Shown here: positions 1 to 17,291 of the stretch, piece by piece
How positions within the stretch are numbered: the stretch's first letter is position 1
Layout of the letters: each line of letters begins with the position of its first letter
Virus record (IMG/VR): IMGVR_UViG_2541047683_000005
DNA length: 17,291 nucleotides
Reading direction: 5' to 3' (one strand)
Origin: a virus
Lineage: Duplodnaviria; Heunggongvirae; Uroviricota; Caudoviricetes
The notes under the pieces: generated by a model
Database searches by the model: none
What the model saw: the letters and a program-made list of their open reading frames with translations, nothing else
What the model was told of the DNA's origin: nothing
Made by a program: the position numbers and the translations under genes

Positions 1-2757
1 TCAGTTCCCCACCGCCTTTCCAAAATCCGGTGCTCTACGTGGCGCAATAGCACCCGGTTCCCACCAACTCGTTATGTCGAACTCCCGTTGCGCGCGGTCC
101 CTTACTCGATCATTGTAACCAGGGTTTGCCATCTCCTGAAGTTGTTGCAATATCAGGTGATTGGTTATCGCTTTCGCATACCACAGGTTTGCGAATGGAG
201 TGATCATGCGGGCTGTTTTCAGTGCATCGGCACCGAATGATGTTTCTTCACCCTGTAGAGCCTTCTGTGGGTTAGTAATCAGTAATTTTGTTAACTGCTC
301 TGCAAAGCTCAACACAGGGCCACCCATAGTGGCACCGATGCTGGAGCCATATTGCGTATGGTCCTGGAAAATAAAATCACCGTAGATACCGAACGAACCA
401 CCTTTCAGTAGAGCCTGAACCCATGTGGTTGGTTTTGTCATATCCAGCGGGTCATTACCATTTAACAAACTGTTCATCTGGATCGCAAACATACCAGCAA
501 GAGTTGTTCCCCCGATATATGAGGCCAGAAATTTAATGGCCGGAACGGTGTCCAAATCCCGTGTTCTGTTAACAAGTTGCCGAAATCCAGCAAATGGGGT
601 TGTTTTGAAGAGCATGAAGCTCTTCATTAACTCGCCAGCATCATCACGGGCATATGTATCAATACCCGTAGCGGTGGTCACAGCATTGGTCATCTCACCG
701 TGCGTAATTCCCAGCAATTTCTGGGCTGCTTCAGCGCGTGCATTACGAATCATGCGCGTGATGGTCTGCTCAGCCTCAGCGTCGAATGCTTCTTTCATCC
801 GTTTCAGGCGTTCTGGAGGGAGATCTCCAAGGGCTGCCAGTGCCTTTTCACTCCCGGCACGAATCCGGGCAATACGGTCTGCCATAATGTCGGCGATTAC
901 GTTATCGGGCACAGCGTAAATCGCGTCTGGCGTCATCCCCATATGCCCGGCAGTAGTCATCGGCCTGAGTTCTGCCGCTGCCATGATGGCCCAGTCCTCA
1001 TTGCTCCATCCCTTGTTAGCCAGAATGGTTTTATCGGTTCCTTTTATATCGTCCAGCGTCTTAAATTTTCTGGTCAGCTCGCCAATATTTTTGTACATCA
1101 GGAGACCAAACGACGCTTTGTTTGCGCGGTCCATAGCGATCAGCCCGGACCACTTCAGTGTCTTCTCTGCGAACCAGCCAGTTATGCCGCGAGACAAGTC
1201 AAACCCGCCCATTTTCGAAACCACAGCAGCATGTGAATCCACCAGCAGACCGAGTTCAGCATTCGCCTTTTTGGCATCTCCACTAAACAGGTTTTTGATA
1301 GTGTTAACGGAAAGCCGCATTCCACCACGGGTAAAGCCCAGCGCCTGCGCATTTGCCCGCATAATTGCCTGGTCGCTGGTTGCTGTCAGTACGCTGGTGC
1401 CAAGCATGGCGCTGGTCATCAGGTTACGCAGACCACCAACTGCTGAAGAGAACACACTCGATGAAGCGACACCATTTAGGCCAGCCATTGAGTTGAACAT
1501 ACGGGCAACTAATTTGGCCTCATCCTCCATTTCTTTTTTGCGTTTCCCGCCTGTTACTGCGCGCTTATAGATGCGATCCAGTACCAGGGAAAAGTTTCTT
1601 TCGGCGTCCGGACCAAAGGCTTTAACGACGCCCAAATCCCTGGATGATGATTGCAGGTGCGACATCATCACCCCCACCAGCGGCTGCTGAGTGTATCGCT
1701 CCATATAGGCGAAGTGTGACTGCGCATCCTTGAACGCCATCACCCTGTGCTGAGAACCACGGCTCTTTATTCCTCCGGCTCCCATAAATGTACCAGGCTC
1801 AATTTTGTTTGCCCCATCAGTGGCCTTCGTTTCAAAGATCGCTTCCAGTGCCTGACGGTACTCGACGTCATTCATAATGCTGCCGTCAGGATTAACGTAA
1901 TTGCTGCGATCCTGCGTGTTGTAAGCGTCATCAACCCATTTCTGGCGGGCAAACTCAATCGGTGGCTGGCGACCTGAAAGACGTGCTGTAGCTTGCTCTG
2001 CCACTGGTAACGATGCCAGCCATTCTTCGCGCCCGGCATTGCGAATAAGGTCAGCATCATCCACATATGGCGTATGCCAGTCTTCTCGCAGGCCTATGTC
2101 AAAGCCGTTGTCGTTCATCTCATGACGAACACGGCCTGTTACATCCTTCCAAATCTGTGCAATTTTCTTCGCCAGGGGATTACCGGTATCTTCGCCATAA
2201 ATTTCTTTCAGGATCTGGAGTTGTGCAGACTTTGCCGCCTGCCTGTCGAATACACTCCGAAACCGCTGCTCTCCAAGCGCCCTGCTCTGCTCGAAGAATT
2301 TGCGGACGTCATCACCTGCTTTTAGAAGTTCAGCACTGAGCTGACGGGACCAGTCCTGATATGCCCCAATTGCAAGCTCTTCAGCAGAAGTAACGGAGAT
2401 ATCAGCTTTGTCTCTCGATCGTCGGCCAGCAAAAATAAACTGCTGCAAATTAACAGGTGTCTGCTGATCAGGCGGGATGTTAGCATCGAGAGTGTCAGTA
2501 ATTTTACTGATGGCGATCGCATTCTGGGCAACACGCTGTCTTTTCTTGTACACATCATGAACCACACGCTGGCGTACCAGTTCTGCTGCATCCATGTATG
2601 TTTGAGCATCAGGAATACCACTTTTGCCTTCTTTTGCATTCTTTCTGTGCACATGCTGCACAGCTTCTTTGATACGATCTTCAATATTTTTCAGCTCATC
2701 AGCCTTTGGCTGGCGACCAAGTGTCTGCGCAATAGCTTCCACACATGCCTGTTTCAT
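1..2757 (-). CDS. Large hypothetical protein, 918 aa; candidate phage virion-internal/ejection-type protein (function unassigned)
   Basis: Uninterrupted minus-strand ORF ending with TGA at 3..1. The track ORF starts at 2778 but that codon is GTG (plus strand 2776-2778 is cac) with no nearby SD. The ATG at 2757 (MKQACVEAI...) has GAGGAA 6 nt upstream and overlaps the upstream stop as TAATG, so it is the preferred start. Protein is rich in A/G/S/T/N/Q with almost no Cys and has Gly/Ala/Ser-rich hydrophobic stretches (e.g. LAGLNGVASSSVFSSAVGG). No catalytic motif recognised. Confidence 0.65.
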   Translation of the reverse strand: MKQACVEAIAQTLGRQPKADELKNIEDRIKEAVQHVHRKNAKEGKSGIPDAQTYMDAAELVRQRVVHDVYKKRQRVAQNAIAISKITDTLDANIPPDQQTPVNLQQFIFAGRRSRDKADISVTSAEELAIGAYQDWSRQLSAELLKAGDDVRKFFEQSRALGEQRFRSVFDRQAAKSAQLQILKEIYGEDTGNPLAKKIAQIWKDVTGRVRHEMNDNGFDIGLREDWHTPYVDDADLIRNAGREEWLASLPVAEQATARLSGRQPPIEFARQKWVDDAYNTQDRSNYVNPDGSIMNDVEYRQALEAIFETKATDGANKIEPGTFMGAGGIKSRGSQHRVMAFKDAQSHFAYMERYTQQPLVGVMMSHLQSSSRDLGVVKAFGPDAERNFSLVLDRIYKRAVTGGKRKKEMEDEAKLVARMFNSMAGLNGVASSSVFSSAVGGLRNLMTSAMLGTSVLTATSDQAIMRANAQALGFTRGGMRLSVNTIKNLFSGDAKKANAELGLLVDSHAAVVSKMGGFDLSRGITGWFAEKTLKWSGLIAMDRANKASFGLLMYKNIGELTRKFKTLDDIKGTDKTILANKGWSNEDWAIMAAAELRPMTTAGHMGMTPDAIYAVPDNVIADIMADRIARIRAGSEKALAALGDLPPERLKRMKEAFDAEAEQTITRMIRNARAEAAQKLLGITHGEMTNAVTTATGIDTYARDDAGELMKSFMLFKTTPFAGFRQLVNRTRDLDTVPAIKFLASYIGGTTLAGMFAIQMNSLLNGNDPLDMTKPTTWVQALLKGGSFGIYGDFIFQDHTQYGSSIGATMGGPVLSFAEQLTKLLITNPQKALQGEETSFGADALKTARMITPFANLWYAKAITNHLILQQLQEMANPGYNDRVRDRAQREFDITSWWEPGAIAPRRAPDFGKAVGN

Positions 2758-4817
2758 TATGGGTTCCTCAAGAAGCACGCTGCCGCTACAGAATAAACCT
2801 TCGATTCGTTCTGGACTGTCTTAATCTGTTCATCCAGCTCAGCCAGGAGATCAGAAAGTTTTGTCGGGTTTCCGGTTTCCGGGTGAGCTATAGTCAGCTC
2901 AGGATTGGCAACAGCCATGTCCCTGGCAGCCATAAGGTCATAGCTGTTGGATGAGAGAACCTGCCCTGTATCTGGATCAACGCTGACGTCCCCTCTGTGT
3001 TCACCAGCCGATGAGAAAGCACTTTCAGCACGAGGGACAGGCGATTCACTAATTGGCTCTGATGATGTTTCATATCTGACACCATTTTCTTCAAAAACCT
3101 TTTGTATTTCATGGTATTGCTCTTGGTAAGTATCAGATATATCTGATCGCAATGGACCATCAAGCCCTCGCGCCATCCCCCCAACATTTACAGGCTGACC
3201 ATCATTAAGTTGCCTGTATGCTTCATCCATGGCGTCAACATGACTGTTGATGCTCTCATTGCTGGTGTGAAGCACTGGTGACGATTCAATATCGTAATGA
3301 AGCCCCTCATTCAAAATGTGGGCTGCATCAATATCGCTTGGTTTTATTCTTTCCCTCGCCCGGATACCAAAAACTTTTTCTACTGCGGCTTCCAGTTTCA
3401 TATTGCGAAGACGCATACTTACGAGTAACCGTAACTGCTCAGGTGTAACGGTTCCAACCTGAATACCACTGTATCTGAATATATAGGCTTTAAAACCTGA
3501 AATAATTTTTTCCCATGACGAAACGCTTGTCTTTAGAGATGGATTTACTGCATGTGCGGCAACTTCTTCAGCGTATAACCACTCAGGATATGTTTCAGGG
3601 TACTCACCCCTTTTCTTATATTCATAATATTGTGACATCCCATATGCAAATTCAGGATAGTCAGAATGCTTGTTTGCAGATTTAAGTACAGCATTAGCTA
3701 GCTTTCTGGCCTTCCAGTCAGGGTAATGGCGCTGCTCAAGATGAAGCGCCTCATGATGAAGGGTTTCTAACAGTTCTTCATGGTCTTTTAATCCATTAAT
3801 ATTTATTCTTATTATTGGTTCTTTTCCAGAAGCTACTGTCACATGACCTTTATTCAGAAGTATTTCTCCATCACTATTTTTTATTGCTGGTTCATTAATA
3901 AGTTCTATTACTCCTGAATCAGATAAATCACGAACCATTGACTCAATGTTACCATCAGGAGATTGCTGATAATGTTCACCAAAAGTTGATTTTATTTCTT
4001 CTGCAGAAATGTTCGACTCTGTACCATCATGGTTATTATGGGTAGTCAGGTGATGAACGCCACCAAAGACCCCGCCTAAAACGGCATCGACTAACATCGC
4101 CTGACCGTCAAATACCCGGTACTGTTTTGCCATCTCCGTGTAGCCTTTTTCCTCCAGTGTTGCACCGACAGAGTAACGGTTCAGTCCACCGAATCCGGTG
4201 TTGATTGCCACACCTGAGGCAATGCGCGTTGCCAGTGTGGTGCCGACGGCAGCGGGTAAGGCCATACCCACAGCATTGAAAAGGCTCTGCTGCGTTGCCA
4301 GGTTACGCGCCGTAGCCTCATCTACTCCCTTCCCTTTAAAATCCTGATAGGACTGCTCATACGTAGAACCGAAGGCTGTAGCAGCGCCGATGAGTGGGCC
4401 GCCAAACATAGTTGTTCCGATTGCAGGAACAAATTTACCAAGCTCATTTAATACCTCAGCCGCCATTCCCTGGCTGCCTGCATCAGGCTTCACATAGCTG
4501 CGGGCATCCTGTAACTGTTTTCCGATCGTGTCGTATGTATCATTCAGTGTTTTGTCAGCATCAGGGAACATCTCCCGAAAAATATTAACAGTCGGTGCCA
4601 CGTCTGCGGTAAATGCCGGATCGCTAATCAGGCGCTTGCTGAATCCGACGGCAGACTGCGCGAGACCGAGAGCCCCCTCCGCCACGCCGCTCAAAAGTGC
4701 AGTACCTGAACCCTGGAAGGGAGTCGGATCGTAGTCTTCTGGCCTTGCTGGGTTGGCAACTGTTTTGTCGTCAATCCATGCCTGACCTTCTGGAGCCAAA
4801 GAAAAAACATCAGACAT
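2757..4817 (-). CDS. Large hypothetical protein, 686 aa, with glycine-rich hydrophobic segments and an HExxH (HHEALH) zinc-metallopeptidase-like motif
   Basis: ATG at 4817 overlaps the upstream stop as TAATG; GAGGG lies 7 nt upstream. N-terminal third has glycine-zipper-like hydrophobic segments (GKFVPAIGTTMFGGPLIGAATAFG; LVDAVLGGVFGGV). HHEALH is encoded at 3741-3758, inside a visibly AT-richer patch (about 3400-4060). Confidence 0.65.
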   Translation of the reverse strand: MSDVFSLAPEGQAWIDDKTVANPARPEDYDPTPFQGSGTALLSGVAEGALGLAQSAVGFSKRLISDPAFTADVAPTVNIFREMFPDADKTLNDTYDTIGKQLQDARSYVKPDAGSQGMAAEVLNELGKFVPAIGTTMFGGPLIGAATAFGSTYEQSYQDFKGKGVDEATARNLATQQSLFNAVGMALPAAVGTTLATRIASGVAINTGFGGLNRYSVGATLEEKGYTEMAKQYRVFDGQAMLVDAVLGGVFGGVHHLTTHNNHDGTESNISAEEIKSTFGEHYQQSPDGNIESMVRDLSDSGVIELINEPAIKNSDGEILLNKGHVTVASGKEPIIRININGLKDHEELLETLHHEALHLEQRHYPDWKARKLANAVLKSANKHSDYPEFAYGMSQYYEYKKRGEYPETYPEWLYAEEVAAHAVNPSLKTSVSSWEKIISGFKAYIFRYSGIQVGTVTPEQLRLLVSMRLRNMKLEAAVEKVFGIRARERIKPSDIDAAHILNEGLHYDIESSPVLHTSNESINSHVDAMDEAYRQLNDGQPVNVGGMARGLDGPLRSDISDTYQEQYHEIQKVFEENGVRYETSSEPISESPVPRAESAFSSAGEHRGDVSVDPDTGQVLSSNSYDLMAARDMAVANPELTIAHPETGNPTKLSDLLAELDEQIKTVQNESKVYSVAAACFLRNP

Positions 4818-7348
4818 TATTCAACCCTCACGACAATAGCTTTATTGGTTCTGGGATCTGTTGCCCAGCGTCCGCTACCATTTACAAGCCGATACCGGTT
4901 ATTGCCGATATTAACTGGCGTGAAATTTGACACTGCATTTACGTTAAGTCCGGCATCTTTCAGTGCTTGTTTCGCAGATGTGGTATAGCGATCTTTGAAA
5001 GTAGATTTATCCATGCCGAAAGGCATTACAACGTCGCCGCCATTAAAACCATTGTATATACCGCCAGTAGCATACTTCACGGCATCAGCTACAATGTCTG
5101 TATCAGGCATACTGGTTCTTACCGTAGATGCATCACCAGATTGATAAGCTATTCCTGCATAAGCGGCTTTGAAAAGGCTATAACTGATCTGGCGTAACTG
5201 CGGGTTACGGGCAAATGCATTACCTACCTGTTCGTCGAAAGCGTCTTTCATCTTATCTTCGCTCGGCAACTGTACCGGAGTTATGCCCGCATTCTTCATG
5301 GCCTTCGTCGGATTCAGTAGTTGGTCGCCGGAAAGAATAACCTTTGCAACGTCGTACTTGTTCATCGTCGGCTTATACCCGATGAACTGACTATATGGGA
5401 TCGTCGGCTTGGTGTTGTCGTACTGGTTATCCGGCGTGCCCAGCAGCAGCGCAGAATAGGCTGTTGCCGCACTGTTCGGAGCAATTACAGATGCCACCTG
5501 CCGTATTGCTGGCGCAGGCAGCTTCTCCCCCATGCTCTGCAACAGTTTAATTGTCTGGTCAACGTTCTGAGTGCCGCGCACCTGCTGTGCCAGCGCAGCC
5601 GCCTCTTCACTGTTGAGGATTGGGGCATTAATTCCCAACGCGCGTAAGCTTTCCTGCGACGAGAAACGGTTAGCCACCTCGGCAGTGATGTCGTCAGGGT
5701 TGTTGCTGGTGATCGGCTTATAGGCTCCGATTTCCACCGCTGCACTAAACGGATTATTCTGCCTCTGGGTTATTACCTTCGTGGCTGCCGCCGATACCCG
5801 GTCGAATAACTCCGCACGAGACGCATACCCCTCCCCTGTTTCACCAGTATCCGGGCGCAATTGCTCAACATATGCGGTAATGCTGCTTGTCGGCATGTTG
5901 CGGAAAGAGCCTATATACTGTCCGGCGATCTGCAAATTTCTGAACTCGATATATCGCAGGTTTCCTTCTCTGACACCATAAGCTGCAATGAACTCATCCT
6001 CACCAGGTGGGTTAGGAAATTCAACGCCACGCATAAACGCAGCCGTCGCATCGCGAACCCTGCTATCGAGCATCGTTCTATATTCAGCCTGCTGCTGTCT
6101 GGCTAATGCATCCGTCTGTCGCAACACGCTGGCCTGATCTGATTCATTTAAAGCATCGAACCAGGCTACACCGGTATAACGTTTATTTTTTGTCGGTAGC
6201 TGAGAAAGCCCCAGTGCGGCACTAACACCTGCAGTTAACTGCTGATCACTGTATGGCTGGCTACCGTTTTCATGATGGATAATGGCTGCACAAAGCGCCT
6301 TCAGGGTATCAGGATTTGATGCATCGAGAGGCTCATCAGCAGAAACGCCAAGTTGTTCGCACACTGCTTTGATATACGACATAGTGTCATTTTTATCAGT
6401 AGGCGGTGCCCAGCGATTAATTATCTCGCTGACGGTATCAATACCCTGCCGCTGATACGACATCAGGTTCCGCCCTAATGCACGAATACCGTGTTCAGGG
6501 GTTTCGAATTTGGCAAAGCGACCATCATCACCAGTCTGCCCAACCCACGGATTAGTTTTGCTGTATTCAAGATTGCCGGGGTTATTGTTGCGTATACCGC
6601 GGGTACGATCGGAAGAGCCACTATCTGCTACAGCACGGCGAGATCCAGCAGCAGTATCGCTTAACTCGCCGTTTTGCTGTCTTACCTGAAGATAGTTTGC
6701 TCCAATAGCATTTTGAGCAGTTGCTTTTGCTGTTGCTTCTTTAAACTCGATTTTCTTGGCCTGGATTTGCTCGTCGCTCCAGCCATGCGCAATACCGTAA
6801 TCCTCAATTTGCTGGAAAGTTTGCGTATTAGCCAATATGTATGCTGCGTTGTCGCCATATAATGCTGCGGCATTTTTACCATTATTCAGCAGTGTCGCCT
6901 GAAACTGGCCTTCTTCGTAGGCATTTATTTGCCCTATCTCGTACCTCCCGGCCTGCGTAGTGAACTGAATGCGCTGCTGCTGCGCCTGCTGCATGAAAGC
7001 ATTACGAGCCTGTTCATCCGGCAGCGACATAGCCAGTTGTTCGACCTGAGCATCAAACTGCTGTGTATACTCATGGCCTTTTCCAATAGCATTTTTCCCT
7101 TTCAGATTAAGCAATCCTGTTTCAGGATTATTCAGCAGATCACTGCCTGTCTGACTGAGTTTAAGGGATGCCTCCTGAACCAAGGCAATATTGGCGCGCT
7201 GTTTTGCCTGACCAAGAACATCAATTGCCTCTGTCCCTGCCCGAACAAAAGCATCACCAATACCTGGCTGAGAAAACGTCTGCAAGCCTGCTGACTGAAC
7301 TCCACGGCTCTCAACCTGACGTCCGGATACTGTTGGTACGACTGGCAT
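4817..7348 (-). CDS. Large hypothetical protein, 843 aa; candidate phage virion-internal protein (function unassigned)
   Basis: ATG at 7348 with GGGGG 6 nt upstream; stop overlaps the next gene start (TAATG at 4815-4819). Gln/Ala/Asn-rich N-terminus typical of phage structural proteins. Conserved-looking segment RNNNPGNLEYSKTNPWVGQ...RWAPPTDKNDT at about aa 251-330 (nt about 6239-6598). Confidence 0.65.
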   Translation of the reverse strand: MPVVPTVSGRQVESRGVQSAGLQTFSQPGIGDAFVRAGTEAIDVLGQAKQRANIALVQEASLKLSQTGSDLLNNPETGLLNLKGKNAIGKGHEYTQQFDAQVEQLAMSLPDEQARNAFMQQAQQQRIQFTTQAGRYEIGQINAYEEGQFQATLLNNGKNAAALYGDNAAYILANTQTFQQIEDYGIAHGWSDEQIQAKKIEFKEATAKATAQNAIGANYLQVRQQNGELSDTAAGSRRAVADSGSSDRTRGIRNNNPGNLEYSKTNPWVGQTGDDGRFAKFETPEHGIRALGRNLMSYQRQGIDTVSEIINRWAPPTDKNDTMSYIKAVCEQLGVSADEPLDASNPDTLKALCAAIIHHENGSQPYSDQQLTAGVSAALGLSQLPTKNKRYTGVAWFDALNESDQASVLRQTDALARQQQAEYRTMLDSRVRDATAAFMRGVEFPNPPGEDEFIAAYGVREGNLRYIEFRNLQIAGQYIGSFRNMPTSSITAYVEQLRPDTGETGEGYASRAELFDRVSAAATKVITQRQNNPFSAAVEIGAYKPITSNNPDDITAEVANRFSSQESLRALGINAPILNSEEAAALAQQVRGTQNVDQTIKLLQSMGEKLPAPAIRQVASVIAPNSAATAYSALLLGTPDNQYDNTKPTIPYSQFIGYKPTMNKYDVAKVILSGDQLLNPTKAMKNAGITPVQLPSEDKMKDAFDEQVGNAFARNPQLRQISYSLFKAAYAGIAYQSGDASTVRTSMPDTDIVADAVKYATGGIYNGFNGGDVVMPFGMDKSTFKDRYTTSAKQALKDAGLNVNAVSNFTPVNIGNNRYRLVNGSGRWATDPRTNKAIVVRVE

Positions 7349-7444
7349 CAGTAACCCCCTGTTTTGAATCGTGTACCAGAATTCATAAAACCTGATTTAA
7401 ATAACATTGGCGTCCCTCCGCTTTGATGCTGTACCAGCGATTCA

Positions 7445-7651
7445 TTACTCACCCCCCGATGCAAAACCATTCTGATTAAGCCAGGCGTTTACGGCATGTC
7501 TGACAATCTGCGCCACGCCTGGTAATGGCTGATCAGGGTGATTGTTCACATGGTCGATTCTGTACTGCTTAAGGCGCATCACGGTCTGTGCATCCAGATG
7601 AACGGAACCACCTCTGACATCGCCTGTGTTCAGGTCATTAATACAATTCAC
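7445..7651 (-). CDS. Small hypothetical protein, 68 aa, first gene of the giant-protein operon (GTG start)
   Basis: ORF with GTG start (plus strand 7649-7651 is cac) preceded by AAGAGGAA 7 nt upstream. It lies just downstream of an intrinsic terminator and 96 bp upstream of the 843-aa gene. No recognisable domain. Confidence 0.45.
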   Translation of the reverse strand: MNCINDLNTGDVRGGSVHLDAQTVMRLKQYRIDHVNNHPDQPLPGVAQIVRHAVNAWLNQNGFASGGE

Positions 7652-7753
7652 AGCAATTTCCTCTTACTGACTAAACTATGCACATTATCGATCGAAAAAA
7701 GTGGTAGATAAACATATTTCTATCATAAAAACAGATTGATTGAGTTCAGATCC

Positions 7754-7777
7754 AAAAAAAGCCGGATTGCTCCGGCT
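7754..7777 (-). terminator. Rho-independent terminator (minus strand)
   Basis: Plus strand reads aaaaaaa-GCCGGA-ttgc-TCCGGC-t. On the minus-strand RNA this is a 6-7 bp GC-rich stem with a 4-nt loop followed by a U7 tract. It sits about 240 nt downstream of the 138-aa gene and upstream of the 68-aa gene. Confidence 0.7.
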
Positions 7778-8017
7778 CTGTGCTTACTTCTGGTAGTTAC
7801 GCCATACTGATTTCCCGATCCCATCTATCCCCATTTCTTTTTCAGTGCGTTTAAGCGACCGTTTCAGGTCTTCTAAATTATCCGGTTGCTTCGGTGGCCT
7901 CTGTGCCTTCCTGGAACATTCCAGTCGTCGCATTGATATGTAATACCGTTCCTTGTCAGTTCCCCAACTGCATTACTTCACCCCATCGCGCCGCCGCTCT
8001 TCGATACAGGGTTTTAG

Positions 8018-8434
8018 TTAGCCTCCGGCTCTTCCGTAGCGCTGTTCTGGTGGATTCACATAGCCCCTTTCTTGCAGGTATTCGCGAATATCAGACATCA
8101 GGAGACGGTTAACCGTGCTCCTGTCTTTTCTCTGGTAAAGGCGTCTGGTGATCATGAAGTAGTTAGCAATGACCTCCGGTATATCCCTGACGCTGATACA
8201 TGCTGTATGCTGGTCAATAGCTTCAATCATCTCTTCACGAGTTACAAAAGTCTGGCGTAAACGAGTGATCACACCATGTACATCTGAATGATCATTTATA
8301 CGCTTATTTTGGCGCTTCGCGCTCTCGACTGTGACACTGACAACAATGTCAACTCTTTGTTTCTCCGCCATTTCATCCACAATGTGATCACCTGCACGGC
8401 GACCATGTGCGTGATCATTTCTTACTATTTCCAT
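8018..8434 (-). CDS. Hypothetical protein, 138 aa
   Basis: ATG at 8434 with GGAGGAG 6 nt upstream; overlaps the 3' end of the FinO-like gene by 20 nt. No recognisable motif. Last gene before the terminator. Confidence 0.55.
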
Positions 8435-8912
8435 TCATCTCCTCCAGTAGTTTTCCTGCGTGCATCTGTTGTAGTGGTGTTACCTCGCCGCACGGCTGGC
8501 CTTTCAGGTCGTAACGCGCGCCACCAGCTACCAGGGCGCGGTAATAGCGCGGAGTCTGCACATAACGCGCCAGCGTTGCGCGTAGTGTTCCCTGTCCGAG
8601 TGAAATACCTCTCGCGGCAATATCCTGTATCAGGTCGTCAAATATCCCCACCTTAAGCGGCTTAGGTGATTCCGGGCTGAATAATTCAGGCCATAGCTCA
8701 ATAAGACGGTTAACGCGTCTGCGGTTTTTACGCTGCCGTTTGGTCATACGCCGCCGCGGTGTTTCTCCTGTGAGCTTCTGCTGTGTGTTCTGGTTATCTG
8801 GCATCACTTTATGCGCCGATGTGGTTTTATTCTGCTGCTGAGCCGCCTGTGCTGTTTTCTGCGGCGTGCCGTAAATGCCCTTCGGTTTTCTGTTTATGGT
8901 CAGCTTTGTCAT
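8415..8912 (-). CDS. ProQ/FinO-family RNA-binding protein (RNA chaperone-like)
   Basis: ATG at 8912 with GGGGAAGG upstream. The C-terminal half ([23 protein letters not shown]...[35 protein letters not shown]) matches the ProQ/FinO signature as I recall it from E. coli ProQ (PLKIGIFQDL...LRSALRLYTSSWRYLYGV...RVDLDGNPCGEL). N-terminus is basic and Gln-rich. Confidence 0.85.
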
Positions 8913-8948
8913 GCCTTCCCCTGTAATTACTCTGTTCGCTGTTGTGAA

Positions 8949-9374
8949 TTAAAACGGTATCCCGTCCCCGTACGGATCATCGTGCTGGCCTGTCTGTTGC
9001 TGTGCCCTGTTCAGTGCATCAGTAGCCTGCCCCTGCTGGCCTTTTTTGCCGCCCGGTCGCGCCGTTCGCGCACTGATTACGCTGTCTGCGATAACCTGCC
9101 ATCCCTGCCTCGTTTCGCCGTTCTGGCCCGTCCACCGGCTCACCTGCATGTTACCGGCCACGCTCACCAGTTCGCCTTTGTGGTGTTTTGCCAGTGCGTC
9201 AGCCTGTCTGCCAAACGCCAGGACGGATAACCACATCGTCGCCGTTCCGTCATCTGCCTGATTGCATGGAAGAGGGACCGCCATACTCGCCATCGCCATT
9301 TGTGTGCCCTTGCTGGTGGTCTTTAACTGCGGGTCAGCCACCAGCCGCCCGTAAGCTGATATTTGCGCCGTCAT
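8949..9374 (-). CDS. ssb: Single-stranded DNA-binding protein (SSB)
   Basis: 141 aa with an OB-fold-like N-terminus, a Gly/Gln-rich linker and an acidic C-terminal tail ending DDPYGDGIPF (canonical SSB tail ends DDDIPF). ATG at 9374 with GGAGA upstream. Confidence 0.85.
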   Translation of the reverse strand: MTAQISAYGRLVADPQLKTTSKGTQMAMASMAVPLPCNQADDGTATMWLSVLAFGRQADALAKHHKGELVSVAGNMQVSRWTGQNGETRQGWQVIADSVISARTARPGGKKGQQGQATDALNRAQQQTGQHDDPYGDGIPF

Positions 9375-9434
9375 GCTGTTTGTTCTCCGGTTTTAACGTG
9401 ATAGTTACGCTTGTTTACACTCTTACAGTGAAAT

Positions 9435-9563
9435 TTTGCGGGTTACAATCGCACATTTGCGGGTTATAACTGCCGTTTTGCGGGTTACGTGCGGGTTATT
9501 GATTTCCTTTTTAATCATGCAGTTAATTAACTTATACACAGGATAACCCGCATAACCCGCAAC
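9435..9563. repeat. Iteron array with adjacent AT-rich tract: putative origin of replication
   Basis: Four direct copies of GCGGGTTA (three as TTTGCGGGTTA) starting at 9438, 9459, 9480 and 9491 (spacing 21, 21, 11 bp). An AT-rich tract follows at 9499-9540, then two inverted copies TAACCCGC at 9544-9551 and 9553-9560. Located between the replication gene stop (9585) and the ssb start (9374). Confidence 0.75.
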
Positions 9564-9584
9564 TTTTTACCTCACACAGGGAAG

Positions 9585-11711
9585 TTAATCTTCTGCTTCA
9601 GGCTGGAACATCAGCACGTAAAAAATATGCTGCTTCCCGCCAATCCTGCCGAGCGCCTTTTTCTTGTAACGGCGGTCGCCTCCCGCTTCCAGCATTCCGG
9701 CAGCACTCAACGCGCGGGCAAAGTGGGACGGGTTAAATCCCTGTGCGATCTCCCCCTCAAACACATGCGGAAACGTGTAAAAACGGAACTCATCATCTTC
9801 ATTTCTGATACTCCCCTTTCTGTATCCGGCAAGGTCTTTAATCGGTAAATCACGCTCATCGCTGTTTGGGTAGGGAAGGTATCTACTGAACCCGAACGAC
9901 GACAAAAACGCCTCAGCCTGTTCAACCATCTGTTTAAATTCCCTGTTGCCCGTGCCGAATTCCTTCACCCAGGCATTAAAGTTATGCTGAACTGCATCAC
10001 GGCACGCCTGAACATCCCAGCCTGTAACATGACCGGAAAGCACAAGCGCGGCCTCCAGTACGGCGAATCTTTCCCCCACGCGGTGAACCTGCTCGCCGTA
10101 GCTCTCCGGTATCAGGTTGCGCCACCGCTCGCGACATGCCCTTACCGCGTCCTTTGCCTCCTGCTGGTGGCCTGCCAGCCATTTAACCCACTCACGACCT
10201 GCCGCCCCGTGATTTTCTGTCCAGGCATCTTTTAACGCGTCTGCGTGCGCCTTTCCGGTGCTGTATTCGTGAAACTGCGAGGCCTTTTCCATCGGCACGT
10301 TAAGCAGACGGACAAGCTGCCCCGCTTTAATTTTTATCCCTTCCGTTTTGAGGAATGTTTCAACGTCCATTTCTCCGGTGCTGATTGCCACCGTGCGCCA
10401 GTGTTTTATCTCCCTGTTGCCGCCGTCCTTCGCCCCCTGTAATTTCCCGGAACCGTTAAACAGCGTATAGGCTGACGTGGACACCTCCCGCGCGTTTCCG
10501 GCCTGGCCTATTTCATCCAGGGGTAACAGCCCGTCATTATGTGCTTCGGCCTCGTTGGCGATACCTAACGCCGTTCCGTACCAGGTCAGCCGTTGCGCGT
10601 CCGGCTCTCCCCATAAACTTGATGCAATGTTCTGTGTGGTGGTTTTACCTGCTGATGATTGCTCAAAAAGATGAACCCCGAAGCCGTCAGCACCCACCAG
10701 CCCGATTAATGGTGCGGATAGCGATACCGCCACACCCAGCATCATGGACGGATTACCACCAGCCAGCCGCGCCACGGTATCGCGCCAGCCCTCCGCTGTT
10801 CCCGCCACGGAATAGCCATTAACTGCGGCAGTTTTTCCGGTAAACAGGATGGGTTTCTCTGATTCACCAATGACCGAACCATCCGGCATGATGTACGCAC
10901 CAAAATGCCAGCCCGTTGTAGTGCTTAGCTGCCATTCCTCATGACTTCCGCTTAACTGCATCCAGTCAGCCAGGATGGCTCTGTATTTGCCGTTGGTCGT
11001 CACGTTAAGACCGTGGTCTTTCAGCAACCGCCAGCCGTCACGGTCACCAATGCCTCCGCACGGGACCGCCATTGTAATGACCTCATGGTTTGCTGGTTTT
11101 TTCCAGCGCATCACGCGGTAATGCTCTTTGCCGATTGTTCCTGTTCCCAGTAGTTCAAGCGGAGAACATAACCACGTCTCAGGCCGGATAATTTCGCCTG
11201 ACTGCTTGTCCACTTTGGGCGTTACCCAGAAAACACCATCGACGCGACTTTCAACACGAGGCTTTAATTCGTCATCATAATTTCCGGTGAAATTTGTCTT
11301 TGCCGGAAGGTTGATCACCAGACTGTTACCGCGTTCCGCATCATCCTTCAGTCCAGCCATGCGCGGTGTCCAGTCCTCCGGCTGCTGGTCAACAAAGCTG
11401 CGGTAGCAACGCGCCTCCTTCACACCCGCCACTGCAAGCAGTGTCGCTATCTGTGTAAGGTGCTGCTCTGATATTTCACCAGCACGATAAACGCGCACGT
11501 AATAGCGCCCTTTGTCGATGATTTGCGTGTCTGCCAGACTCGCCAGTTGTTCCGGTCCAAGAATAACTGGATGTGTATCATCTGCCGCAATATGCTTTCC
11601 GGCCCATTCGCTCCACTCTTTCGCATGTGCCCAGGCATCACTACCCGCAAAGATAATCACCTCCGTCATTTTGTCTTTCGGCTGGTGCTTTAAATTCGGT
11701 GCGCGTTTCAT
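9585..11711 (-). CDS. Replication protein, 708 aa (primase/helicase-like with P-loop; DUF927-like)
   Basis: Large ORF with a P-loop-like motif (QSSAGKTT) mid-protein. Start ATG overlaps the upstream stop as ATGA (11708-11711). Position between alpA/regulators and the iterons matches pri-rep genes of P4-like and PICI-like elements. Family assignment is from memory of domain architecture, not a search. Confidence 0.7.
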   Translation of the reverse strand: MKRAPNLKHQPKDKMTEVIIFAGSDAWAHAKEWSEWAGKHIAADDTHPVILGPEQLASLADTQIIDKGRYYVRVYRAGEISEQHLTQIATLLAVAGVKEARCYRSFVDQQPEDWTPRMAGLKDDAERGNSLVINLPAKTNFTGNYDDELKPRVESRVDGVFWVTPKVDKQSGEIIRPETWLCSPLELLGTGTIGKEHYRVMRWKKPANHEVITMAVPCGGIGDRDGWRLLKDHGLNVTTNGKYRAILADWMQLSGSHEEWQLSTTTGWHFGAYIMPDGSVIGESEKPILFTGKTAAVNGYSVAGTAEGWRDTVARLAGGNPSMMLGVAVSLSAPLIGLVGADGFGVHLFEQSSAGKTTTQNIASSLWGEPDAQRLTWYGTALGIANEAEAHNDGLLPLDEIGQAGNAREVSTSAYTLFNGSGKLQGAKDGGNREIKHWRTVAISTGEMDVETFLKTEGIKIKAGQLVRLLNVPMEKASQFHEYSTGKAHADALKDAWTENHGAAGREWVKWLAGHQQEAKDAVRACRERWRNLIPESYGEQVHRVGERFAVLEAALVLSGHVTGWDVQACRDAVQHNFNAWVKEFGTGNREFKQMVEQAEAFLSSFGFSRYLPYPNSDERDLPIKDLAGYRKGSIRNEDDEFRFYTFPHVFEGEIAQGFNPSHFARALSAAGMLEAGGDRRYKKKALGRIGGKQHIFYVLMFQPEAED

Positions 11712-12010
11712 TTTTTGCCCCTGAATGCGTTAATCATGTTCTTTATTACCTGAATATTTGCCCGTGCTTTCTCTTTACTGGTGGGCTTACTGCGTGGTGC
11801 TGCACATACCAGTGAAAAATCACGCCGGAACTGATGAACGGGCATCACACAGTCATAGTCGTACCCTGCGCGGCGGTATGTAATGTGCCGTTCATACACG
11901 GAATTAATAACCACGATGTCGCCATATTTATCCCGGAAAATATCCCCGATCCTGATTTTCGGGTGAGTCTGTCCGCTGGCATTTAAGCCAGTAAATTTAA
12001 TCTTCTTCAT
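11708..12010 (-). CDS. Small hypothetical protein, 100 aa (possibly DUF4222-like)
   Basis: ORF translationally coupled to the replication gene (ATGA overlap). Sequence pattern IGDIFRDKYGDIVVINSVYERHITYRRAGYDYDC resembles small conserved prophage proteins; family assignment is tentative. Confidence 0.5.
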   Translation of the reverse strand: MKKIKFTGLNASGQTHPKIRIGDIFRDKYGDIVVINSVYERHITYRRAGYDYDCVMPVHQFRRDFSLVCAAPRSKPTSKEKARANIQVIKNMINAFRGKK

Positions 12011-12012
12011 GT

Positions 12013-12270
12013 TTATTTCCCGGTATGGGGTTCTTCTTTATATTTATGGGCTAACAAATCTGGTAATTGCCTGTATTTATCCTCGGCAATATATTCAGAA
12101 TAATCGACAGCACTGTTCAGTATATCTAACGCCGTTTCATGCTCCAGATTCGAAACTATAAGGAACGTTGCTACTTTTAGCATATTCGCGATATGCAAAA
12201 GAGCATCAATTTCATTTTTTGGCGCTTCGCTGAATTTTTGCTCCAGAAGAATAAATCGTTCATCACGCAT
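12013..12270 (-). CDS. Small hypothetical protein, 85 aa
   Basis: ATG at 12270 with strong SD AGGAGGA 6 nt upstream; overlaps the upstream ORF stop by 8 nt. Acidic, helical-looking protein with no recognised domain. Confidence 0.55.
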   Translation of the reverse strand: MRDERFILLEQKFSEAPKNEIDALLHIANMLKVATFLIVSNLEHETALDILNSAVDYSEYIAEDKYRQLPDLLAHKYKEEPHTGK

Positions 12271-13231
12271 AGTGTTCCTCCTGACGGATGCGGGCAGTAA
12301 ATACCATCACGCAGCCAGCCGGGGATTGCTGACGGGCTTCCTGTTCGCTGGTGGCCTCGATGTGGATTACGCGCGGTTGTGCCGTACTCAGGGCGATAAA
12401 ACGCCAGATAAAATTGTTTTCGCATTTCTGAATAAACAGCGTGTTTTCTTCGCGCCCTTTCCATGTTGCCGAGATATAGCCCATGTCATTGAGCATCTCG
12501 CAGGCATCAACCAGCGTATCAGCGGCTACGTGTACAGTGTTTTTACCGTCAGCTATGCAATCACGGTGCACCGCCAGGAAGGTGTATATAAATTTAGGGT
12601 GAGTTTGGGTATGCTGTGTTCCAGCCATAATCGTTACCTCGTTTAACGGTTTGGTTAGACGCCCTGCATGTGTTGCGAGCACTGCGGGGCGTTGCTCTTT
12701 CAGGTGTATTTCACCTTTGCTTTTTAATTTACTCACTGGTGAAATACACTTCAAGCCTTTTTTTATCATTTTTTTTGCGTATACTGACATACACCAATTT
12801 TTAGGAGATCCAGAAATGGCAACTGGTGCAAAGAACGCAAAATCACAAATGACAACTGTCAGAATCCCACATGAAGTAATGGATGATATTGAGCAACTTA
12901 AAGAACCTGGCGAAAGTACCGCTGGTTTTTTAGTTACTGCCGCAAAAGGCGAGATCAAACGCCGCCAGCGCCGCAAGGCCAAAGAACAGGAATAGCCCAC
13001 CAGCAAGCCAGCACATTCACCATAATGACCCTCGGTTAAAGCTAGGGTCATTACCTCGTCGTTATCCAGAACTGAAACGGCATCAGTAACATTGCTGATT
13101 TCCAGCGCAGCACACACATCAGCGCCAACAAACCACGGCTCGCCGTTGATACTCACTATGCGCACCTGAATGTCATCGAATTTAATGACAGAGATTTCAG
13201 TGCGCCCGGCATAAAAGACAGGTTTACGCAT
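12263..13231 (-). CDS. Bro-N domain protein ORF (322-aa open frame; probably composite, true 3' extent uncertain)
   Basis: ATG at 13231 with GGAGGTGA 6 nt upstream, 2 nt after the antirepressor stop. N-terminal ~70 aa match the Bro-N pattern (INGEPWFVGADVCAALEISN...LDNDE). The middle of the frame is Cys/Ser-rich and looks non-coding: it is antisense to a plus-strand RHH gene and runs through an AT-rich promoter-like region. The last 122 aa have their own SD (GAGGT) and ATG at 12628 and may be a separate gene, 12263..12628. Confidence 0.45.
   Translation of the reverse strand: MRKPVFYAGRTEISVIKFDDIQVRIVSINGEPWFVGADVCAALEISNVTDAVSVLDNDEVMTLALTEGHYGECAGLLVGYSCSLALRRWRRLISPFAAVTKKPAVLSPGSLSCSISSITSCGILTVVICDFAFFAPVAISGSPKNWCMSVYAKKMIKKGLKCISPVSKLKSKGEIHLKEQRPAVLATHAGRLTKPLNEVTIMAGTQHTQTHPKFIYTFLAVHRDCIADGKNTVHVAADTLVDACEMLNDMGYISATWKGREENTLFIQKCENNFIWRFIALSTAQPRVIHIEATSEQEARQQSPAGCVMVFTARIRQEEHYA
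12703..12750. promoter_or_regulatory. Inverted repeat (candidate operator) in the RHH-gene upstream region
   Basis: GGTGTATTTCACC (12703-12715) and GGTGAAATACAC (12738-12749) form a 12/13-bp inverted repeat with a 22-bp spacer, followed by T-runs and a TATACT -10-like hexamer (12780-12785) upstream of the RHH gene SD/ATG. Confidence 0.4.
12816..12995 (+). CDS. Small ribbon-helix-helix (Arc/Mnt/CopG-like) DNA-binding protein, 59 aa
   Basis: ATG at 12816 with SD AGGAGA 7 nt upstream. Protein MATGAKNAKSQMTTVRIPHEVMDDIEQL... has a beta-strand-like TVRIPHEV followed by two helical segments and a basic tail (KRRQRRKAKEQE). Only convincing plus-strand gene; antisense to the long Bro-N frame. Confidence 0.5.
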   Translation: MATGAKNAKSQMTTVRIPHEVMDDIEQLKEPGESTAGFLVTAAKGEIKRRQRRKAKEQE

Positions 13232-13991
13232 GGCTGCTCACCTCCATGCGGCGGGCTAACCAGCGTTGCGAAAGGCGAATTAATTCAGCTTTCCGCTGGT
13301 GGTAGTCCTGGCCTAACTCAATCAGCGTGATATTGCTCTGCTCAAGGTAAGAAAGGTGCTCAAGCTGCAACGTGCTCATGTGGTCGCGTGGTTCGCCTGT
13401 GATGCCGTTCGCCTGCGCCCACTGTTTTGCAGTCATGCCACCCAGCACGATACGCGCCAGCATATTGGCTTCCGTGGTGTAGTGGTGCTGGAGCGTGTTT
13501 TTACCCAGTTCAGCCCGGTACGTCTCCAGCGCGGCGCACATAGGCTTAAAGTGGCTGGCTACGGTGATACGGGCTTTCAGTTCCCGGCGTAACGCTGCGG
13601 AACGTACAGGCGCTATCTTGTGTAGCTCCTCCTCGCATTTGATGAAGTACTGACGAACGGCGCGGCCCTGATCATTGCGTTCGATCATTGCCAGTTCTTT
13701 CGCCATTCCGACACTTAACAGATAGTCTTTACCGGGTCTGCCAGAGTGCTTAATCTTGCTGTAAGCCGCGCCATTCGGGCTTTTCCCCAAATTTGGGGAA
13801 ATTGTTTTATGGACTGAGTAATCGTACCCAATGGTGAAGTCATATTCAGAGATGCGATCAGTGATCCATGTAGAGAAGTCTTTTCCCACGCCCAACGCTT
13901 TGTGTAACGCTTTTGCGCTAACAACAGCGGCTTCACGCCCGCCAATAACGCCGGATGCTACCGGAATAATTGCAGCAAAATTCTTAAGCAT
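13224..13991 (-). CDS. Phage antirepressor, AntA/AntB-domain protein
   Basis: 255 aa. N-terminal region VVSAKALHKALGVGKDFSTWITDRISEYDFTIGYDY...GRPGKDYLLSVGMAKELAMIERNDQGRAVRQYFIKCEEEL matches the AntA/AntB antirepressor signature. ATG at 13991 with GGGGGTGA upstream; overlaps the Rha-like gene by 8 nt. Confidence 0.75.
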   Translation of the reverse strand: MLKNFAAIIPVASGVIGGREAAVVSAKALHKALGVGKDFSTWITDRISEYDFTIGYDYSVHKTISPNLGKSPNGAAYSKIKHSGRPGKDYLLSVGMAKELAMIERNDQGRAVRQYFIKCEEELHKIAPVRSAALRRELKARITVASHFKPMCAALETYRAELGKNTLQHHYTTEANMLARIVLGGMTAKQWAQANGITGEPRDHMSTLQLEHLSYLEQSNITLIELGQDYHQRKAELIRLSQRWLARRMEVSSHA

Positions 13992-14682
13992 GTTTCACCC
14001 CCAGAGACGGCGCTGACGTTATCAGGCTGGCGAACGTCTCCATGCGGCGGGCAACCTCCCGCACCGCTTCGGTCGGTGCCATGCCGTTCTGTATCGCTTC
14101 GTGAAATGCTGCCTGCTCGATTTTCTGCATGACCACCAGCAAACCTAACTGCTGATCGCTGGCTGCCTGGCGTTCACCTGTTACCAATCCGGCAAAACGG
14201 TTTTCTGTGCGTGCCAGATTGATGTAGTGGTGACGTTCTGCACCCAGTGCTTTAAGTCCCTCACGGCTTTCGTGATAGCCCGGCAGATATTCGCGGCGTA
14301 CGGGTTCAGCGGCGCGACGCTTTGCAAATGCCTTTGTAACATCCAGCTTGAAGCGGTTCATGCGTTCATCATCACGACCGCGCACAATGCGACACATGTA
14401 ATCAAACTGATCGCTATTCAGGAGGGCAAACTTATGTTCACGCTCCCCGTTTTGACGGGTTTTTAATCGCTCCGTTTGAAACGGAAGGATGCCCAGTTCA
14501 CGCAATCCGGTTTTGTGCTTCTGAATGAGCGAATAAAGGTTTTTGTGCTTTATGCCAATACGCTCAGCAAATAAGCGGGAATCAATGCGCGACTCTGCTT
14601 TGTGGCGAATCAATATATCGCTCTGGCTGGCTTCAGGCTGAACGAAGCCCTGCCCCTGTACGGGCATATATGGACGGTTCAT
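13984..14682 (-). CDS. Putative phage regulatory protein (Rha-like)
   Basis: 232 aa. Segment DSRLFAERIGIKHKNLYSLIQKH...FALLNSDQFDYM resembles the Rha-family pattern (SR-IAE-GK-H-NVLR-I ... Y-L-D). ATG at 14682 with AGGAG 7 nt upstream. Assignment is moderate. Confidence 0.5.
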   Translation of the reverse strand: MNRPYMPVQGQGFVQPEASQSDILIRHKAESRIDSRLFAERIGIKHKNLYSLIQKHKTGLRELGILPFQTERLKTRQNGEREHKFALLNSDQFDYMCRIVRGRDDERMNRFKLDVTKAFAKRRAAEPVRREYLPGYHESREGLKALGAERHHYINLARTENRFAGLVTGERQAASDQQLGLLVVMQKIEQAAFHEAIQNGMAPTEAVREVARRMETFASLITSAPSLGVKHA

Positions 14683-14758
14683 TGAAAACTCCTGCTGTCG
14701 AATTAAGTTACTTTTATTTGCTAGTGGATAGCTTGGGCAATAACCCGTTGCTATTTAA

Positions 14759-14956
14759 TCAAGCAGCCGTTCCGCGTGATTCGGCAATACGCTGATTGAT
14801 CCATTCGTCAATTTCACTTTCAACGAAAGCAATCGCTCGCGAGCCAATTTTAACTGATGCAGGAAATTTACCTTGCCCCATAAGGCGATAAATCCATGCC
14901 TTGCTATATCCAGTTCTACGCTGAACTTCTGTTAAACGAATAAGCGTATTTGACAT
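14759..14956 (-). CDS. alpA: AlpA-family transcriptional regulator (prophage CP4-57-type regulatory protein)
   Basis: 65 aa. MSNTLIRLTEVQRRTGYSKAWIYRLMGQGKFPASVKIGSRAIAFVESEIDEWINQR matches the AlpA helix-turn-helix and the conserved E-IDEW-xQR C-terminus. ATG at 14956 with GAGGT upstream. Confidence 0.9.
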   Translation of the reverse strand: MSNTLIRLTEVQRRTGYSKAWIYRLMGQGKFPASVKIGSRAIAFVESEIDEWINQRIAESRGTAA

Positions 14957-15026
14957 CTATTTACCTCATAACGTCTACTCAATTTGACGAGGTAATCATG
15001 GCACAGAAATAACGAATATTTTCATA

Positions 15027-15135
15027 CCCTCAGGCCTAATGGTTACCGGAAGGAAATTAACCCTAAGGGTGATGGTAAAATTGACGGAGAAGATAAAAAA
15101 ACACCCTCAGGGTAACAGTAAATCACCCTCAGGGT
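15027..15135. promoter_or_regulatory. Array of helically phased palindromic sites (ACCCTnAGGGT) upstream of alpA
   Basis: Palindromes ACCCTAAGGGT (15060-15070), ACCCTCAGGGT (15103-15113) and ACCCTCAGGGT (15125-15135), plus a half-site-like ACCCTCAGG (15027-15035). Start-to-start spacing is 33, 43 and 22 bp, roughly multiples of one helical turn. Lies in the 194-bp intergenic region between the 265-aa gene stop and the alpA start. Confidence 0.6.
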
Positions 15136-15150
15136 ATGCGGTATGGTGCG

Positions 15151-15948
15151 TTAATCCGGCTTTGCGTTCTTTTGGCTGTTGTCTCGGTTAATAGGGCAGG
15201 CAGTCCTCTCTATGAGCGTTGCAAGAGCATTACTTGCCCCCCACTGCTTAAGCTCCCTGGTTATCGCTTCTTGATTTCCCCTGGTGGCAAAATCATTTTC
15301 TGGATCGTAATTGGCCCACTCTCTGTTTCTAATCTCAATAGCCTTAGCTAATGGGTCTTTATCCCAGTATTTATATAAGTGTATCGGGCGCTCTTGCTCT
15401 AACTGCTCTATCCTTGCCCTTAACTCTGCGTTTTCTTTTTCCAGCCTTGCGATTTGGGATAATAAATCATCCTCTGTACGCAACTCTTTCTTTTCAATAT
15501 CGCGTCCTTGTGCCTCGTCATTTTCAGAAGAGTTAGCGCCTTCCAGCTTCGTTAACGCGTCAAGGACATCGGGAAAAATTGCGAAAATTTCACCCCTTAT
15601 AAATCCAATGTTCTCAAATTCGGGATCTTCCCAATAACCGGACACCAGAAAACCATTTTCATCCCTCTCACCAGGTAAACAACCACGTTTCCGAACCGCA
15701 TTCAGATTTCTATAAAGAACATCATAATCAAATTCATCCCGATACGGGTTACAAAAAGATTCCAACAGCTTAAATTCATTTACTGTGTACAGGCGGATAT
15801 GTTCTCCGCTTATTCTCCTGAGTATCCAAGTTATGACATCTGAAACATCATAATCATCACCAGCGACCTTAAGCACGACCTCAAGAAATTCACGTAAAGA
15901 AATAAAATCTTTTTTGTATTCGTTTAATTCGGCATGAATATCAATCAT
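15151..15948 (-). CDS. Hypothetical protein, 265 aa, with central coiled-coil segment; AT-rich orphan gene between int and alpA
   Basis: The track ORF starts at 15954 but that codon is GTG directly abutting GAGGT. The ATG at 15948 has GAGGT 6 nt upstream and is the preferred start. Contains a heptad-like segment LLSQIARLEKENAELRARIEQLEQE. The gene is visibly more AT-rich than its neighbours. No enzymatic motif recognised. Confidence 0.6.
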   Translation of the reverse strand: MIDIHAELNEYKKDFISLREFLEVVLKVAGDDYDVSDVITWILRRISGEHIRLYTVNEFKLLESFCNPYRDEFDYDVLYRNLNAVRKRGCLPGERDENGFLVSGYWEDPEFENIGFIRGEIFAIFPDVLDALTKLEGANSSENDEAQGRDIEKKELRTEDDLLSQIARLEKENAELRARIEQLEQERPIHLYKYWDKDPLAKAIEIRNREWANYDPENDFATRGNQEAITRELKQWGASNALATLIERTACPINRDNSQKNAKPD

Positions 15949-16076
15949 ACGCACACCTCAGCGTCCTCTACTGTAGTGGCTGTACCAGTCCGTCGAGGTG
16001 TACGGATTTTCGGGAGCGATCCTAGACACAGCCTTTTCTTTCGTCGCTCAAAGTCTACTACTGTATACGCAACCAG

Positions 16077-17291
16077 TCATCCACATTTTCCGAACTTGCC
16101 ATGCACCACGTTACCGCCATGTTCGAGCGAATCCATATAGTCGGCGTACCACTGGAGCATCTCGCGCCGCCCGTCCAGATATTGCGCATGATTGTACGTG
16201 CCACGAATTGAGTTCTTATCAACGTGTGCAAGCTGCGTTTCTATCCACGCGGTGTTATAGCCCTGCTCATGTAAAATCGTGCTCATCGTGTGCCGGAACC
16301 CATGACCAGTAACGCGCCCAGAATAGCCAATACGACGAATAAGCACGTTCATCGCCATTTCACTCATCGGCTTACTGTGCTGGATTCGACCAGGGAAAAT
16401 AAACTGATACTGCCCCGTCATGTGTTTTAACTGTTCCAGAATAGCGATCGCCTGTTCTGAAAGCGGCACACAATGAGGACGGCGCATCTTCATGCGTTCT
16501 TTCGGCACTTCCCACAGACGATTATCAAAATCAATCTCCTGCCACTCTGCCTGTCGTAATTCCCCTGGACGGAGTCCTGTCAGAATCAATAATCGCATAC
16601 CCAGCTTGACGATCTGGCTTCCGGTGTACGTATTAAAAACGCGGAAAAATTCCGGCAGTTCGTCGGCCTTCAAATAGGCGTAATGCTCTTTTTTGTGTGG
16701 AGCAAATGCGCTTGCCAGATCTGGTGCGGGGTTATATTCAGCGCGTCCGGTGATGATTGCGTACCGGAACACCTCGCCGCATCGCTGGCGAACCTTACGC
16801 AATTTTTCGGTCGCCCCACGGTCATTAAGACGGGAGAGAACCGCGAGCAACTCCATTGGCTTAATTTCTGCGATCGGCCTGCCGCCAATGTACGGAAAGA
16901 CGTCTTTTTCAAACGTCTCGATCATTTCCTCGGCGTATGACGATGACCACCTGTCGATCCGCTTTTCGTACCATTCGCGAGCGATACCCTCAAAAGTATT
17001 GCCAAATTTGCTAGCCTGTTCTCGCTTTTGGGCTTTTCTGACCTCACTTGGATTTATACCACCAGCAAGAAGCCTTTTAGCCTCATCCCTTGCCGCCCTG
17101 GCATCAGACAGAGACACATCAGGGTACACACCCAACGACAACATTTTGGGCTTTCCTGCAAACCTGTAGCGCAGTCGCCACCCTTTCGAACCGTTCGGCT
17201 CAATGAGCAACGAAAGCCCGTTACCGTCATTGAGTGTATAAGCCTTTTCTTTCGGCTTCGCGCGCCTGATGGCAAGGTCTGAAAGCAGCAT
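16077..17291 (-). CDS. int: Tyrosine recombinase, P4-family phage integrase
   Basis: 404 aa with ATG exactly at the window edge. N-terminus (AIRRAKPKEKAYTLNDGNGLSLLIEPNGSKGWRLRYRF) is the integrase arm-binding domain typical of P4-like integrases. C-terminal catalytic signatures are present: LRPGE (Arg), HGFRHT (His-x-x-Arg) and RGTYNHAQY (Tyr nucleophile). Confidence 0.9.
   Translation of the reverse strand: MLLSDLAIRRAKPKEKAYTLNDGNGLSLLIEPNGSKGWRLRYRFAGKPKMLSLGVYPDVSLSDARAARDEAKRLLAGGINPSEVRKAQKREQASKFGNTFEGIAREWYEKRIDRWSSSYAEEMIETFEKDVFPYIGGRPIAEIKPMELLAVLSRLNDRGATEKLRKVRQRCGEVFRYAIITGRAEYNPAPDLASAFAPHKKEHYAYLKADELPEFFRVFNTYTGSQIVKLGMRLLILTGLRPGELRQAEWQEIDFDNRLWEVPKERMKMRRPHCVPLSEQAIAILEQLKHMTGQYQFIFPGRIQHSKPMSEMAMNVLIRRIGYSGRVTGHGFRHTMSTILHEQGYNTAWIETQLAHVDKNSIRGTYNHAQYLDGRREMLQWYADYMDSLEHGGNVVHGKFGKCG

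Follow-up and report, generated by a model that had tools for sequence, protein, structure and literature searches.

A 686-aa protein encoded by a 17,291-nt stretch of viral DNA (IMG/VR record IMGVR_UViG_2541047683_000005; the whole stretch is referred to here as the window) contains the metallopeptidase-like motif HHEALH in an AT-rich patch of its gene. The locus raises the question whether a foreign peptidase domain was swapped into a structural-type phage protein and, if so, what such a domain might do in a cell that receives it. A first-pass annotation, made from the sequence of the window, had proposed a horizontally acquired domain in a protein that could be virion-internal, and had suggested a check for zincin, SprT, Wss1 or ImmA/IrrE-like folds. 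The foreign swapped domain, the presumed internal-virion type of the host protein, the HExxH family and a candidate zinc ligand stood up to our analysis, membership in the SprT, Wss1 or ImmA/IrrE groups found no support, and the carrier turned out not to be an ordinary phage.

The carrier gene and its AT-rich centre

The HHEALH codons lie where they had been placed, within the 686-aa gene, which is encoded on the minus strand (Table 1). Reading the ORF at 2757-4817 on the plus strand gave stops only, and no ORF of at least 60 aa was found on the opposite strand across 3188-4527. In tblastn searches, the 686-aa protein matched epsilon15, BUCT554 and ST11-OXA245phi3.2 in two pieces with 80-84% identity, and it also matched phrog_1145 in two stretches. 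It shows the hallmarks of gp16-type proteins, namely conserved N- and C-modules and gp15-gp16-gp17 synteny. The tblastn matches and the synteny identify it as the orthologue of epsilon15 gp16, in agreement with the possibility that the host protein is virion-internal (PMC4819975). Like epsilon15 gp16 and its orthologues (phrog_1145; Uetakevirus-type podophages), the protein has N- and C-modules, with ~80-90% protein identity, and is encoded between gp15 and gp17. In contrast to these orthologues, whose centre is a 68-183-aa linker or helical segment, its centre consists of 233 aa with an HExxH domain, and its gene is located on a capsid-less element. HExxH is absent from both partner proteins, the gp15-like and the gp17-like one. 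A scan of genome contigs with the N-module retrieved three loci only.

Epsilon15 gp17 corresponds to IVP-D, and gp16 has been treated as an IVP-C-like internal virion/ejection protein (PMC4819975). Going by its gp16 orthologues and by the literature (PMC4819975; PMC12391199, citing Guichard 2013), the 686-aa protein is probably packaged into particles and ejected. Domains destined for the cytoplasm are known from internal virion proteins (IVPs; PMC4819975).

The AT-rich patch is a cassette of 699 bp (233 aa) with a GC content of 0.382 and a GC3 of 0.258, compared with 0.534 and 0.514 in the N-module, 0.471 and 0.413 in the C-module, and a GC content of 0.494 in the whole window. Only 55 of 16,593 sliding 699-nt windows had a GC content as low as that of the cassette, with the minimum at position 3341, and the lowest of 22 non-overlapping windows outside the patch reached 0.425. 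Sliding-window GC therefore places the patch at the compositional minimum of the window, and the shift is real. Based on blastn against three complete epsilon15-type genomes, DNA homology stops at 4047/4048 and restarts at 3347/3348. These breakpoints are sharp to the base and lie within about 50 nt of the limits first estimated by eye (3400-4060). The segment is variable among orthologues: those lacking the cassette have a different centre or almost none, with either a 68-76-aa P/A/E linker or ~182 aa comprising a linker and a helical segment, and the GC content of these centres equals that of the flanks. Hence, the cassette is horizontally acquired DNA that took the place of the variable linker by which the N- and C-modules of gp16 are otherwise joined.

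Table 1 Features of the 686-aa gene, its central cassette and the adjacent genes in the window.
Feature	Position (nt)	Strand	Basis
gp17-like (IVP-D) internal virion protein (918 aa), downstream partner	1..2757	minus	phrog_684; epsilon15 gp17
686-aa gene, epsilon15 gp16 orthologue (IVP-C-like internal virion/ejection protein) with cassette	2757..4817	minus	ORF; tblastn; synteny; phrog_1145
C-module of gp16 (aa 491-686), conserved	2760..3347	minus	alignment A1; DNA homology resumes at 3347/3348
AT-rich cassette in place of the linker (aa 258-490), without homology to the centres of other gp16 proteins	3348..4046	minus	composition; breakpoints; orthologue centres; synonymous polymorphism
Core HExxH...EE...GxVTPxQLR domain (aa about 288-474)	3396..3956	minus	hhalign to polyvalent profile; A4; polyvalent-protein/N4 C1 homology
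Invariant C-terminal block K443...G451-x-Q453-x-G455-x-x-T458-P459-x-Q461-L462-R463	3429..3491	minus	invariant A4 columns
E417-E418; E418 predicted third zinc ligand	3564..3569	minus	both Glu invariant in A4
HHEALH (aa 354-359); H355, E356 and H359 predicted zinc ligands and catalytic base	3741..3758	minus	invariant H76/E77/H80 in A4
N-module of gp16 (aa 1-257), Gly/Ala-rich, mildly hydrophobic	4047..4817	minus	near-invariant in alignment A1; DNA homology ends at 4047/4048; hydropathy
gp15-like internal virion protein (843 aa), transglycosylase-type region, upstream partner	4817..7348	minus	phrog_992, phrog_1044, phrog_7182; epsilon15 gp15 annotation

The HExxH domain and its relatives

The strict motif comprises H355-E356-A357-L358-H359 (nt 3755-3741). 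HExxH occurred in 4-5% of shuffles of the 686-aa protein or of the cassette, and on its own it is therefore weak evidence. It becomes meaningful because it is invariant across a family of homologous domains. The first tblastn matches to this family, which were to polyvalent proteins, were seeded by the C-terminal GxQxGxxTPxQLR block. When aligned with a profile of polyvalent proteins only, the cassette reached an hhalign probability of 97.2% (E 4.2e-11, 162 columns) with HExxH and EE in register. By profile comparison, the cassette is thus a clear remote homologue of an uncurated domain that is found in giant polyvalent virion proteins of the “DarB-like antirestriction / PLxRFG” type. In a 27-sequence alignment of the family (A4), the HExxH, a W at +9, the EE pair and K...GxQxGxxTPxQLR are invariant, and the window copy keeps all of these residues (H355, E356, H359, W368, E417, E418, K443, G451, Q453, G455, T458, P459, Q461, L462 and R463). 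Its spacings, 62 aa from HExxH to EE and 102 aa from HExxH to VTPxxLR, fall within those of the family (58-66 and 101-109, respectively). The E417/E418 pair is a candidate for the third zinc ligand that the first-pass annotation had recommended looking for, and the second Glu is the only one of the two retained in N4-like vRNAPs (ALNEF) and in 9sfn_G (VKEL). The annotation had named a missing compositional shift, or a non-catalytic setting of the motif such as a missing third ligand, as grounds for giving up its proposal; since the shift is real and the candidate ligand is invariant, neither applies. A metzincin reading (HExxHxxGxxH with a third His and a Met-turn) was rejected, as HEALHLEQRH lacks the Gly at +3 and its extra His at +5 is not conserved, the family reading HE.FHSG.

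Known carriers of the domain are ~60-kb podophages: Ralstonia GP4/Gervaise/Cimandef, Klebsiella vB_KpnP_ZX1, Serratia Parlo and Ochrobactrum POI1126. Their proteins possess N-terminal SLT, Hydrolase_2 or M15 domains as well as helicase, methylase and GNAT modules, and are therefore injected. The domain belongs to an HExxH family that, judged by homology, is characteristic of giant polyvalent proteins delivered with the virion and also of the N4 vRNAP. The window copy shares with the DarB-like/PLxRFG domains the colinear elements LxDxG, PDGxI, HExxH, W, EExxAxA and K...GxQxGxVTPxQLR at the same spacings, and presumably a virion-delivered carrier. It differs from them in being only 19-26% identical, in an 18-aa insertion before the HExxH helix, and in not being followed by LPD39. 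Moreover, it resides in AT-rich DNA, whereas all these relatives are found in GC-rich phages, and it is the sole passenger of a 686-aa IVP-C-like protein, whereas the DarB-like/PLxRFG proteins comprise many modules in 3,200-4,800 aa. Iyer et al. 2017 described an HExxH helix and a Glu helix with variable inserts as the commonest domain of polyvalent proteins (PMC5512222), and the family is presumably one clade of their zincin-like MPTase. In the literature on this clade (PMC5512222, PMC13434306, PMC13492108), no member has a demonstrated zinc-binding or proteolytic activity or target.

The archetype of this MPTase in Iyer et al. 2017 is the N4 vRNAP (PMC5512222). Its C1 region, residues 2124-2375 of the gp50 CTD (PDB 9pnr, 9pnq, 11gp and others), carries a conserved zincin-type HExxH (PMC13434306). 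Family profile A4 aligned with the profile of N4-like vRNAP C1 regions (A7) at an hhalign probability of 88.7% (E 2.6e-6, 122 columns), compared with 59% for N4 alone, whereas the window copy alone gave no significant match to A7, nor did A4 to the 9sfn_G fragment. The link between the window copy and N4 C1 is thus transitive only, via the family. N4 C1 aligns with the family profile over the HExxH helix, the preceding “GWT..D.TIYLV” strand region, the distal Glu (ALNEF) and the following amphipathic helix, and it is likewise part of an ejected internal virion protein (an IVP-D homologue). In contrast, it has one Glu of the EE pair, lacks the GxVTPxQLR block, and, unlike the window copy, is fused to the polymerase and a 110-kDa C2. 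The N4 MPTase region had no Pfam peptidase match, and a scan of viral contigs with it found N4 only.

Searches for closer relatives of the cassette gave little. A k-mer-seeded homologue search and tblastn against plasmids yielded no match, and exhaustive phmmer against 1.8 billion representatives recovered only a 74-aa fragment of the 686-aa protein itself. Two further profile searches for homologues retrieved 7-9 fragmentary polyvalent proteins only, and a metagenome scan by consensus motifs, which cannot recover window-type sequences, revealed no closer relative or donor. One candidate for a divergent copy (L016) proved to be a frameshifted metagenome assembly. In Pfam, the 686-aa protein matched no family at E ≤ 0.01, the sole match of the cassette at E ≤ 10 was FapA_N (0.14), and the 27 family members gave sub-threshold matches only (WLM 0.095, DUF6782 0.013, M1 0.14); NCBIfam and PADLOC contained no match. 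Neither SprT-like, WLM/Wss1, ImmA/IrrE M78, M48 or M1 nor any polyvalent MPTase model was matched above the curated Pfam threshold. Membership in the SprT, Wss1 or ImmA/IrrE groups is therefore unsupported, as none of the curated families in Pfam, NCBIfam and PADLOC applied.

Neither the protein nor profiles A2 and A4 retrieved a solved zincin in sequence searches of the PDB; proabylysin was the only match, and a faint one (E 0.88). AlphaFold models reached a pLDDT of 48.8 from the single sequence and of 51.7 (pTM 0.42) from a 10-sequence MSA. The latter, low-confidence model places the HExxH in helix 67-85 and the EE pair in helix 133-144 (model numbering), and the order of its secondary structure elements (H12-21, short strands, H67-85) fits the core of a zincin-like MPTase, in which an N-terminal helix and a three-stranded sheet come ahead of the HExxH helix, albeit at a pLDDT of 51.7; Foldseek against the PDB with this model gave noise only, without a match at E ≤ 0.001. 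An HExxH helix and a conserved Glu in a later helix, which characterize the zincin-like MPTase, are present at the sequence level, with the helices being predicted at low confidence. The zincin fold, zinc binding and catalysis of the cassette domain are putative.

Selection, distribution and the carrier element

All eight polymorphic codons of the cassette among E. coli copies were synonymous (8/8, P about 5e-6), and the motifs were intact in each of the eight intact copies compared (the window copy and seven others). The cassette is under purifying selection. It was detected in 37 of 5,426 E. coli genomes, in 36 of these as a single copy with at least 99% identity. It was exclusive to a ~19-kb capsid-less, satellite-like element, whereas complete epsilon15-like prophages lacked it. 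This element contains no capsid, terminase, tail or lysis genes, encodes a DUF927 primase (Pfam) and has an int-alpA RNA motif. Its gene set was the same at two attachment sites, tRNA-Gly and yicC|dinD, whereas the integrases differed. An integrase plus an own replication module, no capsid, terminase, tail or lysis genes, and more than one attachment site are the features of P4-like or PICI-like satellites, and the element is thus a candidate for a satellite equipped with ejection proteins of its own. Co-occurrence of this element with a detectable complete epsilon15-like prophage was seen in none of the 5,426 genomes (0/5,426), which is uninformative, as only about 0.1 such cases were expected.

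Possible roles of the cassette domain

The passenger domain is real, selected, of a known kind and located in a new host protein. As to its role, the chances are about even that the 699-bp cassette swap has furnished a zincin-like domain which is ejected with the DNA as a zinc-dependent peptidase and serves as an entry effector in trans. According to this explanation, the acquired cassette, which has replaced the variable gp16 linker, would encode one copy of a zincin-like domain, with the HExxH in one helix and a Glu ligand some 60 residues further on in a second helix; H355, H359 and E418 are the predicted ligands and E356 is the putative catalytic base. The gp16-like protein would be packaged into particles and expelled with the DNA, so that the recipient cell would be supplied with the domain as a zinc-dependent peptidase. 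There, it would most likely act in trans at entry on host or on competitor or helper proteins instead of processing its carrier. We favour a trans effector over carrier processing because the domain is the sole passenger and a plain linker suffices in orthologues that lack the cassette.

It is rather unlikely that the domain is an autoprocessing peptidase, which would cut its own carrier, separating the N- and C-modules, or neighbouring internal virion proteins, either in the capsid or after ejection. Iyer et al. 2017 favour such processing of multidomain polypeptides, citing P1 DdrB (PMC5512222), in ZX1 and POI1126 the domain is accompanied by many effector domains but by no second peptidase-like module, and the cassette is situated exactly at the junction of two modules. 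However, the carrier has no other passenger domain to release, the N- and C-modules of orthologues function without ever being separated, with a linker as short as 68 aa between them, and the N4 vRNAP with its related C1 is packaged full-length and unprocessed (PMC5512222; PMC13492108). A non-catalytic structural or adaptor module, in which the metal would stabilize a scaffold for assembly, encapsidation or contact with a partner core/portal, seems similarly doubtful; the gp16 of the capsid-less element might, for example, compete with or fit into helper particles. The exclusive association of the cassette with that element is in line with such a role, as is the specific recurrence of the domain in internal virion proteins (N4, 9sfn_G and giant IVPs). 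In N4, moreover, encapsidation depends on the C-terminal region that includes C1 (PMC5512222), and in the structure C1 belongs to a CTD that both binds the polymerase and autoinhibits it; no protease activity is reported. On the other hand, cassette-less gp16 proteins assemble without the domain, and lineages with only ~20-25% identity to one another all retain both the HExxH general-base Glu and the distal Glu, an invariance beyond what a scaffold would normally demand.

We regard it as very unlikely that the domain acts in the periplasm or membrane during channel formation, where it would cut peptidoglycan stem peptides, Lpp or porins. Swaps of muralytic domains are common in ejection proteins (PMC8954989), a transglycosylase-type region is present in the adjacent gp15-like protein, and the N-module of gp16 contains mildly hydrophobic Gly/Ala-rich segments. 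Yet the cassette was similar to neither M15, M23 nor any other model of a cell-wall peptidase, and in the giant proteins thousands of residues separate the domain from the N-terminal cell-wall hydrolases and it is surrounded by modules of a cytoplasmic type (methyltransferase, GNAT, SNF2 helicase, LPD3 and LPD39). A chance HExxH in a neutral, fast-evolving AT-rich linker would agree with the shuffling frequency of 4-5%, with the variable linker at the centre of gp16 in other phages, and with the lack of homologues in the k-mer search and in exhaustive phmmer. This explanation is effectively refuted by the homology, at profile level, to a conserved domain whose invariant residues are all present in the cassette, and by the absence of nonsynonymous changes among the eight polymorphic codons; regular secondary structure is also predicted throughout.

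Combined with the nature of its carrier, a trans-acting peptidase leads to a more far-reaching scenario, which we hold to be distinctly unlikely as a whole: an undescribed capsid-less satellite would bring its own gp15/16/17-like ejection trio, the middle member of which is armed with an injected zincin-type protease as a weapon at entry. The protease might then cleave a host defence protein or else a protein encoded by a helper or a competitor phage, for example a repressor or the ejection proteins of the helper. If this is true, the locus would offer the first tractable handle on the HExxH domains of the N4 virion RNA polymerase, the structure of which was solved in 2025-26, and of the giant polyvalent proteins. 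The other carriers are 3,000-5,000-residue proteins in phages that are hard to manipulate, whereas here the domain is a cleanly bounded 233-aa insert under purifying selection in a 686-aa protein of E. coli, and epsilon15, BUCT554 and complete E. coli prophages are natural cassette-less controls. The small bounded insert, the natural controls and the selection make the question of a protease and its target directly testable. A satellite that brings its own ejection proteins would, if real, extend the range of strategies known from phage satellites. T4 Ip1-3 and P1 DarB/DdrB follow the same concept in that they are packaged in the head, injected with the DNA and act at entry (PMC12373910; PMC5512222); they are stoichiometric inhibitors or a methylase/helicase instead of HExxH peptidases, and their likeness to the window copy is conceptual only.

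A foreign AT-rich segment in a gp16-like gene

The HExxH-bearing gene, for which the first-pass annotation had suggested a structural-type and possibly virion-internal protein with a horizontally acquired or swapped domain, is present on the minus strand (see table). The window represents a chromosomal element of E. coli, and strain E1 carries a 100% identical copy of the gene. On the minus strand, the three large ORFs of 843, 686, and 918 aa correspond as orthologues to gp15, gp16, and gp17 of Salmonella phage epsilon15. For epsilon15, gp13, gp14, and gp17 were assigned as IVP-A, IVP-B, and IVP-D, respectively, and gp15 and gp16 were implicated as IVP-C homologues (Hardies et al., PMC4819975). 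Judged from these sequence relationships, the trio belongs to the podovirus internal virion (ejection) protein set, and the supposed virion-internal location gains support from the orthology of the 686-aa protein to gp16, which would make it IVP-C-like (PMC4819975).

The suspected AT-rich patch was borne out by computing the GC content, and in composition it is the most extreme part of the whole window. The central segment of the gene, hereafter the cassette, had a GC content of 0.382 and a GC3 of 0.258, with values of 0.534 and 0.514 in the N-module and 0.471 and 0.413 in the C-module. In a sliding analysis with 699-nt windows the cassette lay at the minimum (lowest value at 3341; 55 of 16,593 windows as low). 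The lowest 500-nt GC was 0.364 (3501–4000), and the lowest value among 22 non-overlapping windows outside the patch was 0.425. A second AT-rich stretch (14500–16000; GC 0.42–0.44) spans a 267-aa ORF whose matches were limited to faint coiled-coil/bZIP-like ones; PADLOC, NCBIfam, and Pfam assigned it no family.

Against epsilon15-like phages, tblastn aligned two pieces of the protein with 80–84% identity, together only ~65% of its length. In an alignment of gp16 orthologues both flanking modules were nearly invariant; the cassette was not homologous to the centres of epsilon15 and ST11-OXA245phi3.2, and the centre of BUCT554 was almost absent. According to blastn, DNA homology to three complete epsilon15-type genomes (72–79% identity) runs unbroken from the start of gp15 to 4047/4048 and restarts at 3347/3348, holding until gp17 ends. 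Exactly the AT-rich 699 bp thus lies between two sharp breakpoints, in agreement with the proposed domain acquisition. The centre also proved variable among seven surveyed orthologues, being either a Pro/Ala/Glu-rich linker of 68–76 aa (BUCT554, prophages of Erwinia dacicola and Pseudocitrobacter) or such a linker followed by a ~110-aa helical segment (181–183 aa in total). The Scandinavium orthologue has the same 529-aa length as gp16 proteins with the short linker, and its centre limits could not be set. In the five orthologues measured, centre and flank GC were equal. Thus, the foreign cassette precisely replaces a permissive gp16 linker.

The first ~20 cassette residues (aa 258–277, 3987–4046; TESNISAEEIKS) have residual similarity to the epsilon15-type linker DSEAPIPAAEVQS, with E267, I270, A272, E274, and S277 invariant in the orthologue alignment, despite the GC content being already low and blastn homology already over in this region. 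This similarity hints that the cassette may have come from the gp16 homologue of an AT-rich lineage and not from a polyvalent protein.

Positions of the gene, its modules, related domain copies and other elements (nt positions refer to the window)
Feature	Position	Strand	Remark
686-aa gp16-like ORF	2757..4817	-	
N-module	aa 1-257	-	
Cassette	aa 258-490; nt 3348-4046	-	
C-module	aa 491-686	-	
HHEALH	aa 354-359; nt 3758-3741	-	
PerC-family regulator	7652-8018		upstream of ejection trio
322-aa ORF	12263-13231	-	
267-aa ORF	15151-15954		
int-alpA RNA motif	15965-16032	-	Rfam RF02996, 41.4 bits (gathering score 35.8)
Domain copy, Klebsiella phage ZX1 (L064)	aa ~2715-2930		3,867-aa protein
Domain copy, Ochrobactrum phage POI1126 (L065)	aa ~3700-3910		4,841-aa protein
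Domain copy, N4 gp50 (L096)	aa 2124-2375		virion RNA polymerase
Domain copy, PDB 9sfn_G	417-560		

A divergent member of a putative zincin-like domain family

The cassette had no Pfam, NCBIfam, or PADLOC family and no relative in the PDB. A k-mer-seeded search of 5.8 billion proteins gave no match, and an exhaustive phmmer search of 1.8 billion representatives returned only a self-fragment. In tblastn searches against phage genomes, the last 70 cassette residues weakly matched (E ~2e-3) giant “DarB-like antirestriction / PLxRFG” proteins of Ralstonia, Klebsiella, Serratia, and Ochrobactrum podophages. The translated polyvalent regions contain a colinear domain in which HExxH precedes an EE pair by ~60 residues and a GxVTPxQLRALA block by ~105. 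When the polyvalent proteins alone were used to build a profile, it matched the cassette (hhalign; 97.2% probability, E = 4.2e-11, 162 columns), aligning HExxH on HExxH and EE on EE. Scanning viral contigs added ~30 non-redundant members, all in ~60-kb phage contigs. In an alignment of 27 members, H355, E356, H359, W368, E417, E418, and K443 (window numbering), as well as G451, Q453, G455, T458, P459, Q461, L462, and R463 in the C-terminal block, were invariant. At 19–26% identity the window copy diverges most from the other members, and 18 aa are inserted ahead of its HExxH helix; it retains all invariant residues and the family spacing.

According to Iyer et al. 2017 (PMC5512222), the zincin-like MPTase is the commonest polyvalent-protein domain (12 clades). 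One helix bears the HExxH, a later one supplies a Glu ligand, and the inserts between them vary; aa 2130–2448 of the N4 virion RNA polymerase serve as the archetype. Our family profile was colinear with this N4 segment (59%, E = 9e-5) and matched a profile of eight diverse Schitoviridae (88.7%, E = 2.6e-6, 122 columns). Since N4-like sequences (ALNEF) and the 1,337-aa “Internal virion protein” of PDB 9sfn (VKEL) retain only the second Glu of the EE pair, E418 is the candidate third zinc ligand that the suggested metallopeptidase would need. In full-length N4 vRNAP structures (9pnr, 11gp and others) the HExxH region is CTD subdomain C1, for which a conserved zincin-type HExxH was noted and no activity reported (PMC13434306). 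Neither the window copy alone against the N4 profile nor the family against the 9sfn fragment gave significant similarity; the relation of the window copy to N4 C1 would thus be transitive, via the polyvalent family. The internal virion proteins in which this conserved HExxH...E domain turns up belong to at least four podovirus lineages. Neither the N4 region nor any of the 27 aligned members was matched by a Pfam model (faint WLM, DUF6782, and M1 hits around the motif only); the family is therefore uncurated and a candidate for a new curated family.

AlphaFold yielded a pLDDT of 48.8 from the single sequence and of 51.7 with a 10-sequence MSA. The order of elements in the second, low-confidence model (helix, short strands, long HExxH helix at 67–85, helical insert, EE helix at 133–144) would fit a zincin core, and a Foldseek search with it retrieved only noise. 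Because both models were poor and Foldseek gave noise, we can only infer the fold, metal site, and catalysis of the cassette.

Possible roles of the cassette domain

HExxH arises by chance in 4–5% of shuffles of the 686-aa protein and is therefore weak evidence by itself. When the window was compared with seven other intact copies (from IMG/VR contigs and two E. coli genomes), HExxH and EE were intact in all, and all eight distinct polymorphic cassette codons were synonymous (chance expectation ~78% nonsynonymous, P ~5e-6). The cassette is therefore under purifying selection. Filler with an HExxH arising by chance is, in effect, excluded as a reading. In one metagenomic copy (L016, IMGVR_UViG_3300022775_000039) two indels frameshift aa ~308–403 of the cassette; misassembly of A-rich runs is the likeliest cause, more so than a natural pseudogene.

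We tentatively favour, at or a little below an even chance, a trans-acting effector, because the domain is the sole passenger and orthologues lacking the cassette do their work with a simple linker in its place. The gp16-like protein would be packaged and ejected as its orthologues are, and the domain could bind zinc via H355, H359, and E418, with E356 as general base, and work as a peptidase in the recipient cell. Processing of its own carrier appears unlikely, as the protein has no other passenger and plain-linker orthologues function, and we give a similarly low likelihood to a non-catalytic scaffold or adaptor. A peptidase directed at the envelope is quite improbable. In ZX1 and POI1126 the domain, although the sole peptidase-like module, is one of many modules, with LPD39 shortly after it and methyltransferase/GNAT or LPD3 modules before it, whereas it is the only passenger in the 686-aa gp16. 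The N-termini of both proteins carry SLT, Hydrolase_2, or M15 cell-wall hydrolases, a signature of virion-delivered proteins.

Both this kind of domain, the zincin-like MPTase found in polyvalent and internal virion proteins, and the principle of IVPs carrying passenger domains were already known (PMC5512222, PMC4819975). New are the very divergent family member in an E. coli element, the minimal architecture within an epsilon15-type gp16, and the exclusive association with a capsid-less element. Above all, this is a small E. coli system with natural controls in which the role of the conserved HExxH domains could be learned.

The carrier element

Cassette DNA was found in 37 of 5,426 complete E. 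coli genomes, always as one copy in a gp16-like gene and ≥99% identical in 36 of the 37. The carrier is a ~19-kb integrative element with the same gene set in three inspected genomes (L004, L066, L067): integrase, HTH, Rha, AntA, and BRO regulators, Icd-like protein, DUF4222, DUF927 primase, SSB, ProQ/FinO, PerC, the gp15/16/17-like proteins, and a small ORF. Capsid, portal, terminase, tail, and lysis genes were absent from these three. The element occupies two chromosomal sites, tRNA-Gly and yicC|dinD, each with a different integrase. An int-alpA RNA motif, typical of integrase/AlpA-type islands, lies in the gap separating the integrase gene from the neighbouring ORF. The element looks like a phage satellite bringing its own ejection proteins, of which we found no description in the literature searched.

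A more distant gp16 N-module occurred in 17 further genomes; the two inspected contained complete epsilon15-like prophages with a standard, cassette-less gp16 of 634–636 aa. The cassette is therefore specific to the mobile, satellite-like element. No genome had both cassette and distant N-module, both being too rare for overlap to be expected.

The 322-aa ORF is continuous in our reading and matches Bro-N at its N-terminus and a repressor-like PHROG at its C-terminus. The RefSeq annotation of strain E1 disagrees and splits it into separate pieces, an Icd-like protein and a ‘transporter’ pseudogene listed as partial, and places a YlcI gene on the opposite strand. The PerC-family gene is annotated as frameshifted in all three inspected genomes and is either a conserved pseudogene or read in a programmed or unrecognised frame.

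Follow-up and report, generated by a model that had tools for sequence, protein, structure and literature searches.

The stretch of DNA analysed here (the window; 17,291 nucleotides) is very probably the larger part of a 19.1-kb satellite of the phage-inducible chromosomal island (PICI) type in Escherichia coli, in which the giant proteins are, by profile match and gene order, homologues of gp15, gp16 and gp17, the internal-virion (ejection) proteins of Uetakevirus podophages. The arrangement of a PICI bearing ejection genes has been described once before, in the closest precedent, EcCIMP1 (Pick, Stadel and Raivio 2025, PMC11773190), a PICI found in E. coli MP1 and helped by the podovirus vB_EcoP_Kapi1.

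Extent and backbone of the island

The window matches the sequence of E. coli strain E1 at 100% identity. In the flanking sequence a 19-nt direct repeat, the tRNA-Gly 3' end, occurs in two copies 19,129 nt apart and delimits a 19.13-kb element, which begins ~1.67 kb before window base 1, ends ~180 nt past base 17291 and includes the giant genes (1-7348); the integrase target, tRNA-Gly (glyU), lies 165 nt past the window end. A preliminary description had placed the element at 8018-17291 and advised a search of the flanks for a tRNA gene or att site. The module it saw is there, but is only part of an element that extends past both window ends, and the tRNA-Gly gene and repeat were indeed found, enclosing 19.1 kb. 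The complete prophage that the flanks might have held was looked for and did not appear: one flank contains tRNA-Gly, actS and xdhA, the opposite one the ETT2 secretion island, with ordinary chromosomal genes, and Pfam, PHROG and RefSeq annotation turned up no gene for a terminase, portal, capsid, tail or lysis within the island or adjoining it. Because this att-bounded 19.13 kb has none of these genes inside or beside it, it is read as a satellite and not as the early region of a prophage. Its size falls within the ~8-20 kb of Gram-negative PICIs and, like them, it has no building or lysis genes, with the exception of the three internal-virion protein genes; the island also has none of the own terminase, portal, capsid and head-tail connector genes of capsid-forming PICIs. 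A complete Uetakevirus (epsilon15/phiV10-like) prophage, true examples of which were read for comparison, was rejected, as only the gp15-gp17 block and the next small gene are present, and not the ordered set of terS, terL, portal, capsid, gp11-14, tailspike, lysis and repressor genes.

The features of the window are:

1..2778, minus: epsilon15 gp17 homologue, 918/925 aa (PHROG E 2e-295; 89% aa identity)
2757..4817, minus: epsilon15 gp16 homologue, 686 aa (PHROG E 2e-136; 74-83% aa identity)
4817..7348, minus: epsilon15 gp15 homologue (internal virion protein), 843 aa (PHROG E 1e-294; 79% aa identity)
7445..7651, minus: 68-aa leader gene of the late operon (PHROG 4934)
7652-7757: AT-rich stretch after the terminator, presumed late promoter
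7758..7779, minus: intrinsic terminator closing the replication operon
7784..8009, minus: PerC-family regulator pseudogene, frameshifted
8018..8434, minus: 138-aa protein with an Ant-like segment (PHROG; flagged partial in RefSeq)
8415..8912, minus: ProQ/FinO-family RNA chaperone (Pfam)
8949..9374, minus: single-strand DNA-binding protein, SSB (Pfam)
9438..9560, no strand: origin-type iteron cluster in the rep-ssb spacer
9585..11711, minus: DUF927 primase/helicase, 708 aa (Pfam E 2e-46; PHROG 'DNA primase' E 3e-174)
11708..12270, minus: 85-aa protein and DUF4222 protein (DUF4222 at 11708-12010, Pfam)
12263..12628, minus: Icd-like cell-division inhibitor homologue (profile matches and annotation)
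12816..12995, plus: YlcI/YnfO-family small gene (RefSeq annotation)
13224..13991, minus: AntA/AntB antirepressor-family protein (Pfam E 5e-21)
13984..14682, minus: Rha-family regulator (Pfam E 4e-7, just above the cut-off)
14759..14956, minus: AlpA-family regulator (Pfam Phage_AlpA E 2e-19)
15099..15137, no strand: two 17-nt palindrome-containing repeats (AAAaCACCCTCAGGGTA) upstream of alpA
15151..15954, minus: coiled-coil protein, 265-267 aa, accompanying the integrase type
15966..16033, minus: int-alpA RNA motif, Rfam RF02996 (45.5 bits; gathering score 35.8)
16077..17291, minus: P4-family tyrosine integrase, 404 aa (Pfam Arm-DNA-bind_3, Phage_int_M and Phage_integrase, E 1e-26 to 1e-33)

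The genes that had been named earlier (int, alpA, Rha, Ant, rep, ssb and FinO) were all recovered with Pfam, on the minus strand and in the expected places; the sole plus-strand gene is that of the YlcI/YnfO family. alpA adjoins int and is accompanied by the int-alpA RNA motif, which points to a Gram-negative PICI, a class whose master activator is AlpA (PMC11773190), and the 17-nt repeats upstream of alpA are a candidate operator. In strain E1 a truncated Bro-N gene lies upstream of the Icd-like gene; in other copies Bro-N is intact (185 aa). PADLOC detected no known defence-system protein on the island; it matched AntA alone, weakly, with the candidate family PDC-S22.

The DUF927 primase/helicase is the predicted replication initiator and belongs to a conserved replication block with the 85-aa and DUF4222 proteins. 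The iterons reported beside rep are confirmed: the rep-ssb spacer (window 9438-9560) contains six copies of the 9-mer ATAACCCGC, arranged as four GCGGGTTAY units, three of them spaced 21 nt apart, followed by an AT-rich spacer and two inverted units. L001 contains 29 matches with at most one mismatch, where 10.8 are expected; 0 of 100 shuffles gave as many. Iteron sequence varies with the Rep variant at both loci and the layout is unchanged. Gram-negative PICIs have a primase or replicase of their own with an origin, represented here by the DUF927 primase and its Rep-specific iterons. The 138-aa protein, possibly a remnant, has no significant similarity to TerS, and the PerC-family gene is marked as frameshifted in every annotated trio-bearing copy read (8 strains).

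By its gene content (int, alpA, DUF927 primase, ssb) the backbone is that of the E. coli PICI family. Trimmed relatives of the island are ordinary E. coli PICIs, which share the cos end, iterons and backbone and in which the slot is empty or holds Rpp-like (DUF1441), terS or capsid genes. The island lineage is found in E. coli only, at 97-99% identity, in hosts of many origins and at two integration sites with different integrases; at the second, dinD-yicC, the architecture matches and another gene replaces the 265-267-aa coiled-coil gene.

The proposed kinship with P4-like satellites and Gram-negative PICIs held for the latter, as comparison with P4 and EcCICFT073-type islands gave a PICI-type layout. 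A P4-like satellite was rejected: the primase is of the DUF927 type and not P4 alpha, and neither hallmark, Psu or Ogr/Delta, had a homologue among all island genes searched with Pfam and PHROG (Sid and Cnr, which have no family model, excluded). P4 does resemble the island in its P4-family integrase and AlpA-type regulator, in a primase/helicase replicon with iterons at two separated loci (ori and crr in P4) and in a size that corresponds to a whole-number fraction of the helper genome, but its partners are P2-like and those of the island are not. With EcCICFT073-type PICIs (Fillol-Salom et al. 2018, 2019; PMC6739421) the island shares the int-alpA-primase layout, a far-end cos-like site and presumed dependence on helper terminase, and its relatives with the same cos and iteron end have DUF1441 or terS genes as those PICIs do; the island itself has no Rpp (DUF1441) or terS, contains podophage virion genes, and has a cos matching P27/HK97-type phages, in contrast to lambda or phi80.

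The late operon and its ejection-protein genes

The giant proteins had been listed among candidates for defence-type cargo, a view that is not upheld, as they are podophage internal-virion homologues placed in a late operon. The operon consists of the 68-aa leader gene, the gp15, gp16 and gp17 homologues, a fourth small phage gene and a phage-type terminator, which is that of phiV10-group phages. Its promoter would lie in the AT-rich stretch at 7652-7757, a region that has no 11-mer in common with phiV10 and no 12-mer with the phiV10-like prophage of E1. In another PICI, an 88% homologue of the leader lies directly upstream of a protease-capsid fusion gene. Uetakevirus homology begins exactly at the gp15 start codon, with none before it; in complete prophages a T7-gp14-like core protein precedes the trio. 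Gene order and the lytic transglycosylase domain (at ~6143-6604, in the gp15 homologue) match gp15/gp16/gp17 of epsilon15 and gp18/gp19/gp20 of phiV10, whereas here the trio is encoded outside a phage. The gp16 homologue has a low-GC variable middle domain (~3380-3983), and the gp15 homologue is a chimera, with bases 5822-7348 (the N-terminus) of phiV10 type and the remainder of epsilon15 type, a combination absent from every phage sampled.

The trio genes are intact in all 8 trio-bearing copies with annotation read, barring one frameshifted gp15; one other copy has an IS insertion. In all of the epsilon15-type copies read (E1, VTB96815v, STEC388, AH19D088 and L018) the 7.3 kb of reading frame are full length. 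dN/dS is 0.03-0.29 across the three genes (0.03-0.25 for gp16 and gp17) in the four copies compared, whose frames are all full length, and the genes are under purifying selection. No close phage donor was found for the island gp16 and gp17.

Exchange with phiV10-group phages and the EcCIMP1 precedent

Over its first 1.5 kb the gp15 homologue combines phiV10 and HEMP4 alleles in a mosaic, and one copy is only 0-4 bases per 150 nt away from phiV10 there; the remainder of the cassette is constant and ~40% diverged. This first 1.5 kb evidently recombines with phiV10-group phages. In F11, ETEC1749 and UTAK-6 the phiV10 type has replaced the whole cassette, and that of OkiPb01688 has probably also been replaced, judging from a junction match only. 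A phiV10-like prophage is present in 25 of 37 carriers as against 516 of 5389 other genomes (about 10%; odds ratio 20, p 3e-17, in counts that ignore shared strain ancestry) and in at most ~16-20% of trio-less relatives. No phiV10-like prophage among the 541 prophage-bearing genomes has the epsilon15-type cassette of the island, and for this reason heterotypic proteins may not work in phiV10-type virions. Phages of the phiV10 group are likely to be the partner of the island.

EcCIMP1 was shown experimentally to be induced by its helper and transduced by Kapi1, transduction being very rare (PMC11773190), whereas the present island is known from sequence alone. Both are ~20 kb, inserted at a tRNA gene, and share the gene order int, alpA, antA, DUF4222, icd and DUF927 primase with 21-nt-spaced iterons; both have PerC, lack terminase and capsid genes, and have after the primase a block of podophage ejection (DNA transfer) homologues whose 5' end is most helper-like. 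Amino acid identity is 66% for int, 78% for AlpA, 77% for AntA and 62% for the DUF927 primase; at the DNA level, on which the BLASTn-based types I-IV of the EcCIMP1 paper rest, only antA, primase, int and alpA match (69-80%). The cassettes differ, with P22-type gp14/gp7/gp20/gp16 in EcCIMP1 and Uetakevirus-type gp15, gp16 and gp17 plus the small gene here, as do the att sites; ssb, FinO and the P27-type cos end are found in the island only, and a Kapi1-like prophage occurs in 2 of 21 EcCIMP1 strains, compared with the 25 of 37 above. On these comparisons EcCIMP1 is an independent PICI lineage that captured an ejection cassette from a different podophage family.

Possible roles of the cassette

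We propose, with somewhat less than even confidence, that the island is a phiV10-induced PICI-type satellite whose trio is built into virions for its own transfer. A phiV10-group podophage, resident in most carriers, would induce the island through AlpA, and the induced island would excise and replicate from its iterons. The late operon would then be switched on and the three trio proteins loaded into capsids made by the phiV10-group phage, with docking through the phiV10-type N-terminal half of the gp15 homologue; island particles would therefore contain an island-specified ejection apparatus, and the island could enter cells, helper lysogens included, independently of the helper's own ejection type. 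Taken alone, the incorporation of the trio into virions for the island's own transfer is a tentative suggestion. Several observations count against the proposal: the absence of a phiV10-type packaging signal, the P27/HK97-type cos-like site and the enrichment of P27-type prophages (below), the late promoter region with no sequence words in common with phiV10, the lack of epsilon15-type cassettes in phiV10-like prophages and, in EcCIMP1, very rare transduction and a helper-linked phenotype limited to superinfection immunity.

The same satellite could instead use the cassette for superinfection immunity in the resident cell, jamming the ejection of incoming phiV10-like phages, with the gp15 N-terminus matched to the local phage allele and island-bearing lysogens protected; we consider this unlikely, though it deserves weight. 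Kapi1 lysogens with EcCIMP1 are more immune to Kapi1, with no drop in Kapi1 titres, and this is the only helper-linked phenotype of EcCIMP1 (PMC11773190); since it has no known defence system, the ejection-gene block stands out as its chief unexplained cargo. The PADLOC result for the present island is in keeping with such a role, and gp15 N-terminal allele tracking and the co-occurrence of phiV10-like prophages fit it equally well. However, the EcCIMP1 phenotype is known for the whole island and is not mapped to a gene, cytoplasmic copies would need a route to the incoming channel, and one chimeric protein would be enough to poison, yet all three large genes are kept under purifying selection; homotypic phiV10-type cassettes also persist.

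Packaging signals bear on a quite unlikely reading, that a P27/HK97-type cos phage packages the island and the trio has no transfer role, being passive or cargo against phiV10-like competitors. The far end of the island keeps a P27/HK97-type cos-like site, with ~55 nt near-identical around the annotated phiP27 cos, and its counterpart in an E. coli prophage sits precisely between the HNH endonuclease gene and the P27-family terS. It is the only recognisable signal in the island, where no phiV10-type packaging signal was found, and is absent from epsilon15, phiV10 and E1's phiV10-like prophage. PICI relatives with this cos end occur in ~290 genomes, P27-type terminase prophages in 14 of 37 carriers, E1 having one, against ~5.7% (odds ratio ~10, shared strain ancestry uncorrected), and an island dimer (38.3 kb) would fill a P27/HK97-type capsid. 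PICIs are also known to bear cargo that acts against competing phages, as Fillol-Salom and colleagues reportedly described in 2022. The trio, however, occupies the late morphogenesis slot behind the conserved leader and not a separate cargo locus; a weapon against competitors should not associate positively with its target prophage (68%), and it would lose its effect by taking on the cassette type of that target. EcCIMP1, with a similar cassette and no such cos, is still moved by a podovirus, and the cos core has a 1-nt deletion in 2 of 5 aligned trio copies. Very improbable is a decaying hybrid left by one recombination between a PICI and a Uetakevirus prophage, with a functionless trio kept by recency and gene-conversion refreshing: the PerC pseudogene in all copies, the truncated Bro-N and partial 138-aa gene of E1, the IS-inserted and frameshifted copies and the narrow E. 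coli lineage suit it, but the full-length frames of the five epsilon15-type copies, the low gp16/gp17 dN/dS with no close donor, the spread over two sites, integrases and many hosts, and the similar capture by EcCIMP1 argue against it.

Satellite ejection cassettes have been seen twice, from two unrelated podophage families. It is conceivable, if doubtful, that satellites of short-tailed phages as a rule carry a swappable helper ejection cassette, which would refit helper-built capsids with a different injection 'serotype'. The satellite could then get into helper lysogens from which the helper is shut out, and the island would be a reservoir trading whole ejection modules with resident phages. 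The capsid-protein homologue Ccm of SaPIbov5 resizes capsids. Like the trio it is a copy of a helper virion gene in a satellite late operon, but the copies in the island are of ejection proteins and imply no effect on capsid size.

Gene content, boundaries and family of the island

Every long reading frame of the window lies on the minus strand, and the genes named in the preliminary description (integrase, AlpA, Rha/AntA, rep, SSB and FinO) are all recovered by Pfam:

Genes of the window recognised by Pfam
16077-17291, minus strand: P4-family integrase
14759-14956, minus strand: AlpA
13984-14682, minus strand: Rha
13224-13991, minus strand: AntA
12263-13231, minus strand: Bro-N fragment fused in-frame to an Icd-like gene
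11708-12010, minus strand: DUF4222
9585-11711, minus strand: DUF927 protein of 708 aa (PHROGs: DNA primase, E 3e-174)
8949-9374, minus strand: SSB
8415-8912, minus strand: ProQ/FinO

The chromosome of Escherichia coli strain E1 matches the window at 100% identity, and its 20-kb flanks to left and right give the boundaries of the element. On the right, the integrase gene adjoins tRNA-Gly (glyU), followed by actS and xdhA. The left side has a 104-aa gene, a non-coding stretch of 1.36 kb, a GH15 gene and the ETT2 secretion island. The attachment site that was to be looked for past the window is present: a 19-nt direct repeat, TTGGAGCGGGCGAAGGGAA, identical to the 3' end of the tRNA-Gly, is found at 10310 and 29439 of the E1 locus (L001), a spacing of 19,129 nt, and both element ends fall just beyond the window edges. 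No terminase, portal, capsid, tail or lysis genes are found inside the element or in the 20-kb flanks, which rules out the early region of a complete prophage and leaves the satellite proposed earlier. Strain VTB96815v has the same gene order over ~19 kb in the dinD-yicC interval, with a different integrase and a different integrase neighbour, and further copies occupy glyU both where ETT2 is present and where it is missing; the island is a coherent mobile element. In E1 the inserted island has glyU on one side and ETT2, a type III secretion island, on the other (left flank, L001 246-8403), and across carrier strains ETT2 is intact, IS-riddled or absent. The three giant genes at window 1-7348 occur in 37 complete genomes at identities of at least 98.5%, and a species-representative scan for other genera returned four loci only, all complete prophages.

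The left end of the island is present in ~290 E. coli genomes (80-97% identity), and the relatives examined are ordinary PICIs. In one, a protease-capsid fusion and DUF1441 come after int, alpA, icd, DUF4222, primase and ssb, another carries terS and DUF1441, and a minimal, cargo-free relative of 8.3 kb finishes with FinO, PerC and the cos end. Pfam and PHROGs scans of the island contain no Psu or Delta homologue, which argues for a PICI-type rather than a P4-type element. The PICI half of the earlier assignment is thus upheld by gene order, attachment site and relatives, the P4-like half is dropped, and the island is very probably a PICI-type satellite.

The iterons that had been noted after the rep gene are real. 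In the rep-ssb spacer ATAACCCGC/GCGGGTTAT occurs six times, with four units on one strand and two inverted units beyond an AT-rich stretch. The motif is enriched: its 29 matches exceed the 10.8 expected, and none of 100 shuffles reaches that count. A second cluster with the same 9-mer is located at the left non-coding end of the island, outside the window, where three inverted copies are separated by an AT-rich stretch from three direct copies at 21-nt spacing. The minimal relative uses CTTGTCCC at both loci with unchanged layout, and the iteron of EcCIMP1, a related PICI of E. coli MP1, is GTTGGTTCAA; iteron sequence tracks the Rep variant, which supports both clusters as putative Rep-binding sites, comparable to the two Rep-site loci of P4, ori and crr.

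Several smaller features accompany this backbone. In E1 the Bro-N gene (window 12629-13231, antA-icd interval) is truncated and its in-frame fusion yields a spurious 322-aa ORF; in other copies the gene is intact (185 aa), and in some a GIY-YIG nuclease gene replaces antA. A match to the structured int-alpA RNA motif (Rfam RF02996, 45.5 bits; window 15966-16033, minus strand) separates the integrase gene from a 267-aa gene, and two adjoining 17-nt repeats (window 15099-15137), each with the palindrome ACCCTCAGGGT, lie ~150 nt upstream of alpA and look like a putative operator. The 138-aa protein (window 8018-8434, minus strand) matches a PHROG 'terminase' family over residues 5-68, and its residues 19-36 resemble the C-terminal tail of phiV10-type TerS (50% over 18 aa); the 18-residue likeness is not significant (hhalign probability 0.4%), and a TerS/Rpp mimic was rejected. 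PADLOC detects no known defence system in the island apart from a weak match of AntA to the candidate family PDC-S22.

A podophage ejection cassette in the late operon

Pfam is silent on the giant proteins (843, 686 and 925 aa), which PHROGs matches with E values of 1e-294, 2e-136 and 2e-295. By tblastn they share 79%, 74-83% and 89% identity with gp15, gp16 and gp17 of the Uetakevirus podophage epsilon15, and 66%, 30% and 27% with the equivalents in phiV10. In complete Uetakevirus prophages this trio sits between the tail tube proteins, together with a protein named by NCBI 'virion core protein, T7 gp14 family', and the tailspike. In the 843-aa protein, residues 249-402 match lytic transglycosylase domains of solved structure, and epsilon15 is reported to eject internal proteins upon infection (PMC8954989). 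Taken together, homology, prophage gene order, transglycosylase domain and epsilon15 ejection identify the trio, by sequence, as a podophage internal-virion or ejection set.

Phage DNA homology begins exactly at the gp15 start codon and ends in a 75-nt terminator with 97-99% identity to phiV10-group phages; an Erwinia prophage has, at the equivalent position, an 82% homologue of the 104-aa gene that follows gp17. Upstream, the replication operon is closed by a strong terminator (window 7758-7779), followed by an AT-rich stretch, a 68-aa gene and the trio, and another PICI has an 88% homologue of the 68-aa gene immediately before its capsid-protease gene, which places the trio in the late (morphogenesis) operon slot. 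Against the minimal relative, the trio stands out as 8 kb of extra DNA inserted between PerC and the cos end. A comparison for a common late promoter gave no shared 11-mer with phiV10 and no shared 12-mer with the phiV10-like prophage of E1. The PerC-family gene (window 7784-8009, minus strand) is annotated as frameshifted in all annotated trio-bearing copies read and is intact in trio-less relatives and in phiV10 itself; the frameshift is either an old lesion carried along or purposeful.

Each of the four copies compared has all three genes at full length, with dN/dS of 0.18-0.29 for gp15, 0.03-0.15 for gp16 and 0.05-0.25 for gp17. A dip in GC to 40% in the middle of the 686-aa gene (window ~3380-3983) corresponds to a variable middle domain, the segment that differs among the gp16 length classes of ~521, 630 and 686-690 aa. 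A satellite-specific effector domain at this position was rejected, since a 71%-identical 690-aa form occurs in an ordinary Uetakevirus contig.

The first ~1500 nt of the gp15 homologue are far more variable between copies than the remainder and form a mosaic of phage alleles, almost identical to phiV10 in AH19D088 and HEMP4-like in E1, whereas the cassette beyond is nearly invariant and ~40% diverged from phiV10. Across the genus the N-terminal half of gp15 is conserved and the C-terminal half is type-specific; the island protein joins a phiV10-clade N-terminus to an epsilon15-clade C-terminus. On the same backbone, F11, ETEC1749 and UTAK-6 (with a frameshifted gp15) carry a complete phiV10-type trio, and OkiPb01688 has the same phiV10-type junction, as judged from the junction match alone with its annotation not read. 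Over 7.6 kb the F11 trio shares 95.8% identity with that of the prophage resident in E1, and the crossovers fall in the 5' half of gp15 and at the terminator. Recent in-situ gene conversion in E1 was excluded, the island copy and the resident prophage allele being only 89% identical. The 5' mosaic and the whole-trio swaps show that the island and phiV10-group phages meet and recombine repeatedly.

EcCIMP1 offers a comparison. It is a 19,963-bp PICI at tRNA-Thr that excises only with the podovirus Kapi1 present and induced and is transduced by Kapi1 at low frequency; in its presence Kapi1 titres do not fall and Kapi1 lysogens are more immune to Kapi1, and the EcCIMP1 genes 017-019 resemble Kapi1 'DNA transfer' proteins, for which its authors guessed a packaging role (PMC11773190). 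Identity to the proteins of the window is 66% for its integrase, 78% for its AlpA, 77% for its AntA and 62% for its primase. After the TOPRIM/DUF927 primase, the MP1 locus has a P22-type block of a DUF2824 protein, a 225-aa protein, a 'phage DNA ejection protein' and a 906-aa transglycosylase-domain protein, corresponding to P22 gp14, gp7, gp20 and gp16, with likeness to Kapi1 DNA at the 5' end only (81%). The backbones are related, whereas the ejection genes are P22-type in EcCIMP1 and Uetakevirus-type here, a pattern that shows independent capture of an ejection-protein operon by two related PICI lineages, each from another podophage family.

Probable phage partners, packaging and proposed use of the cassette

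Structural genes of the phiV10 group are present in 541 of 5426 complete genomes. A composite query, an island-specific segment joined to a phage-specific one, matched a second place in 25 of the 37 island carriers; of three checked, that in E1 is a full prophage at guaA, and SCEC020022 and GF43 are both listed among phiV10-group prophage genomes. With strain kinship ignored, the association of island and phiV10-group prophage has an odds ratio of ~20 (p 3e-17), and co-occurrence for trio-less DUF927-primase relatives is at most ~16-20%. Phages of the phiV10 group are the probable biological partner of the island, as recombination, swapped cassettes, co-occurrence and the analogy with EcCIMP1 indicate.

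The left non-coding end, outside the window, points to a different phage type. Here a stretch of ~55 nt differs little from the annotated phiP27 cos region; matching sequence lies exactly between the HNH endonuclease gene and P27-family terS in an E. coli HK97-like prophage, and is also found at the genome ends of related Burkholderia phages. A P27-type cos phage may package the island, alone or besides a podophage, in which case particle DNA would end at GAGGCGGGCG; the cos site has no explanation if a podophage is the only helper. Prophages with P27-type terminase occur in 14 of the 37 carriers against ~5.7% (odds ratio 10, strain kinship ignored). Blastn of the whole island against epsilon15, phiV10, HEMP4, ET358 and the E1 prophage matches only the gp15 5' half and the 75-nt terminator, with no common packaging signal. 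A look through IMG/VR for signs of encapsidation gave four island fragments, none of them cos-ended. At the same end, 70 nt (L001 10497-10567) are 87% identical to part of rlfB / rapB of phages P1 and P7. VTB96815v and F11, two of five aligned trio-bearing copies, miss one G from the GGCGGGCGG run of the cos core (L001 10726-10743), which could be a packaging-site lesion or a homopolymer sequencing error. The capsid-protease fusion of the BH100N PICI was rejected as a copy of a P27-type helper gene, having no similarity to it.

PICIs have been studied mostly with long-tailed helpers, through terminase hijack or capsid resizing, and to our knowledge their exploitation of podoviruses is hardly known. 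For the trio, the favoured reading is that the island-encoded proteins would be loaded into helper-built capsids: the trio sits in the late operon, all three of its large genes have been retained, the N-terminus matches the helper, and homotypic swaps have persisted. A close rival is superinfection immunity, the sole phenotype known for EcCIMP1. An island that retains 7 kb of ejection operon under selection and trades it with resident phages turns this choice into a testable question, namely whether satellites fit virions with DNA-delivery proteins of their own or use such proteins as immunity.

Searches of the literature on satellites with ejection or internal virion proteins, epsilon15 or phiV10 gave nothing directly on point beyond EcCIMP1; absent were a Uetakevirus-type cassette on a PICI, the chimeric gp15 of such a cassette, whole-cassette exchange with resident phages and an ejection cassette alongside the cos end of another phage type. 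Current annotation lists such islands as strings of hypothetical proteins or labels them 'incomplete prophage'. Strain E1 is a natural system, in which the island, a phiV10-like prophage and a prophage with P27-type terminase and cos share one genome. Its phiV10-like prophage (record positions 1,462,762 to ~1,505,000) is complete and carries a tRNA-Arg gene and a YafO-family toxin gene.

Follow-up and report, generated by a model that had tools for sequence, protein, structure and literature searches.

The window, a stretch of 17,291 nucleotides filed as the Caudoviricetes record IMGVR_UViG_2541047683_000005, contains a compact array of short repeats between a large replication gene and ssb. 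This array raises the question as to whether it is an origin of replication and, if so, which protein would act on it and what kind of element would be copied from it. A sequence-only reading had described four direct and two inverted copies of an 8-mer with 21/21/11 phasing and had interpreted them as iterons. We recovered all six copies where that reading had placed them: GCGGGTTA starts at 9438, 9459, 9480 and 9491 on the plus strand, and at 9544 and 9553, with a spacing of 9, on the minus strand. With its flanks included, the part that never varies is TGCGGGTTA plus one adjoining 3' pyrimidine, which corresponds to a repeat unit of 9-10 bp. The four direct copies of TGCGGGTTAY (set B: 9437-9446, 9458-9467, 9479-9488 and 9490-9499, plus strand) are spaced by 21, 21 and 11 bp and are oriented toward an AT-rich spacer and away from ssb. 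The two tandem copies of TGCGGGTTATGCGGGTTAT (set A: 9543-9561, minus strand) follow each other in a 9-bp phase, and their onset lies 24 nt past the rep stop codon.

The clustering of these repeats is not random. GCGGGTTA occurs seven times in the 17.3-kb window compared to an expectation of 0.44, none of 200 dinucleotide shuffles reaches seven copies, and six of the seven are packed into 124 bp. Outside islands of this type, we found about two copies in approximately 80 kb of other E. coli sequence (loci L005, L006 and L001, chromosomal flanks). With these counts, we can eliminate the possibility of a chance repeat as well as that of a generic host motif; the latter was the objection that the sequence-only reading had raised against its own proposal, and the 8-mer proved not to be a common host word. 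A full-text literature search for the 8-mer, covering text alone, returned unrelated primer sequences only. Searching the literature for DUF927 together with iterons returned nothing for enterobacterial islands and no text describing a TGCGGGTTAY iteron.

The two iteron sets flank an AT-rich spacer (9500-9542) that is a probable DNA-unwinding element. This tract of about 45 bp has a GC content of 0.27 as compared to 0.49 window-wide, and the 40-bp stretch starting at 9497 ranks at the 99.9th percentile of predicted duplex instability within the 17.3-kb window. Hence, the flanked AT-rich tract postulated from the letters alone is indeed present. The spacer also harbors a candidate DnaA-box-like 9-mer, TTATACACA (9532-9540, plus strand), which abuts set A and is the sole match to TTWTNCACA in the 17.3-kb window. 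At the equivalent position, the E. coli islands L002 and L003 contain a perfect TTATCCACA; a DnaA-box-like motif is missing at the spacer of the non-Escherichia loci.

The array takes up the intergenic stretch from the stop codon of pri-rep (9585-11711, minus strand) to the start of ssb (8949-9374, minus strand), which codes for an island-encoded single-strand DNA-binding protein (Pfam SSB, E 2.4e-16). The claimed position 3' of the large replication gene and 5' of ssb was therefore correct. The nearby genes are all on the minus strand. Upstream genes encode a DUF4222 protein, Bro/AntA/Rha-type proteins, AlpA (14759-14956, minus strand; Pfam Phage_AlpA, E 2.4e-19) and a tyrosine integrase (16077-17291, minus strand; assigned by Pfam), and downstream follow a ProQ/FinO gene, a perC pseudogene and three large ORFs. 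The entire window is 100% identical to DNA of E. coli strain E1 (locus L001), where it lies wholly inside a 19.1-kb island integrated at tRNA-Gly. The ends of this island are marked by a 19-bp att direct repeat of the tRNA-Gly 3' end (L001 5428 and 24557), and the island adjoins ETT2 secretion genes. As expected for the island context of a PICI, int, alpA and pri-rep share one strand, and the island lacks a full set of phage morphogenesis or lysis genes. By its gene order of int, alpA, pri-rep, ssb and perC, the island is a PICI-type satellite. In characterised PICIs of E. coli, AlpA acts as master activator (PMC6092414). Among the E. coli relatives that share this replication module, L002 and L004 carry capsid, portal and terminase genes and L003 carries a small terminase gene; these close relatives (L002-L004) are annotated as cf-PICI or terS-PICI islands.

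Several features of these islands are worth recording apart from the array. No capsid or terminase genes were found in the E1 island. Instead, the three cargo ORFs on the minus strand (4817-7348, 2757-4817 and 1-2778) are syntenic with genes gp15, gp16 and gp17 of the Salmonella podophage epsilon15, with identities of 79% for gp15 (lytic transglycosylase/head protein) and, for gp16 and gp17 (virion structural), of 74-89% and 89%. The island looks like a PICI carrying only internal or ejection proteins of its presumed helper; EcCIMP1 and phage Kapi1 provide a published parallel (PMC11773190). For induction, packaging and transfer by a helper phage, this cargo is an indirect hint at most. Downstream of proQ, at 7784-8434 of the window (offset from L001 14885-15535), we found perC as a frameshifted pseudogene, along with a hypothetical gene that is truncated, and given such pseudogenes the island may be partly decayed. 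Between the integrase gene and the next gene, the Rfam int-alpA RNA motif RF02996 (15965-16032, minus strand) scores 41.4 bits, with a gathering threshold of 35.8. A 267-residue protein labeled 'bZIP transcription factor' (15151-15954, minus strand) is encoded between int and alpA, where a regulator is expected, and gives no Pfam match. The capsid-forming PICI of strain KFu019 (L002) is bordered on both flanks by fragments of a prophage large-terminase gene (1-218 and 16147-17175), which makes this PICI appear to be integrated within the prophage terL.

To examine how the array behaves in related elements, we compared 19 other Pri-Rep loci (20 including the window). These comprise EcCICFT073 (L006), the E. 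coli islands L002-L004, of which L004 is the EcCIEDL933 type from O157:H7, and twelve orthologous loci (L007-L018) from E. albertii (L007), Winslowiella, Cedecea, Pantoea, Rahnella, Citrobacter, Pectobacterium, Tenebrionibacter, Apirhabdus and a metagenome bin; L019-L021 were picked later for a prediction test. All 19 share the same layout 3' of rep, consisting of a tandem iteron pair, an AT-rich spacer of 41-57 bp and inverted iterons. The tandem pair lies 14-30 nt past the rep stop codon in every locus with a reliably placed stop. Spacer GC content is 0.14-0.32 in all 17 tabulated loci, and the spacers fall into two length groups, 41-45 and 55-57 bp, about one helical turn apart. The inverted set contains four or five copies at approximately 11/21/21 bp in all loci except EcCICFT073, and the four-copy version of this spacing is found in 16 of the 17 tabulated loci. 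Downstream of the iterons in L002-L004, L006, L007 and L019 comes either ssb or a small hypothetical gene and then ssb.

Within this constant frame, the repeated word changes. The 20 loci fall into nine iteron classes: TGCGGGTTA with its GCGGGTTA core (the window and L002-L004), GTGGGTTA (L008, L017 and L021), CGTGGTTCA (L009 and L020), GTTGGTTCA (six loci), YCGGTTCA (L016), CTTGTCCCA (L007), CTTRTCCCA (L014), GTTGCCTCA (L019) and CTGTCTACC (EcCICFT073). EcCICFT073 retains the shared layout despite an unrelated iteron and an unrelated Rep core. The search of other genomes for the same iteron beside homologous rep genes, which the sequence-only reading had suggested as a check, thus found the identical word at L002-L004 and the layout at all 19 loci. 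A constant architecture in which the word itself changes is characteristic of an array of binding sites whose protein co-evolves with them.

The pri-rep gene encodes a 708-residue DUF927 initiator-helicase (Pfam DUF927, E 1.7e-46), whose primase-like module (residues ~1-140) is followed by a helicase core (~170-570) and then by a C-terminal domain. PHROG profiles label the whole protein as primase or primase-helicase, with PHROG 1139 ('DNA primase') matching at E 2.7e-174. The helicase core matches the 'Pathogenicity island protein' of PDB entry 8tch over residues 215-603 (E 2.1e-14) and, more weakly, the SCCmec Cch helicase of PDB entry 5dgk ('Active helicase', E 9e-4). By these profile comparisons, the core is homologous to SaPI Rep and SCCmec Cch. 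The N-terminus of about 140 residues (window 11292-11711) is a separate module, 44% identical to the N-terminus of the EcCICFT073 Pri-Rep, and is swapped for a longer, different one in six orthologues (L011-L013, L015, L016 and L018; ~700-950 residues by ORF calls, L018 by tblastn only). At a lax threshold, Pfam detected no primase domain in the first 150 residues; Pri-Rep is presumed to have primase activity.

The C-terminal domain (residues ~596-708; 9588-9925, minus strand) is a predicted (winged-)HTH domain for iteron recognition, and its identity tracks the iteron class. The Pfam family HTH_56 ('Cch helix turn helix') matches the last 70 residues of the window protein with E values of 0.014-0.022. 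Of twelve diverse family members, eight are hit, the best at an E value of 1.2e-4, and none of these hits, that to the window protein included, reaches the gathering score. For residues 560-708, an AlphaFold model built from 33 sequences reached a pLDDT of 47, too poor for use, and a PDB profile search with the C-terminal domain gave nothing beyond noise. The fold assignment is therefore based on weak profile matches together with a strong covariation.

This covariation is specific to one part of one protein. When we compared Int, AlpA, DUF4222, the Rep N-terminus, the Rep core, the Rep C-terminus, SSB and ProQ across the loci, only the Rep C-terminus (approximately the last 100 residues) followed the iteron class. 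Islands that share TGCGGGTTA with the window are only distantly related to it in Int (26-36% identity), AlpA (31-44%), DUF4222 (46-68%) and the Rep N-terminus (45-63%), as compared to identities of 94-98% in the Rep core and 85-93% in the Rep C-terminus. The E. albertii locus L007 presents the reverse case: its Rep core (96%), SSB (87%) and ProQ (72%) resemble those of the window, but the identity drops to 34% in the Rep C-terminus and the iteron is another one. Within the DUF927 Rep family, eight of the nine iteron classes pair with distinct Rep C-termini; the C-termini of L014 and L018 were read by tblastn only because of frame problems, and the same-class statistics are contaminated by L014.

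A sliding identity profile of the window Rep against that of L007 breaks at approximately residues 570-609. At the DNA level, the two loci are about 90% identical on both flanks and 30-52% identical within 9396-9925. The swapped block comprises the last ~113 rep codons and the whole array, and stops about 20 nt short of the start of ssb. We interpret this block as an exchangeable specificity cassette consisting of the Rep C-terminal domain and its array, and the DNA comparison shows that this natural swap links the iteron to the Rep C-terminal domain alone. Blind prediction of the iteron from C-terminal sequence was exact in two of three cases (P0036, GTGGGTTA; P0119, CGTGGTTCA). In the third (P0017, with a diverged C-terminus related to that of L007), the array contained a new but related word, GTTGCCTCA, in the same architecture. 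This comparative behavior suggests that the iterons are specific to their cognate Rep.

Taken together, position, architecture and comparative behavior, with the same layout at 19 of 19 loci and a class that tracks the Rep C-terminus, support the proposal that this array is an origin of replication. More precisely, we conclude with a probability of roughly 0.85 that 9437-9561 is the rep-proximal, Rep-dependent replication origin of an E. coli PICI-type satellite island. Our confidence in this array (C1) as a functional origin by itself is held at this level mainly because the island contains a second cluster (C2) of the same 9-mer. In strain E1, C2 occupies L001 5933-6084, outside the window by 1.0-1.2 kb on the left side, at a distance of 10.5 kb from C1 and about 0.5 kb from attR. 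It is a mirror image of C1: a triple tandem array whose third copy is degenerate is separated by about 85 bp of AT-rich DNA from three inverted copies spaced at 21 bp, and a TATATATATA run follows. Homologous clusters (79% mean identity) are found in other islands, for example at 495-647 in L002, 1117-1270 in L003 and 6955-7067 in L007, with the iteron word matching the class of its own island in each case. C2 is distal to C1 in L001, L002, L003 and L007; the two clusters are directly adjacent in L004 and most loci from outside Escherichia. In two strains that we checked, the separation is approximately 10.5-10.8 kb in both. Beside the triple tandem iterons of C2, we also observed a near-palindrome, TTAGCAnGCkAAG (L001 5975-5990; also L004, L008, L017 and L021), in islands of the GCGGGTTA and GTGGGTTA classes, at which a further DNA-binding protein may act.

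This second cluster lends substance to the idea that the array is an accessory Rep-binding cis site, involved in handcuffing, copy control or incompatibility or comparable to crr of P4, and that initiation occurs at C2 near attR or needs both clusters. The mirror-image homology and shared iteron would be expected under this idea, and C2 is the commoner of the two, occurring in 353 E. coli genomes as compared to 252 for C1. In L007, C2 carries the island's own iteron class, and C2 is therefore under the same selection as C1. Furthermore, the two clusters abut in many relatives, and the tested intergenic region of EcCICFT073 contains both kinds of set. However, C1 alone displays the full published origin layout of opposed sets around a meltable AT-rich center directly 3' of rep, and its position beside rep is invariant whereas that of C2 varies. 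We therefore consider a purely accessory role for C1 improbable.

We judge it to be less probable still that the repeats are operators through which an island transcription factor (AlpA, PerC or the bZIP-like protein) or a host factor controls ssb and the downstream genes. The ssb gene does begin 60 bp downstream of the array, and rep and ssb have no intrinsic terminator between them, but the array is kept where another gene comes next (L003, L004 and L019), and a scan of 9375-9584 found no sigma-70-like promoter on the minus strand. Moreover, islands that share the iteron have divergent AlpA and Int proteins, while L007 combines a closely similar SSB with another iteron, and the fact that iteron classes are island-specific and vary within one species argues against a host factor. 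There is hardly any room left for a structural hairpin (a rep terminator, cruciform, single-strand initiation site or packaging site) or for a repeat that arose by chance. As single-stranded DNA, the inverted copies can form a stem of about 20 bp (dG -27.6 kcal/mol, z -5.3), but the loop would be 45 nt long without a T/U run after it, two of the six copies fall outside the stem, and the terminator scan was empty. Packaging is at odds with the observation that an island without terminase genes keeps an array that tracks Rep and not packaging genes, and chance is excluded by the shuffle statistics. The scan of 9375-9584, which gave neither a minus-strand promoter nor a terminator, led us to reject a promoter or terminator reading; it returned one promoter-like match on the plus strand (9422-9449), at chance rate. 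An Rfam search at the array site matched no family.

Although we favor C1 as the rep-proximal origin, C1 is probably not the whole cis apparatus. C2 can be read as a second origin, as a partner comparable to crr of P4, or as a copy-control site. A tentative and rather doubtful extension of these readings is that C1 and C2 form a bipartite origin, either cooperating through Rep looping or pairing in the manner of P4 ori and crr, or acting as independent origins, and that the swapped block together with C2 constitutes the exchangeable specificity cassette. If this were true, satellites of Enterobacterales would fall into replication-incompatibility groups according to their ~530-bp block of Rep C-terminus and C1 and its matching C2, and nature would provide a set of at least eight wHTH-iteron pairs for reading a recognition code.

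How might the rep-proximal origin work? By analogy with EcCICFT073 (PMC6092414), helper-phage induction would lead, via AlpA, to excision of the island and rightward expression of its operon, resulting in production of the 708-residue Pri-Rep. The C-terminal (winged-)HTH domain of this protein would recognize TGCGGGTTAY. Rep bound to the opposed sets (two and four sites, phased at 9, 11 or 21 bp) may then assemble on either side of the 45-bp spacer and melt it, and could load itself as a 3'-5' MCM-like helicase of the SaPI Rep/Cch type, as described for SaPI Reps (PMC9371898). The N-terminal primase-like module and a host polymerase would copy the excised circle with the help of the island SSB. 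We infer this course of induction, binding, melting, self-loading and priming from homology with EcCICFT073, EcCIEDL933 and the SaPIs. Judging from these relatives, the island would replicate autonomously after induction, as the sequence-only reading had suggested.

The array is thus predicted to mark the cis site for self-amplification of a 19-kb island upon helper phage induction, and the island is identified as a PICI-type satellite rather than as a dead prophage remnant. The kind of element, the position and layout of the origin, and the mechanism are already published for PICIs and SaPIs. Compared to the literature that we found, the additions are the link between this island and its PICI family, the bounded cassette of Rep C-terminus and ori, and the split mirror-image C2. 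A specificity map of nine classes over 20 loci, combined with one bounded swap, may be useful for satellite typing, for predicting incompatibility and for the design of orthogonal Rep/ori pairs; neither the map nor the swap changes the current understanding of how such origins work.

Comparison with known replication systems places the array among the origins of PICIs. Theta plasmids such as pSC101, R6K, P1, F and RK2 use iterons of 17-22 bp and Rep_3/WH1-WH2 initiators that recruit host DnaB. The array resembles these origins in having direct initiator-site repeats by an AT-rich unwinding element, possibly with an adjacent DnaA box, but here the predicted initiator is itself the helicase, and the iterons of 9-10 bp are arranged in opposed sets. 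Pfam found no Rep_3 domain in the window ORFs, and this absence, along with the short repeat unit, separates the island from the theta plasmids.

In satellite phage P4, the alpha protein is a fusion of primase, helicase and initiator with a C-terminal DNA-binding domain that binds short repeated octamers, and replication depends on a pair of separated cis regions, ori and crr. This pair resembles the C1/C2 pair of the window island; the repeat sequence, however, is unrelated, and Rep is a DUF927 protein here. We rejected a P4-type reading since Pfam found neither psu, delta, sid nor other P4 genes among the 19 main ORFs and Rep matches DUF927 only. Of the earlier description of the array as occupying the position of an origin in P4-like and PICI-like elements, the PICI part is upheld by gene order and layout, but the P4 part holds in a loose sense only. 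The Cch protein of SCCmec (PDB 5dgk) resembles Pri-Rep in being a DUF927/MCM-like helicase that ends in an HTH domain (Pfam HTH_56). SCCmec is a different kind of mobile element from staphylococci, and the comparison with it was made at the protein level.

The origins of SaPIbov1, SaPI1 and SaPI5 lie directly downstream of rep and contain 6-12 short iterons and an AT-rich center with at least two opposed iterons per side, and the SaPI Rep is a self-loading helicase that reads the iterons with a C-terminal winged-helix domain (PMC9371898). The window shares the ori position, the opposed iterons, the AT-rich center and a homologous helicase core (8tch, E 2.1e-14) with these islands. It differs from them in that SaPIs reside in Gram-positive hosts, have iterons of 5-6 nt as compared to 9-10 nt, and are governed by the Stl repressor rather than by an AlpA activator; homology between the C-terminal domains of the SaPI Rep and the window Rep is weakly supported.

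In Gram-negative PICIs, the origin is located directly 3' of pri-rep, with opposed iteron sets around an AT-rich center (Fillol-Salom et al. 2018, PMC6092414). The array corresponds to this description: directly 3' of the initiator gene follow two tandem iterons, 45 bp at 27% GC and four inverted iterons. The cloned pri-rep-ori region of EcCICFT073 is reported to maintain a plasmid, and mutation of rep or ori abolishes or reduces this maintenance (PMC6092414). EcCICFT073 and the window island agree in the order of int, alpA, DUF4222, pri-rep, ori, ssb and perC, and in a 9-bp-phased tandem pair by the rep stop followed by an AT-rich spacer of ~41-45 bp. They differ in the iteron (CTGTCTACC as compared to TGCGGGTTAY) and in the initiator, which in EcCICFT073 is a 584-residue 'DNA primase family protein' with an unrelated core in place of the 708-residue DUF927 protein, only the N-terminal 140 residues being 44% identical. 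Furthermore, all iteron sets of EcCICFT073 are in one 240-bp intergenic region, whereas C2 of the window island is 10.5 kb away. The EcCIEDL933-type island (L004) shares with the window the TGCGGGTTA iteron, the layout of two iterons, AT-rich DNA and four iterons, the 45-bp spacer and the DnaA-box-like motif, and its Rep is 94% identical in the core and 85% in the C-terminus. EcCIEDL933 is reported to replicate after induction of its helper prophage, and its origin is not described in the text of that paper (bioRxiv 10.1101/2022.09.08.507074). In contrast to the window island, with its distal C2 and a cargo of three epsilon15-like virion proteins, L004 has a C2 that abuts C1 and carries capsid and terminase genes as cargo.

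Follow-up and report, generated by a model that had tools for sequence, protein, structure and literature searches.

An open reading frame across the antisense gene ylcI in an Escherichia coli satellite island, and its likeness to the eta/kil pair of phage P4

Why should a reading frame stay open for hundreds of codons when the other strand of the same DNA carries a well-formed gene and its promoter region? The question is raised by a 969-nt ORF on the minus strand (positions 12263–13231) of a 17,291-nt stretch of DNA (hereafter the window), which as a whole represents a P4/PICI-like island from E. coli strain E1. Starting with an ATG, the ORF comprises 322 codons plus a stop (322 aa), with the nearest upstream in-frame stop at 13238–13240. 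It joins a 72-codon Bro-N fragment, a 123-codon middle that runs antisense through the gene ylcI and the icd–ylcI promoter region, and a 121-codon Icd-like gene. Across the middle 159 codons (12629–13105), no stop is found in this frame, versus 17 and 8 in the other two minus-strand frames. In the window alone, the 187-nt intergenic part remains free of stops in 2.6% of dinucleotide-preserving shuffles.

A sequence-only reading had described this frame accurately and left two explanations for it: a chimeric or decaying Bro-N gene fused to a downstream gene, or a genuine pair of overlapping antisense genes. Both are partly right, and both fall short. The explanation favoured here, with a probability of roughly two in three, is that the frame is the island's version of the nested eta/kil pair of phage P4, a read-through ORF that would be translated as a safeguard against polarity. 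On the best reading, eta/kil is the known kind to which the locus would belong, and the new element is a YlcI cassette in the place of the P4 CI and seqA RNAs.

The plus-strand gene embedded in the long frame is ylcI (12816–12998), which encodes a 59-aa protein of the YlcI/YnfO family and lies wholly inside the ORF. It had been picked out by its SD (AGGAGA, 12803–12808) and its ATG at 12816, and the call holds: the product matches the NCBIfam model YlcI_YnfO_N (NF041551) with an E-value of 9e-18 and 64 bits, against a cut-off of 30. The codon usage of ylcI is sense-like (+0.59 bits/codon) and the opposite frame looks antisense; its pN/pS is 0.37, with many synonymous third-position changes that leave YlcI unaltered. 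Homologues are also found outside the icd context, as in the case of K-12 ylcI. The suspicion that ylcI is a spurious call, with the minus-strand frame as the only real gene, draws on its small size, on its position within a longer ORF and on a literature search in which no function for YlcI was found, the family being uncharacterised. It is hardly credible in view of the conserved SD and ATG, the match to the family model, the sense-like codon usage, the preserved protein, the homologues elsewhere and the covariation of N-terminal residues of YlcI with three nearby operator repeats. Judging from this conservation, ylcI is a real gene maintained as a protein.

The region between icd and ylcI carries the predicted control elements of both genes. 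The promoters were placed by conservation, because a consensus promoter scanner returned nothing over 12200–13400, with the icd promoter falling below its threshold. The probable ylcI promoter has a -10 box, TATACT (12780–12785, plus strand), preceded by a T-tract; this box is invariant in an 11-locus alignment and shows low column entropy in 45 loci. The peptide KKMIKKGLK, which had been read from a promoter-like region, is indeed the antisense translation of this T-rich ylcI promoter region. The predicted internal promoter of the short icd-like gene (12726–12754, minus strand) consists of a -35 box TTGAAG (12754–12749), a 17-nt spacer and a -10 box TAAATT (12731–12726), and in the 11- and 45-locus comparisons the -35 block and three -10 positions (1, 2 and 6) vary little or not at all. 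It is probably the analogue of the P4 promoter PLE.

Three operator-like repeats accompany these promoters. O1 (GGTGTATTTCACC, 12703–12715) is an inverted copy of O2 (GGTGAAATACAC, 12738–12749), which sits in the icd promoter between its -35 and -10 boxes, and O3 (CTGACATACACC, 12784–12795) overlaps, in the ylcI promoter, both the -10 box and the start region. Across loci, residues 11–17 in the N-terminal part of YlcI covary with the cores of the repeats, the 5-nt core of O2 changing in step with O3 and with these residues. AAATA, AATCG and TGGCC are cores of different putative specificity types. YlcI is probably an operator-binding regulator of the ribbon-helix-helix (RHH) type, and it would repress the internal icd promoter. 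The AF2 monomer model (pLDDT 88) places residues 1–18 in an extended conformation, followed by helices at 19–28 and 35–58. A PDB profile search with YlcI gave no significant match (best E 0.5), and neither did a Foldseek search with the model, in which the best hit was the SeqA N-terminal domain (E 3). No match to YlcI was obtained by tblastn in the phage collection.

The C-terminal part of the long ORF is a gene in its own right, as had been proposed from its separate SD and ATG. This Icd-like gene (12263–12628, minus strand), a homologue of P4 kil, shares its reading frame with the long ORF, whose 3´ part it forms, and encodes 121 aa from an ATG at 12628, with an SD (GAGG) 8 nt upstream; this SD–ATG arrangement is conserved in relatives. 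The NCBIfam Icd-like model NF033153 matches the 121-aa protein (E 7e-22), residues 274–317 of the long ORF (E 8e-21) and residues 161–208 of P4 Eta (E 1.4e-20). The homology with P4 Kil is visible only by this profile and by a short BLASTP match; a tblastn search of the phage collection with the Icd-like protein gave a single weak match and did not recover P4. The leader of the gene contains a small hairpin (12632–12648, minus strand; CGTTA-AACGAGG-TAACG) that holds the SD in its loop and shows compensatory changes at 4/4 predicted pairs. Antisense to the leader lies a conserved terminator-like hairpin followed by a T-rich tract (12658–12693, plus strand). RNAalifold on 22 loci assigns to the plus strand at this position -22.3 kcal/mol and 13 pairs, of which 7 show compensatory changes, versus -4.8 kcal/mol and 6 pairs on the minus strand. 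The island also encodes a ProQ/FinO-like protein, which might bind a possible plus-strand RNA with an end at about 12697.

At its 5´ end, the long ORF is tied to the preceding gene by a putative translational coupling site (13224–13245, minus strand), in which an SD (GGAGGT, 13245–13240) precedes the ATG at 13231–13229 and the antA/antB stop codon (13226–13224) sits within the ORF, giving an 8-nt overlap. The stop of the icd-like gene likewise overlaps the ATG of the next gene (12270–12268) by 8 nt, and six consecutive ORFs in the window are joined by overlaps of 8, 8, 8 and 4 nt. A start codon no more than 20 nt from the upstream stop is found in 90/99 loci, a weakly informative figure.

The ORF opens, as had been noted, with a Bro-N domain, of which a fragment is present. 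The Pfam Bro-N match (E 2.8e-7) spans ORF residues 22–60 and positions 1–41 of the 96 in the profile, so that the complete domain is absent from the window ORF. In the relative L002, an intact Bro-N gene of 185 aa with its own stop covers positions 1–96; the window fragment (13016–13231, minus strand, about 72 codons, with coding-like codon usage of +0.34 bits/codon) is 97% identical to the 5´ part of that gene and departs from intact Bro-N after '...TEGH'. Alignment with L002 locates a recombination junction at 12981–13015, where the 3´ ends of ylcI and of a second small gene on the plus strand form a hybrid that passes directly into the Bro-N fragment. The fragment abuts sequence that relatives have just past the 3´ end of this second gene, and the plus-strand terminator of the relatives is missing at the junction. 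By blastn mapping, the Bro-N/small-gene junction is common to L004 and L009. The Bro-N head in strain E1 is an in-frame deletion or recombination scar of the 'Bro zone'. The idea of a chimera is therefore right for the 5´ end, where an intact 185-aa gene is reduced to about 72 codons, but not for its partner, which is a long native frame across ylcI and not merely the 121-aa gene.

These data might suggest an accidental ORF, in which Bro-N was truncated by a deletion and the remnant reads by chance into icd, forming a decaying pseudogene without function. RefSeq calls the 5´ piece a pseudogene, in relatives the Bro-N gene is intact and ends at a stop of its own, the codon usage of the middle is antisense-like or neutral, and the full window arrangement occurs in 1/5426 complete E. 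coli genomes. However, the exact 322-aa ORF is present on 19 contigs of a wider collection that carry this arrangement, other 322-aa variants exist, and the same frame is open without the deletion and in distant genera.

The latter point comes from a survey of 128 related loci (the window and 127 relatives from many Enterobacterales genera), which were not chosen for an open frame. A single window picked for having an ORF proves little, and the 127 relatives are the real evidence. No stop interrupts the long frame inside ylcI in 128/128 loci, and in 115/128 the 180-nt segment upstream of ylcI is also free of stops; the per-locus shuffle probability of a stop-free intergenic frame has a median of 0.016 (about 0.02). 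The length of the open frame ranges from 95 to 534 codons. Among 80 IMG/VR loci, the 186 nt upstream of ylcI contain on average 0.29 stops in this frame versus 4.4 and 6.1 in the other two, and when sequences are grouped at 70% identity into 16 clusters, 14 are wholly open. In relatives without the Bro-N fusion, the native frame over ylcI extends for 335 to 485 codons (L002, L004 and L009), and in relatives it also crosses the second small gene and the terminator. The CFT073 island carries the ylcI–icd module with a 433-codon open frame.

Phase is maintained as well as openness. The icd–ylcI spacer is 1 mod 3 in 38/45 loci, with seven different lengths, and the icd ATG is in phase with the long frame in 69/79 further loci; about 10% of the loci have intergenic stops or an out-of-phase icd start. 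Resampling of synonymous codons in ylcI leaves the antisense frame stop-free in only about 30% of cases, as against all 47 distinct real ylcI sequences, although part of this openness comes free because third positions are shared and YlcI has no Tyr. In a lambdoid control, K-12 DLP12 ylcI, the antisense frame ends 26 nt ahead of the gene on one side and 50 nt beyond it on the other; this control amounts to a single lineage, since ynfO is nearly identical to K-12 ylcI over most of its length. The conserved openness, the conserved spacer phase and the avoidance of antisense stops by synonymous codons of ylcI make an accident very unlikely. A simple deletion accident is largely refuted by the open frames of the relatives.

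If the frame is not an accident, its product might be what matters. Under true dual coding, a functional Eta-like or Bro–Icd fusion protein would be made, with the middle important as a protein. The conserved frame, its phase with icd and its good SD and ATG fit this proposal, as do a pN/pS below 1 (0.48) for the antisense frame within ylcI, the existence of a separate Pfam family (Phage_ASH) for P4 Eta and the GenBank names of such ORFs ('Icd-like' or 'ash family protein'). However, the sharing of third codon positions with ylcI is expected to lower the pN/pS of the antisense frame, and the constraint on ylcI is the stronger of the two (0.37 vs. 0.48, with 62% amino-acid identity for YlcI vs. 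57% for the antisense frame). Intergenic substitutions across 45 loci show no period-3 pattern (p = 0.86), and frame-shifting indels in this region are offset by other indels close by. Upstream of ylcI, the segments of different lineages lack homology to one another or consist of domain fragments, and are still open; in EcCICFT073, the PICI of strain CFT073, the long ORF begins with in-frame pieces of Rha-, AntA- and Bro-N-like genes. Furthermore, the frame crosses a terminator hairpin, promoters and operators. Dual coding is, on this evidence, distinctly unlikely.

Codon usage separates the two strands: ylcI is sense-like, and the middle of the long frame is antisense-like over ylcI and neutral, not coding-like, elsewhere. 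With this usage and the period-3 result, no amino-acid purifying selection on both frames was found. The proposal of overlapping antisense genes is thus borne out in that both frames are maintained, ylcI as a protein, but what is conserved of the antisense frame is its openness and not an amino-acid sequence. Since the frame is kept without a period-3 pattern or coding-like usage, selection appears to act on its openness and not on its product. To judge from these comparisons, the long minus-strand frame (eta-like, 12263–13231), whose counterparts were surveyed at 128 loci, is a real feature that selection keeps open in more than 100 related satellite islands. A conserved full-length Bro-N protein combined with an unconserved RHH frame was not observed among the relatives.

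A precedent for such an ORF is provided by P4, in which eta occupies positions 8168–8812 and kil corresponds to its last 65 codons. In P4, eta contains a promoter and Kil represents a truncated form of Eta; Eta shows coupling to the alpA homologue that precedes it, and the translation of Eta prevents termination (Forti et al. 1999, J Bacteriol 181:5225, as summarised in PMC10111431). The island shares with P4 a short C-terminal gene of the same Icd-like family (NF033153), here with its own SD and ATG, which forms the in-frame 3´ end of a longer ORF spanning an internal promoter (predicted in the window). In both, the long-ORF ATG lies over the stop of the upstream gene: three eta ATGs overlap the vis stop in P4 (ATGATGATG over the vis TGA), and the overlap with antA is 8 nt in the window. 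Both ORFs also have the same place in the satellite operon, on the way to the primase gene, and the middle of each resembles translated regulatory DNA.

There are also differences. Inside eta are the same-strand RNA genes cI and seqA (Rfam C4, 74.9 bits; isrK, 60.8 bits). In the window, neither family was found at the gathering score, nor at E ≤ 10 within 12450–13150, where the best Rfam match was the R1162 antisense RNA (E 0.69), no credible family; C4 and isrK were likewise missing from 20 relatives. Residues 37–161 of P4 Eta match Pfam Phage_ASH (E 4.5e-23), a family with no match in the window ORF or in the 335-aa ORF of L002. The window ORF, unlike eta, crosses the opposite-strand ylcI with its promoter and operators, its head is a Bro-N fragment, and it has 322 aa versus 197–199 in P4. 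What the two have in common is limited to the kil end and the layout.

By analogy with P4, the short icd-like gene would be made from the internal promoter in the icd–ylcI intergenic region, and the long frame would be translated only on transcripts from an upstream induction-dependent promoter of the AlpA/Vis type. The act of translation would matter and the product would not. Ribosomes passed on from antA would traverse about 600 nt of otherwise untranslated sequence (the ylcI antisense, the divergent promoters, the operators and the hairpin) and would reach icd in phase, so that the chain of coupled ORFs would be unbroken from 14682 to the primase gene at 9585. The induced transcript would thereby be shielded from Rho-dependent polarity, as demonstrated for P4 eta. 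The divergent ylcI cassette, with its small, probably RHH-type regulator and three matching operators, occupies the place of the P4 CI/seqA RNA immunity elements. We infer both the translation of the long frame and its prevention of Rho termination from the P4 likeness and the comparative data.

The purpose of the ribosomes could be a different one. The open frame may deliver them to the icd start, opening the SD hairpin or overriding repression or antisense control, in which case it would serve to activate the translation of icd and of the genes coupled to it downstream, rather than to protect from Rho. The location of the icd SD in a conserved hairpin loop is consistent with this proposal, as is the conserved plus-strand hairpin antisense to the icd leader; out-of-phase frames, too, often end within 17 nt of the icd ATG (L011, L021 and L031). 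In addition, a C/G-ratio scan over the ylcI antisense showed no clear rut-like stretch rich in C and poor in G; the sole stretch with C above G lies at the icd leader and start. However, the homologous P4 system acts through transcription termination (Forti et al. 1999, according to the summary in PMC10111431), and in most loci the fusion is in phase (38/45 and 69/79), which would not be necessary for delivery alone. We regard delivery as the whole explanation as rather unlikely. Delivery and anti-termination are not mutually exclusive.

Other phage immunity regions resemble the locus in part. The P1 immI operon (c4 RNA–icd–ant1/ant2), which we take to have given the Icd-like family its name, is headed by a small gene of the division-inhibitor type, beside antirepressor genes and under tight post-transcriptional control. 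It differs in its C4 antisense RNA, a family not found here by Rfam, and in the position of icd before ant and not after antA/Bro; to our knowledge, no long read-through ORF covers an antisense gene in P1. In P22 immI, the ribbon-helix-helix repressors Arc and Mnt control the antirepressor ant. The likeness lies in a small divergent regulator (here probably of the RHH type), operators over divergent promoters and antirepressor-type neighbours. Arc and Mnt had no detectable sequence similarity to YlcI in the PDB profile and Foldseek searches described above, and we know of no long ORF that overlaps arc or mnt.

In the isrK–orf45–anrP module of Gifsy-1, the expression of a downstream gene requires translation of an upstream small ORF, and IsrK has been described as structurally homologous to the P4 seqA RNA (PMC4825925). 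This module differs in being RNA-based and in having no antisense-embedded protein gene, and the window has no isrK match. Gram-negative PICIs such as EcCICFT073 have the same zone order of integrase/AlpA, Bro network genes (the 'Bro zone', PMC10111431) and replication. In the searchable published descriptions of PICIs, CI/seqA homologues in Bro genes are mentioned, and ylcI or a frame over ylcI is not.

A broader proposal would be that an ORF of 200–500 codons is kept across an enterobacterial satellite family purely to be translated, its sequence being a by-product of the elements that it crosses. Its openness would constrain the synonymous codons and the make-up (no Tyr) of ylcI, the promoter-region length mod 3 and recombination in the Bro zone, where only scars that preserve the frame would survive. 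The ylcI cassette would stand in, as a protein-based system, for the CI-RNA immunity of P4 and would be switched off by the antisense read-through transcript upon induction. We give this extension somewhat less than an even chance. If correct, it would be a clear example from nature of selection for nothing but translatability, shaping an antisense gene, promoters and tolerated rearrangements, and would point to the K-12 y-gene family YlcI/YnfO as the operator-specific regulator in a second kind of immunity switch among satellites. It would also tie the annotations 'Icd-like', 'ash family' and 'Bro-N pseudogene' in thousands of enterobacterial genomes, including those of E. coli, to a single mechanism that has been tested, that of P4 eta/kil.

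Finally, the sequence-only reading had anticipated that automated annotation would stumble at this locus, and gene callers are in fact inconsistent here. The same DNA appears as proteins of 52 to 322 aa, or as pseudogenes: it has been deposited as 322, 317, 173, 165, 121 and 52 aa, and in RefSeq the Bro-N piece is a 'transporter' pseudogene.

The stretch is a P4/PICI-like integrative satellite, and part of the chromosome of E. coli strain E1 (NZ_CP115821.1) is identical to it. The minus strand carries every gene but one. In gene order, these are the integrase (16077-17291), a small HTH gene, a Rha-like gene (13984-14682), antA/antB (13224-13991), the long ORF (12263-13231), two small genes, a DUF927 primase (9585-11711), an SSB gene and a 165-aa ProQ/FinO-family gene (8415-8912; Pfam PF04352, E 1e-23). 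An int-alpA RNA (Rfam RF02996, 41.4 bits, E 1e-5; 15965-16032, minus strand), found as well in the related E. coli locus L002, lies between the integrase and the HTH gene. Downstream of the replication module, three large consecutive overlapping minus-strand ORFs of 925 aa (reaching base 1), 686 aa and 843 aa (1-7348) gave no Pfam or PADLOC matches and may represent uncharacterised satellite cargo. The sole plus-strand gene is ylcI (12816-12998, 59 aa).

The long frame is a real feature, a P4 eta/kil-type arrangement in a variant form; in E1, an in-frame Bro-N scar forms its head. The 969-nt minus-strand ORF described in the sequence-only reading was confirmed, with 322 codons. Its Bro-N match (Pfam) spans residues 22-60 and, of the 96 profile positions, covers 1-41 only. 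The small plus-strand gene noticed inside it is ylcI, which passes the NCBIfam YlcI/YnfO model, and the C-terminal part, with its own Shine-Dalgarno (SD) and ATG at 12628, comprises 121 codons with an NCBIfam Icd-like domain (icd). The middle 159 codons contain no stops, whereas the two remaining minus frames have 17 and 8. An 8-nt overlap joins the ATG of the long ORF, preceded by a GGAGGT SD, to the antA stop, and another of the same length joins the stop of the long ORF to the ATG of the next gene. In all, overlaps of 8, 8, 8 and 4 nt connect a chain of six successive ORFs that runs from 14682 to the primase gene; without the long frame, this chain would have about 600 untranslated nt in its middle. 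A conserved internal promoter for the short gene (-35 TTGAAG, 17-nt spacer, -10 TAAATT) is predicted within the long ORF, on the same strand. The icd SD lies in the loop of a small minus-strand hairpin (CGTTA-AACGAGG-TAACG, 12632-12648), with compensatory changes at 4 of 4 predicted pairs across 22 loci.

The minus frame that shares its third codon positions with ylcI was scored in 128 loci: 15 from E. coli (16 with the window), 80 IMG/VR contigs and 32 species representatives (Yersinia, Pectobacterium, Xenorhabdus, Hafnia, Kosakonia, Kluyvera, Raoultella, Serratia, Rouxiella, Citrobacter, Enterobacter and others). In relatives without the Bro-N fusion, it is open across ylcI, the entire icd-ylcI intergenic region and hundreds of bases past the ylcI 3' end. 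No stops occur inside ylcI in any locus (128/128), and the 180 nt upstream of ylcI are stop-free in 115/128. In the 80 IMG/VR loci, the 186 nt upstream of ylcI hold on average 0.29 stops in this frame, versus 4.4 and 6.1 in the other two. By dinucleotide shuffles, the chance of an open intergenic frame is 0.016 per locus (median). When the 180-nt region was clustered by single linkage, 25 of 32 groups were entirely open at 80% identity and 14 of 16 at 70%. Among 45 loci, 38 have an icd-ylcI spacer that equals 1 mod 3, with seven lengths represented (184 to 205 nt); among 79 further loci, 69 have the icd ATG in phase with the frame. The stop-to-stop length of the frame ranges from 95 to 534 codons, few loci falling below about 200, and in most relatives an in-frame SD-ATG is located at the stop of whichever gene is upstream. 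In approximately 10% of the loci, the frame is broken or not in phase; some of these have a frame that stops no more than 17 nt from the icd ATG or that enters icd out of phase. As a control, the same antisense frame at the K-12 ylcI of a lambdoid prophage, a single lineage, ends 26 nt before the gene and 50 nt past it.

The alignments indicate that selection acts on openness, not on the protein. Two checks put forward in the sequence-only reading bear on this: homologous loci aligned for stops have the frame open, and codon usage is sense-like for ylcI and antisense-like for the opposite frame. Coding-like values were obtained for ylcI (+0.59 bits per codon), the Bro-N remnant (+0.34) and icd (+0.41), versus -0.51 for the long frame over ylcI and neutral usage in its intergenic part. 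No period-3 pattern was detected in the intergenic alignment (column entropy 1.03, 0.97 and 0.90 at codon positions 1, 2 and 3; p = 0.86), where indels of a single base are offset within a few codons. Upstream of ylcI, different lineages carry unrelated segments that are still open, and in several lineages the open segment is the reverse complement of either a terminator hairpin or a further small gene on the plus strand. Antisense stops within ylcI arise in this phase only from NNY-TAN and NNT-CAN dicodons, and YlcI lacks Tyr in 45 of 48 loci, so part of the openness inside ylcI is free. Nevertheless, synonymous-codon resampling of ylcI leaves the antisense frame stop-free in only 8-58% of cases (median about 30%), and all 47 distinct observed sequences are stop-free. 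The proposal of a genuine antisense overlap is upheld in that ylcI is a real gene and the opposite frame is kept open, though the latter is not conserved in its amino acids.

In ylcI, the SD and ATG are conserved, third positions carry many synonymous changes, and pN/pS is 0.37 versus 0.48 for the opposite frame. YlcI/YnfO is an uncharacterised K-12 y-gene family. Operator-like repeats with GTG-NNNNN-CAC cores, O1 to O3 (12703-12715, 12738-12749 and 12784-12795), overlap the predicted promoters of the divergent icd and ylcI genes. In a comparison of 45 loci, the 5-nt cores covary together and with YlcI residues 11-17 (codons at 12846-12866), in pairs such as MTTVRIP-AAATA, QLNARFP-AATCG, ALKARVP-TGGCC and LQVSVRLP-AACAC. 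This covariation suggests that YlcI/YnfO is an operator-specific regulator with several specificity types; a literature search found no paper on ylcI in such a role or on the frame over it. The single-sequence AlphaFold model of YlcI, an extended N-terminus followed by two helices, has the shape that would be expected of an RHH monomer, and PDB searches returned no confirmation of this fold. In three E. coli relatives (L005, L010 and L011), a 101-aa YlcI carries a 42-residue insertion ahead of the conserved C-terminal RRKAKE tail, and the antisense frame across this longer gene is likewise without stops.

The Bro-N head has its own history. In L002, a close relative, the 185-aa Bro-N gene is intact and ends in its own stop; between it and ylcI lie a terminator and a second small gene on the plus strand. 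Two segments present in L002 are missing from the window. One separates the 3' ends of ylcI and of the second small gene, which are nearly identical (repeat AAAGARCAGGARTA, copies 237 nt apart and therefore in phase), and the other extends from just beyond the second small gene to about Bro-N codon 72. The second junction also occurs in other islands (L004, L009), the full combination in one of 5426 complete E. coli genomes, and the exact 322-aa protein in 19 contigs of the wider collection. The head is therefore chimeric, as the sequence-only reading had considered. A simple deletion accident fails as an explanation of the long frame, since the same minus frame is open in relatives that lack the fusion. 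In the island of CFT073, a model PICI, a 433-codon frame opens with in-frame pieces of Rha-like, AntA and Bro-N genes, suggesting that only frame-preserving deletions persist. Relatives have a plus-strand terminator 3' of the ylcI operon (in L002, GGCGACC...GGTCGCC TTTGTTTTG), which the deletion also removed from the window. On the plus strand after ylcI (12996-13400), no terminator-like site was found, so ylcI transcripts may continue antisense into the Bro-N remnant and antA.

The Icd-like model that matches the C-terminus of the long ORF also matches the end of P4 ORF 8168-8812 (E 1.4e-20), the last 65 codons of which are Kil. The three candidate ATGs of this ORF all overlap the stop codon of vis, an AlpA homologue, which fits with the published 197-199-aa Eta. 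According to PMC10111431, which summarises Forti et al. 1999, P4 eta contains a constitutive promoter, Kil corresponds to a truncated Eta, the full-length protein comes only from the late promoter upstream, and eta translation prevents termination, allowing the late transcript to continue into downstream genes. The window shares this layout: a long ORF whose ATG overlaps the upstream stop, a predicted internal promoter and a nested Icd/Kil-like end. However, P4 eta holds same-strand cI and seqA RNA elements (Rfam C4, isrK) and matches Pfam Phage_ASH, all three absent in the window and 20 relatives. In place of the cI/seqA elements, the window has the oppositely oriented ylcI cassette with its operators, and it also has a conserved plus-strand hairpin.

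While the sequence comparisons show homology, architecture and selection for openness, we propose that YlcI represses and that the long frame is translated to counter Rho. In the quiescent island, YlcI would be bound at O1 and O2 over the internal promoter and at O3 over its own, holding off icd and the replication genes. Upon induction, upstream transcription would pass antisense through the ylcI cassette, and ribosomes coupled from antA would translate the long frame and reach icd in phase. The transcript would be kept covered by ribosomes and Rho-dependent polarity prevented, as in P4; no clear rut-like stretch was found in the ylcI antisense.

The plus-strand hairpin (12658-12693, followed by a T-rich tract) forms on that strand alone; it reaches -22.3 kcal/mol by RNAalifold, with 13 pairs, 7 of them compensatory, versus -4.8 kcal/mol on the minus strand, where many of its G-U pairs would be A-C. 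It may serve as a terminator, or it may lie at the 3' end of an RNA transcribed from the plus strand, antisense to the icd leader and ribosome-binding site; no promoter was found for such a transcript. ProQ/FinO-family proteins bind structured RNAs with terminator hairpins, so the 165-aa protein of the island may be relevant to it.

Finally, automated annotation is inconsistent, as had been anticipated: the same or nearly the same DNA has been deposited as Icd-like proteins of 322, 317, 173, 165, 121 and 52 aa, and the frames of relatives under the names 'Icd-like' or 'ash family', with lengths of 168-485 aa. In RefSeq, this locus consists of ylcI, an Icd-like gene of 121 aa and, for the Bro-N piece, a 'transporter' pseudogene. 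RefSeq often adds truncated pseudogenes abutting ylcI. The 'transporter' label, given by PGAP to the Bro-N 5' fragment (PBU98_RS05210, 13106-13231, minus strand), is unrelated to the Bro-N similarity and is also carried by related GenBank fragments.

Follow-up and report, generated by a model that had tools for sequence, protein, structure and literature searches.

Introduction

The question raised by this locus is what is done by an inverted repeat that lies between two divergently oriented genes, one encoding the small protein YlcI and the other, icd-like, standing first in a leftward operon, in the 17,291-nt stretch of DNA analysed here (referred to throughout as the window). A previous sequence-only reading had taken the repeat for the possible operator of an Arc/Mnt-like circuit, in which the small protein, thought to be of the ribbon-helix-helix (RHH) type, would control neighbouring antirepressor-type genes. 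What emerges on following this up is that the repeat is made of O1 and O2, two members of a rigidly arranged set of three predicted YlcI boxes, and that these boxes (O1 – O3) probably constitute the operator set through which YlcI represses both the icd-like/DUF4222/DUF927-primase operon and itself. The operator half of the earlier proposal is thus supported (by the three boxes, their register with two promoters, their covariation with the protein and an RHH-fold model), while its other half is not, since the antirepressor-type genes Rha and Ant are not the targets. That YlcI is what actually binds the boxes, and that it acts there to repress rather than to activate, we infer.

Autoregulated RHH repressors with operators lying over divergent promoters are a well-known kind of system. 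What would be new is a repressor role for the YlcI/YnfO family (DUF3950), a three-box operator, the existence of many specificity classes and a candidate antisense RNA, together with the presence of this module in Gram-negative PICIs, the prototype EcCICFT073 included. In the searchable literature no functional study of the module came up under YlcI, YnfO, DUF3950, Icd-like or EcCICFT073.

The island and its gene order

The window is identical in sequence to part of the chromosome of E. coli strain E1, where the island adjoins tRNA-Gly. The order on the minus strand is integrase, int-alpA RNA motif, a 267-aa coiled-coil protein, AlpA, Rha, AntA and a BRO-N remnant, after which comes ylcI, the sole gene on the plus strand; beyond it, again on the minus strand, follow Icd-like, an 85-aa ORF, DUF4222, a DUF927 primase/helicase-like protein, SSB, ProQ/FinO, PerC and three large unannotated proteins. 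Late genes and capsid genes were not seen in the window. Gram-negative PICIs (int-alpA-pri satellites) are recognised by int, alpA, a Bro-type zone and a primase/SSB replication zone, all co-oriented, by a tRNA or fixed att site and by a size of about 10-20 kb; the window shows these features and is an E. coli PICI-like island of this type, for which an organisation into an integration zone, a Bro zone and a replication zone has been described (PMC10111431, PMC13612085). The same ylcI / icd-like / DUF4222 / primase arrangement is found in the prototype EcCICFT073, and 1015 of 5426 complete E. coli genomes (about a fifth) match parts of the 1.1-kb region. Co-transcription of the icd-like/DUF4222/DUF927 genes is suggested by reading frames that overlap or abut.

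Several further observations concern the island itself. Between int and the gene for the 267-aa protein is the int-alpA RNA motif (Rfam RF02996; 15965-16032, minus strand; 41.4 bits, gathering score 35.8). At the distal end, proteins of 843, 686 and 918 aa (4817-7348, 2757-4817 and 1-2757, minus strand) are encoded co-directionally with overlapping junctions; RefSeq lists them as hypothetical, neither Pfam nor PADLOC gave a match at E ≤ 1e-3, and a PICI operon for cargo or defence that has gone unrecognised is a possibility. Of the BRO-N antirepressor gene a truncated remnant is left (12996-13231, minus strand), mislabelled “transporter” in RefSeq, and in two relatives (H2 and H3) an intact BRO-N gene plus additional DNA is found where the window has a deletion. 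A 322-codon open frame (13231-12263), which crosses ylcI in antisense, then the control region, and enters icd-like, was rejected as a gene: it is the BRO-N remnant joined by the deletion to an accidentally open leader. This leader, preceding the Icd-like ATG, is free of in-frame stops in many loci, and its amino acids are not conserved. The Icd-like protein of the window has 121 aa, as against 60-110 aa in relatives, and resembles an internal duplication (PKFIYTFLAV..., NNFIWRFIAL...).

The inverted repeat and the three boxes

The arms of the repeat are GGTGTATTTCACC (12703-12715) and GGTGAAATACAC (12738-12749). Within them the perfectly complementary core is 12 bp long (GTGTATTTCACC; 12704-12715 against 12738-12749) with a spacer of 22 nt, exactly as had been claimed, and it can be extended to 17 nt with 15 of the 17 positions paired. 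Its centre, at 12726.5, is 89.5 bp 5' of the ylcI ATG (12816), where about 90 bp had been given, and the T-runs and -10-like TATACT that had been pointed out nearby were located at 12759-12777 and 12780-12785. A repeat of this quality is not expected by chance: in 2000 first-order Markov versions of the 187-bp intergenic region, with spacers of 3-60 allowed, the longest perfect inverted repeat was 10 bp, and none of the 2000 attained 12 bp.

Two features had been missed by the sequence-only reading. Each arm is in itself a mini-palindrome of the form GTG-N5-CAC, and a third related box, CTGACATACAC, stands at 12784-12794, straight after the TATACT hexamer. All three are listed, with the other features discussed below, in Table 1.

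Table 1 Features of the control region and adjoining genes (positions are those of the window; promoters, boxes, hairpins and the operon are predictions)
Feature	Position	Strand	Remarks
Leftward operon after icd-like: 85-aa hypothetical, DUF4222, DUF927 primase/helicase-like (replication zone)	9585..12270	-	
Icd-like gene, first in leftward operon	12263..12628	-	
Candidate antisense-RNA -10, TATGCT	12610..12615	+	putative; weak consensus, 7/12 in window
Small hairpin CGTTA/TAACG, loop CCTCGTT	12632..12648	+	3/5 pairs covary; strand assignment weaker than for terminator
Predicted intrinsic terminator: GC-rich hairpin (12658-12693) + T-rich tail	12658..12701	+	ends 3 nt before O1
Box O1, GTGTATTTCAC (left arm of repeat)	12704..12714		orientation opposite to that of O2 and O3; spans about +5 to +15 of predicted leftward transcript
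P_icd predicted -10, TAAATT, 17-nt spacer	12726..12731	-	placed solely by consensus and conserved position
Box O2, GTGAAATACAC (right arm of repeat)	12739..12749		occupies first 10 nt of -35/-10 spacer of leftward promoter
P_icd predicted -35, TTGAAG	12749..12754	-	TTGAnn here in 48/48 distinct promoter variants
ylcI predicted -10, TATACT	12780..12785	+	conserved hexamer at fixed distance
Box O3, CTGACATACAC	12784..12794		begins at base 5 of ylcI -10 TATACT; ends 21 nt before ylcI ATG
ylcI, 59 aa, YlcI/YnfO family, RHH fold (model)	12816..12995	+	

Elsewhere in the window such sites are lacking. No further copy of the 12-mer occurs in the whole 17.3 kb with up to 2 mismatches allowed, and the matches to the box at 2 mismatches number 10, the 3 real boxes among them, against 4.7 expected. 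Two apparent extra operator copies, at 14807 and 14944 (2 mismatches), were discarded as being at chance level and without the GTG/CAC frame. The suggestion that the same repeat might recur upstream of the Rha/Ant genes failed in a search across the window, in which no box was found near Rha, AntA or alpA.

Conservation of the layout and the promoters

Scanning one genome per species gave 77 related loci, spread over the Enterobacterales, to which EcCICFT073 was added. Their hosts are Escherichia, Salmonella-like genera, Yersinia, Pectobacterium, Dickeya, Serratia, Xenorhabdus, Proteus, Morganella, Providencia, Gilliamella and one Pasteurellaceae isolate, and nearly all of the 77 share a single layout. 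Read along the ylcI strand this comprises the Icd-like start, a small hairpin, a GC-rich hairpin with a T-run, O1, a gap of 11-14 or 24 nt, O2, the complement of TTGAC(G/A), a T-rich stretch bringing the distance from the end of O2 to (G)TATACT to exactly 30 nt, O3 beginning at base 5 of that hexamer, 21 nt that include the Shine-Dalgarno sequence, and finally the ylcI ATG.

The hexamers of the two predicted promoters are fixed points of this arrangement. On the minus strand a -10-like hexamer follows TTGAnn after 17-18 nt, the spacer being filled by O2 (48 variants), and the start of O1 falls no more than 2 nt from where the -10 ends in 33 variants, while in 14, among which is the window, it is displaced by a further 10-11 nt. 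The homologous P_icd is detected by a promoter scan tool in two other loci, as TTGACG-18-TATAGT (L037) and TTGACG-17-TACGAT (L031); that of the window was missed by the tool because its 8/12 consensus matches fall below the threshold. P_icd would be a sigma-70 promoter. For ylcI the -10 is TATACT in 35 of 49 variants and TATAGT or TATAAT in a further 8, invariably 30 nt after O2; a -35 is not recognisable, the sequence upstream of the -10 being T-rich.

The YlcI protein

YlcI matches the NCBIfam family NF041551 (YlcI/YnfO) at 64 bits (cut-off 30, E = 9e-18). The structural model, which is of a monomer, has a β-strand at approximately residues 11-17 and helices at 19-28 and 35-58, and thus has the β-α-α fold of some 45 residues that defines the ribbon-helix-helix superfamily. 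By sequence there is no match to a Pfam RHH family at E ≤ 0.01, a profile search of PDB sequences with YlcI returned no RHH protein at E ≤ 10, and the one signal, a weak one, is a pairwise alignment with Arc (E = 0.002; hhalign probability 9%). In Arc the base-contacting residues of the β-strand are Q9, N11 and R13. The residues of YlcI in register with these are M12, T14 and R16, of which R16 is invariant.

No homologue of YlcI was found among 50,697 phage records, and the region is also without a phage DNA match; with no phage match by either protein or DNA, a phage origin for ylcI was rejected. A second YlcI subfamily (L067-L078), with an IRFP strand and an NFSAWVI helix, is nearer to the YlcI of K-12 and occurs in Serratia, Pectobacterium, Gilliamella, Xenorhabdus and Bisgaard taxon 46; the three-site layout is kept there, with boxes of 12 bp, e.g. 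GTGCATAAACAC. Generality of the arrangement to the ylcI of the K-12 prophage DLP12 was considered and dismissed: in that prophage the gene stands opposite nohD, with the cos region in between, and has no such boxes.

Covariation of the boxes with the protein

Among the loci the GTG/CAC frame is constant while the five central bases (N5) vary, and they vary together. On average the cores of one locus differ from each other at 0.42 positions, as compared with 3.38 between loci with different β-strands. For three separated sites to change in concert a trans-acting factor is required that has changed along with them. For example, the strand QMTTVRIP, that of the window, pairs with GTGAAATACAC (O1 inverted), KKLEARVP with three direct copies of GTGTCAGCCAC, QQLNARFP with GTGAATCGCAC, QALKARVP and QSLKSRVP with GTGTGGCCCAC, QSITVRVL and QSVTARIA with GTGTCTTACAC (O1 again inverted), and LQVSVRLP with GTGAACACCAC. 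Inversion of O1 is confined to some specificity classes; in most, all three boxes are direct repeats.

Of the YlcI alignment columns, residues 14 and 12 have the highest mutual information with box class, that of residue 14 being as large as the entropy of the column; the values are inflated by shared ancestry, and several other columns score high too. A strict two-residue code is ruled out, because one residue pair can accompany several cores, as K/Q, K/S and Q/N each do. In two cases the boxes were predicted from the YlcI protein sequence alone, and both predictions proved correct: a Salmonella locus with the strand LQVSVRLP, in a YlcI whose C-terminal half resembles that of the window, has GTGAACACCAC at all three positions, and EcCICFT073, with the strand QALKARVP, has GTGTGGCCCAC at O1 and O2 and CTGTCCCCCAC at O3. 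The EcCICFT073 module (L083; NC_004431.1 1380473-1381052) is a variant in which the small leader hairpin lies after the anti-Shine-Dalgarno sequence and not around it.

The boxes do not track the other genes of the module. In one locus (L002) YlcI and the boxes are identical to those of the window while the DUF927 protein is just 48% identical, and loci in Yersinia and Phytobacter keep the window's boxes despite very different Icd-like proteins. An alternative source of the covariation could be that YlcI and its boxes travel as one hitch-hiking, recombining cassette. Among islands resident in the same genome, 1 of 26 pairs belonged to the same class, against 2.6 expected; this difference is not significant (P = 0.25), and the idea that co-resident islands are mutually orthogonal was dropped as unsupported.

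A predicted plus-strand terminator and a candidate antisense RNA

The two hairpins between O1 and the Icd-like start are conserved as structures. Over 45 distinct aligned sequences 98.8% of cells are paired, with compensatory double changes in 14 of 19 pairs (the terminator hairpin contributing 11 of its 14 pairs), a degree of covariation matched in 0 of 500 shuffles and in no slid register. The plus strand has 86 G.U cells against 0 A.C cells, which implies that it is on this strand that the structure has been selected, and T density after the stem is 5.1 per 10 nt there as against 1.4 on the other strand. With a covarying GC-rich stem and a U-run on the plus strand, 12658-12701 has the expected attributes of an intrinsic terminator, as which it is here predicted to act. 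All genes upstream of it being on the minus strand, a transcript ending at it would be antisense to the icd-like leader and start.

Such a transcript would be a ~78-nt RNA complementary to the icd-like ribosome-binding site and start codon. A candidate of some 78-79 nt (~12623-12701) has a predicted fold of -35.3 kcal/mol (z = -5.0), and the loop of the small hairpin, CCTCGTT, is complementary to the icd-like Shine-Dalgarno sequence; 12623-12701 is put forward as a candidate new cis-antisense RNA of Gram-negative PICIs. The first icd-like codons contain a block, AAATTTAGGGCGAGTTTGGGTA(TG/GA)CTGT, that is conserved even at synonymous sites and includes a recurrent -10 candidate (TATGCT or TAGACT), with 8/12 consensus matches in 20 of 55 loci; no convincing promoter for the antisense RNA was found. 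The plus-strand block AAATTTAGGGTGAGTTTGGGTATGCTGT (12591-12618; icd-like codons 4-13) has almost invariant nucleotides across genera, synonymous sites too, which suggests an overlapping non-coding constraint, possibly an antisense promoter.

C4 and isrK RNAs have been reported in the Bro zones of some Gram-negative PICIs (PMC10111431). Neither Rfam family matches here at the gathering threshold or at E ≤ 10 (12400-13300 and 12560-12830 searched), and known RNA families more widely (C4, isrK, sar and others) were set aside for the control region with nothing at E ≤ 10; an R1162 antisense match of 19.9 bits was discarded as sub-threshold and on the wrong strand.

Alternative explanations

The repeat might work as a hairpin in RNA transcribed across it, serving as an attenuator, a terminator or a processing site, either in minus-strand read-through from the Rha/Ant genes or, on the plus strand, as a small hairpin at O1 followed by a T-run. 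The minus-strand arms do form a 12-13-bp stem (-18.1 kcal/mol, z = -4.5), and on the plus strand AGGTGTATTTCACCT with TTGCTTTTTA after it was picked out by a scan tool as terminator-like. However, most specificity classes have O1 and O2 in the same orientation, unable to pair, so that a hairpin role would not be conserved; moreover the arms vary as copies of one box and without compensatory substitution, O3 has the same box sequence yet no pairing partner, and the positions of the boxes are fixed relative to promoter hexamers. The terminator call at O1 was rejected as incidental because the box there varies with YlcI class, and a role for the repeat as an RNA hairpin is barely credible. Three repeated boxes and an AT-rich stretch beside a replication module are also reminiscent of origin iterons, which are known in PICI origins (PMC6092414) and would here be bound by the DUF927 primase/initiator. 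Against this stand the identity of the boxes in the L002 locus, whose DUF927 protein has diverged so far, the covariation of the boxes with YlcI residues 12 and 14, their precise alignment with the -35 and -10 hexamers belonging to two promoters, and the position of mapped PICI origins, which are placed in the replication zone next to its primase, SSB and DUF5906 genes (PMC10111431). We see very little prospect of the boxes being iterons.

That the boxes are bound by some other factor (AlpA, Icd-like, a helper-phage protein or a host protein), with YlcI variation merely co-travelling in one cassette, draws on the fact that the covariation between boxes and YlcI is correlative, and on AlpA being the known activator of these islands (PMC6092414), with sites downstream of alpA that are unmapped. 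Against it, the positions at which YlcI varies coincide exactly with those making base contacts in RHH proteins; in addition, Icd-like proteins are highly divergent among loci with identical boxes, and a host protein would be unable to account for more than 15 different cores. We allow another factor a small chance. As for the Arc/Mnt-type immunity circuit of the sequence-only reading, in which the RHH protein would govern the Rha/AntA/BRO antirepressor genes, the modelled RHH fold of YlcI, the antirepressor-family genes less than 1 kb away and an antisense RNA loosely like the sar RNA of phage P22 all speak in its favour. But those genes lie upstream of, and convergent with, ylcI rather than downstream of the operator, they have no boxes near them, there is a single RHH gene, and in many related loci the antirepressor genes are absent altogether, with alpA abutting ylcI and the boxes intact. 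This is not what one would expect of a circuit controlling ant, and the likelihood of such a circuit is very slight; the genes under control would instead be the icd-like/primase operon and ylcI itself.

Proposed mechanism and its significance

The preferred reading, repression by YlcI through O1 – O3, may be put in mechanistic terms as follows. YlcI dimers would bind the GTG-N5-CAC boxes, with the invariant Arg16 reading the constant GTG/CAC frame and β-strand residues 12 and 14, aided by their neighbours, determining specificity for the N5 core; if these two residues set specificity, the island families should hold different, mutually matched pairs of protein and box. With O2 in the -35/-10 spacer and O1 at or just past the start site, bound YlcI should exclude RNA polymerase from P_icd, so that replication stays off, while O3, which overlaps the -10 and start site of ylcI, would provide negative autoregulation. 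A second layer would be supplied by the ~78-nt antisense RNA, which would cover the ribosome-binding site and start codon of icd-like and end at the predicted terminator beside O1.

Induction of Gram-negative PICIs runs through the activator AlpA, whose overexpression leads to pri-dependent runaway replication of EcCICFT073 (PMC6092414). Since alpA is co-oriented with the operon, read-through from an AlpA-activated promoter upstream, running antisense across ylcI and thereby lifting repression, is a plausible override, although this is speculation.

The existence of a repressor in Gram-negative PICIs is an acknowledged open question (PMC6092414), and YlcI is a candidate for this satellite repressor. 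In its boldest form the proposal would make YlcI the master repressor, or immunity determinant, of Gram-negative PICIs and cf-PICIs, EcCICFT073 included, acting via three boxes and a cis-antisense RNA until AlpA read-through intervenes, with at least 15 orthogonal specificities set largely by two β-strand residues; this we advance only tentatively, thinking it rather doubtful as a whole. If true, it would amount to a natural, reprogrammable RHH recognition code. The protein-to-DNA specificities tabulated across many classes, with the operator sequences, could supply orthogonal repressor/operator pairs. The view of the circuit as one that governs antirepressor genes is in any event corrected.

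Comparison with known systems

A close parallel is the CopG/RNAII system of plasmid pMV158, in which replication is under negative control in two layers: a small RHH repressor works at the promoter of the replication operon, and the region where translation of the replication gene is initiated has a short countertranscript complementary to it (PMC4485353). The same two layers are proposed here. The differences are that copG is co-transcribed with repB while ylcI is divergent, and that the target of the RNA would here be icd-like, the first gene of the operon and not an initiator, the RNA itself being as yet a prediction. The site of CopG is a single pseudo-symmetric element of 13 bp, as against three boxes of 11 bp here. 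The Omega protein of pSM19035 (PDB 1irq, 2bnw) is unlike YlcI in using 7-bp heptads in long contiguous arrays, the present boxes being of 11 bp, 11-45 bp apart and with hypervariable cores.

The immI region of phage P22, with its repressors Arc and Mnt, resembles the present locus in RHH fold and in the register of the β-strand, and in having operators that overlap divergent promoters; the small antisense RNA (sar) of the same region would have a counterpart in the candidate RNA of the window. It has, however, two RHH repressors controlling ant, which is directly downstream of arc, as against one RHH protein and a replication operon here; what lies beyond the operator in the window is icd-like and then the primase, with antirepressor-type genes not downstream of it, and there is no significant membership of the same sequence family.

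Two comparisons with other mobile elements complete the picture. The Stl/Rpr repressors of Gram-positive PICIs (SaPIs) are likewise encoded by a divergent gene where the integration module of a satellite borders on its replication module, and YlcI would similarly keep its island quiescent, but Stl is a large protein of the helix-turn-helix type whose repression is relieved by proteins of the helper phage, in contrast to an RHH protein of 59 aa. The immunity RNAs P4 CI and P1 c4 (Rfam C4, RF01695, and isrK) provide a small-RNA layer of immunity beside an icd-type gene of a satellite or phage, as is proposed here; they are transcribed in the direction of the operon under their control, and their pairing sites lie in the same transcript, whereas the candidate RNA described here would be made from the opposite strand.

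Follow-up and report, generated by a model that had tools for sequence, protein, structure and literature searches.

In the immI region of phage P22 (mnt, arc, ant, sar), the promoters controlled by ribbon-helix-helix (RHH) repressors are divergent and lie immediately before ant. A satellite with a helper-directed antirepressor is an old idea, represented by P4 epsilon, which is annotated as 'helper derepression protein'. To our knowledge, no global repressor of Gram-negative phage-inducible chromosomal islands (PICIs) has been identified so far. A four-zone organisation has been published for these islands (Tommasini, Mageeney & Williams 2023, PMC10111431), in which domain-swapping genes (AntA, Phage_pRha, Bro-N, KilA-N, Phage_ASH) make up a Bro zone between int-alpA and the replication zone; further along, a late zone is occupied by late genes taken from helpers. 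In related islands AlpA has been demonstrated to be a helper-induced master activator of downstream genes, with an alpA promoter that answers to the helper and not to SOS (PMC6092414, PMC11773190), and helper-induced excision, replication and transfer have been demonstrated for EcCICFT073 (PMC6092414) and for EcCIMP1 of E. coli MP1, whose helper is Kapi1 (Pick, Stadel & Raivio 2025, PMC11773190).

The window studied here is the whole stretch of DNA that was analysed (17,291 nt; Table 1). The original prediction, made from the sequence, was a Rha-like plus AntA antirepressor pair, co-transcribed just upstream of the replication genes of a satellite-type element and controlled, as in immI, by a small RHH gene encoded antisense nearby.

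Table 1. Features of the window, with coordinates, strand and supporting matches
Feature	Coordinates	Strand	Evidence or remark
Late zone, homologues of epsilon15 gp15, gp16 and gp17 (internal virion/ejection proteins)	1..7348	-	PHROG matches
Replication module: 85-aa ORF, DUF4222 gene, DUF927 primase	9585..12270	-	phrog_1139 DNA primase, E 3e-174
DUF927 primase	9585-11711		
Long open frame, 322 codons	12263..13231	-	Bro-N 41/96 plus PHROG icd-like matches
icd-like, annotated short form	12263-12628	-	PHROG icd-like
GC-rich hairpin then T-rich tract, conserved, adjoining icd-like start codon	12659..12692	+	
Operator-like repeats between ylcI and icd-like	12699..12795	.	GGTGTATTTCACC (12703), GGTGAAATACACT (12738), degenerate third copy TGACATACACC (12785)
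ylcI/ynfO-family gene, 59 aa	12816..12995	+	Ribbon-helix-helix fold; RHH gene of the original prediction
AntA-domain gene, 255 aa	13224..13991	-	Pfam AntA, 75.6 bits (cutoff 27), E 4.8e-21
Rha-like gene, 232 aa	13984..14682	-	Pfam Phage_pRha, 30.9 bits (cutoff 29.9, barely above), E 4e-7
alpA, AlpA-family activator/excisionase-like, head of operon with Rha-AntA	14759..14956	-	Pfam Phage_AlpA, E 2.4e-19
Palindrome ACCCTnAGGGT, three exact copies and one partial, upstream region of alpA	15026..15136	.	Candidate control sites of operon
Tyrosine integrase	16077..17291	-	Pfam Phage_integrase, Arm-DNA-bind_3, Phage_int_M; flanked by tRNA-Gly (outside window) and actS

The window belongs to an AlpA-type PICI related to EcCIMP1

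The element that carries the window is an AlpA-type Gram-negative PICI of E. coli, located at tRNA-Gly. The integrase lies at the end of the island beside the adjoining tRNA-Gly, with alpA co-oriented downstream (both on the minus strand), and the island spans roughly 18 kb from tRNA-Gly to the flanking chromosomal genes (from annotation), within the ~10-20 kb of PICIs. It has its own replication module (DUF927 primase, SSB) and three virion-protein homologues only, short of a full structural/lysis set. The gene order (int, alpA, Bro-network genes, primase, captured late genes) reproduces all four published zones in sequence, with AntA, Phage_pRha and Bro-N domains between the integration and replication zones. 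C4/isrK RNAs occur in some published Bro zones, whereas the window has none and carries an RHH cassette that PMC10111431 does not mention. Two features bear out the prediction of a satellite-type element: the int-alpA-...-primase layout beside a tRNA gene, and the close kinship with the characterised, experimentally verified PICI EcCIMP1 (77% identity for the AntA protein over its full length, 78% for AlpA).

EcCIMP1 shares with the window the order int-alpA-X-AntA-...-icd-like-primase, PerC and ProQ/SSB-type accessory genes, and a late zone with helper-type ejection proteins. It differs in having an unrelated 143-aa gene in the place of Rha, C4 and isrK RNAs but no ylcI, a primase with a TOPRIM extension, a location at tRNA-Thr instead of tRNA-Gly, and an ejection cassette of P22 type instead of epsilon15 type. 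The late-zone products of the window are 79% (gp15), 83/74% (gp16) and 89% (gp17) identical to those of epsilon15, a cargo suggestive of an epsilon15/phiV10-like helper. By analogy with the relatives, mobilisation of this island would be helper-dependent, and the helper-matched ejection-protein cassettes of the two islands offer a testable lead on how satellites use podovirus helpers. In the island record, perC is frameshifted and one further ORF is annotated as partial.

AntA is a recurrent Bro-zone gene and Rha a rare accessory

The segment 13224-14682 originally assigned to a Rha-like and AntA pair corresponds exactly to two minus-strand ORFs, and both domain calls are right. The AntA protein, which also matches several PHROG 'anti-repressor Ant' families, consists of an N-terminal AntA domain (~residues 1-125) and a helical C-terminal domain absent from Pfam. 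This C-terminal domain defines a family of 105 members in which it is joined to four different N-terminal domains (pRha 48, AntA 24, KilA-N 21, Bro-N 3). In an AF2 model of moderate quality (pLDDT 67.6), the best fold match of the AntA protein was the DNA-binding protein DdrC (E 8e-5, TM 0.36-0.42). The Rha-like assignment is further supported by phrog_518, phrog_2657, alignment with phage Rha proteins by tblastn (24-39% identity), and the RefSeq name of the orthologue ('Rha family transcriptional regulator'). Its divergent Phage_pRha N-terminal domain is followed by a C-terminal half that recurs elsewhere in a gene annotated as Icd-like. Pfam searches with the isolated C-terminal halves of AntA and Rha returned no family, and PDB sequence searches with YlcI, AntA and Rha gave nothing significant. 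The possibility that Rha and AntA are paralogous duplicates was dropped, as direct comparison of the two proteins shows no similarity.

AntA was found in 667/5426 E. coli genomes versus 63/5426 for Rha (the Rha count being at >=80% coverage). AntA is kept at full length across genera at 50-77% identity, and across Enterobacterales it is strongly conserved (57-77%) and syntenic, always between alpA and the primase gene in the cross-species loci with enough flank to judge. The Rha-like gene is confined to the window lineage among 28 loci. A third Bro-network gene, missed in the original prediction, is present as a Bro-N fragment running from 13231 to ~13045 (41/96 profile positions); a sister island has the complete gene (185 aa). 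AntA is a recurrent, syntenic member of the Bro zone, Rha and Bro-N are lineage-specific accessories, and Rha is a rare one. Among phages, a full-length AntA homologue occurs only in Edwardsiella phage EPP-1; its gene is placed between lysis and terminase genes in a genome of lambdoid type and offers no pointer to a helper.

The pair is co-oriented and coupled downstream of alpA

The Rha and AntA ORFs share an 8-nt overlap, ATGCTTAA, and an 8-nt overlap of the same ATGnnTAA form, ATGCGTAA, joins AntA to the ORF that follows. The Rha-like gene has a GGAG ribosome binding site 7 nt before its ATG and is separated from the upstream alpA by a gap of 76 nt with no terminator-like site inside. Co-orientation and coupling agree with the predicted co-transcription of AntA and Rha, and the placement just upstream of the replication genes is right by position. 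The icd-like, 85-aa, DUF4222 and primase ORFs follow in an unbroken series, separated in turn by an 8-nt overlap, a 2-nt gap and a 4-nt overlap.

Upstream of alpA, the palindrome ACCCTnAGGGT has three exact matches against 0.31 expected, and among the loci compared it is confined to L001 and L002. A LexA-box scan found none near the operon and fewer matches overall than expected by chance, and SOS-controlled antirepressor logic was dropped for this reason. Promoter assignments are putative, since a sigma-70 scan of 12200-15200 gave none at threshold except one within a 267-aa gene; the candidate promoter TTGAAG-17-TAAATT in the ylcI-icd region matches the consensus at 8/12 positions only and falls below the scan threshold.

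Candidate functions of the AntA and Rha-like proteins

The Rha-like and AntA genes constitute the Bro zone of an EcCIMP1-like, AlpA-type PICI and probably encode AlpA-dependent, helper-induced DNA-binding regulators, with ylcI as a separate cassette. They would be transcribed from the alpA promoter within a single long series of translationally coupled genes (alpA, Rha, AntA, an eta-like long ORF ending icd-like, 85-aa ORF, DUF4222, primase), and the proteins would be made only once a helper phage turns on alpA, as demonstrated in relatives. Both proteins are modular: a swappable N-terminal domain of DNA-binding type (pRha, AntA, Bro-N) is joined to a C-terminal domain unrelated to it. They would most likely regulate island or helper genes through sequence-specific DNA binding, the mode of action of the repressor PLE CapR (cited in PMC10111431). 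In Listeria AriS (Azulay et al. 2022, PMC9043618), the AntA domain lowers transcription of the genes of its own phage, a role other than that of a classical antirepressor, although its DNA binding is putative and the window proteins carry other C-terminal domains. The original prediction proposed instead that AntA, perhaps with Rha, could inactivate a CI-like repressor of the helper, as P4 epsilon and P22 Ant do, and be itself checked by the RHH protein, which we consider improbable. The family names and the PHROG 'anti-repressor Ant' matches agree with it, as does the P4 epsilon precedent, and the small RHH gene and the Ant-named gene lie, as in P22, within ~1 kb on opposite strands. The N-terminal domain of AntA is moreover 45% identical (residues 8-131) to Stx-phage Ant. 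One AntA-domain protein, Phi24B Ant, accelerates derepression when the phage is induced (PMC3064807), so that action through protein-protein contacts is possible. However, the link of Stx-phage Ant to P22 Ant is its C-terminal P22_AR_C domain (PMC3064807), and homology to the window protein ends before that domain, being limited to the N-terminal AntA domain. No P22_AR_N, P22_AR_C or ANT/KilAC domain was found in AntA or Rha (Pfam, E up to 0.01; C-terminal halves, E up to 5), and the antirepressor call came from the family name alone. The geometry also differs from P22: ylcI sits beyond the 3' end of the pair in convergent orientation, facing the icd-like gene at the head of the replication operon, from which it is divergent in 17/17 ylcI loci. 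Co-occurrence is weak, with the identical YlcI cassette found in 10 contexts, together with AntA in 4/10, with Rha in 0/10 and without any Bro gene in 6/10, while AntA stands without ylcI in 19/24 cross-species loci and accompanies both types of immunity module, ylcI and C4. AntA is 77% conserved between islands with late-zone cargo suggestive of unrelated helpers (P22-like Kapi1 and epsilon15-like), and deletion of the whole EcCIMP1 island left both the Kapi1 titre and a CI-lux reporter unchanged (PMC11773190). Together with the lack of a LexA box near the operon, these data speak against the antirepressor model with immI-like control by the RHH gene, and rha and antA are antirepressors in name only. 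The label can mislead, as the homology concerns a swappable N-terminal domain and not the part common to proven antirepressors.

An alternative role in interference or defence against helper or other phages (through gene repression, superinfection exclusion or nuclease-derived activity), in place of regulating the island's own cycle, is unlikely for the Bro-zone proteins. The C-terminal domain of AntA matches the PADLOC defence candidate PDC-S22 (E 6e-10), the EcCIMP1 island adds superinfection immunity (PMC11773190), and the zone is highly variable, as arms-race genes should be. The Bro network also includes PLE CapR, the repressor of a capsid gene of its helper (summarised in PMC10111431). 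PDC-S22 is however a candidate of putative function, matched by the C-terminal domain only, PADLOC gave no further match anywhere in the Bro zone, and AntA is strongly conserved and syntenic, unlike typical hotspot cargo. Functionless, decaying remnants in a mosaic island are a very unlikely description of rha and antA: the neighbouring Bro-N gene is truncated, perC and the partial ORF show damage elsewhere, a C5/C6 homopolymer difference moves the 3' end of the Rha gene in strain E1, and comparison with a sister island shows 12410-13007 to have been replaced, but neither ORF is interrupted in the window, a ribosome binding site and coupled starts are present, and AntA is full length across genera. 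The frame 3' of the Bro-N fragment is open in every lineage, which speaks for selection. The regulatory Bro-zone reading is the one we prefer. As a finding, the rha-antA pair repeats a published feature of AlpA-type satellites; the mechanistic proposal attached to the pair is not borne out, and the pair carries little weight alone.

The ylcI cassette occupies the slot of the C4/isrK RNAs and is nested in a conserved open frame

An unexpected lead is the mutual exclusion of the ylcI cassette and the C4/isrK RNAs, and the nesting of ylcI antisense within a conserved eta-like frame. C4/isrK RNAs were found in 0/15 ylcI loci versus 19/20 ylcI-less loci and share the same slot; in sister islands, C4 and isrK lie exactly at this position, and P4 itself carries both. 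Rfam detected no C4/isrK in the window at the gathering threshold, nor at E up to 5 across 12200-15200. The yield in the window was the int-alpA RNA only; weak R1162-antisense and ToxI matches were at chance level.

The predicted RHH fold of the small antisense gene was confirmed: YlcI has the strand-helix-helix arrangement of RHH (MetJ/Arc) proteins with a G-x-S/T/N turn before helix 2, and is encoded on the plus strand opposite the minus-strand pair. The pair of operator-like repeats is invariant across the 10 contexts while AlpA ranges from 27 to 98% identity, and the motif differs where YlcI differs (L009, L010/L015, L002). From this covariation we infer that YlcI may bind the repeats. It would most likely repress the icd-like/replication operon and its own promoter, and ylcI appears to guard the island replication genes, not rha-antA. 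A literature search on YlcI/YnfO function found nothing relevant.

The 322-codon frame comprises the Bro-N fragment, then the antisense of ylcI and an 'intergenic' region, then the icd-like domain. It was at one stage regarded as a mechanical artefact, an explanation withdrawn since the frame is open over 236-493 codons in 17/17 ylcI loci, beginning where the preceding gene has its stop codon. In 6 cassette variants the 61 'intergenic' codons of the frame are free of stops, as are only 1-2% of shuffles. Residues 197-223 match the start of P4 kil (E 3e-5), and the frame resembles the nested eta/kil genes of P4, with translation and an anti-termination role being putative.

The P4 paradigm (eta/kil, CI RNA) used for this comparison is taken in part from PMC10111431. 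The window and the immunity region of P4 (vis, eta/kil with CI RNA and seqA, epsilon, alpha) share homologous kil and icd-like starts, an upstream alpA/vis homologue, a long, putatively coupled ORF adjoining the upstream gene, and a downstream primase operon. They differ in that the window has an antisense-nested RHH gene with operator-like repeats instead of the RNAs of P4 and P1, and in that its 85-aa ORF, at the position of P4 epsilon, has no similarity to epsilon. In P1 immI (c4 RNA, icd, ant1/2) the ant genes lie downstream of icd, whereas the ant-like genes of the window lie upstream of the icd-like gene.

Together with its repeats, ylcI probably forms a cassette of its own where the icd-like/replication operon begins, in the slot taken by C4/isrK (CI/seqA) RNAs in sister islands and P4. 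Our tentative proposal, held with less than even confidence, is that they form a protein-based PICI immunity module in place of the P4-type RNA, nested antisense in an eta-like ORF kept translatable for AlpA-driven transcripts to reach the replication genes, and independent of the Bro-zone proteins; YlcI would then be a candidate for the 'missing' repressor. If true, the uncharacterised YlcI/YnfO family would gain a role. A very widespread 59-aa RHH gene in the slot of P4-type immunity RNA, with its own co-varying repeats before a replication operon, makes a cheap and concrete experiment possible. The conserved hairpin beside the icd-like start codon has 15 pairs, of which 3 show compensatory changes, includes many G.U pairs that can form on the plus strand only, and may be the terminator of a plus-strand transcript antisense to icd.

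The Rha-like and AntA genes lie in the Bro zone of a satellite-type island

The interval 13224-14682 contains exactly two minus-strand ORFs, which confirms the original observation, and the AntA and Rha-like domain calls were both borne out by Pfam (table). The first ~130 residues of the AntA protein also match several PHROG 'anti-repressor Ant' families. The 232-aa product is, judged from its sequence, a divergent Rha-family protein, an assignment also backed by phrog_518 and phrog_2657, by phage Rha proteins at 24-39% identity, and by the RefSeq name of its orthologue. An 8-nt overlap joins the two genes (ATGCTTAA), AntA and the ORF after it are joined in the same fashion (ATGCGTAA), and the Rha-like gene follows the end of alpA after a 76-nt gap in which no terminator-like site was found. 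The Bro-N gene that comes after AntA is intact in a sister island (185 aa) and a fragment in the window.

Features of the island, in window coordinates
Feature	Position	Strand	Description
Late zone	1-7348	-	epsilon15 gp15-gp16-gp17 cassette
138-aa ORF	8018-8434	-	Downstream of ProQ/FinO
322-codon frame	12263-13231	-	Spans Bro-N fragment, ylcI antisense, 'intergenic' region and icd-like domain
Exchanged segment	12410-13007		598 bp; icd-like 5' part, ylcI cassette and junction
ylcI cassette	12629-12995		Upstream of icd-like
GC-rich hairpin and T tract	12659-12700	+	Adjoins icd-like start
ylcI	12816-12995	+	59 aa; YlcI/YnfO family
Bro-N fragment			Third Bro-network gene, after AntA; 41/96 profile positions
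AntA gene	13224-13991	-	255 aa; Pfam AntA 75.6 bits (cutoff 27)
AntA C-terminal domain	13227-13619	-	130 residues
Rha-like gene	13984-14682	-	232 aa; Pfam Phage_pRha 30.9 bits (cutoff 29.9)
Rha-like C-terminal half	13992-14390		Query nt 292-691
Homopolymer	14003		3' end of Rha-like gene
ACCCTnAGGGT palindromes	15026-15136		Between 267-aa gene and alpA
int-alpA RNA motif	15965-16032	-	Rfam RF02996, downstream of int; 41.4 bits (gathering score 35.8)

The window matches, at 99.99% identity, an island in the chromosome of E. coli strain E1 that is integrated at tRNA-Gly beside actS/xdhA. The major genes all lie on the minus strand and begin with the integrase, a 267-aa coiled-coil protein, alpA, Rha, AntA and the Bro-N fragment; ylcI follows on the opposite strand, and then icd-like, an 85-aa ORF, DUF4222, a DUF927 primase, SSB, ProQ/FinO, a frameshifted perC and three large proteins. 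The same order of four zones (Integration, Bro, Replication and Late) has been described for phage-inducible chromosomal islands (PICIs) of Gram-negative bacteria (PMC10111431). Among studied elements the nearest relative is EcCIMP1, a PICI that has been verified and is mobilised by phage Kapi1 (PMC11773190). The EcCIMP1 'antirepressor' shares 77% full-length identity with the window AntA protein, and at the DNA level no other gene is as well conserved between the two islands as AntA (80%). The four-zone plan and the EcCIMP1 kinship therefore vindicate the description of the window as a satellite-type element, and the Rha/AntA pair exemplifies the known Bro zone, in itself an ordinary finding.

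The late zone matches the epsilon15 cassette at 79%, 83/74% (middle replaced) and 89% identity, and EcCIMP1 carries P22-type ejection proteins that match its helper Kapi1. Such islands seem to carry internal virion or ejection proteins matched to the helper, and an epsilon15/phiV10-like podovirus is predicted as helper of the window island.

The Rha-like and AntA genes are not a conserved unit

A cross-species set of 24 loci with full-length AntA homologues, ranging from Escherichia to Xenorhabdus and Actinobacillus, was compared. AntA was located between alpA and the primase in every locus long enough to show both flanks, the slot between alpA and AntA was usually filled by a gene homologous to one of EcCIMP1 that encodes an unrelated protein of 143 aa (14/24 loci), and the Rha-like gene was present in the window's own lineage only. 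Of 5426 complete E. coli genomes, 667 contained the AntA gene and 63 the Rha-like gene, at a coverage of at least 80%. The two genes do not form a unit.

The C-terminal half of the Rha-like gene is 83.5% identical to positions 3712894-3713293 of NZ_CP075697, within a gene annotated 'Icd-like' in a different E. coli strain, which is an example of domain swapping among Bro-zone genes. The 138-aa ORF matches phrog_63 'anti-repressor Ant' (N-terminal part; residues 57-127, E 6e-26), is a partial hypothetical protein in RefSeq, and may be a further Bro-network fragment outside the Bro zone. The homopolymer near the end of the Rha-like gene is C5 in the window and C6 in strain E1, where the resulting frame shift leads RefSeq to annotate a 241-aa 'hypothetical protein'; the difference could be phase variation or sequencing error.

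The AntA protein is an antirepressor by name only

The antirepressor function ascribed to the pair found no support in domain content. The window AntA protein shares residues 8-131 with Stx-phage Ant at 45% identity and the homology ends there, before the P22_AR_C domain that accompanies AntA in Stx-phage Ant, and it is through its C-terminal part that Stx-phage Ant has been linked to P22 Ant (PMC3064807). A Pfam scan of both window proteins detected no P22_AR_N, P22_AR_C or ANT/KilAC domain. The C-terminal domain of the window AntA protein belongs instead to a family absent from Pfam (272 representative clusters at 50% identity), and the 105 full-length members carry pRha (48), AntA (24), KilA-N (21) or Bro-N (3) as N-terminal domain, a pattern of domain swapping classical for the Bro network. 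The AlphaFold model of the AntA protein is of moderate confidence (pLDDT 67.6). DdrC, a DNA-binding protein, provides its only significant fold matches (E 8e-5, TM 0.36-0.42), which weakly suggests a DNA binder built of a winged helix and a helical bundle. Among AntA-domain proteins, Listeria AriS is the one that has been dissected; its AntA domain modulates transcription of its own phage, and the authors of that study describe the function of such domains as unclear (PMC9043618).

Several further points weigh against a role in which AntA would act as an antirepressor on the helper. The gene stays conserved between islands that appear, from their cargo, to use unrelated helpers, with P22-type ejection proteins in EcCIMP1 versus epsilon15 gp15-17 homologues in the window; loss of EcCIMP1 left helper titre and a helper CI reporter unaffected; and a LexA-box scan found no LexA box near the operon. 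A role in defence or interference has one weak pointer, a match of the AntA C-terminal domain to the PADLOC candidate PDC-S22 (E 6e-10).

YlcI is a predicted RHH protein paired with icd-like

Sequence searches and Foldseek returned nothing significant for YlcI. Its model is confident (pLDDT 87.6) and consists of an extended segment followed by two helices, with a G-E-S turn before helix 2 in which E33 and S34 are invariant and G32 is present in at least 90% of sequences. G-x-S/T/N is a signature of the RHH fold, and the model and the turn support the RHH call. Control of the Ant-like genes by this RHH protein in the manner of immI, on the other hand, is contradicted by geometry and co-occurrence. 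The ylcI gene lies downstream of the Bro genes and is convergent with them, and it is divergent from icd-like at a distance of 187 bp, a divergent pairing seen in 17/17 ylcI loci examined; ylcI is missing from 19/24 AntA loci. The exact 59-aa protein is extremely common, and in 10 distinct contexts, which include three different primase types and capsid-forming islands, it lies 193 bp from the icd-like start, with alpA directly preceding ylcI in six, AntA present in 4/10 and Rha in 0/10. The original prediction is accordingly supported in part, for the satellite nature, the domain calls and the RHH fold; antirepressor function is unsupported, and immI-like control is contradicted.

The ylcI-icd-like intergenic region contains an inverted pair, GGTGTATTTCACC and GGTGAAATACACT, and a third, degenerate copy close to where ylcI starts. 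This pair is invariant in the 10 contexts, where AlpA varies from 27 to 98% identity, and the repeat differs wherever YlcI differs (GTGTGTTTCAC in locus L009; GTGTTTAAACAC, four times, in L010 and L015; GTGTAAG...CTTACAC in L002, a member of the window's lineage). We infer that YlcI binds these repeats and would control both the icd-like/replication promoter and its own promoter; a promoter scan of the intergenic region gave no hit above threshold.

The conserved hairpin next to icd-like has 15 pairs, three of them compensatory, with many G.U pairs valid on the plus strand only, and may act as terminator of an RNA that runs antisense to the icd-like ribosome-binding site. Where the sister island in strain GPEC1366 has a 1268-bp segment with a 101-aa YlcI variant, a 57-aa ORF and the 3' end of Bro-N, the window has the 598-bp segment around ylcI instead. 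One breakpoint lies within icd-like and the other within Bro-N, so the cassette was exchanged by recombination.

The ylcI cassette occupies the slot of the C4/isrK RNAs

In P4, the C4 (CI RNA) and isrK (seqA) elements lie between vis/alpA and kil, and this immunity module gates the replication operon (PMC10111431). EcCIMP1 has the order AntA, DUF4222, isrK, C4, icd-like. A C4 match, mostly with isrK, was found in 19/20 ylcI-less AntA islands (L019 has no RNA, and L022 has its C4 match upstream of alpA), and neither RNA was found in any of 15 ylcI-bearing loci (C4 split, hypergeometric p ~5e-9, which overstates independence because the loci are related). Across loci L002-L047 the cassette and the RNAs exclude each other at one position upstream of icd-like; therefore, the RHH cassette occupies the immunity-module slot. 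YlcI is not mentioned in the published Bro-zone description (PMC10111431). Both this exclusivity and the antisense-nested frame described below fall outside the original finding and are unproven leads.

A long frame antisense to ylcI is kept open

The 322-codon frame was considered as an artefact, a reading dropped when an equivalent frame proved open in 17/17 loci. These loci represent five or six cassette types that diverge in sequence. In each locus a single antisense frame runs open for 236-493 codons, always shares the reading frame of icd-like and keeps a constant phase to ylcI. It begins where the gene before it (alpA or AntA) stops, at or across that gene's stop codon; both remaining frames are closed after 11-70 codons. 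Taken alone, the 61 codons of the AT-rich 'intergenic' region are open in only 1.1-1.9% of shuffles per variant. The frame is kept open even where the cassette adjoins a truncated Bro-N (window) or a truncated AntA-like gene (L040). Residues 197-223 match the start of P4 kil (E 3e-5), and the arrangement is reminiscent of the nested eta/kil pair in P4. Translation of eta is coupled there to that of vis and guards against premature termination (PMC10111431). If the island were P4-like in this respect, Rha to primase would form one unbroken translated chain with ylcI nested antisense inside it.

In relatives, the helper phage activates the alpA promoter, and AlpA activates its own gene and downstream genes (PMC6092414, PMC11773190). 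In the window island, YlcI would keep the icd-like/primase operon off in the resting state, as CI RNA does in sister elements. Rha, AntA and the following ORF would be made from the AlpA-activated transcript, and their products would bind DNA and regulate genes of the island or the helper.

Between the 267-aa gene and alpA, the palindrome ACCCTnAGGGT occurs in three exact copies and one partial copy (0.31 expected by chance) and is restricted to the window's lineage (L001 and L002); two copies precede T runs and were also flagged as terminator-like. The int-alpA RNA motif is also found in several sister loci, and the sole SNP between the window and strain E1, at position 16020, lies inside it.

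What the first reader, a model, noticed from the sequence alone, without database searches (positions are those of the whole stretch)
15027..15135. Helically phased palindromic operator array upstream of alpA
Three full palindromes of ACCCTnAGGGT plus a partial copy are spaced at roughly integral helical turns (33, 43, 22 bp) in the alpA upstream region. That is the signature of cooperative binding by a dimeric regulator on one face of the DNA. It could be the master switch controlling alpA (and hence excision) of the element. The binding protein is unknown; candidates are AlpA itself, the RHH protein or the 265-aa coiled-coil protein.
Basis: seen in the sequence. Interest (0 to 1): 0.6.

Follow-up and report, generated by a model that had tools for sequence, protein, structure and literature searches.

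The report
Phased operator array controlling satellite alpA
A row of short palindromes in front of the master activator gene (alpA) of an E. coli phage satellite is real and conserved, and it always travels with the uncharacterised coiled-coil protein encoded just upstream, which makes that protein the likely missing regulator of how such satellites stay silent.

Summary
Exact ACCCTNAGGGT copies lie at 15060, 15103 and 15125. The "partial" copy starts at 15026 and is half of an 18-bp dyad (15026-15043) next to the predicted alpA -10.

The window is a PICI-type phage satellite at tRNA-Gly, with int, a 265-aa ORF, alpA and a primase all on the minus strand. In divergent relatives the spacer DNA is unalignable, yet the palindromes keep fixed positions relative to the alpA ATG. 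Their spacings are multiples of about 10.8 bp.

Among 81 loci chosen only by AlpA similarity:
- The array is present in 41/41 loci that encode the conserved C-terminal domain of the 265-aa protein.
- It is present in 0/40 others, including loci whose AlpA is 97% identical.
- The RHH, AntA and Rha genes show no association.
- A homologous C-domain class carries a different phased repeat.

Best reading: these are operators for the coiled-coil protein, which probably represses PalpA. Binding itself is inferred, not shown; the domain matches no known fold and is not basic.

In this lineage sites A and B also fold, on the transcribed strand, into a -23.9 kcal/mol hairpin followed by U7. This is an intrinsic terminator that insulates alpA from upstream transcription.

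I found no description of this module in the searchable literature.

The parts
15125..15135 (.). Site A, ACCCTCAGGGT; centre at -174 from the alpA ATG
   Evidence: Exact match. A site occurs at -173 to -175 in 21 of 41 unique arrays.
15103..15113 (.). Site B, ACCCTCAGGGT; centre at -152
   Evidence: Exact match. A site occurs at -149 to -153 in 24 of 41 unique arrays.
15094..15137 (-). Intrinsic terminator formed by sites A and B in the RNA of the int/265-aa transcript, a 15-bp hairpin followed by GU7
   Evidence: RNA fold gives -23.9 kcal/mol, z = -5.8, with 0 of 200 shuffles as stable. It starts 14 nt after the stop codon of the 265-aa ORF. The T-run is present only in the E. coli lineage, in 19 of 41 unique arrays. 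Other lineages have a separate hairpin plus T-run upstream of the array.
15060..15076 (.). Site C with a third half-site (minus strand ACCATcACCCTtAGGGT); centre at -109. This is the 33-bp unit present in 1-3 tandem copies among E. coli strains.
   Evidence: Exact match. A site at -107 to -109 occurs in 35 of 41 unique arrays. The triple half-site recurs in relatives. Copy-number variants are shown.
15026..15043 (.). Site D, an 18-bp imperfect dyad (minus strand ACCATTAGGCCTGAGGGT) with half-sites 13 bp apart, abutting the predicted -10.
   Evidence: (I5). It is a conserved block, CC.T.A.gCcT.A.GgT, and a perfect dyad ACCCTCATGCCTGAGGGT in L027/L111.
15018..15023 (-). Predicted alpA -10 hexamer GAAAAT (GATAAT in relatives); prediction only
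   Evidence: It sits directly 3' of site D in all lineages. The consensus scan found no strong sigma-70 promoter here, so the -35 is weak. A start site upstream of the leader hairpin is required by the hairpin's RNA-type conservation.
14961..14995 (-). alpA leader hairpin whose 3' arm contains the Shine-Dalgarno GAGG
   Evidence: It is conserved across regulator classes and tolerates G-U-compatible changes.
14759..14956 (-). alpA (65 aa, Phage_AlpA PF05930), the regulated gene
   Evidence: Pfam E = 2.4e-19.
15151..15948 (-). 265-aa coiled-coil protein, the proposed array-binding regulator: variable N-domain, acidic linker, coiled coil (about 159-186) and conserved C-domain
   Evidence: There are no Pfam hits other than sub-threshold matches to the coiled coil.
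15184..15393 (-). Conserved C-terminal four-helix domain (residues 186-255, ending ...ACPINR), the feature that co-occurs with the array
   Evidence: Alignment invariants. AF2 pLDDT 86.6. Co-occurrence 41/41 against 0/40.

Best explanation
The array is the operator region of the alpA promoter of a PICI-type phage satellite integrated at tRNA-Gly.

Proposed mechanism:
- The 265-aa protein encoded immediately upstream dimerises through its coiled coil.
- Its conserved C-terminal four-helix domain recognises ACCCT half-sites arranged as 5-N-5 palindromes.
- Several dimers bind on one face of the DNA, at sites spaced n x ~10.8 bp.
- The complex ends on the 18-bp dyad that overlaps the alpA core promoter, and it most likely keeps alpA, and so the whole satellite cycle, switched off.
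- The variable N-terminal domain is the probable input that releases the DNA when a helper phage is active.

In this E. coli lineage the two distal sites also act in RNA. In the int/265-aa transcript they pair into a hairpin followed by U7. This terminates read-through, so that alpA depends on its own regulated promoter.

What is shown: the sites, their conservation, their phasing, the terminator fold and the exclusive co-occurrence with the C-domain. What is inferred: direct binding, repression rather than activation, the promoter position and helper sensing.
For: 1. Selection on the sites. In relatives with AlpA 72-82%, the 265-aa homologue 34-62% and integrase 54-66% identical, the spacers are unalignable. 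The palindromes nonetheless sit at about -206, -174, -152, -108 and -74 from the alpA ATG. A roughly 200-bp mosaic patch (15120-15320, about 45% identity between the window and L005) still keeps sites A and B in place.

2. Double-stranded DNA geometry. Spacings cluster at multiples of about 10.8 bp, R = 0.84.

3. Partner protein. In 81 loci selected only by AlpA similarity (>=75%), the array is present in 41/41 loci with the C-domain and 0/40 without, Fisher p about 8e-22, not corrected for phylogeny. The 0/40 group includes L093-L098, whose AlpA is 97% identical. YlcI, AntA, Rha and Int show no association.

4. Same pairing in other genera. It is seen in Proteus, Citrobacter and Pantoea, and in a phage-like contig with no alpA.

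5. Covariation.
   - Distant C-domains (P0037, Pasteurellaceae P0079) are followed by ACTATnATAGT palindromes of the same 5-N-5 geometry.
   - A homologous C-domain class (hhalign 95.7%, E = 1e-8) goes with ATGGTGGGY repeats at -69, -91, -124, -190 and -211, again about 11-bp phased.
   - Other upstream-ORF families each have their own repeats.

6. No other DNA-binding domain. None of 75 family representatives carries a known DNA-binding domain, and stand-alone C-domains of 61-83 aa exist.

7. Terminator. -23.9 kcal/mol, z = -5.8, followed by U7.

8. Biology. AlpA is the helper-induced master activator of Gram-negative PICIs, and no repressor is known for them (PMC6092414, PMC11773190).
Against: - No binding data exist.
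- The domain is charge-neutral (pI about 6.6-6.9) and the whole protein is acidic (pI 4.7).
- The gene and the array are adjacent, so part of the co-occurrence could be linkage.
- Many of the 41 array loci are near-identical E. coli elements; I estimate only about 10-14 independent lineages.
- The promoter is predicted only, and the consensus scan found no good sigma-70 match.
- The experimentally studied PICIs have helper-inducible alpA without this module. EcCIMP1, checked, has neither the gene nor the array. Helper sensing therefore does not generally require it.
- Half-site centres only 6 bp apart are unusual for helix-turn-helix dimers.
Confidence: 0.6

Rival explanations
1. The sites are bound by a protein not encoded next to them, either a helper-phage regulator or a host factor. 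The 265-aa protein would then be linked functionally but indirectly, for example as a modulator of that factor, or merely by adjacency.
For: Helper phages induce alpA promoters in related PICIs that have no such gene (PMC6092414; PMC11773190). The C-domain has no recognisable DNA-binding fold and is not basic. The gene and the array are physically adjacent.
Against: Co-occurrence is exclusive at 41/41 against 0/40 across several genera and with unrelated N-domains. Motif class changes with C-domain class, which a common host factor would not explain. The scan of viral contigs for paired sites returned satellites and unrelated repeats, with no candidate helper-phage immunity region apart from L052, which itself encodes the C-domain.
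Confidence: 0.2
2. The palindromes act only in RNA, as a terminator or attenuator built from mutually complementary segments (A:B, B:C and C:D pairings). No DNA-binding protein would be involved.
For: The A:B hairpin is -23.9 kcal/mol and is followed by U7. C and D pair in the full-length fold, z = -3.6. Other lineages also place a terminator after the upstream ORF.
Against: A hairpin does not require each arm to be a palindrome. The U-run is absent in 22 of 41 unique arrays. Odd numbers of sites and a variant with a single distal site occur (L023/L059). The conserved ~10.8-bp phasing is a property of double-stranded DNA. The terminator forms before C is transcribed, so B:C cannot compete with it. 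No Rfam family matches.
Confidence: 0.08
3. AlpA itself binds the palindromes, as positive autoregulation or as a recombination directionality factor.
For: AlpA activates its own promoter in EcCICFT073 and EcCIMP1 (PMC6092414, PMC11773190). It is a small basic winged-helix DNA-binding protein.
Against: Loci L093-L098 encode AlpA 97% identical to the window's and have no such site within 400 bp upstream. EcCIMP1 AlpA has a nearly identical recognition region and no array. L052 has the array with no alpA downstream. What travels with AlpA is the leader region carrying TAGACGTT.
Confidence: 0.05
4. The repeats are iterons of the satellite's replication origin.
For: The 33-bp tandem unit varies between 1 and 3 copies, and the 22/33-bp phasing resembles iterons.
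Against: The location is upstream of alpA and 3.3 kb from the primase-helicase gene. The same motif occurs with DUF927 proteins only 42-58% identical. Sites are palindromic rather than directly repeated. In Gram-negative PICIs the origin lies downstream of pri (PMC10111431).
Confidence: 0.03

Closest known systems
SaPI Stl master repressor and its operators in the stl-str divergent region (Gram-positive PICIs)
   Same: Both are satellite-encoded regulators placed next to int, with operators at the promoter that starts the satellite cycle. Both are modular, with one DNA-binding part and one variable part that could sense a helper-phage protein. Both exist in many specificity variants.
   Different: Stl has an N-terminal helix-turn-helix domain and is transcribed divergently. 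Here the gene is co-directional with int and alpA, the conserved (putative DNA-binding) domain is C-terminal and of no recognised fold, and the regulated gene is an activator (alpA). Repression and helper sensing are not shown here.
Lambdoid immunity regions (CI/Cro with OR/OL operator triplets)
   Same: Both have several dyad-symmetric sites, cooperative same-face arrangement, overlap with a core promoter, and regulator-operator pairs swapped as mosaic modules.
   Different: The sites here are 11 bp (5-N-5), not 17 bp. They are spread over 110-240 bp at 2-5 helical turns. There is no divergent promoter pair, and the protein is unrelated.
alpA promoter of Gram-negative PICIs EcCICFT073 and EcCIMP1 (helper-induced, AlpA-autoactivated)
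   Same: The element type and gene order are the same (int ... alpA ... primase). AlpA is 78% identical to that of EcCIMP1.
   Different: EcCIMP1, which I checked, has a 427-bp int-alpA spacer with no ORF and no ACCCTNAGGGT array. No cis-element or repressor has been reported for either PICI in the papers I could search.
Rho-independent terminators
   Same: Sites A and B form a GC-rich 15-bp hairpin followed by U7, 14 nt after a stop codon, on the transcribed strand.
   Different: Both arms are themselves palindromes identical to two further sites downstream, and the feature is lineage-specific.

Membership tests
Repressor/operator (immunity-type) module | Repeated dyad-symmetric sites under purifying selection | tested here: met
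   Sites are conserved at fixed positions while spacers diverge.
Repressor/operator (immunity-type) module | Cognate regulator gene that co-occurs and covaries with the site sequence | tested here: met
   C-domain present in 41/41 array loci against 0/40. Different C-domain classes go with different phased motifs.
Repressor/operator (immunity-type) module | Direct, sequence-specific binding of the protein to the sites | not testable with these tools
   There is no fold match to a known DNA-binding domain. EMSA or footprinting is needed.
Repressor/operator (immunity-type) module | An operator overlaps the core promoter of the regulated gene | tested here: inconclusive
   Site D abuts a conserved GAAAAT/GATAAT hexamer. 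No start site is known, and the consensus scan found no strong promoter.
Intrinsic (Rho-independent) terminator | Stable GC-rich hairpin immediately followed by a U-tract on the transcribed strand, downstream of a gene | tested here: met
   -23.9 kcal/mol, z = -5.8, followed by U7, 14 nt after the stop codon.
Intrinsic (Rho-independent) terminator | The terminator feature is conserved wherever the array occurs | tested here: not met
   The T-run is absent in 22 of 41 unique arrays. Those lineages have separate terminators.
bZIP transcription factor (RefSeq label of the 265-aa protein in strain E1) | Basic DNA-contact region immediately N-terminal to a leucine zipper | tested here: not met
   The residues before the coiled coil are acidic (ENDEAQGRDIEKKELRTEDD). 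There is no Pfam bZIP hit. PDB hits to Max and C/EBP cover only the zipper, at E >= 0.002.
Pseudomonas AlpA antiterminator with its ABE element | Roughly 150-aa Q-like protein with a C-terminal HTH that binds GGGACG between -35 and -10 | tested here: not met
   The window AlpA is a 65-aa PF05930 protein. The Pseudomonas protein numbers residues up to at least 142 and has eight helices (PMC9371919). The shared name is a coincidence.
Iteron-type replication origin | Direct repeats near, and covarying with, the initiator gene | tested here: not met
   The same motif occurs with DUF927 proteins 42-58% identical. The sites are palindromic and lie upstream of alpA.
Gram-negative PICI (phage-inducible chromosomal island) | Unidirectional int, alpA and primase genes, tRNA-adjacent insertion, about 15-20 kb, no virion genes | tested here: met
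   tRNA-Gly, int, alpA, DUF927 and SSB are annotated. Related viral contigs are 15-17 kb.
Gram-negative PICI (phage-inducible chromosomal island) | Induction and packaging by a helper phage | not testable with these tools
   This has been shown only for other islands (PMC6092414, PMC11773190).
Any Rfam RNA family | Covariance-model match in 15026-15135 | tested here: not met
   There is no hit at gathering score. The only hit is RAGATH-25 at E = 0.36.

The most novel reading that the evidence does not exclude
The variable gene between int and alpA encodes the so far unidentified master repressor of a large group of Gram-negative PICIs. Its features would be a new, small C-terminal DNA-binding domain that exists in several specificity classes, each with its own helically phased operator array. 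A coiled coil provides dimerisation. Swappable N-terminal domains sense helper-phage proteins. This would be a functional analogue of SaPI Stl built from unrelated parts.
Probability: 0.35. Interest if true: 0.75.

Novelty: new variant of a known kind. Interest (0 to 1): 0.6.

Why it matters
How Gram-negative PICIs stay silent and sense their helper phage is an open question. Fillol-Salom et al. 2018 state that a global repressor is "unclear" and that the phage inducer is "under study". I found no later paper that identifies a cis-element or a repressor.

This locus offers a concrete and cheap test: one protein, one 110-bp DNA fragment and defined half-sites.

If the inference holds, three things follow:
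- It defines a new DNA-binding domain family, about 159 clusters at 50% identity, nearly always C-terminal, with no Pfam model.
- It provides a set of natural orthogonal regulator/operator pairs.
- It explains the mosaic int-alpA interval of these satellites as an immunity-like specificity module.

About 3% of complete E. coli genomes (162 of 5,426) carry this particular version.

Tried and rejected
- Pseudomonas AlpA/ABE antitermination as a model. Rejected: that AlpA is an unrelated, much larger protein.

- The RefSeq "bZIP" label. Rejected: only the coiled coil matches and there is no basic region.

- Sequence searches. Pfam, PHROGs and PDB sequence searches of the protein found only coiled-coil noise.

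- Genome-contig scan for paired sites.

- Restriction site. CCTNAGG inside the motif is the Bsu36I/Eco81I recognition site (my own knowledge). I treat this as coincidence. The conserved unit is 11 bp plus flanks, and it follows the C-domain gene, not the cargo.

- Arm-type integrase sites. Rejected: the array is 2.3 kb from the tRNA-side att and is not correlated with the integrase allele.

- A fixed sigma-70 promoter. The scan found none in the intergenic region. An alternative pairing (TGAAAA-N18-CATGAT) would start transcription inside the leader hairpin. I consider it less likely, because the hairpin shows RNA-type (G-U tolerant) conservation.

- Leader hairpin covariation within the main sequence class. 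It was weak: 1 double change and mostly one-sided G-U changes. The stronger support comes from other classes with different arms.

Full report
**What the window is**

The 1.4 kb around the finding is 99.9% identical to E. coli strain E1 and is present in 162 of 5,426 complete E. coli genomes. In E1 the island sits next to tRNA-Gly. All genes are on the minus strand, in this order:
- integrase
- a 265-aa "hypothetical/bZIP" protein
- alpA
- Rha-, AntA- and BRO-type genes
- an Icd-like gene
- DUF4222
- a DUF927 primase-helicase
- SSB
- ProQ
- PerC
- three large unannotated ORFs

Pfam confirms int, AlpA (PF05930), Rha, AntA, DUF927, SSB and ProQ. This is the gene order of Gram-negative phage-inducible chromosomal islands (PICIs). 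In PICIs, AlpA is the activator required for induction, and its promoter is switched on by the helper phage (PMC6092414; PMC11773190).

**The observation**

ACCCTNAGGGT occurs exactly at 15060, 15103 and 15125 and nowhere else in the window, even with one mismatch. Chance expectation in the 194-bp intergenic region is 1.7e-4 sites. The partial copy begins at 15026, not 15027, so the spacings are 34, 43 and 22.

Read in the direction of transcription, the order is A (15135-15125), B (15113-15103), C (15070-15060), D, then the alpA ATG at 14956. D is really an 18-bp dyad, ACCATTAGG|CCTGAGGGT (15043-15026). C is preceded by a third half-site.

On the transcribed strand, A and B pair into a 15-bp hairpin of -23.9 kcal/mol (z = -5.8, 0 of 200 shuffles as stable). 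It is followed immediately by GU7 and starts 14 nt after the stop codon of the 265-aa ORF. This is a canonical intrinsic terminator between the upstream genes and alpA.

It cannot be the whole story, for these reasons:
- A terminator does not need arms that are themselves palindromes, nor two further copies downstream.
- The U-run exists only in the closely related E. coli lineage, 19 of 41 unique arrays.
- Other lineages place an ordinary hairpin plus T-run between the stop codon and the array (L149, L150; Pantoea L280).

**Comparative test of the sites**

E. coli variants carry 1, 2 or 3 tandem copies of the 33-bp unit holding site C, and the two-copy form is the commonest.

A scan of viral contigs for two sites 5-35 bp apart gave 63 loci. 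About 40 of them are int / 265-aa homologue / array / alpA satellites on contigs of about 15-17 kb. In the divergent ones (AlpA 72-82%, 265-aa homologue 34-62%, integrase 54-66% identical) the spacers cannot be aligned. The sites nevertheless sit at about -206, -174, -152 and -108, with the D dyad at -74.

Within E. coli, a roughly 200-bp patch (15120-15320) is only about 45% identical between the window and L005. The flanks are 84-100% identical, and both versions keep A and B in place.

Adjacent spacings from 21 distinct architectures fall at 21-24, 32-34, 42-44 and 54-55 bp. R = 0.84 at a 10.5-10.8 bp period. This is a property of double-stranded DNA and indicates same-face binding.

**Who binds**

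That scan was conditioned on the motif, so I built a second set from AlpA alone. It comprises the 80 viral-contig loci with AlpA at least 75% identical to the window's, plus EcCIMP1, the experimentally studied island.

Results:
- Every locus whose upstream ORF ends in ...AIE(L/M/K)VACPI(K/Q/N)R has the array. No locus with any other upstream ORF has it.
- By tblastn, the C-domain is present in 41/41 array loci and 0/40 others.
- The others include L093-L098, whose AlpA is 97% identical to the window's. EcCIMP1 has neither the gene nor the array.
- The YlcI-type RHH (30/41 against 16/40), AntA (24 against 18), the Rha-like ORF (2 against 2) and integrase (40 against 37) are not associated.

The association is with the C-terminal part only. 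N-terminal domains are shuffled between array and non-array families.

The same pairing occurs in Proteus, Citrobacter and Pantoea. It also occurs in a phage-like contig (L052) where no alpA follows.

**Covariation**

- Distant C-domains (P0037; Pasteurellaceae P0079, a stand-alone 66-aa protein) are followed by ACTATnATAGT palindromes, the same 5-N-5 geometry with different bases.
- The upstream ORFs of L093, L102, L121, L122, L126 and L141 have a C-terminus homologous to the C-domain (hhalign 95.7%, E = 1e-8) but with a different tail (LRPxxLxxIGRR).
- Their intergenic regions carry ATGGTGGGY/RCCCACCAT repeats at about -69, -91, -124, -190 and -211. These are spaced 22, 33 and 21 bp, and the proximal copy abuts a TATAxT hexamer.
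- Further ORF families have their own repeats: ACTTCCAAA in 4-6 copies, ACCGCAATTGCGGT in 2, TTGCATGCAA in 2 and GGAATATTCC in 2.

The int-alpA interval therefore behaves as a swappable regulator-plus-operator module.

**What the protein is**

All homologues are annotated "hypothetical" and have no Pfam domain. An exhaustive profile search finds only 159 cluster representatives, nearly always with the domain at the extreme C-terminus. Of 75 representatives scanned, none has a known DNA-binding domain.

Architecture of the 265-aa protein:
- a confidently modelled but variable N-domain
- an acidic linker
- a coiled coil (about residues 159-186)
- a 70-aa four-helix C-domain

AF2 gives pLDDT 74 for the full length and 86.6 for the C-domain alone. 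Neither model matches a solved fold.

The RefSeq "bZIP" label reflects only the zipper-like coiled coil, and there is no basic region.

One caution: the C-domain is charge-neutral and the protein is acidic. Direct DNA binding is inferred from genomics, not from the fold.

**Mechanism proposed**

The layout in transcription order is:
- regulator gene
- terminator
- phased operators
- alpA core promoter (predicted -10 GAAAAT at 15023-15018, directly after site D)
- leader hairpin that sequesters the Shine-Dalgarno sequence (14995-14961)
- alpA

In both C-domain classes the proximal operator abuts or overlaps the predicted core promoter. I therefore favour repression, roughly 60:40 over activation given that binding occurs, with the upstream sites adding cooperativity. 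The shuffled N-domains are natural candidates for the helper-phage input, by analogy with SaPI Stl. That step is pure inference. EcCIMP1 shows that helper induction of alpA can occur without this module.

**Rivals**

- AlpA as the binder is contradicted by the loci with 97%-identical AlpA and no array.
- A purely RNA role is contradicted by the phasing, the dyad symmetry and the lineages that lack a U-run.
- Iterons are contradicted by position and by the lack of covariation with the DUF927 initiator.
- A helper or host protein binding the sites remains the main alternative, at about 0.2.

**Novelty**

Searches of the paper library found no description of these sites or of a regulator between int and alpA. 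Rfam has nothing in the array, though it places the known int-alpA RNA motif just upstream of the 265-aa start codon. I class this as a new variant of a known kind (a repressor/operator specificity module) built on an undescribed domain.

Noticed in passing
window 15965-16032 (-): The Rfam int-alpA RNA motif (RF02996; 41.4 bits against a gathering score of 35.8) lies between the int stop and the 265-aa start codon, ending 17 nt before that ATG. Here it precedes the variable regulator gene rather than alpA, so it may be that gene's 5' UTR element.
   Followed up: no
window 14961-14995 (-); L071-L150: The alpA leader forms a hairpin whose 3' arm holds the Shine-Dalgarno sequence. It is kept across regulator classes and tolerates changes that are G-U compatible in RNA (for example TTTTGTAA/TTACGAGG in L106). 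Other lineages have entirely different arms (CTCCTGT/ACAGGAG; CTTAGTATTC/GAATACTAAG). A TAGACGTT motif is conserved nearby in either orientation and could be the AlpA autoregulatory site.
   Followed up: partly
window 15044-15076; L002, L003, L038: The 33-bp unit carrying site C varies in copy number among E. coli strains: one copy in the window, two in most genomes and three in L002/L038. One variant (L023/L059) lacks one of sites A or B.
   Followed up: yes
window 15120-15320: This is a mosaic patch. The last ~55 codons of the 265-aa gene plus sites A and B are about 45% identical to strain TUM9812 (L005), while the flanks are 84-100% identical. Recombination has exchanged exactly the end of the C-domain together with the distal operators.
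   Followed up: yes
window 1-7348 (-): Three consecutive large ORFs (843, 686 and at least 925 aa) in the satellite's accessory position have no Pfam or PADLOC match. They are a candidate uncharacterised cargo or defence operon.
   Followed up: partly
window 13984-14682 (-): The 232-aa Rha-like ORF between alpA and antA is absent from the other E. coli variants examined (L002-L006), where antA follows alpA directly. The 322-aa BRO-N ORF (12263-13231) looks disrupted; RefSeq annotates fragments and an Icd-like gene there.
   Followed up: no
L093, L102, L121, L122, L126, L141; L114, L129, L133, L138, L140; L101, L103, L139, L148: Other families of the int-alpA ORF carry their own repeat sets upstream of alpA (ATGGTGGGY; ACTTCCAAA; ACCGCAATTGCGGT; TTGCATGCAA; GGAATATTCC), often 20-22 or 33 bp apart. 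This suggests many orthogonal regulator/operator pairs.
   Followed up: partly
L052 5476-6340: A 39-kb phage-like contig encodes a C-domain protein (258 aa, ...VERVACPINRGR) after an XRE-type gene. It is followed by ACCCTCAGGGT sites but no alpA. A convergent XRE-type gene lies downstream, so the module is not restricted to satellites.
   Followed up: partly
L050 9490-9680; L159-L238: The same 11-mer occurs in unrelated contexts. One viral contig has a tandem array of 33-bp repeats, of which three carry exact ACCCTAAGGGT copies 33 bp apart. Chloroflexota, Desulfobacterales and Cytophagales genomes have interspersed repeats with two copies 18-19 bp apart. None encodes the C-domain nearby (checked for L050 only).
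   Followed up: partly
P0125 (344 aa, metagenomic): One protein combines a segment matching the coiled coil and the first half of the C-domain (residues 34-94, E = 3e-20). One of the 75 family representatives scanned matches LacI-type periplasmic-binding domains, and I did not confirm that it is P0125. It may be a gene fusion or an assembly artefact.
   Followed up: no

What the first reader, a model, noticed from the sequence alone, without database searches (positions are those of the whole stretch)
15151..15948. AT-rich orphan gene with coiled-coil segment between integrase and alpA
The 265-aa ORF is conspicuously AT-richer than the flanking int and alpA genes, has no recognisable catalytic motif and carries a leucine-zipper-like heptad segment. 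The slot between int and alpA is a variable position in CP4-57-like islands. This looks like recently acquired cargo and is a candidate accessory (defence, anti-defence or regulatory) protein.
Basis: partly seen in the sequence, partly recalled or inferred. Interest (0 to 1): 0.5.

Follow-up and report, generated by a model that had tools for sequence, protein, structure and literature searches.

The report
Modular zipper protein upstream of alpA
The gene is real, but it is not an orphan or random cargo: it belongs to an uncharacterised protein family that always sits between the integrase and the master activator alpA of one subgroup of phage-satellite islands, flanked by its own conserved RNA leader and DNA repeats, so it is most likely a regulator of when the island switches on.

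Summary
The 265-aa ORF (15151-15948, minus strand) is real. It has a good Shine-Dalgarno site and a four-heptad leucine zipper (Leu at d, Asn173 at a). It matches nothing in Pfam, PHROGs, PADLOC, NCBIfam or the PDB. It is AT-richer than int (41.6% vs 51.1% GC) but not than alpA (43.4%).

It is not an orphan. Its last ~70 residues form a conserved domain found in 113 protein clusters, from Enterobacterales, Pasteurellaceae and a betaproteobacterium. The domain is always C-terminal, preceded by a coiled coil and an unrelated, hypervariable N-terminal region.

In about 60 loci the order int, this gene, alpA is invariant. The gene is embedded in conserved cis-elements:
- Rfam RF02996 ("int-alpA RNA") is its 5' leader. 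One leader loop (CACCUC) is complementary to the gene's own ribosome-binding site.
- Three to six copies of an 11-bp palindrome (ACCCTnAGGGT) fill the spacer to alpA. The palindrome type tracks the C-domain type.

Islands without the gene (EcCICFT073, EcCIMP1, one sharing this tRNA-Gly site) lack both elements.

Best reading (confidence 0.4): a dimeric regulator of alpA with a variable sensor domain, functionally analogous to SaPI Stl but unrelated to it. No experiment exists, and the C-domain fold matches no known DNA-binding fold.

The parts
16077..17291 (-). Tyrosine integrase (404 aa). The island is integrated at tRNA-Gly next to actS in E. coli E1.
   Evidence: Pfam Arm-DNA-bind_3, Phage_int_M and Phage_integrase. 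Annotated context in NZ_CP115821.
15965..16032 (-). Rfam RF02996 'int-alpA RNA', a three-way-junction leader ending 17 nt before the ATG of the gene. The loop of hairpin 2, CACCUC (16000-15995), is complementary to the gene's SD GAGGUG (15959-15954).
   Evidence: cmscan 41.4 bits against a gathering score of 35.8. The same motif ends 16-17 nt before the family ORF in 9 other loci. My own model finds it in 39 places and in none of the islands without the gene. Covariation: 14 pairs changed on both sides, 95% of cells paired, 0 of 500 shuffles as good. The loop-SD helix is 92% paired but almost invariant.
15544..15948 (-). Gene X, N-terminal region (aa 1-135). It is hypervariable, acidic (net -11) and alpha/beta, with a weak winged-helix-like resemblance. 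The last ~35 residues (W..F..GF..EI..FP) stay with the zipper part in naturally split forms.
15481..15543 (-). Gene X, acidic linker predicted to be disordered (aa 136-156).
   Evidence: pLDDT below 50 at aa 140-156. Net charge -4.
15391..15480 (-). Gene X, leucine zipper (aa 157-186). Positions d are L162/L169/L176/L183 and positions a are I166/N173/I180. There is no basic region before it.
   Evidence: Heptad register. Single helix 159-186 at pLDDT above 90. Sub-threshold bZIP_2 and DivIC hits.
15184..15390 (-). Gene X, conserved C-terminal domain (aa 187-255), a small bundle of four short helices. Motif: ERPIxL..Y.DDPL.LAI.IRN.EW.NYDP.ND..TRGNQ.AI..EL..G.S...A.AIE.VACPI.R. W211, P252 and R255 are invariant family-wide.
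15151..15183 (-). Gene X, variable C-terminal tail (aa 256-265) and stop codon.
15026..15135 (.). Array of four 11-bp palindromes ACCCTnAGGGT at 15135-15125, 15113-15103 and 15070-15060, plus a degenerate GGCCTGAGGGT at 15036-15026. Spacing is 22, 43 and 34 bp.
   Evidence: These are the only three perfect matches in the 17.3-kb window (0.31 expected). At up to 1 mismatch there are 137 matches in 9.9 kb of X-alpA spacers from 47 unique loci, against 4 in 450 kb elsewhere and 0 in the islands without X. Copy number varies by 22- and 33-bp indels among near-identical loci. Motif type follows C-domain type.
15095..15135 (-). Terminator-like element directly after gene X. As RNA, palindrome copies 1 and 2 pair into a long hairpin followed by U7.
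   Evidence: Terminator scan. RNA fold with z = -3.6.
14962..14994 (-). Inverted repeat UACCUCGU-N17-AUGAGGUA just before alpA. Its 3' arm contains the alpA SD (GAGG, 14967-14964).
   Evidence: Sequence. A 7-bp stem is conserved in 14 loci, but with one-sided changes only, so RNA support is weak.
14759..14956 (-). alpA (65 aa), of the family that acts as master activator in the Gram-negative PICIs tested experimentally (EcCICFT073, EcCIMP1).
   Evidence: Pfam Phage_AlpA E 2.4e-19. Role taken from PMC6092414 and PMC11773190.

Best explanation
Gene X encodes a dimeric regulator that belongs to the integration/regulation cassette of one subgroup of Gram-negative phage-satellite islands (PICI-like; this one is at tRNA-Gly).

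Shown:
- It is one member of a modular family: a hypervariable N-terminal part, a short parallel-dimer-type leucine zipper, and a conserved ~70-aa C-terminal domain.
- It always lies between int and alpA on the same strand.
- The covarying RNA structure RF02996 is its leader.
- It is followed by an array of 11-bp palindromes that exists only where this family exists and whose sequence type follows the C-domain type.

Inferred:
- int and X are co-transcribed in the quiescent island.
- X translation is throttled by pairing of the leader loop CACCUC with the SD GAGGUG.
- The zipper holds two C-domains side by side, so that they read the two abutting 5-bp half-sites of each palindrome. They would do so on DNA, or less likely on the RNA hairpins that the palindromes form.
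- This sets the expression of alpA, the master activator immediately downstream.
- The acidic, hypervariable N-domain is shuffled independently of both int and alpA. It is the input module and binds a helper-phage or host protein.
- My guess at direction is about 60:40 for repression released by the helper. That is the logic of SaPI Stl, reached with an unrelated protein.
For: Family and architecture:
- 43 homologues, all enterobacterial, 34-99% identical.
- A C-domain profile finds 113 cluster representatives among 1.84 billion proteins, with the domain always at the C-terminus.
- N-domain identity falls to 10-30% while the C-domain stays at 46-70%. P0031 vs P0021 shows 26% in the N-domain and 97% in the C-domain, which indicates domain shuffling.
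- Short forms consist of zipper + C-domain only (P0044, P0045). Split two-ORF forms also exist.
- The zipper has Asn at an a position. From established knowledge of GCN4-type zippers, this favours parallel dimers.

Synteny:
- The order int, X, alpA on one strand holds in ~60 loci, including loci where int is only 35-66% identical.
- An AlpA-like gene again follows X in a distant AT-rich lineage (L071).

Cis-elements tied to X:
- RF02996 ends 16-17 nt before the start codon in every lineage tested and is absent from islands without X.
- Covariation supports its nested helices.
- The palindromes are about 1,500-fold enriched in the X-alpA spacer.

Binder assignment by exclusion:
- L009 and L010 have Int 95-96% identical to this one but no such palindrome anywhere in the locus.
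- L009 and L010 have nearly identical AlpA. Only L010, which has a distant X-like gene, carries a repeat array, and it is a different one (AATAGTRCCCACC, 4 copies).
- Salmonella-type loci have AlpA only 34-43% identical but a C-domain 47-54% identical, and they keep a near-identical palindrome (ACCGTGAGGGT).
- The ENDRLALAIQARK/APKAE C-domain type goes with RCTATCATAGY.

N-domain independent of its neighbours:
- One alpA allele (100% identical) is found with X alleles of 100%, 62% and 35% identity and with int types of 98% and 66% identity (L014, L023, L033, L034).

Expression logic:
- No sigma-70-like site on the minus strand anywhere in 14600-16300, so none between int and X.
- A terminator-like hairpin plus U7 lies right after X.

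Literature:
- The literature leaves room for such a factor. Fillol-Salom et al. [quoted passage not shown]
Against: - No experiment bears on this protein.
- Pfam at E up to 10 gives only noise. The PDB sequence profile search gives nothing.
- The C-domain is charge-neutral (+1) and the whole protein is strongly acidic (about -18).
- Residues at the start of the last helix vary between alleles that share the same palindrome. If that helix reads the bases, this is unexpected.
- The C-domain coding region, the palindromes and alpA are physically adjacent. Their co-variation could reflect linkage within one recombining cassette rather than recognition.
- The palindromes can also pair with each other as RNA (terminator-like).
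- The experimentally studied islands EcCICFT073 and EcCIMP1 have no X. Both are helper-induced through alpA (PMC6092414, PMC11773190). X is therefore not needed for AlpA-based induction in general.
- The direction of control (repression or activation) is a guess.
Confidence: 0.4

Rival explanations
1. Accessory conflict protein. X would be an anti-phage, anti-helper or anti-defence factor. Its variable N-domain would recognise phage proteins, and its conserved C-domain would be an effector or adaptor. Its position next to alpA would only reflect a convenient insertion hotspot.
For: - The N-domain is hypervariable and shuffled, as expected under an arms race.
- The slot is variable among islands.
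- The region is AT-rich.
- One of 83 family members has a weak match to Effector-associated domain 9.
- Satellites are known carriers of defence genes (PMC10085698, listed).
Against: - There is no PADLOC hit and no catalytic-looking motif in a 70-aa helical C-domain.
- Position and orientation are strictly conserved, with a dedicated leader RNA and downstream repeat array over ~60 loci and several genera. Cargo does not usually bring its own conserved flanking cis-elements that abut the master regulator.
- Short forms lack any N-domain.
- The island's cargo-like genes lie at the other end (window 1-7348).
Confidence: 0.2
2. X is a protein-protein or RNA-level regulator that does not bind DNA. 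Either it is an anti-activator or chaperone that sequesters AlpA (or modulates Int) through the conserved C-domain, or it is an RNA-binding antiterminator acting on the palindromic hairpins. In this reading the palindromes are primarily transcription terminator/attenuator structures.
For: - The protein is acidic and the C-domain has no DNA-binding fold.
- Palindrome copies 1+2 and 3+4 pair as RNA. The first pair is followed by U7 (z = -3.6).
- Both X and alpA have their SD inside potential RNA pairings.
- Related satellites use RNA-based immunity: C4/isrK RNAs were found in sister loci. P4 CI RNA is discussed in PMC10111431.
Against: - C-domain divergence does not follow AlpA divergence. L010 has AlpA 68% identical but a C-domain ~25% identical; Salmonella-type loci have AlpA 34-43% but a C-domain 47-54% identical.
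- It does not follow Int divergence either.
- The U-run after copy 2 is not conserved in many lineages.
- Copies keep a 5-1-5 palindrome architecture and roughly 11-bp-multiple spacing, with copy-number changes of 22 and 33 bp. That is more typical of protein sites on one DNA face.
- The central base is not complementary between paired copies.
Confidence: 0.2
3. X is a decaying or functionless ORF that persists by hitch-hiking between int and alpA.
For: - Split two-ORF versions occur in some species.
- PGAP calls it 'hypothetical' in most genomes.
Against: - The full-length frame is kept in 138 E. coli genomes at >=99% identity.
- The C-domain is conserved across families of bacteria, with invariant W, P and R.
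- Models are confident.
- The split forms recur as intact pairs in several genera and as separate cluster representatives (P0046, P0068, P0075, P0078).
Confidence: 0.03

Closest known systems
SaPI Stl / Gram-positive PICI master repressor Rpr
   Same: - Encoded next to int and co-directional with it, at the boundary with the induction genes.
- One conserved part plus one highly variable part that differs between islands.
- The proposed logic is the same: keep the island silent until a helper-phage protein binds. This is inference. The Stl role is as summarised in PMC6092414.
   Different: - No sequence or fold relationship.
- No HTH detected.
- The variable part is N-terminal here.
- X is co-directional with the genes it would control, not divergent from them.
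- It would act on an activator gene (alpA) rather than directly on the lytic operon.
- Not all Gram-negative PICIs have it.
Eukaryote-type bZIP transcription factors (the PGAP product name in strains E1 and GPEC1366)
   Same: - A four-heptad leucine zipper with Asn at an a position.
- The candidate target is a compact palindrome with abutting half-sites.
   Different: - There is no basic region. The 21 residues before the zipper are acidic (net -4) and predicted to be disordered.
- The Pfam bZIP_2 score is 16.7, below the cut-off of 22.3, and covers the zipper only.
- Any nucleic-acid-reading module would lie C-terminal to the zipper. The name is a coiled-coil artefact.
Rfam RF02996 int-alpA RNA (typed by Rfam as 'Gene; sRNA')
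   Same: The element at 15965-16032 is a bona fide member: it scores above the gathering threshold and its helices covary.
   Different: - In every locus examined it is not simply 'between int and alpA'. It lies immediately 5' of the X-family ORF at a fixed distance of 16-17 nt.
- It carries an anti-SD loop.
- It therefore looks like a cis-acting translational leader of X rather than a free-standing sRNA.
- I could not read the original description; the supplements are not held.
YfjH, the gene in the int-alpA slot of E. coli K-12 CP4-57
   Same: It occupies the same slot between intA and alpA.
   Different: - It is on the opposite strand.
- It has no similarity to the zipper + C-domain region of X (hhalign probability 0.1%).
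Characterised Gram-negative PICIs EcCICFT073 and EcCIMP1
   Same: The island type is the same: int, alpA, Bro/AntA/Rha zone, Icd-like gene, primase, SSB and PerC, all in one direction.
   Different: - Their int-alpA spacers (365 and 427 bp) hold no X, no RF02996 and no ACCCTnAGGGT palindromes.
- EcCICFT073 has six 10-bp direct repeats there instead.

Membership tests
bZIP transcription factor (Pfam bZIP_1 / bZIP_2) | Heptad leucine zipper | tested here: met
   Leu at d positions 162/169/176/183; I, N, I at a positions.
bZIP transcription factor (Pfam bZIP_1 / bZIP_2) | Basic DNA-contacting region immediately N-terminal to the zipper | tested here: not met
   aa 136-156 have net charge -4 with no Lys/Arg cluster, and pLDDT is below 50.
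bZIP transcription factor (Pfam bZIP_1 / bZIP_2) | Score above the Pfam gathering threshold | tested here: not met
   bZIP_2 scores 16.7 bits against a cut-off of 22.3, over the zipper only.
PICI master repressor (Stl/Rpr) | HTH (XRE-type) DNA-binding domain | tested here: not met
PICI master repressor (Stl/Rpr) | Encoded beside int, co-directional with int, at the boundary to the induction genes | tested here: met
   The order int, X, alpA on one strand holds in ~60 loci.
PICI master repressor (Stl/Rpr) | Transcribed divergently from the genes it represses | tested here: not met
   X and alpA are on the same strand.
PICI master repressor (Stl/Rpr) | Binds operators and is released by a specific helper-phage protein | not testable with these tools
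   Only indirect evidence: palindromes that track the C-domain type and a hypervariable N-domain.
Gram-negative PICI-type satellite (the host element) | int + alpA + primase all in one direction, integrated at a tRNA, with no virion or lysis genes | tested here: met
   Pfam hits on the window ORFs. Annotation of the identical island in E. coli E1 at tRNA-Gly. Helper dependence was not tested.
Rfam RF02996 int-alpA RNA (flanking element) | Covariance-model score above the gathering threshold, with supported helices | tested here: met
   41.4 bits against 35.8. 14 pairs with compensatory changes; 0 of 500 shuffles as good.
Known anti-phage defence systems (PADLOC-DB 2.0) | Match to any defence-protein model | tested here: not met
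   0 families at E up to 1.
X family as defined here (variable N-region + zipper + C-domain ending in ACPIxR) | C-terminal domain with invariant W, P and R and the motif AIExVACPIxR, preceded by a coiled coil and located just upstream of an alpA-like gene | tested here: met

The most novel reading that the evidence does not exclude
X would be the missing repressor/sensor of a large subgroup of Gram-negative phage satellites. It would be a zipper-tethered dimer whose C-domain is a previously undescribed sequence-specific DNA-binding fold. That fold would read 11-bp palindromic operators in front of alpA. Its hypervariable N-domain would be the receptor for helper-phage inducer proteins, and its own synthesis would be set by the RF02996 leader, which would then be a cis-acting translational control element rather than an sRNA. 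That would be convergent evolution of the SaPI Stl strategy with entirely different parts.
Probability: 0.25. Interest if true: 0.75.

Novelty: new variant of a known kind. Interest (0 to 1): 0.55.

Why it matters
How Gram-negative PICI-type satellites sense their helper phage is an open question. AlpA is known to be the activator, but no repressor or inducer has been identified (PMC6092414).

This work defines a compact, testable cassette present in 2.7% of complete E. coli genomes and in several other genera. It consists of:
- a structured leader,
- a modular zipper protein,
- a palindrome array,
- alpA.

It gives the orphan Rfam motif RF02996 a concrete genetic context: it is the leader of this gene. 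It also corrects a misleading database name ('bZIP transcription factor').

If the protein gates alpA, swapping its N-domain should re-target helper specificity. That would be useful for engineered PICI delivery vehicles. If it does not, the result is still a new conserved protein domain with an unknown fold match.

Tried and rejected
Domain and structure searches on the protein:
- Pfam, PHROGs, PADLOC and NCBIfam gave coiled-coil noise only.
- PDB sequence-profile searches with the full and the C-domain profiles gave coiled-coil hits or nothing.
- Foldseek against the PDB on the full model had no hit with E < 2.
- The afdb50 library was unavailable.
- Pfam at E up to 10 on ten C-domains gave only HTH_20 at E 0.14 and Myb_DNA-bind_5 at E 0.033, which is not evidence.
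- Pfam on 83 family members, to name the N-domains, found nothing recurrent.

Candidate relatives that turned out not to be:
- I checked whether EcCIMP1_002, the published gene between int and alpA, is a homologue. It is not: that spacer has no X-like ORF.
- I checked whether YfjH is related. It is not.

Other dead ends:
- The species-representative genome scan returned only 2 loci.
- The original description of RF02996 was not held.
- The alpA leader hairpin has a conserved stem but no compensatory changes, so RNA-level function is unproven.
- Considered and rejected: the palindromes as integrase arm sites. They lie about 1.1 kb or more from the int-proximal island end and are absent from islands with 95-96% identical Int.
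- Considered and rejected: GTG 15954 as the start codon, because it overlaps the SD.
Full report
**1. The observation**

The ORF is there. It runs on the minus strand from ATG 15948 to the stop at 15151-15153 and encodes 265 aa.
- The ORF finder's GTG at 15954 is not the start. It lies inside the Shine-Dalgarno sequence GAGGUG (15959-15954), which sits 7 nt before the ATG.
- All homologues begin at the same Met.
- int (16077-17291; Arm-DNA-bind_3, Phage_int_M, Phage_integrase) and alpA (14759-14956; Phage_AlpA, E 2.4e-19) flank it on the same strand.

Composition:

| Region | GC |
|---|---|
| Gene X | 41.6% |
| X N-terminal part | 38.3% |
| int | 51.1% |
| Whole window | 49.4% |
| alpA | 43.4% (GC3 30%) |
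| X-alpA spacer | 41.8% |

X falls in the 2.7th percentile of 798-bp windows. The claim 'AT-richer than int' holds; 'AT-richer than alpA' does not. The AT-rich unit is X + spacer + alpA.

The heptad segment is real. Positions d are L162/L169/L176/L183 and positions a are I166/N173/I180. An Asn at a is the classic signature of a parallel dimeric zipper (established knowledge of GCN4-type zippers).

Nothing else is recognisable. Pfam, PHROGs, PADLOC and NCBIfam return only sub-threshold coiled-coil matches.

**2. Not an orphan**

The identical sequence sits in E. coli E1 in an ~18-kb island at tRNA-Gly beside actS. From the tRNA end the island carries:
- int, X, alpA
- Rha-like and AntA genes
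- an Icd-like gene, a DUF4222 gene, a DUF927 primase, SSB, ProQ/FinO, PerC
- three very large hypothetical proteins

148 of 5,426 complete E. coli genomes match the 901-base query spanning the gene, always on the chromosome; 138 of them at >=99% identity.

A protein search finds 43 relatives, 34-99% identical. Those that carry a source name are from E. coli, Salmonella, Citrobacter and Yersinia.

The alignment shows three parts:
- The last ~70 residues are strongly conserved: ERPIxL..Y.DDPL.LAI.IRN.EW.NYDP.ND..TRGNQ.AI..EL..G.S...A.AIE.VACPI.R.
- The zipper is moderately conserved.
- The first ~135 residues are hypervariable, at 10-76% identity against 46-96% for the C-domain.

P0031 and P0021 share 97% of the C-domain but only 26% of the N-domain, so domains are shuffled.

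A profile of the C-domain alone, run against 1.84 billion representative proteins, finds 113 clusters. The domain is always at the C-terminus, behind N-terminal regions of 0 to ~450 residues.
- Some members are just zipper + C-domain (P0044, P0045).
- In Kluyvera and Yersinia the first ~106 residues are a separate ORF.
- Named members come from Providencia, Pasteurella, Glaesserella and Vogesella, all as 'hypothetical protein'.
- None of 83 members has a recurrent Pfam domain.
- There is no homologue in 50,697 deposited phage genomes.

**3. Structure**

The full-length AlphaFold2 model (pLDDT 74) gives four segments:
- a confident alpha/beta N-domain,
- a disordered acidic linker (aa 140-156),
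- one long helix (aa 159-186),
- a small helical C-domain.

Net charges are -11 (N-domain), -4 (linker), -4 (zipper) and +1 (C-domain).

There is no basic region before the zipper. PGAP's name 'bZIP transcription factor' is therefore a coiled-coil artefact.

**4. Context is the informative part**

In ~60 loci from IMG/VR, genomes and metagenomes the order int, X, alpA on one strand is invariant. This holds even where int is only 35-66% identical. In a distant AT-rich lineage the next gene is again AlpA-like.

Two conserved cis-elements bracket X.

(a) The leader, Rfam RF02996 'int-alpA RNA'.
- It matches 15965-16032 at 41.4 bits against a gathering score of 35.8.
- In nine other loci the motif ends 16-17 nt before the start codon of the X-family ORF.
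- A covariance model built here finds it in 39 places and in none of the islands that lack X.
- Its nested helices are supported by 14 pairs with compensatory changes, and 0 of 500 shuffles do as well.
- The loop of its second hairpin, CACCUC (16000-15995), is the exact complement of the X Shine-Dalgarno GAGGUG. That pairing is kept in 92% of cells but hardly varies, so it is conserved complementarity and not proven covariation.
- RF02996 is thus, in practice, the leader of this gene.

(b) The palindrome array in the 194-bp spacer to alpA.
- It holds four copies of ACCCTnAGGGT (15135-15125, 15113-15103, 15070-15060, and a degenerate copy at 15036-15026).
- These are the only three perfect matches in the window, where 0.31 are expected.
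- Over 47 unique loci the motif (up to 1 mismatch) occurs 137 times in 9.9 kb of X-alpA spacer and 4 times in 450 kb of flanking DNA.
- Copy number changes by 22- and 33-bp indels among otherwise near-identical islands.

**5. Who goes with the palindromes?**

- Not Int. L009 and L010 share the tRNA-Gly site and a 95-96% identical Int, but have no such palindrome.
- Probably not AlpA.
  - L009 and L010 have nearly identical AlpA proteins.
  - L009 has no gene in the slot and no repeats.
  - L010 has a 234-aa protein with a distantly related C-domain (hhalign 93%, E 3e-7) and a different four-copy repeat, AATAGTRCCCACC.
  - Salmonella-type loci have AlpA only 34-43% identical but a C-domain 47-54% identical, and they keep ACCGTGAGGGT/ACCCTCACGGT.
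  - The ENDRLALAIQARK/APKAE C-domain type goes with RCTATCATAGY placed right after the stop codon.
- The palindrome type therefore follows the C-domain type.

A caveat applies. These elements are adjacent on the DNA, so linkage within one recombining cassette could mimic this pattern. The cassette does move as a unit. In ST361 and related strains the last ~240 bp of int + X + alpA are 96-99.7% identical to the window, while the rest of int differs.

**6. The N-domain follows neither neighbour**

One alpA allele (100% identical) occurs with X alleles of 100%, 62% and 35% identity, and with int types of 98% and 66% identity (L014, L023, L033, L034). Its partner is therefore likely to lie outside the cassette.

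**7. Expression logic**

- No sigma-70-like site was found on the minus strand anywhere in 14600-16300, so none between int and X or before alpA.
- Directly after X, palindrome copies 1 and 2 can pair as RNA into a long hairpin followed by U7. Copies 3 and 4 pair likewise (z = -3.6).
- Just before alpA, an inverted repeat (14994-14962) contains the alpA SD. Its stem is conserved in 14 loci, but without compensatory changes.

**8. Comparison with what is known**

The published work covers these points:
- AlpA activates the cycle and its own promoter.
- A helper phage induces alpA by an unknown route.
[quoted passage not shown] - I found no paper on this protein.

The two experimentally studied islands, EcCICFT073 and EcCIMP1, have no X, no RF02996 and no palindromes. 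X is therefore an optional cassette of a subgroup, not a universal part. CP4-57 has yfjH in the slot, on the other strand and unrelated.

**9. Interpretation**

Best-supported reading (confidence 0.4):
- X is a dimeric regulator acting on the palindrome array in front of alpA.
- The zipper places two C-domains on abutting 5-bp half-sites.
- The variable acidic N-domain is the sensor.
- X is made together with int in the quiescent island, and the leader limits its translation.
- Functionally this resembles SaPI Stl, but X is not a member of that family. It has no HTH, it is co-directional with its presumed target, and its variable end is the N-terminal one.

Against this reading:
- no DNA-binding fold;
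- a neutral C-domain in a very acidic protein;
- variable residues in the last helix among alleles that share a palindrome;
- possible RNA roles for the palindromes;
- linkage as an alternative explanation of the co-variation;
- no experiments.

Rivals:
- a conflict or cargo protein (0.2);
- a regulator that works on protein or RNA rather than DNA (0.2);
- a decaying ORF (0.03).

**10. Verdict**

The interpretation 'recently acquired cargo' is not. The gene is a positionally fixed, modular member of an uncharacterised satellite-specific family with dedicated cis-elements. I rate it a new variant of a known kind (a satellite regulatory module), of moderate to good interest, and directly testable.

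Noticed in passing
window 15965-16032 (-): Rfam RF02996 'int-alpA RNA' (typed sRNA) is in every locus examined the 5' leader of the X-family ORF, ending 16-17 nt before its start codon. Its hairpin loop CACCUC is complementary to that gene's SD GAGGUG. It looks cis-regulatory rather than a free sRNA.
   Followed up: yes
window 15026-15135: Array of 11-bp palindromes ACCCTnAGGGT between X and alpA. Copy number (3-6) varies by 22- and 33-bp indels among near-identical E. coli islands. The motif is about 1,500-fold enriched in this spacer across 47 loci.
   Followed up: yes
window 14962-14994 (-): A conserved inverted repeat immediately upstream of alpA whose 3' arm holds the alpA Shine-Dalgarno sequence. 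The stem is conserved in 14 loci but shows no compensatory changes, so it could be an RNA hairpin or a DNA site.
   Followed up: partly
window 1-7348 (-): Three consecutive very large ORFs (more than 925, 686 and 843 aa; a 104-aa ORF follows in strain E1) lie at the far end of the island. None has any Pfam or PADLOC match. This is the cargo-like end of the satellite and a candidate novel defence or accessory operon.
   Followed up: partly
window 12263-13231 (-) and surroundings: The 322-aa 'Bro-N' ORF found here spans a region that PGAP annotates in the identical E1 island as separate small features: an Icd-like gene, a YlcI/YnfO gene on the other strand, and a 'transporter' fragment. Sister islands carry C4 antisense and isrK RNAs (P4 CI-type immunity RNA) in this zone, but the window has none at the Rfam gathering threshold.
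   Followed up: no
L077 9187-9246 (E. coli CFT073, EcCICFT073 int-alpA spacer): The model island EcCICFT073 has no X cassette. Instead it has six tandem 10-bp direct repeats (RAACAACNNG) right after int. This is a different, apparently undescribed cis-element in the same slot.
   Followed up: no
L010 3982-4934 (E. coli OkiPb01705, same tRNA-Gly site): The slot holds a 234-aa protein (WP_001123241) with a different N-terminal region (the motif SITQAALLLAGIDP, which is common in the wider family) and a distantly related C-domain. It is followed by four copies of a different repeat, AATAGTRCCCACC.
   Followed up: partly
L002 730-818, 1589-1677, 2426-2513 (metagenome contig ERZ12593090): Three RF02996-like leaders precede different small genes: two 67-aa Endonuclea_NS_2 ORFs, each followed by a 118-126-aa ORF, and a 99-aa ORF just before the X homologue. 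The leader therefore appears to be a portable control element.
   Followed up: no
window 14632-16313 vs E. coli ST361, 55989 and others: The last ~240 bp of int + X + alpA are 96-99.7% identical in strains whose integrase is otherwise different and which lack the Rha-like gene. The regulatory cassette therefore recombines between islands, with a breakpoint inside the conserved 3' end of int.
   Followed up: partly
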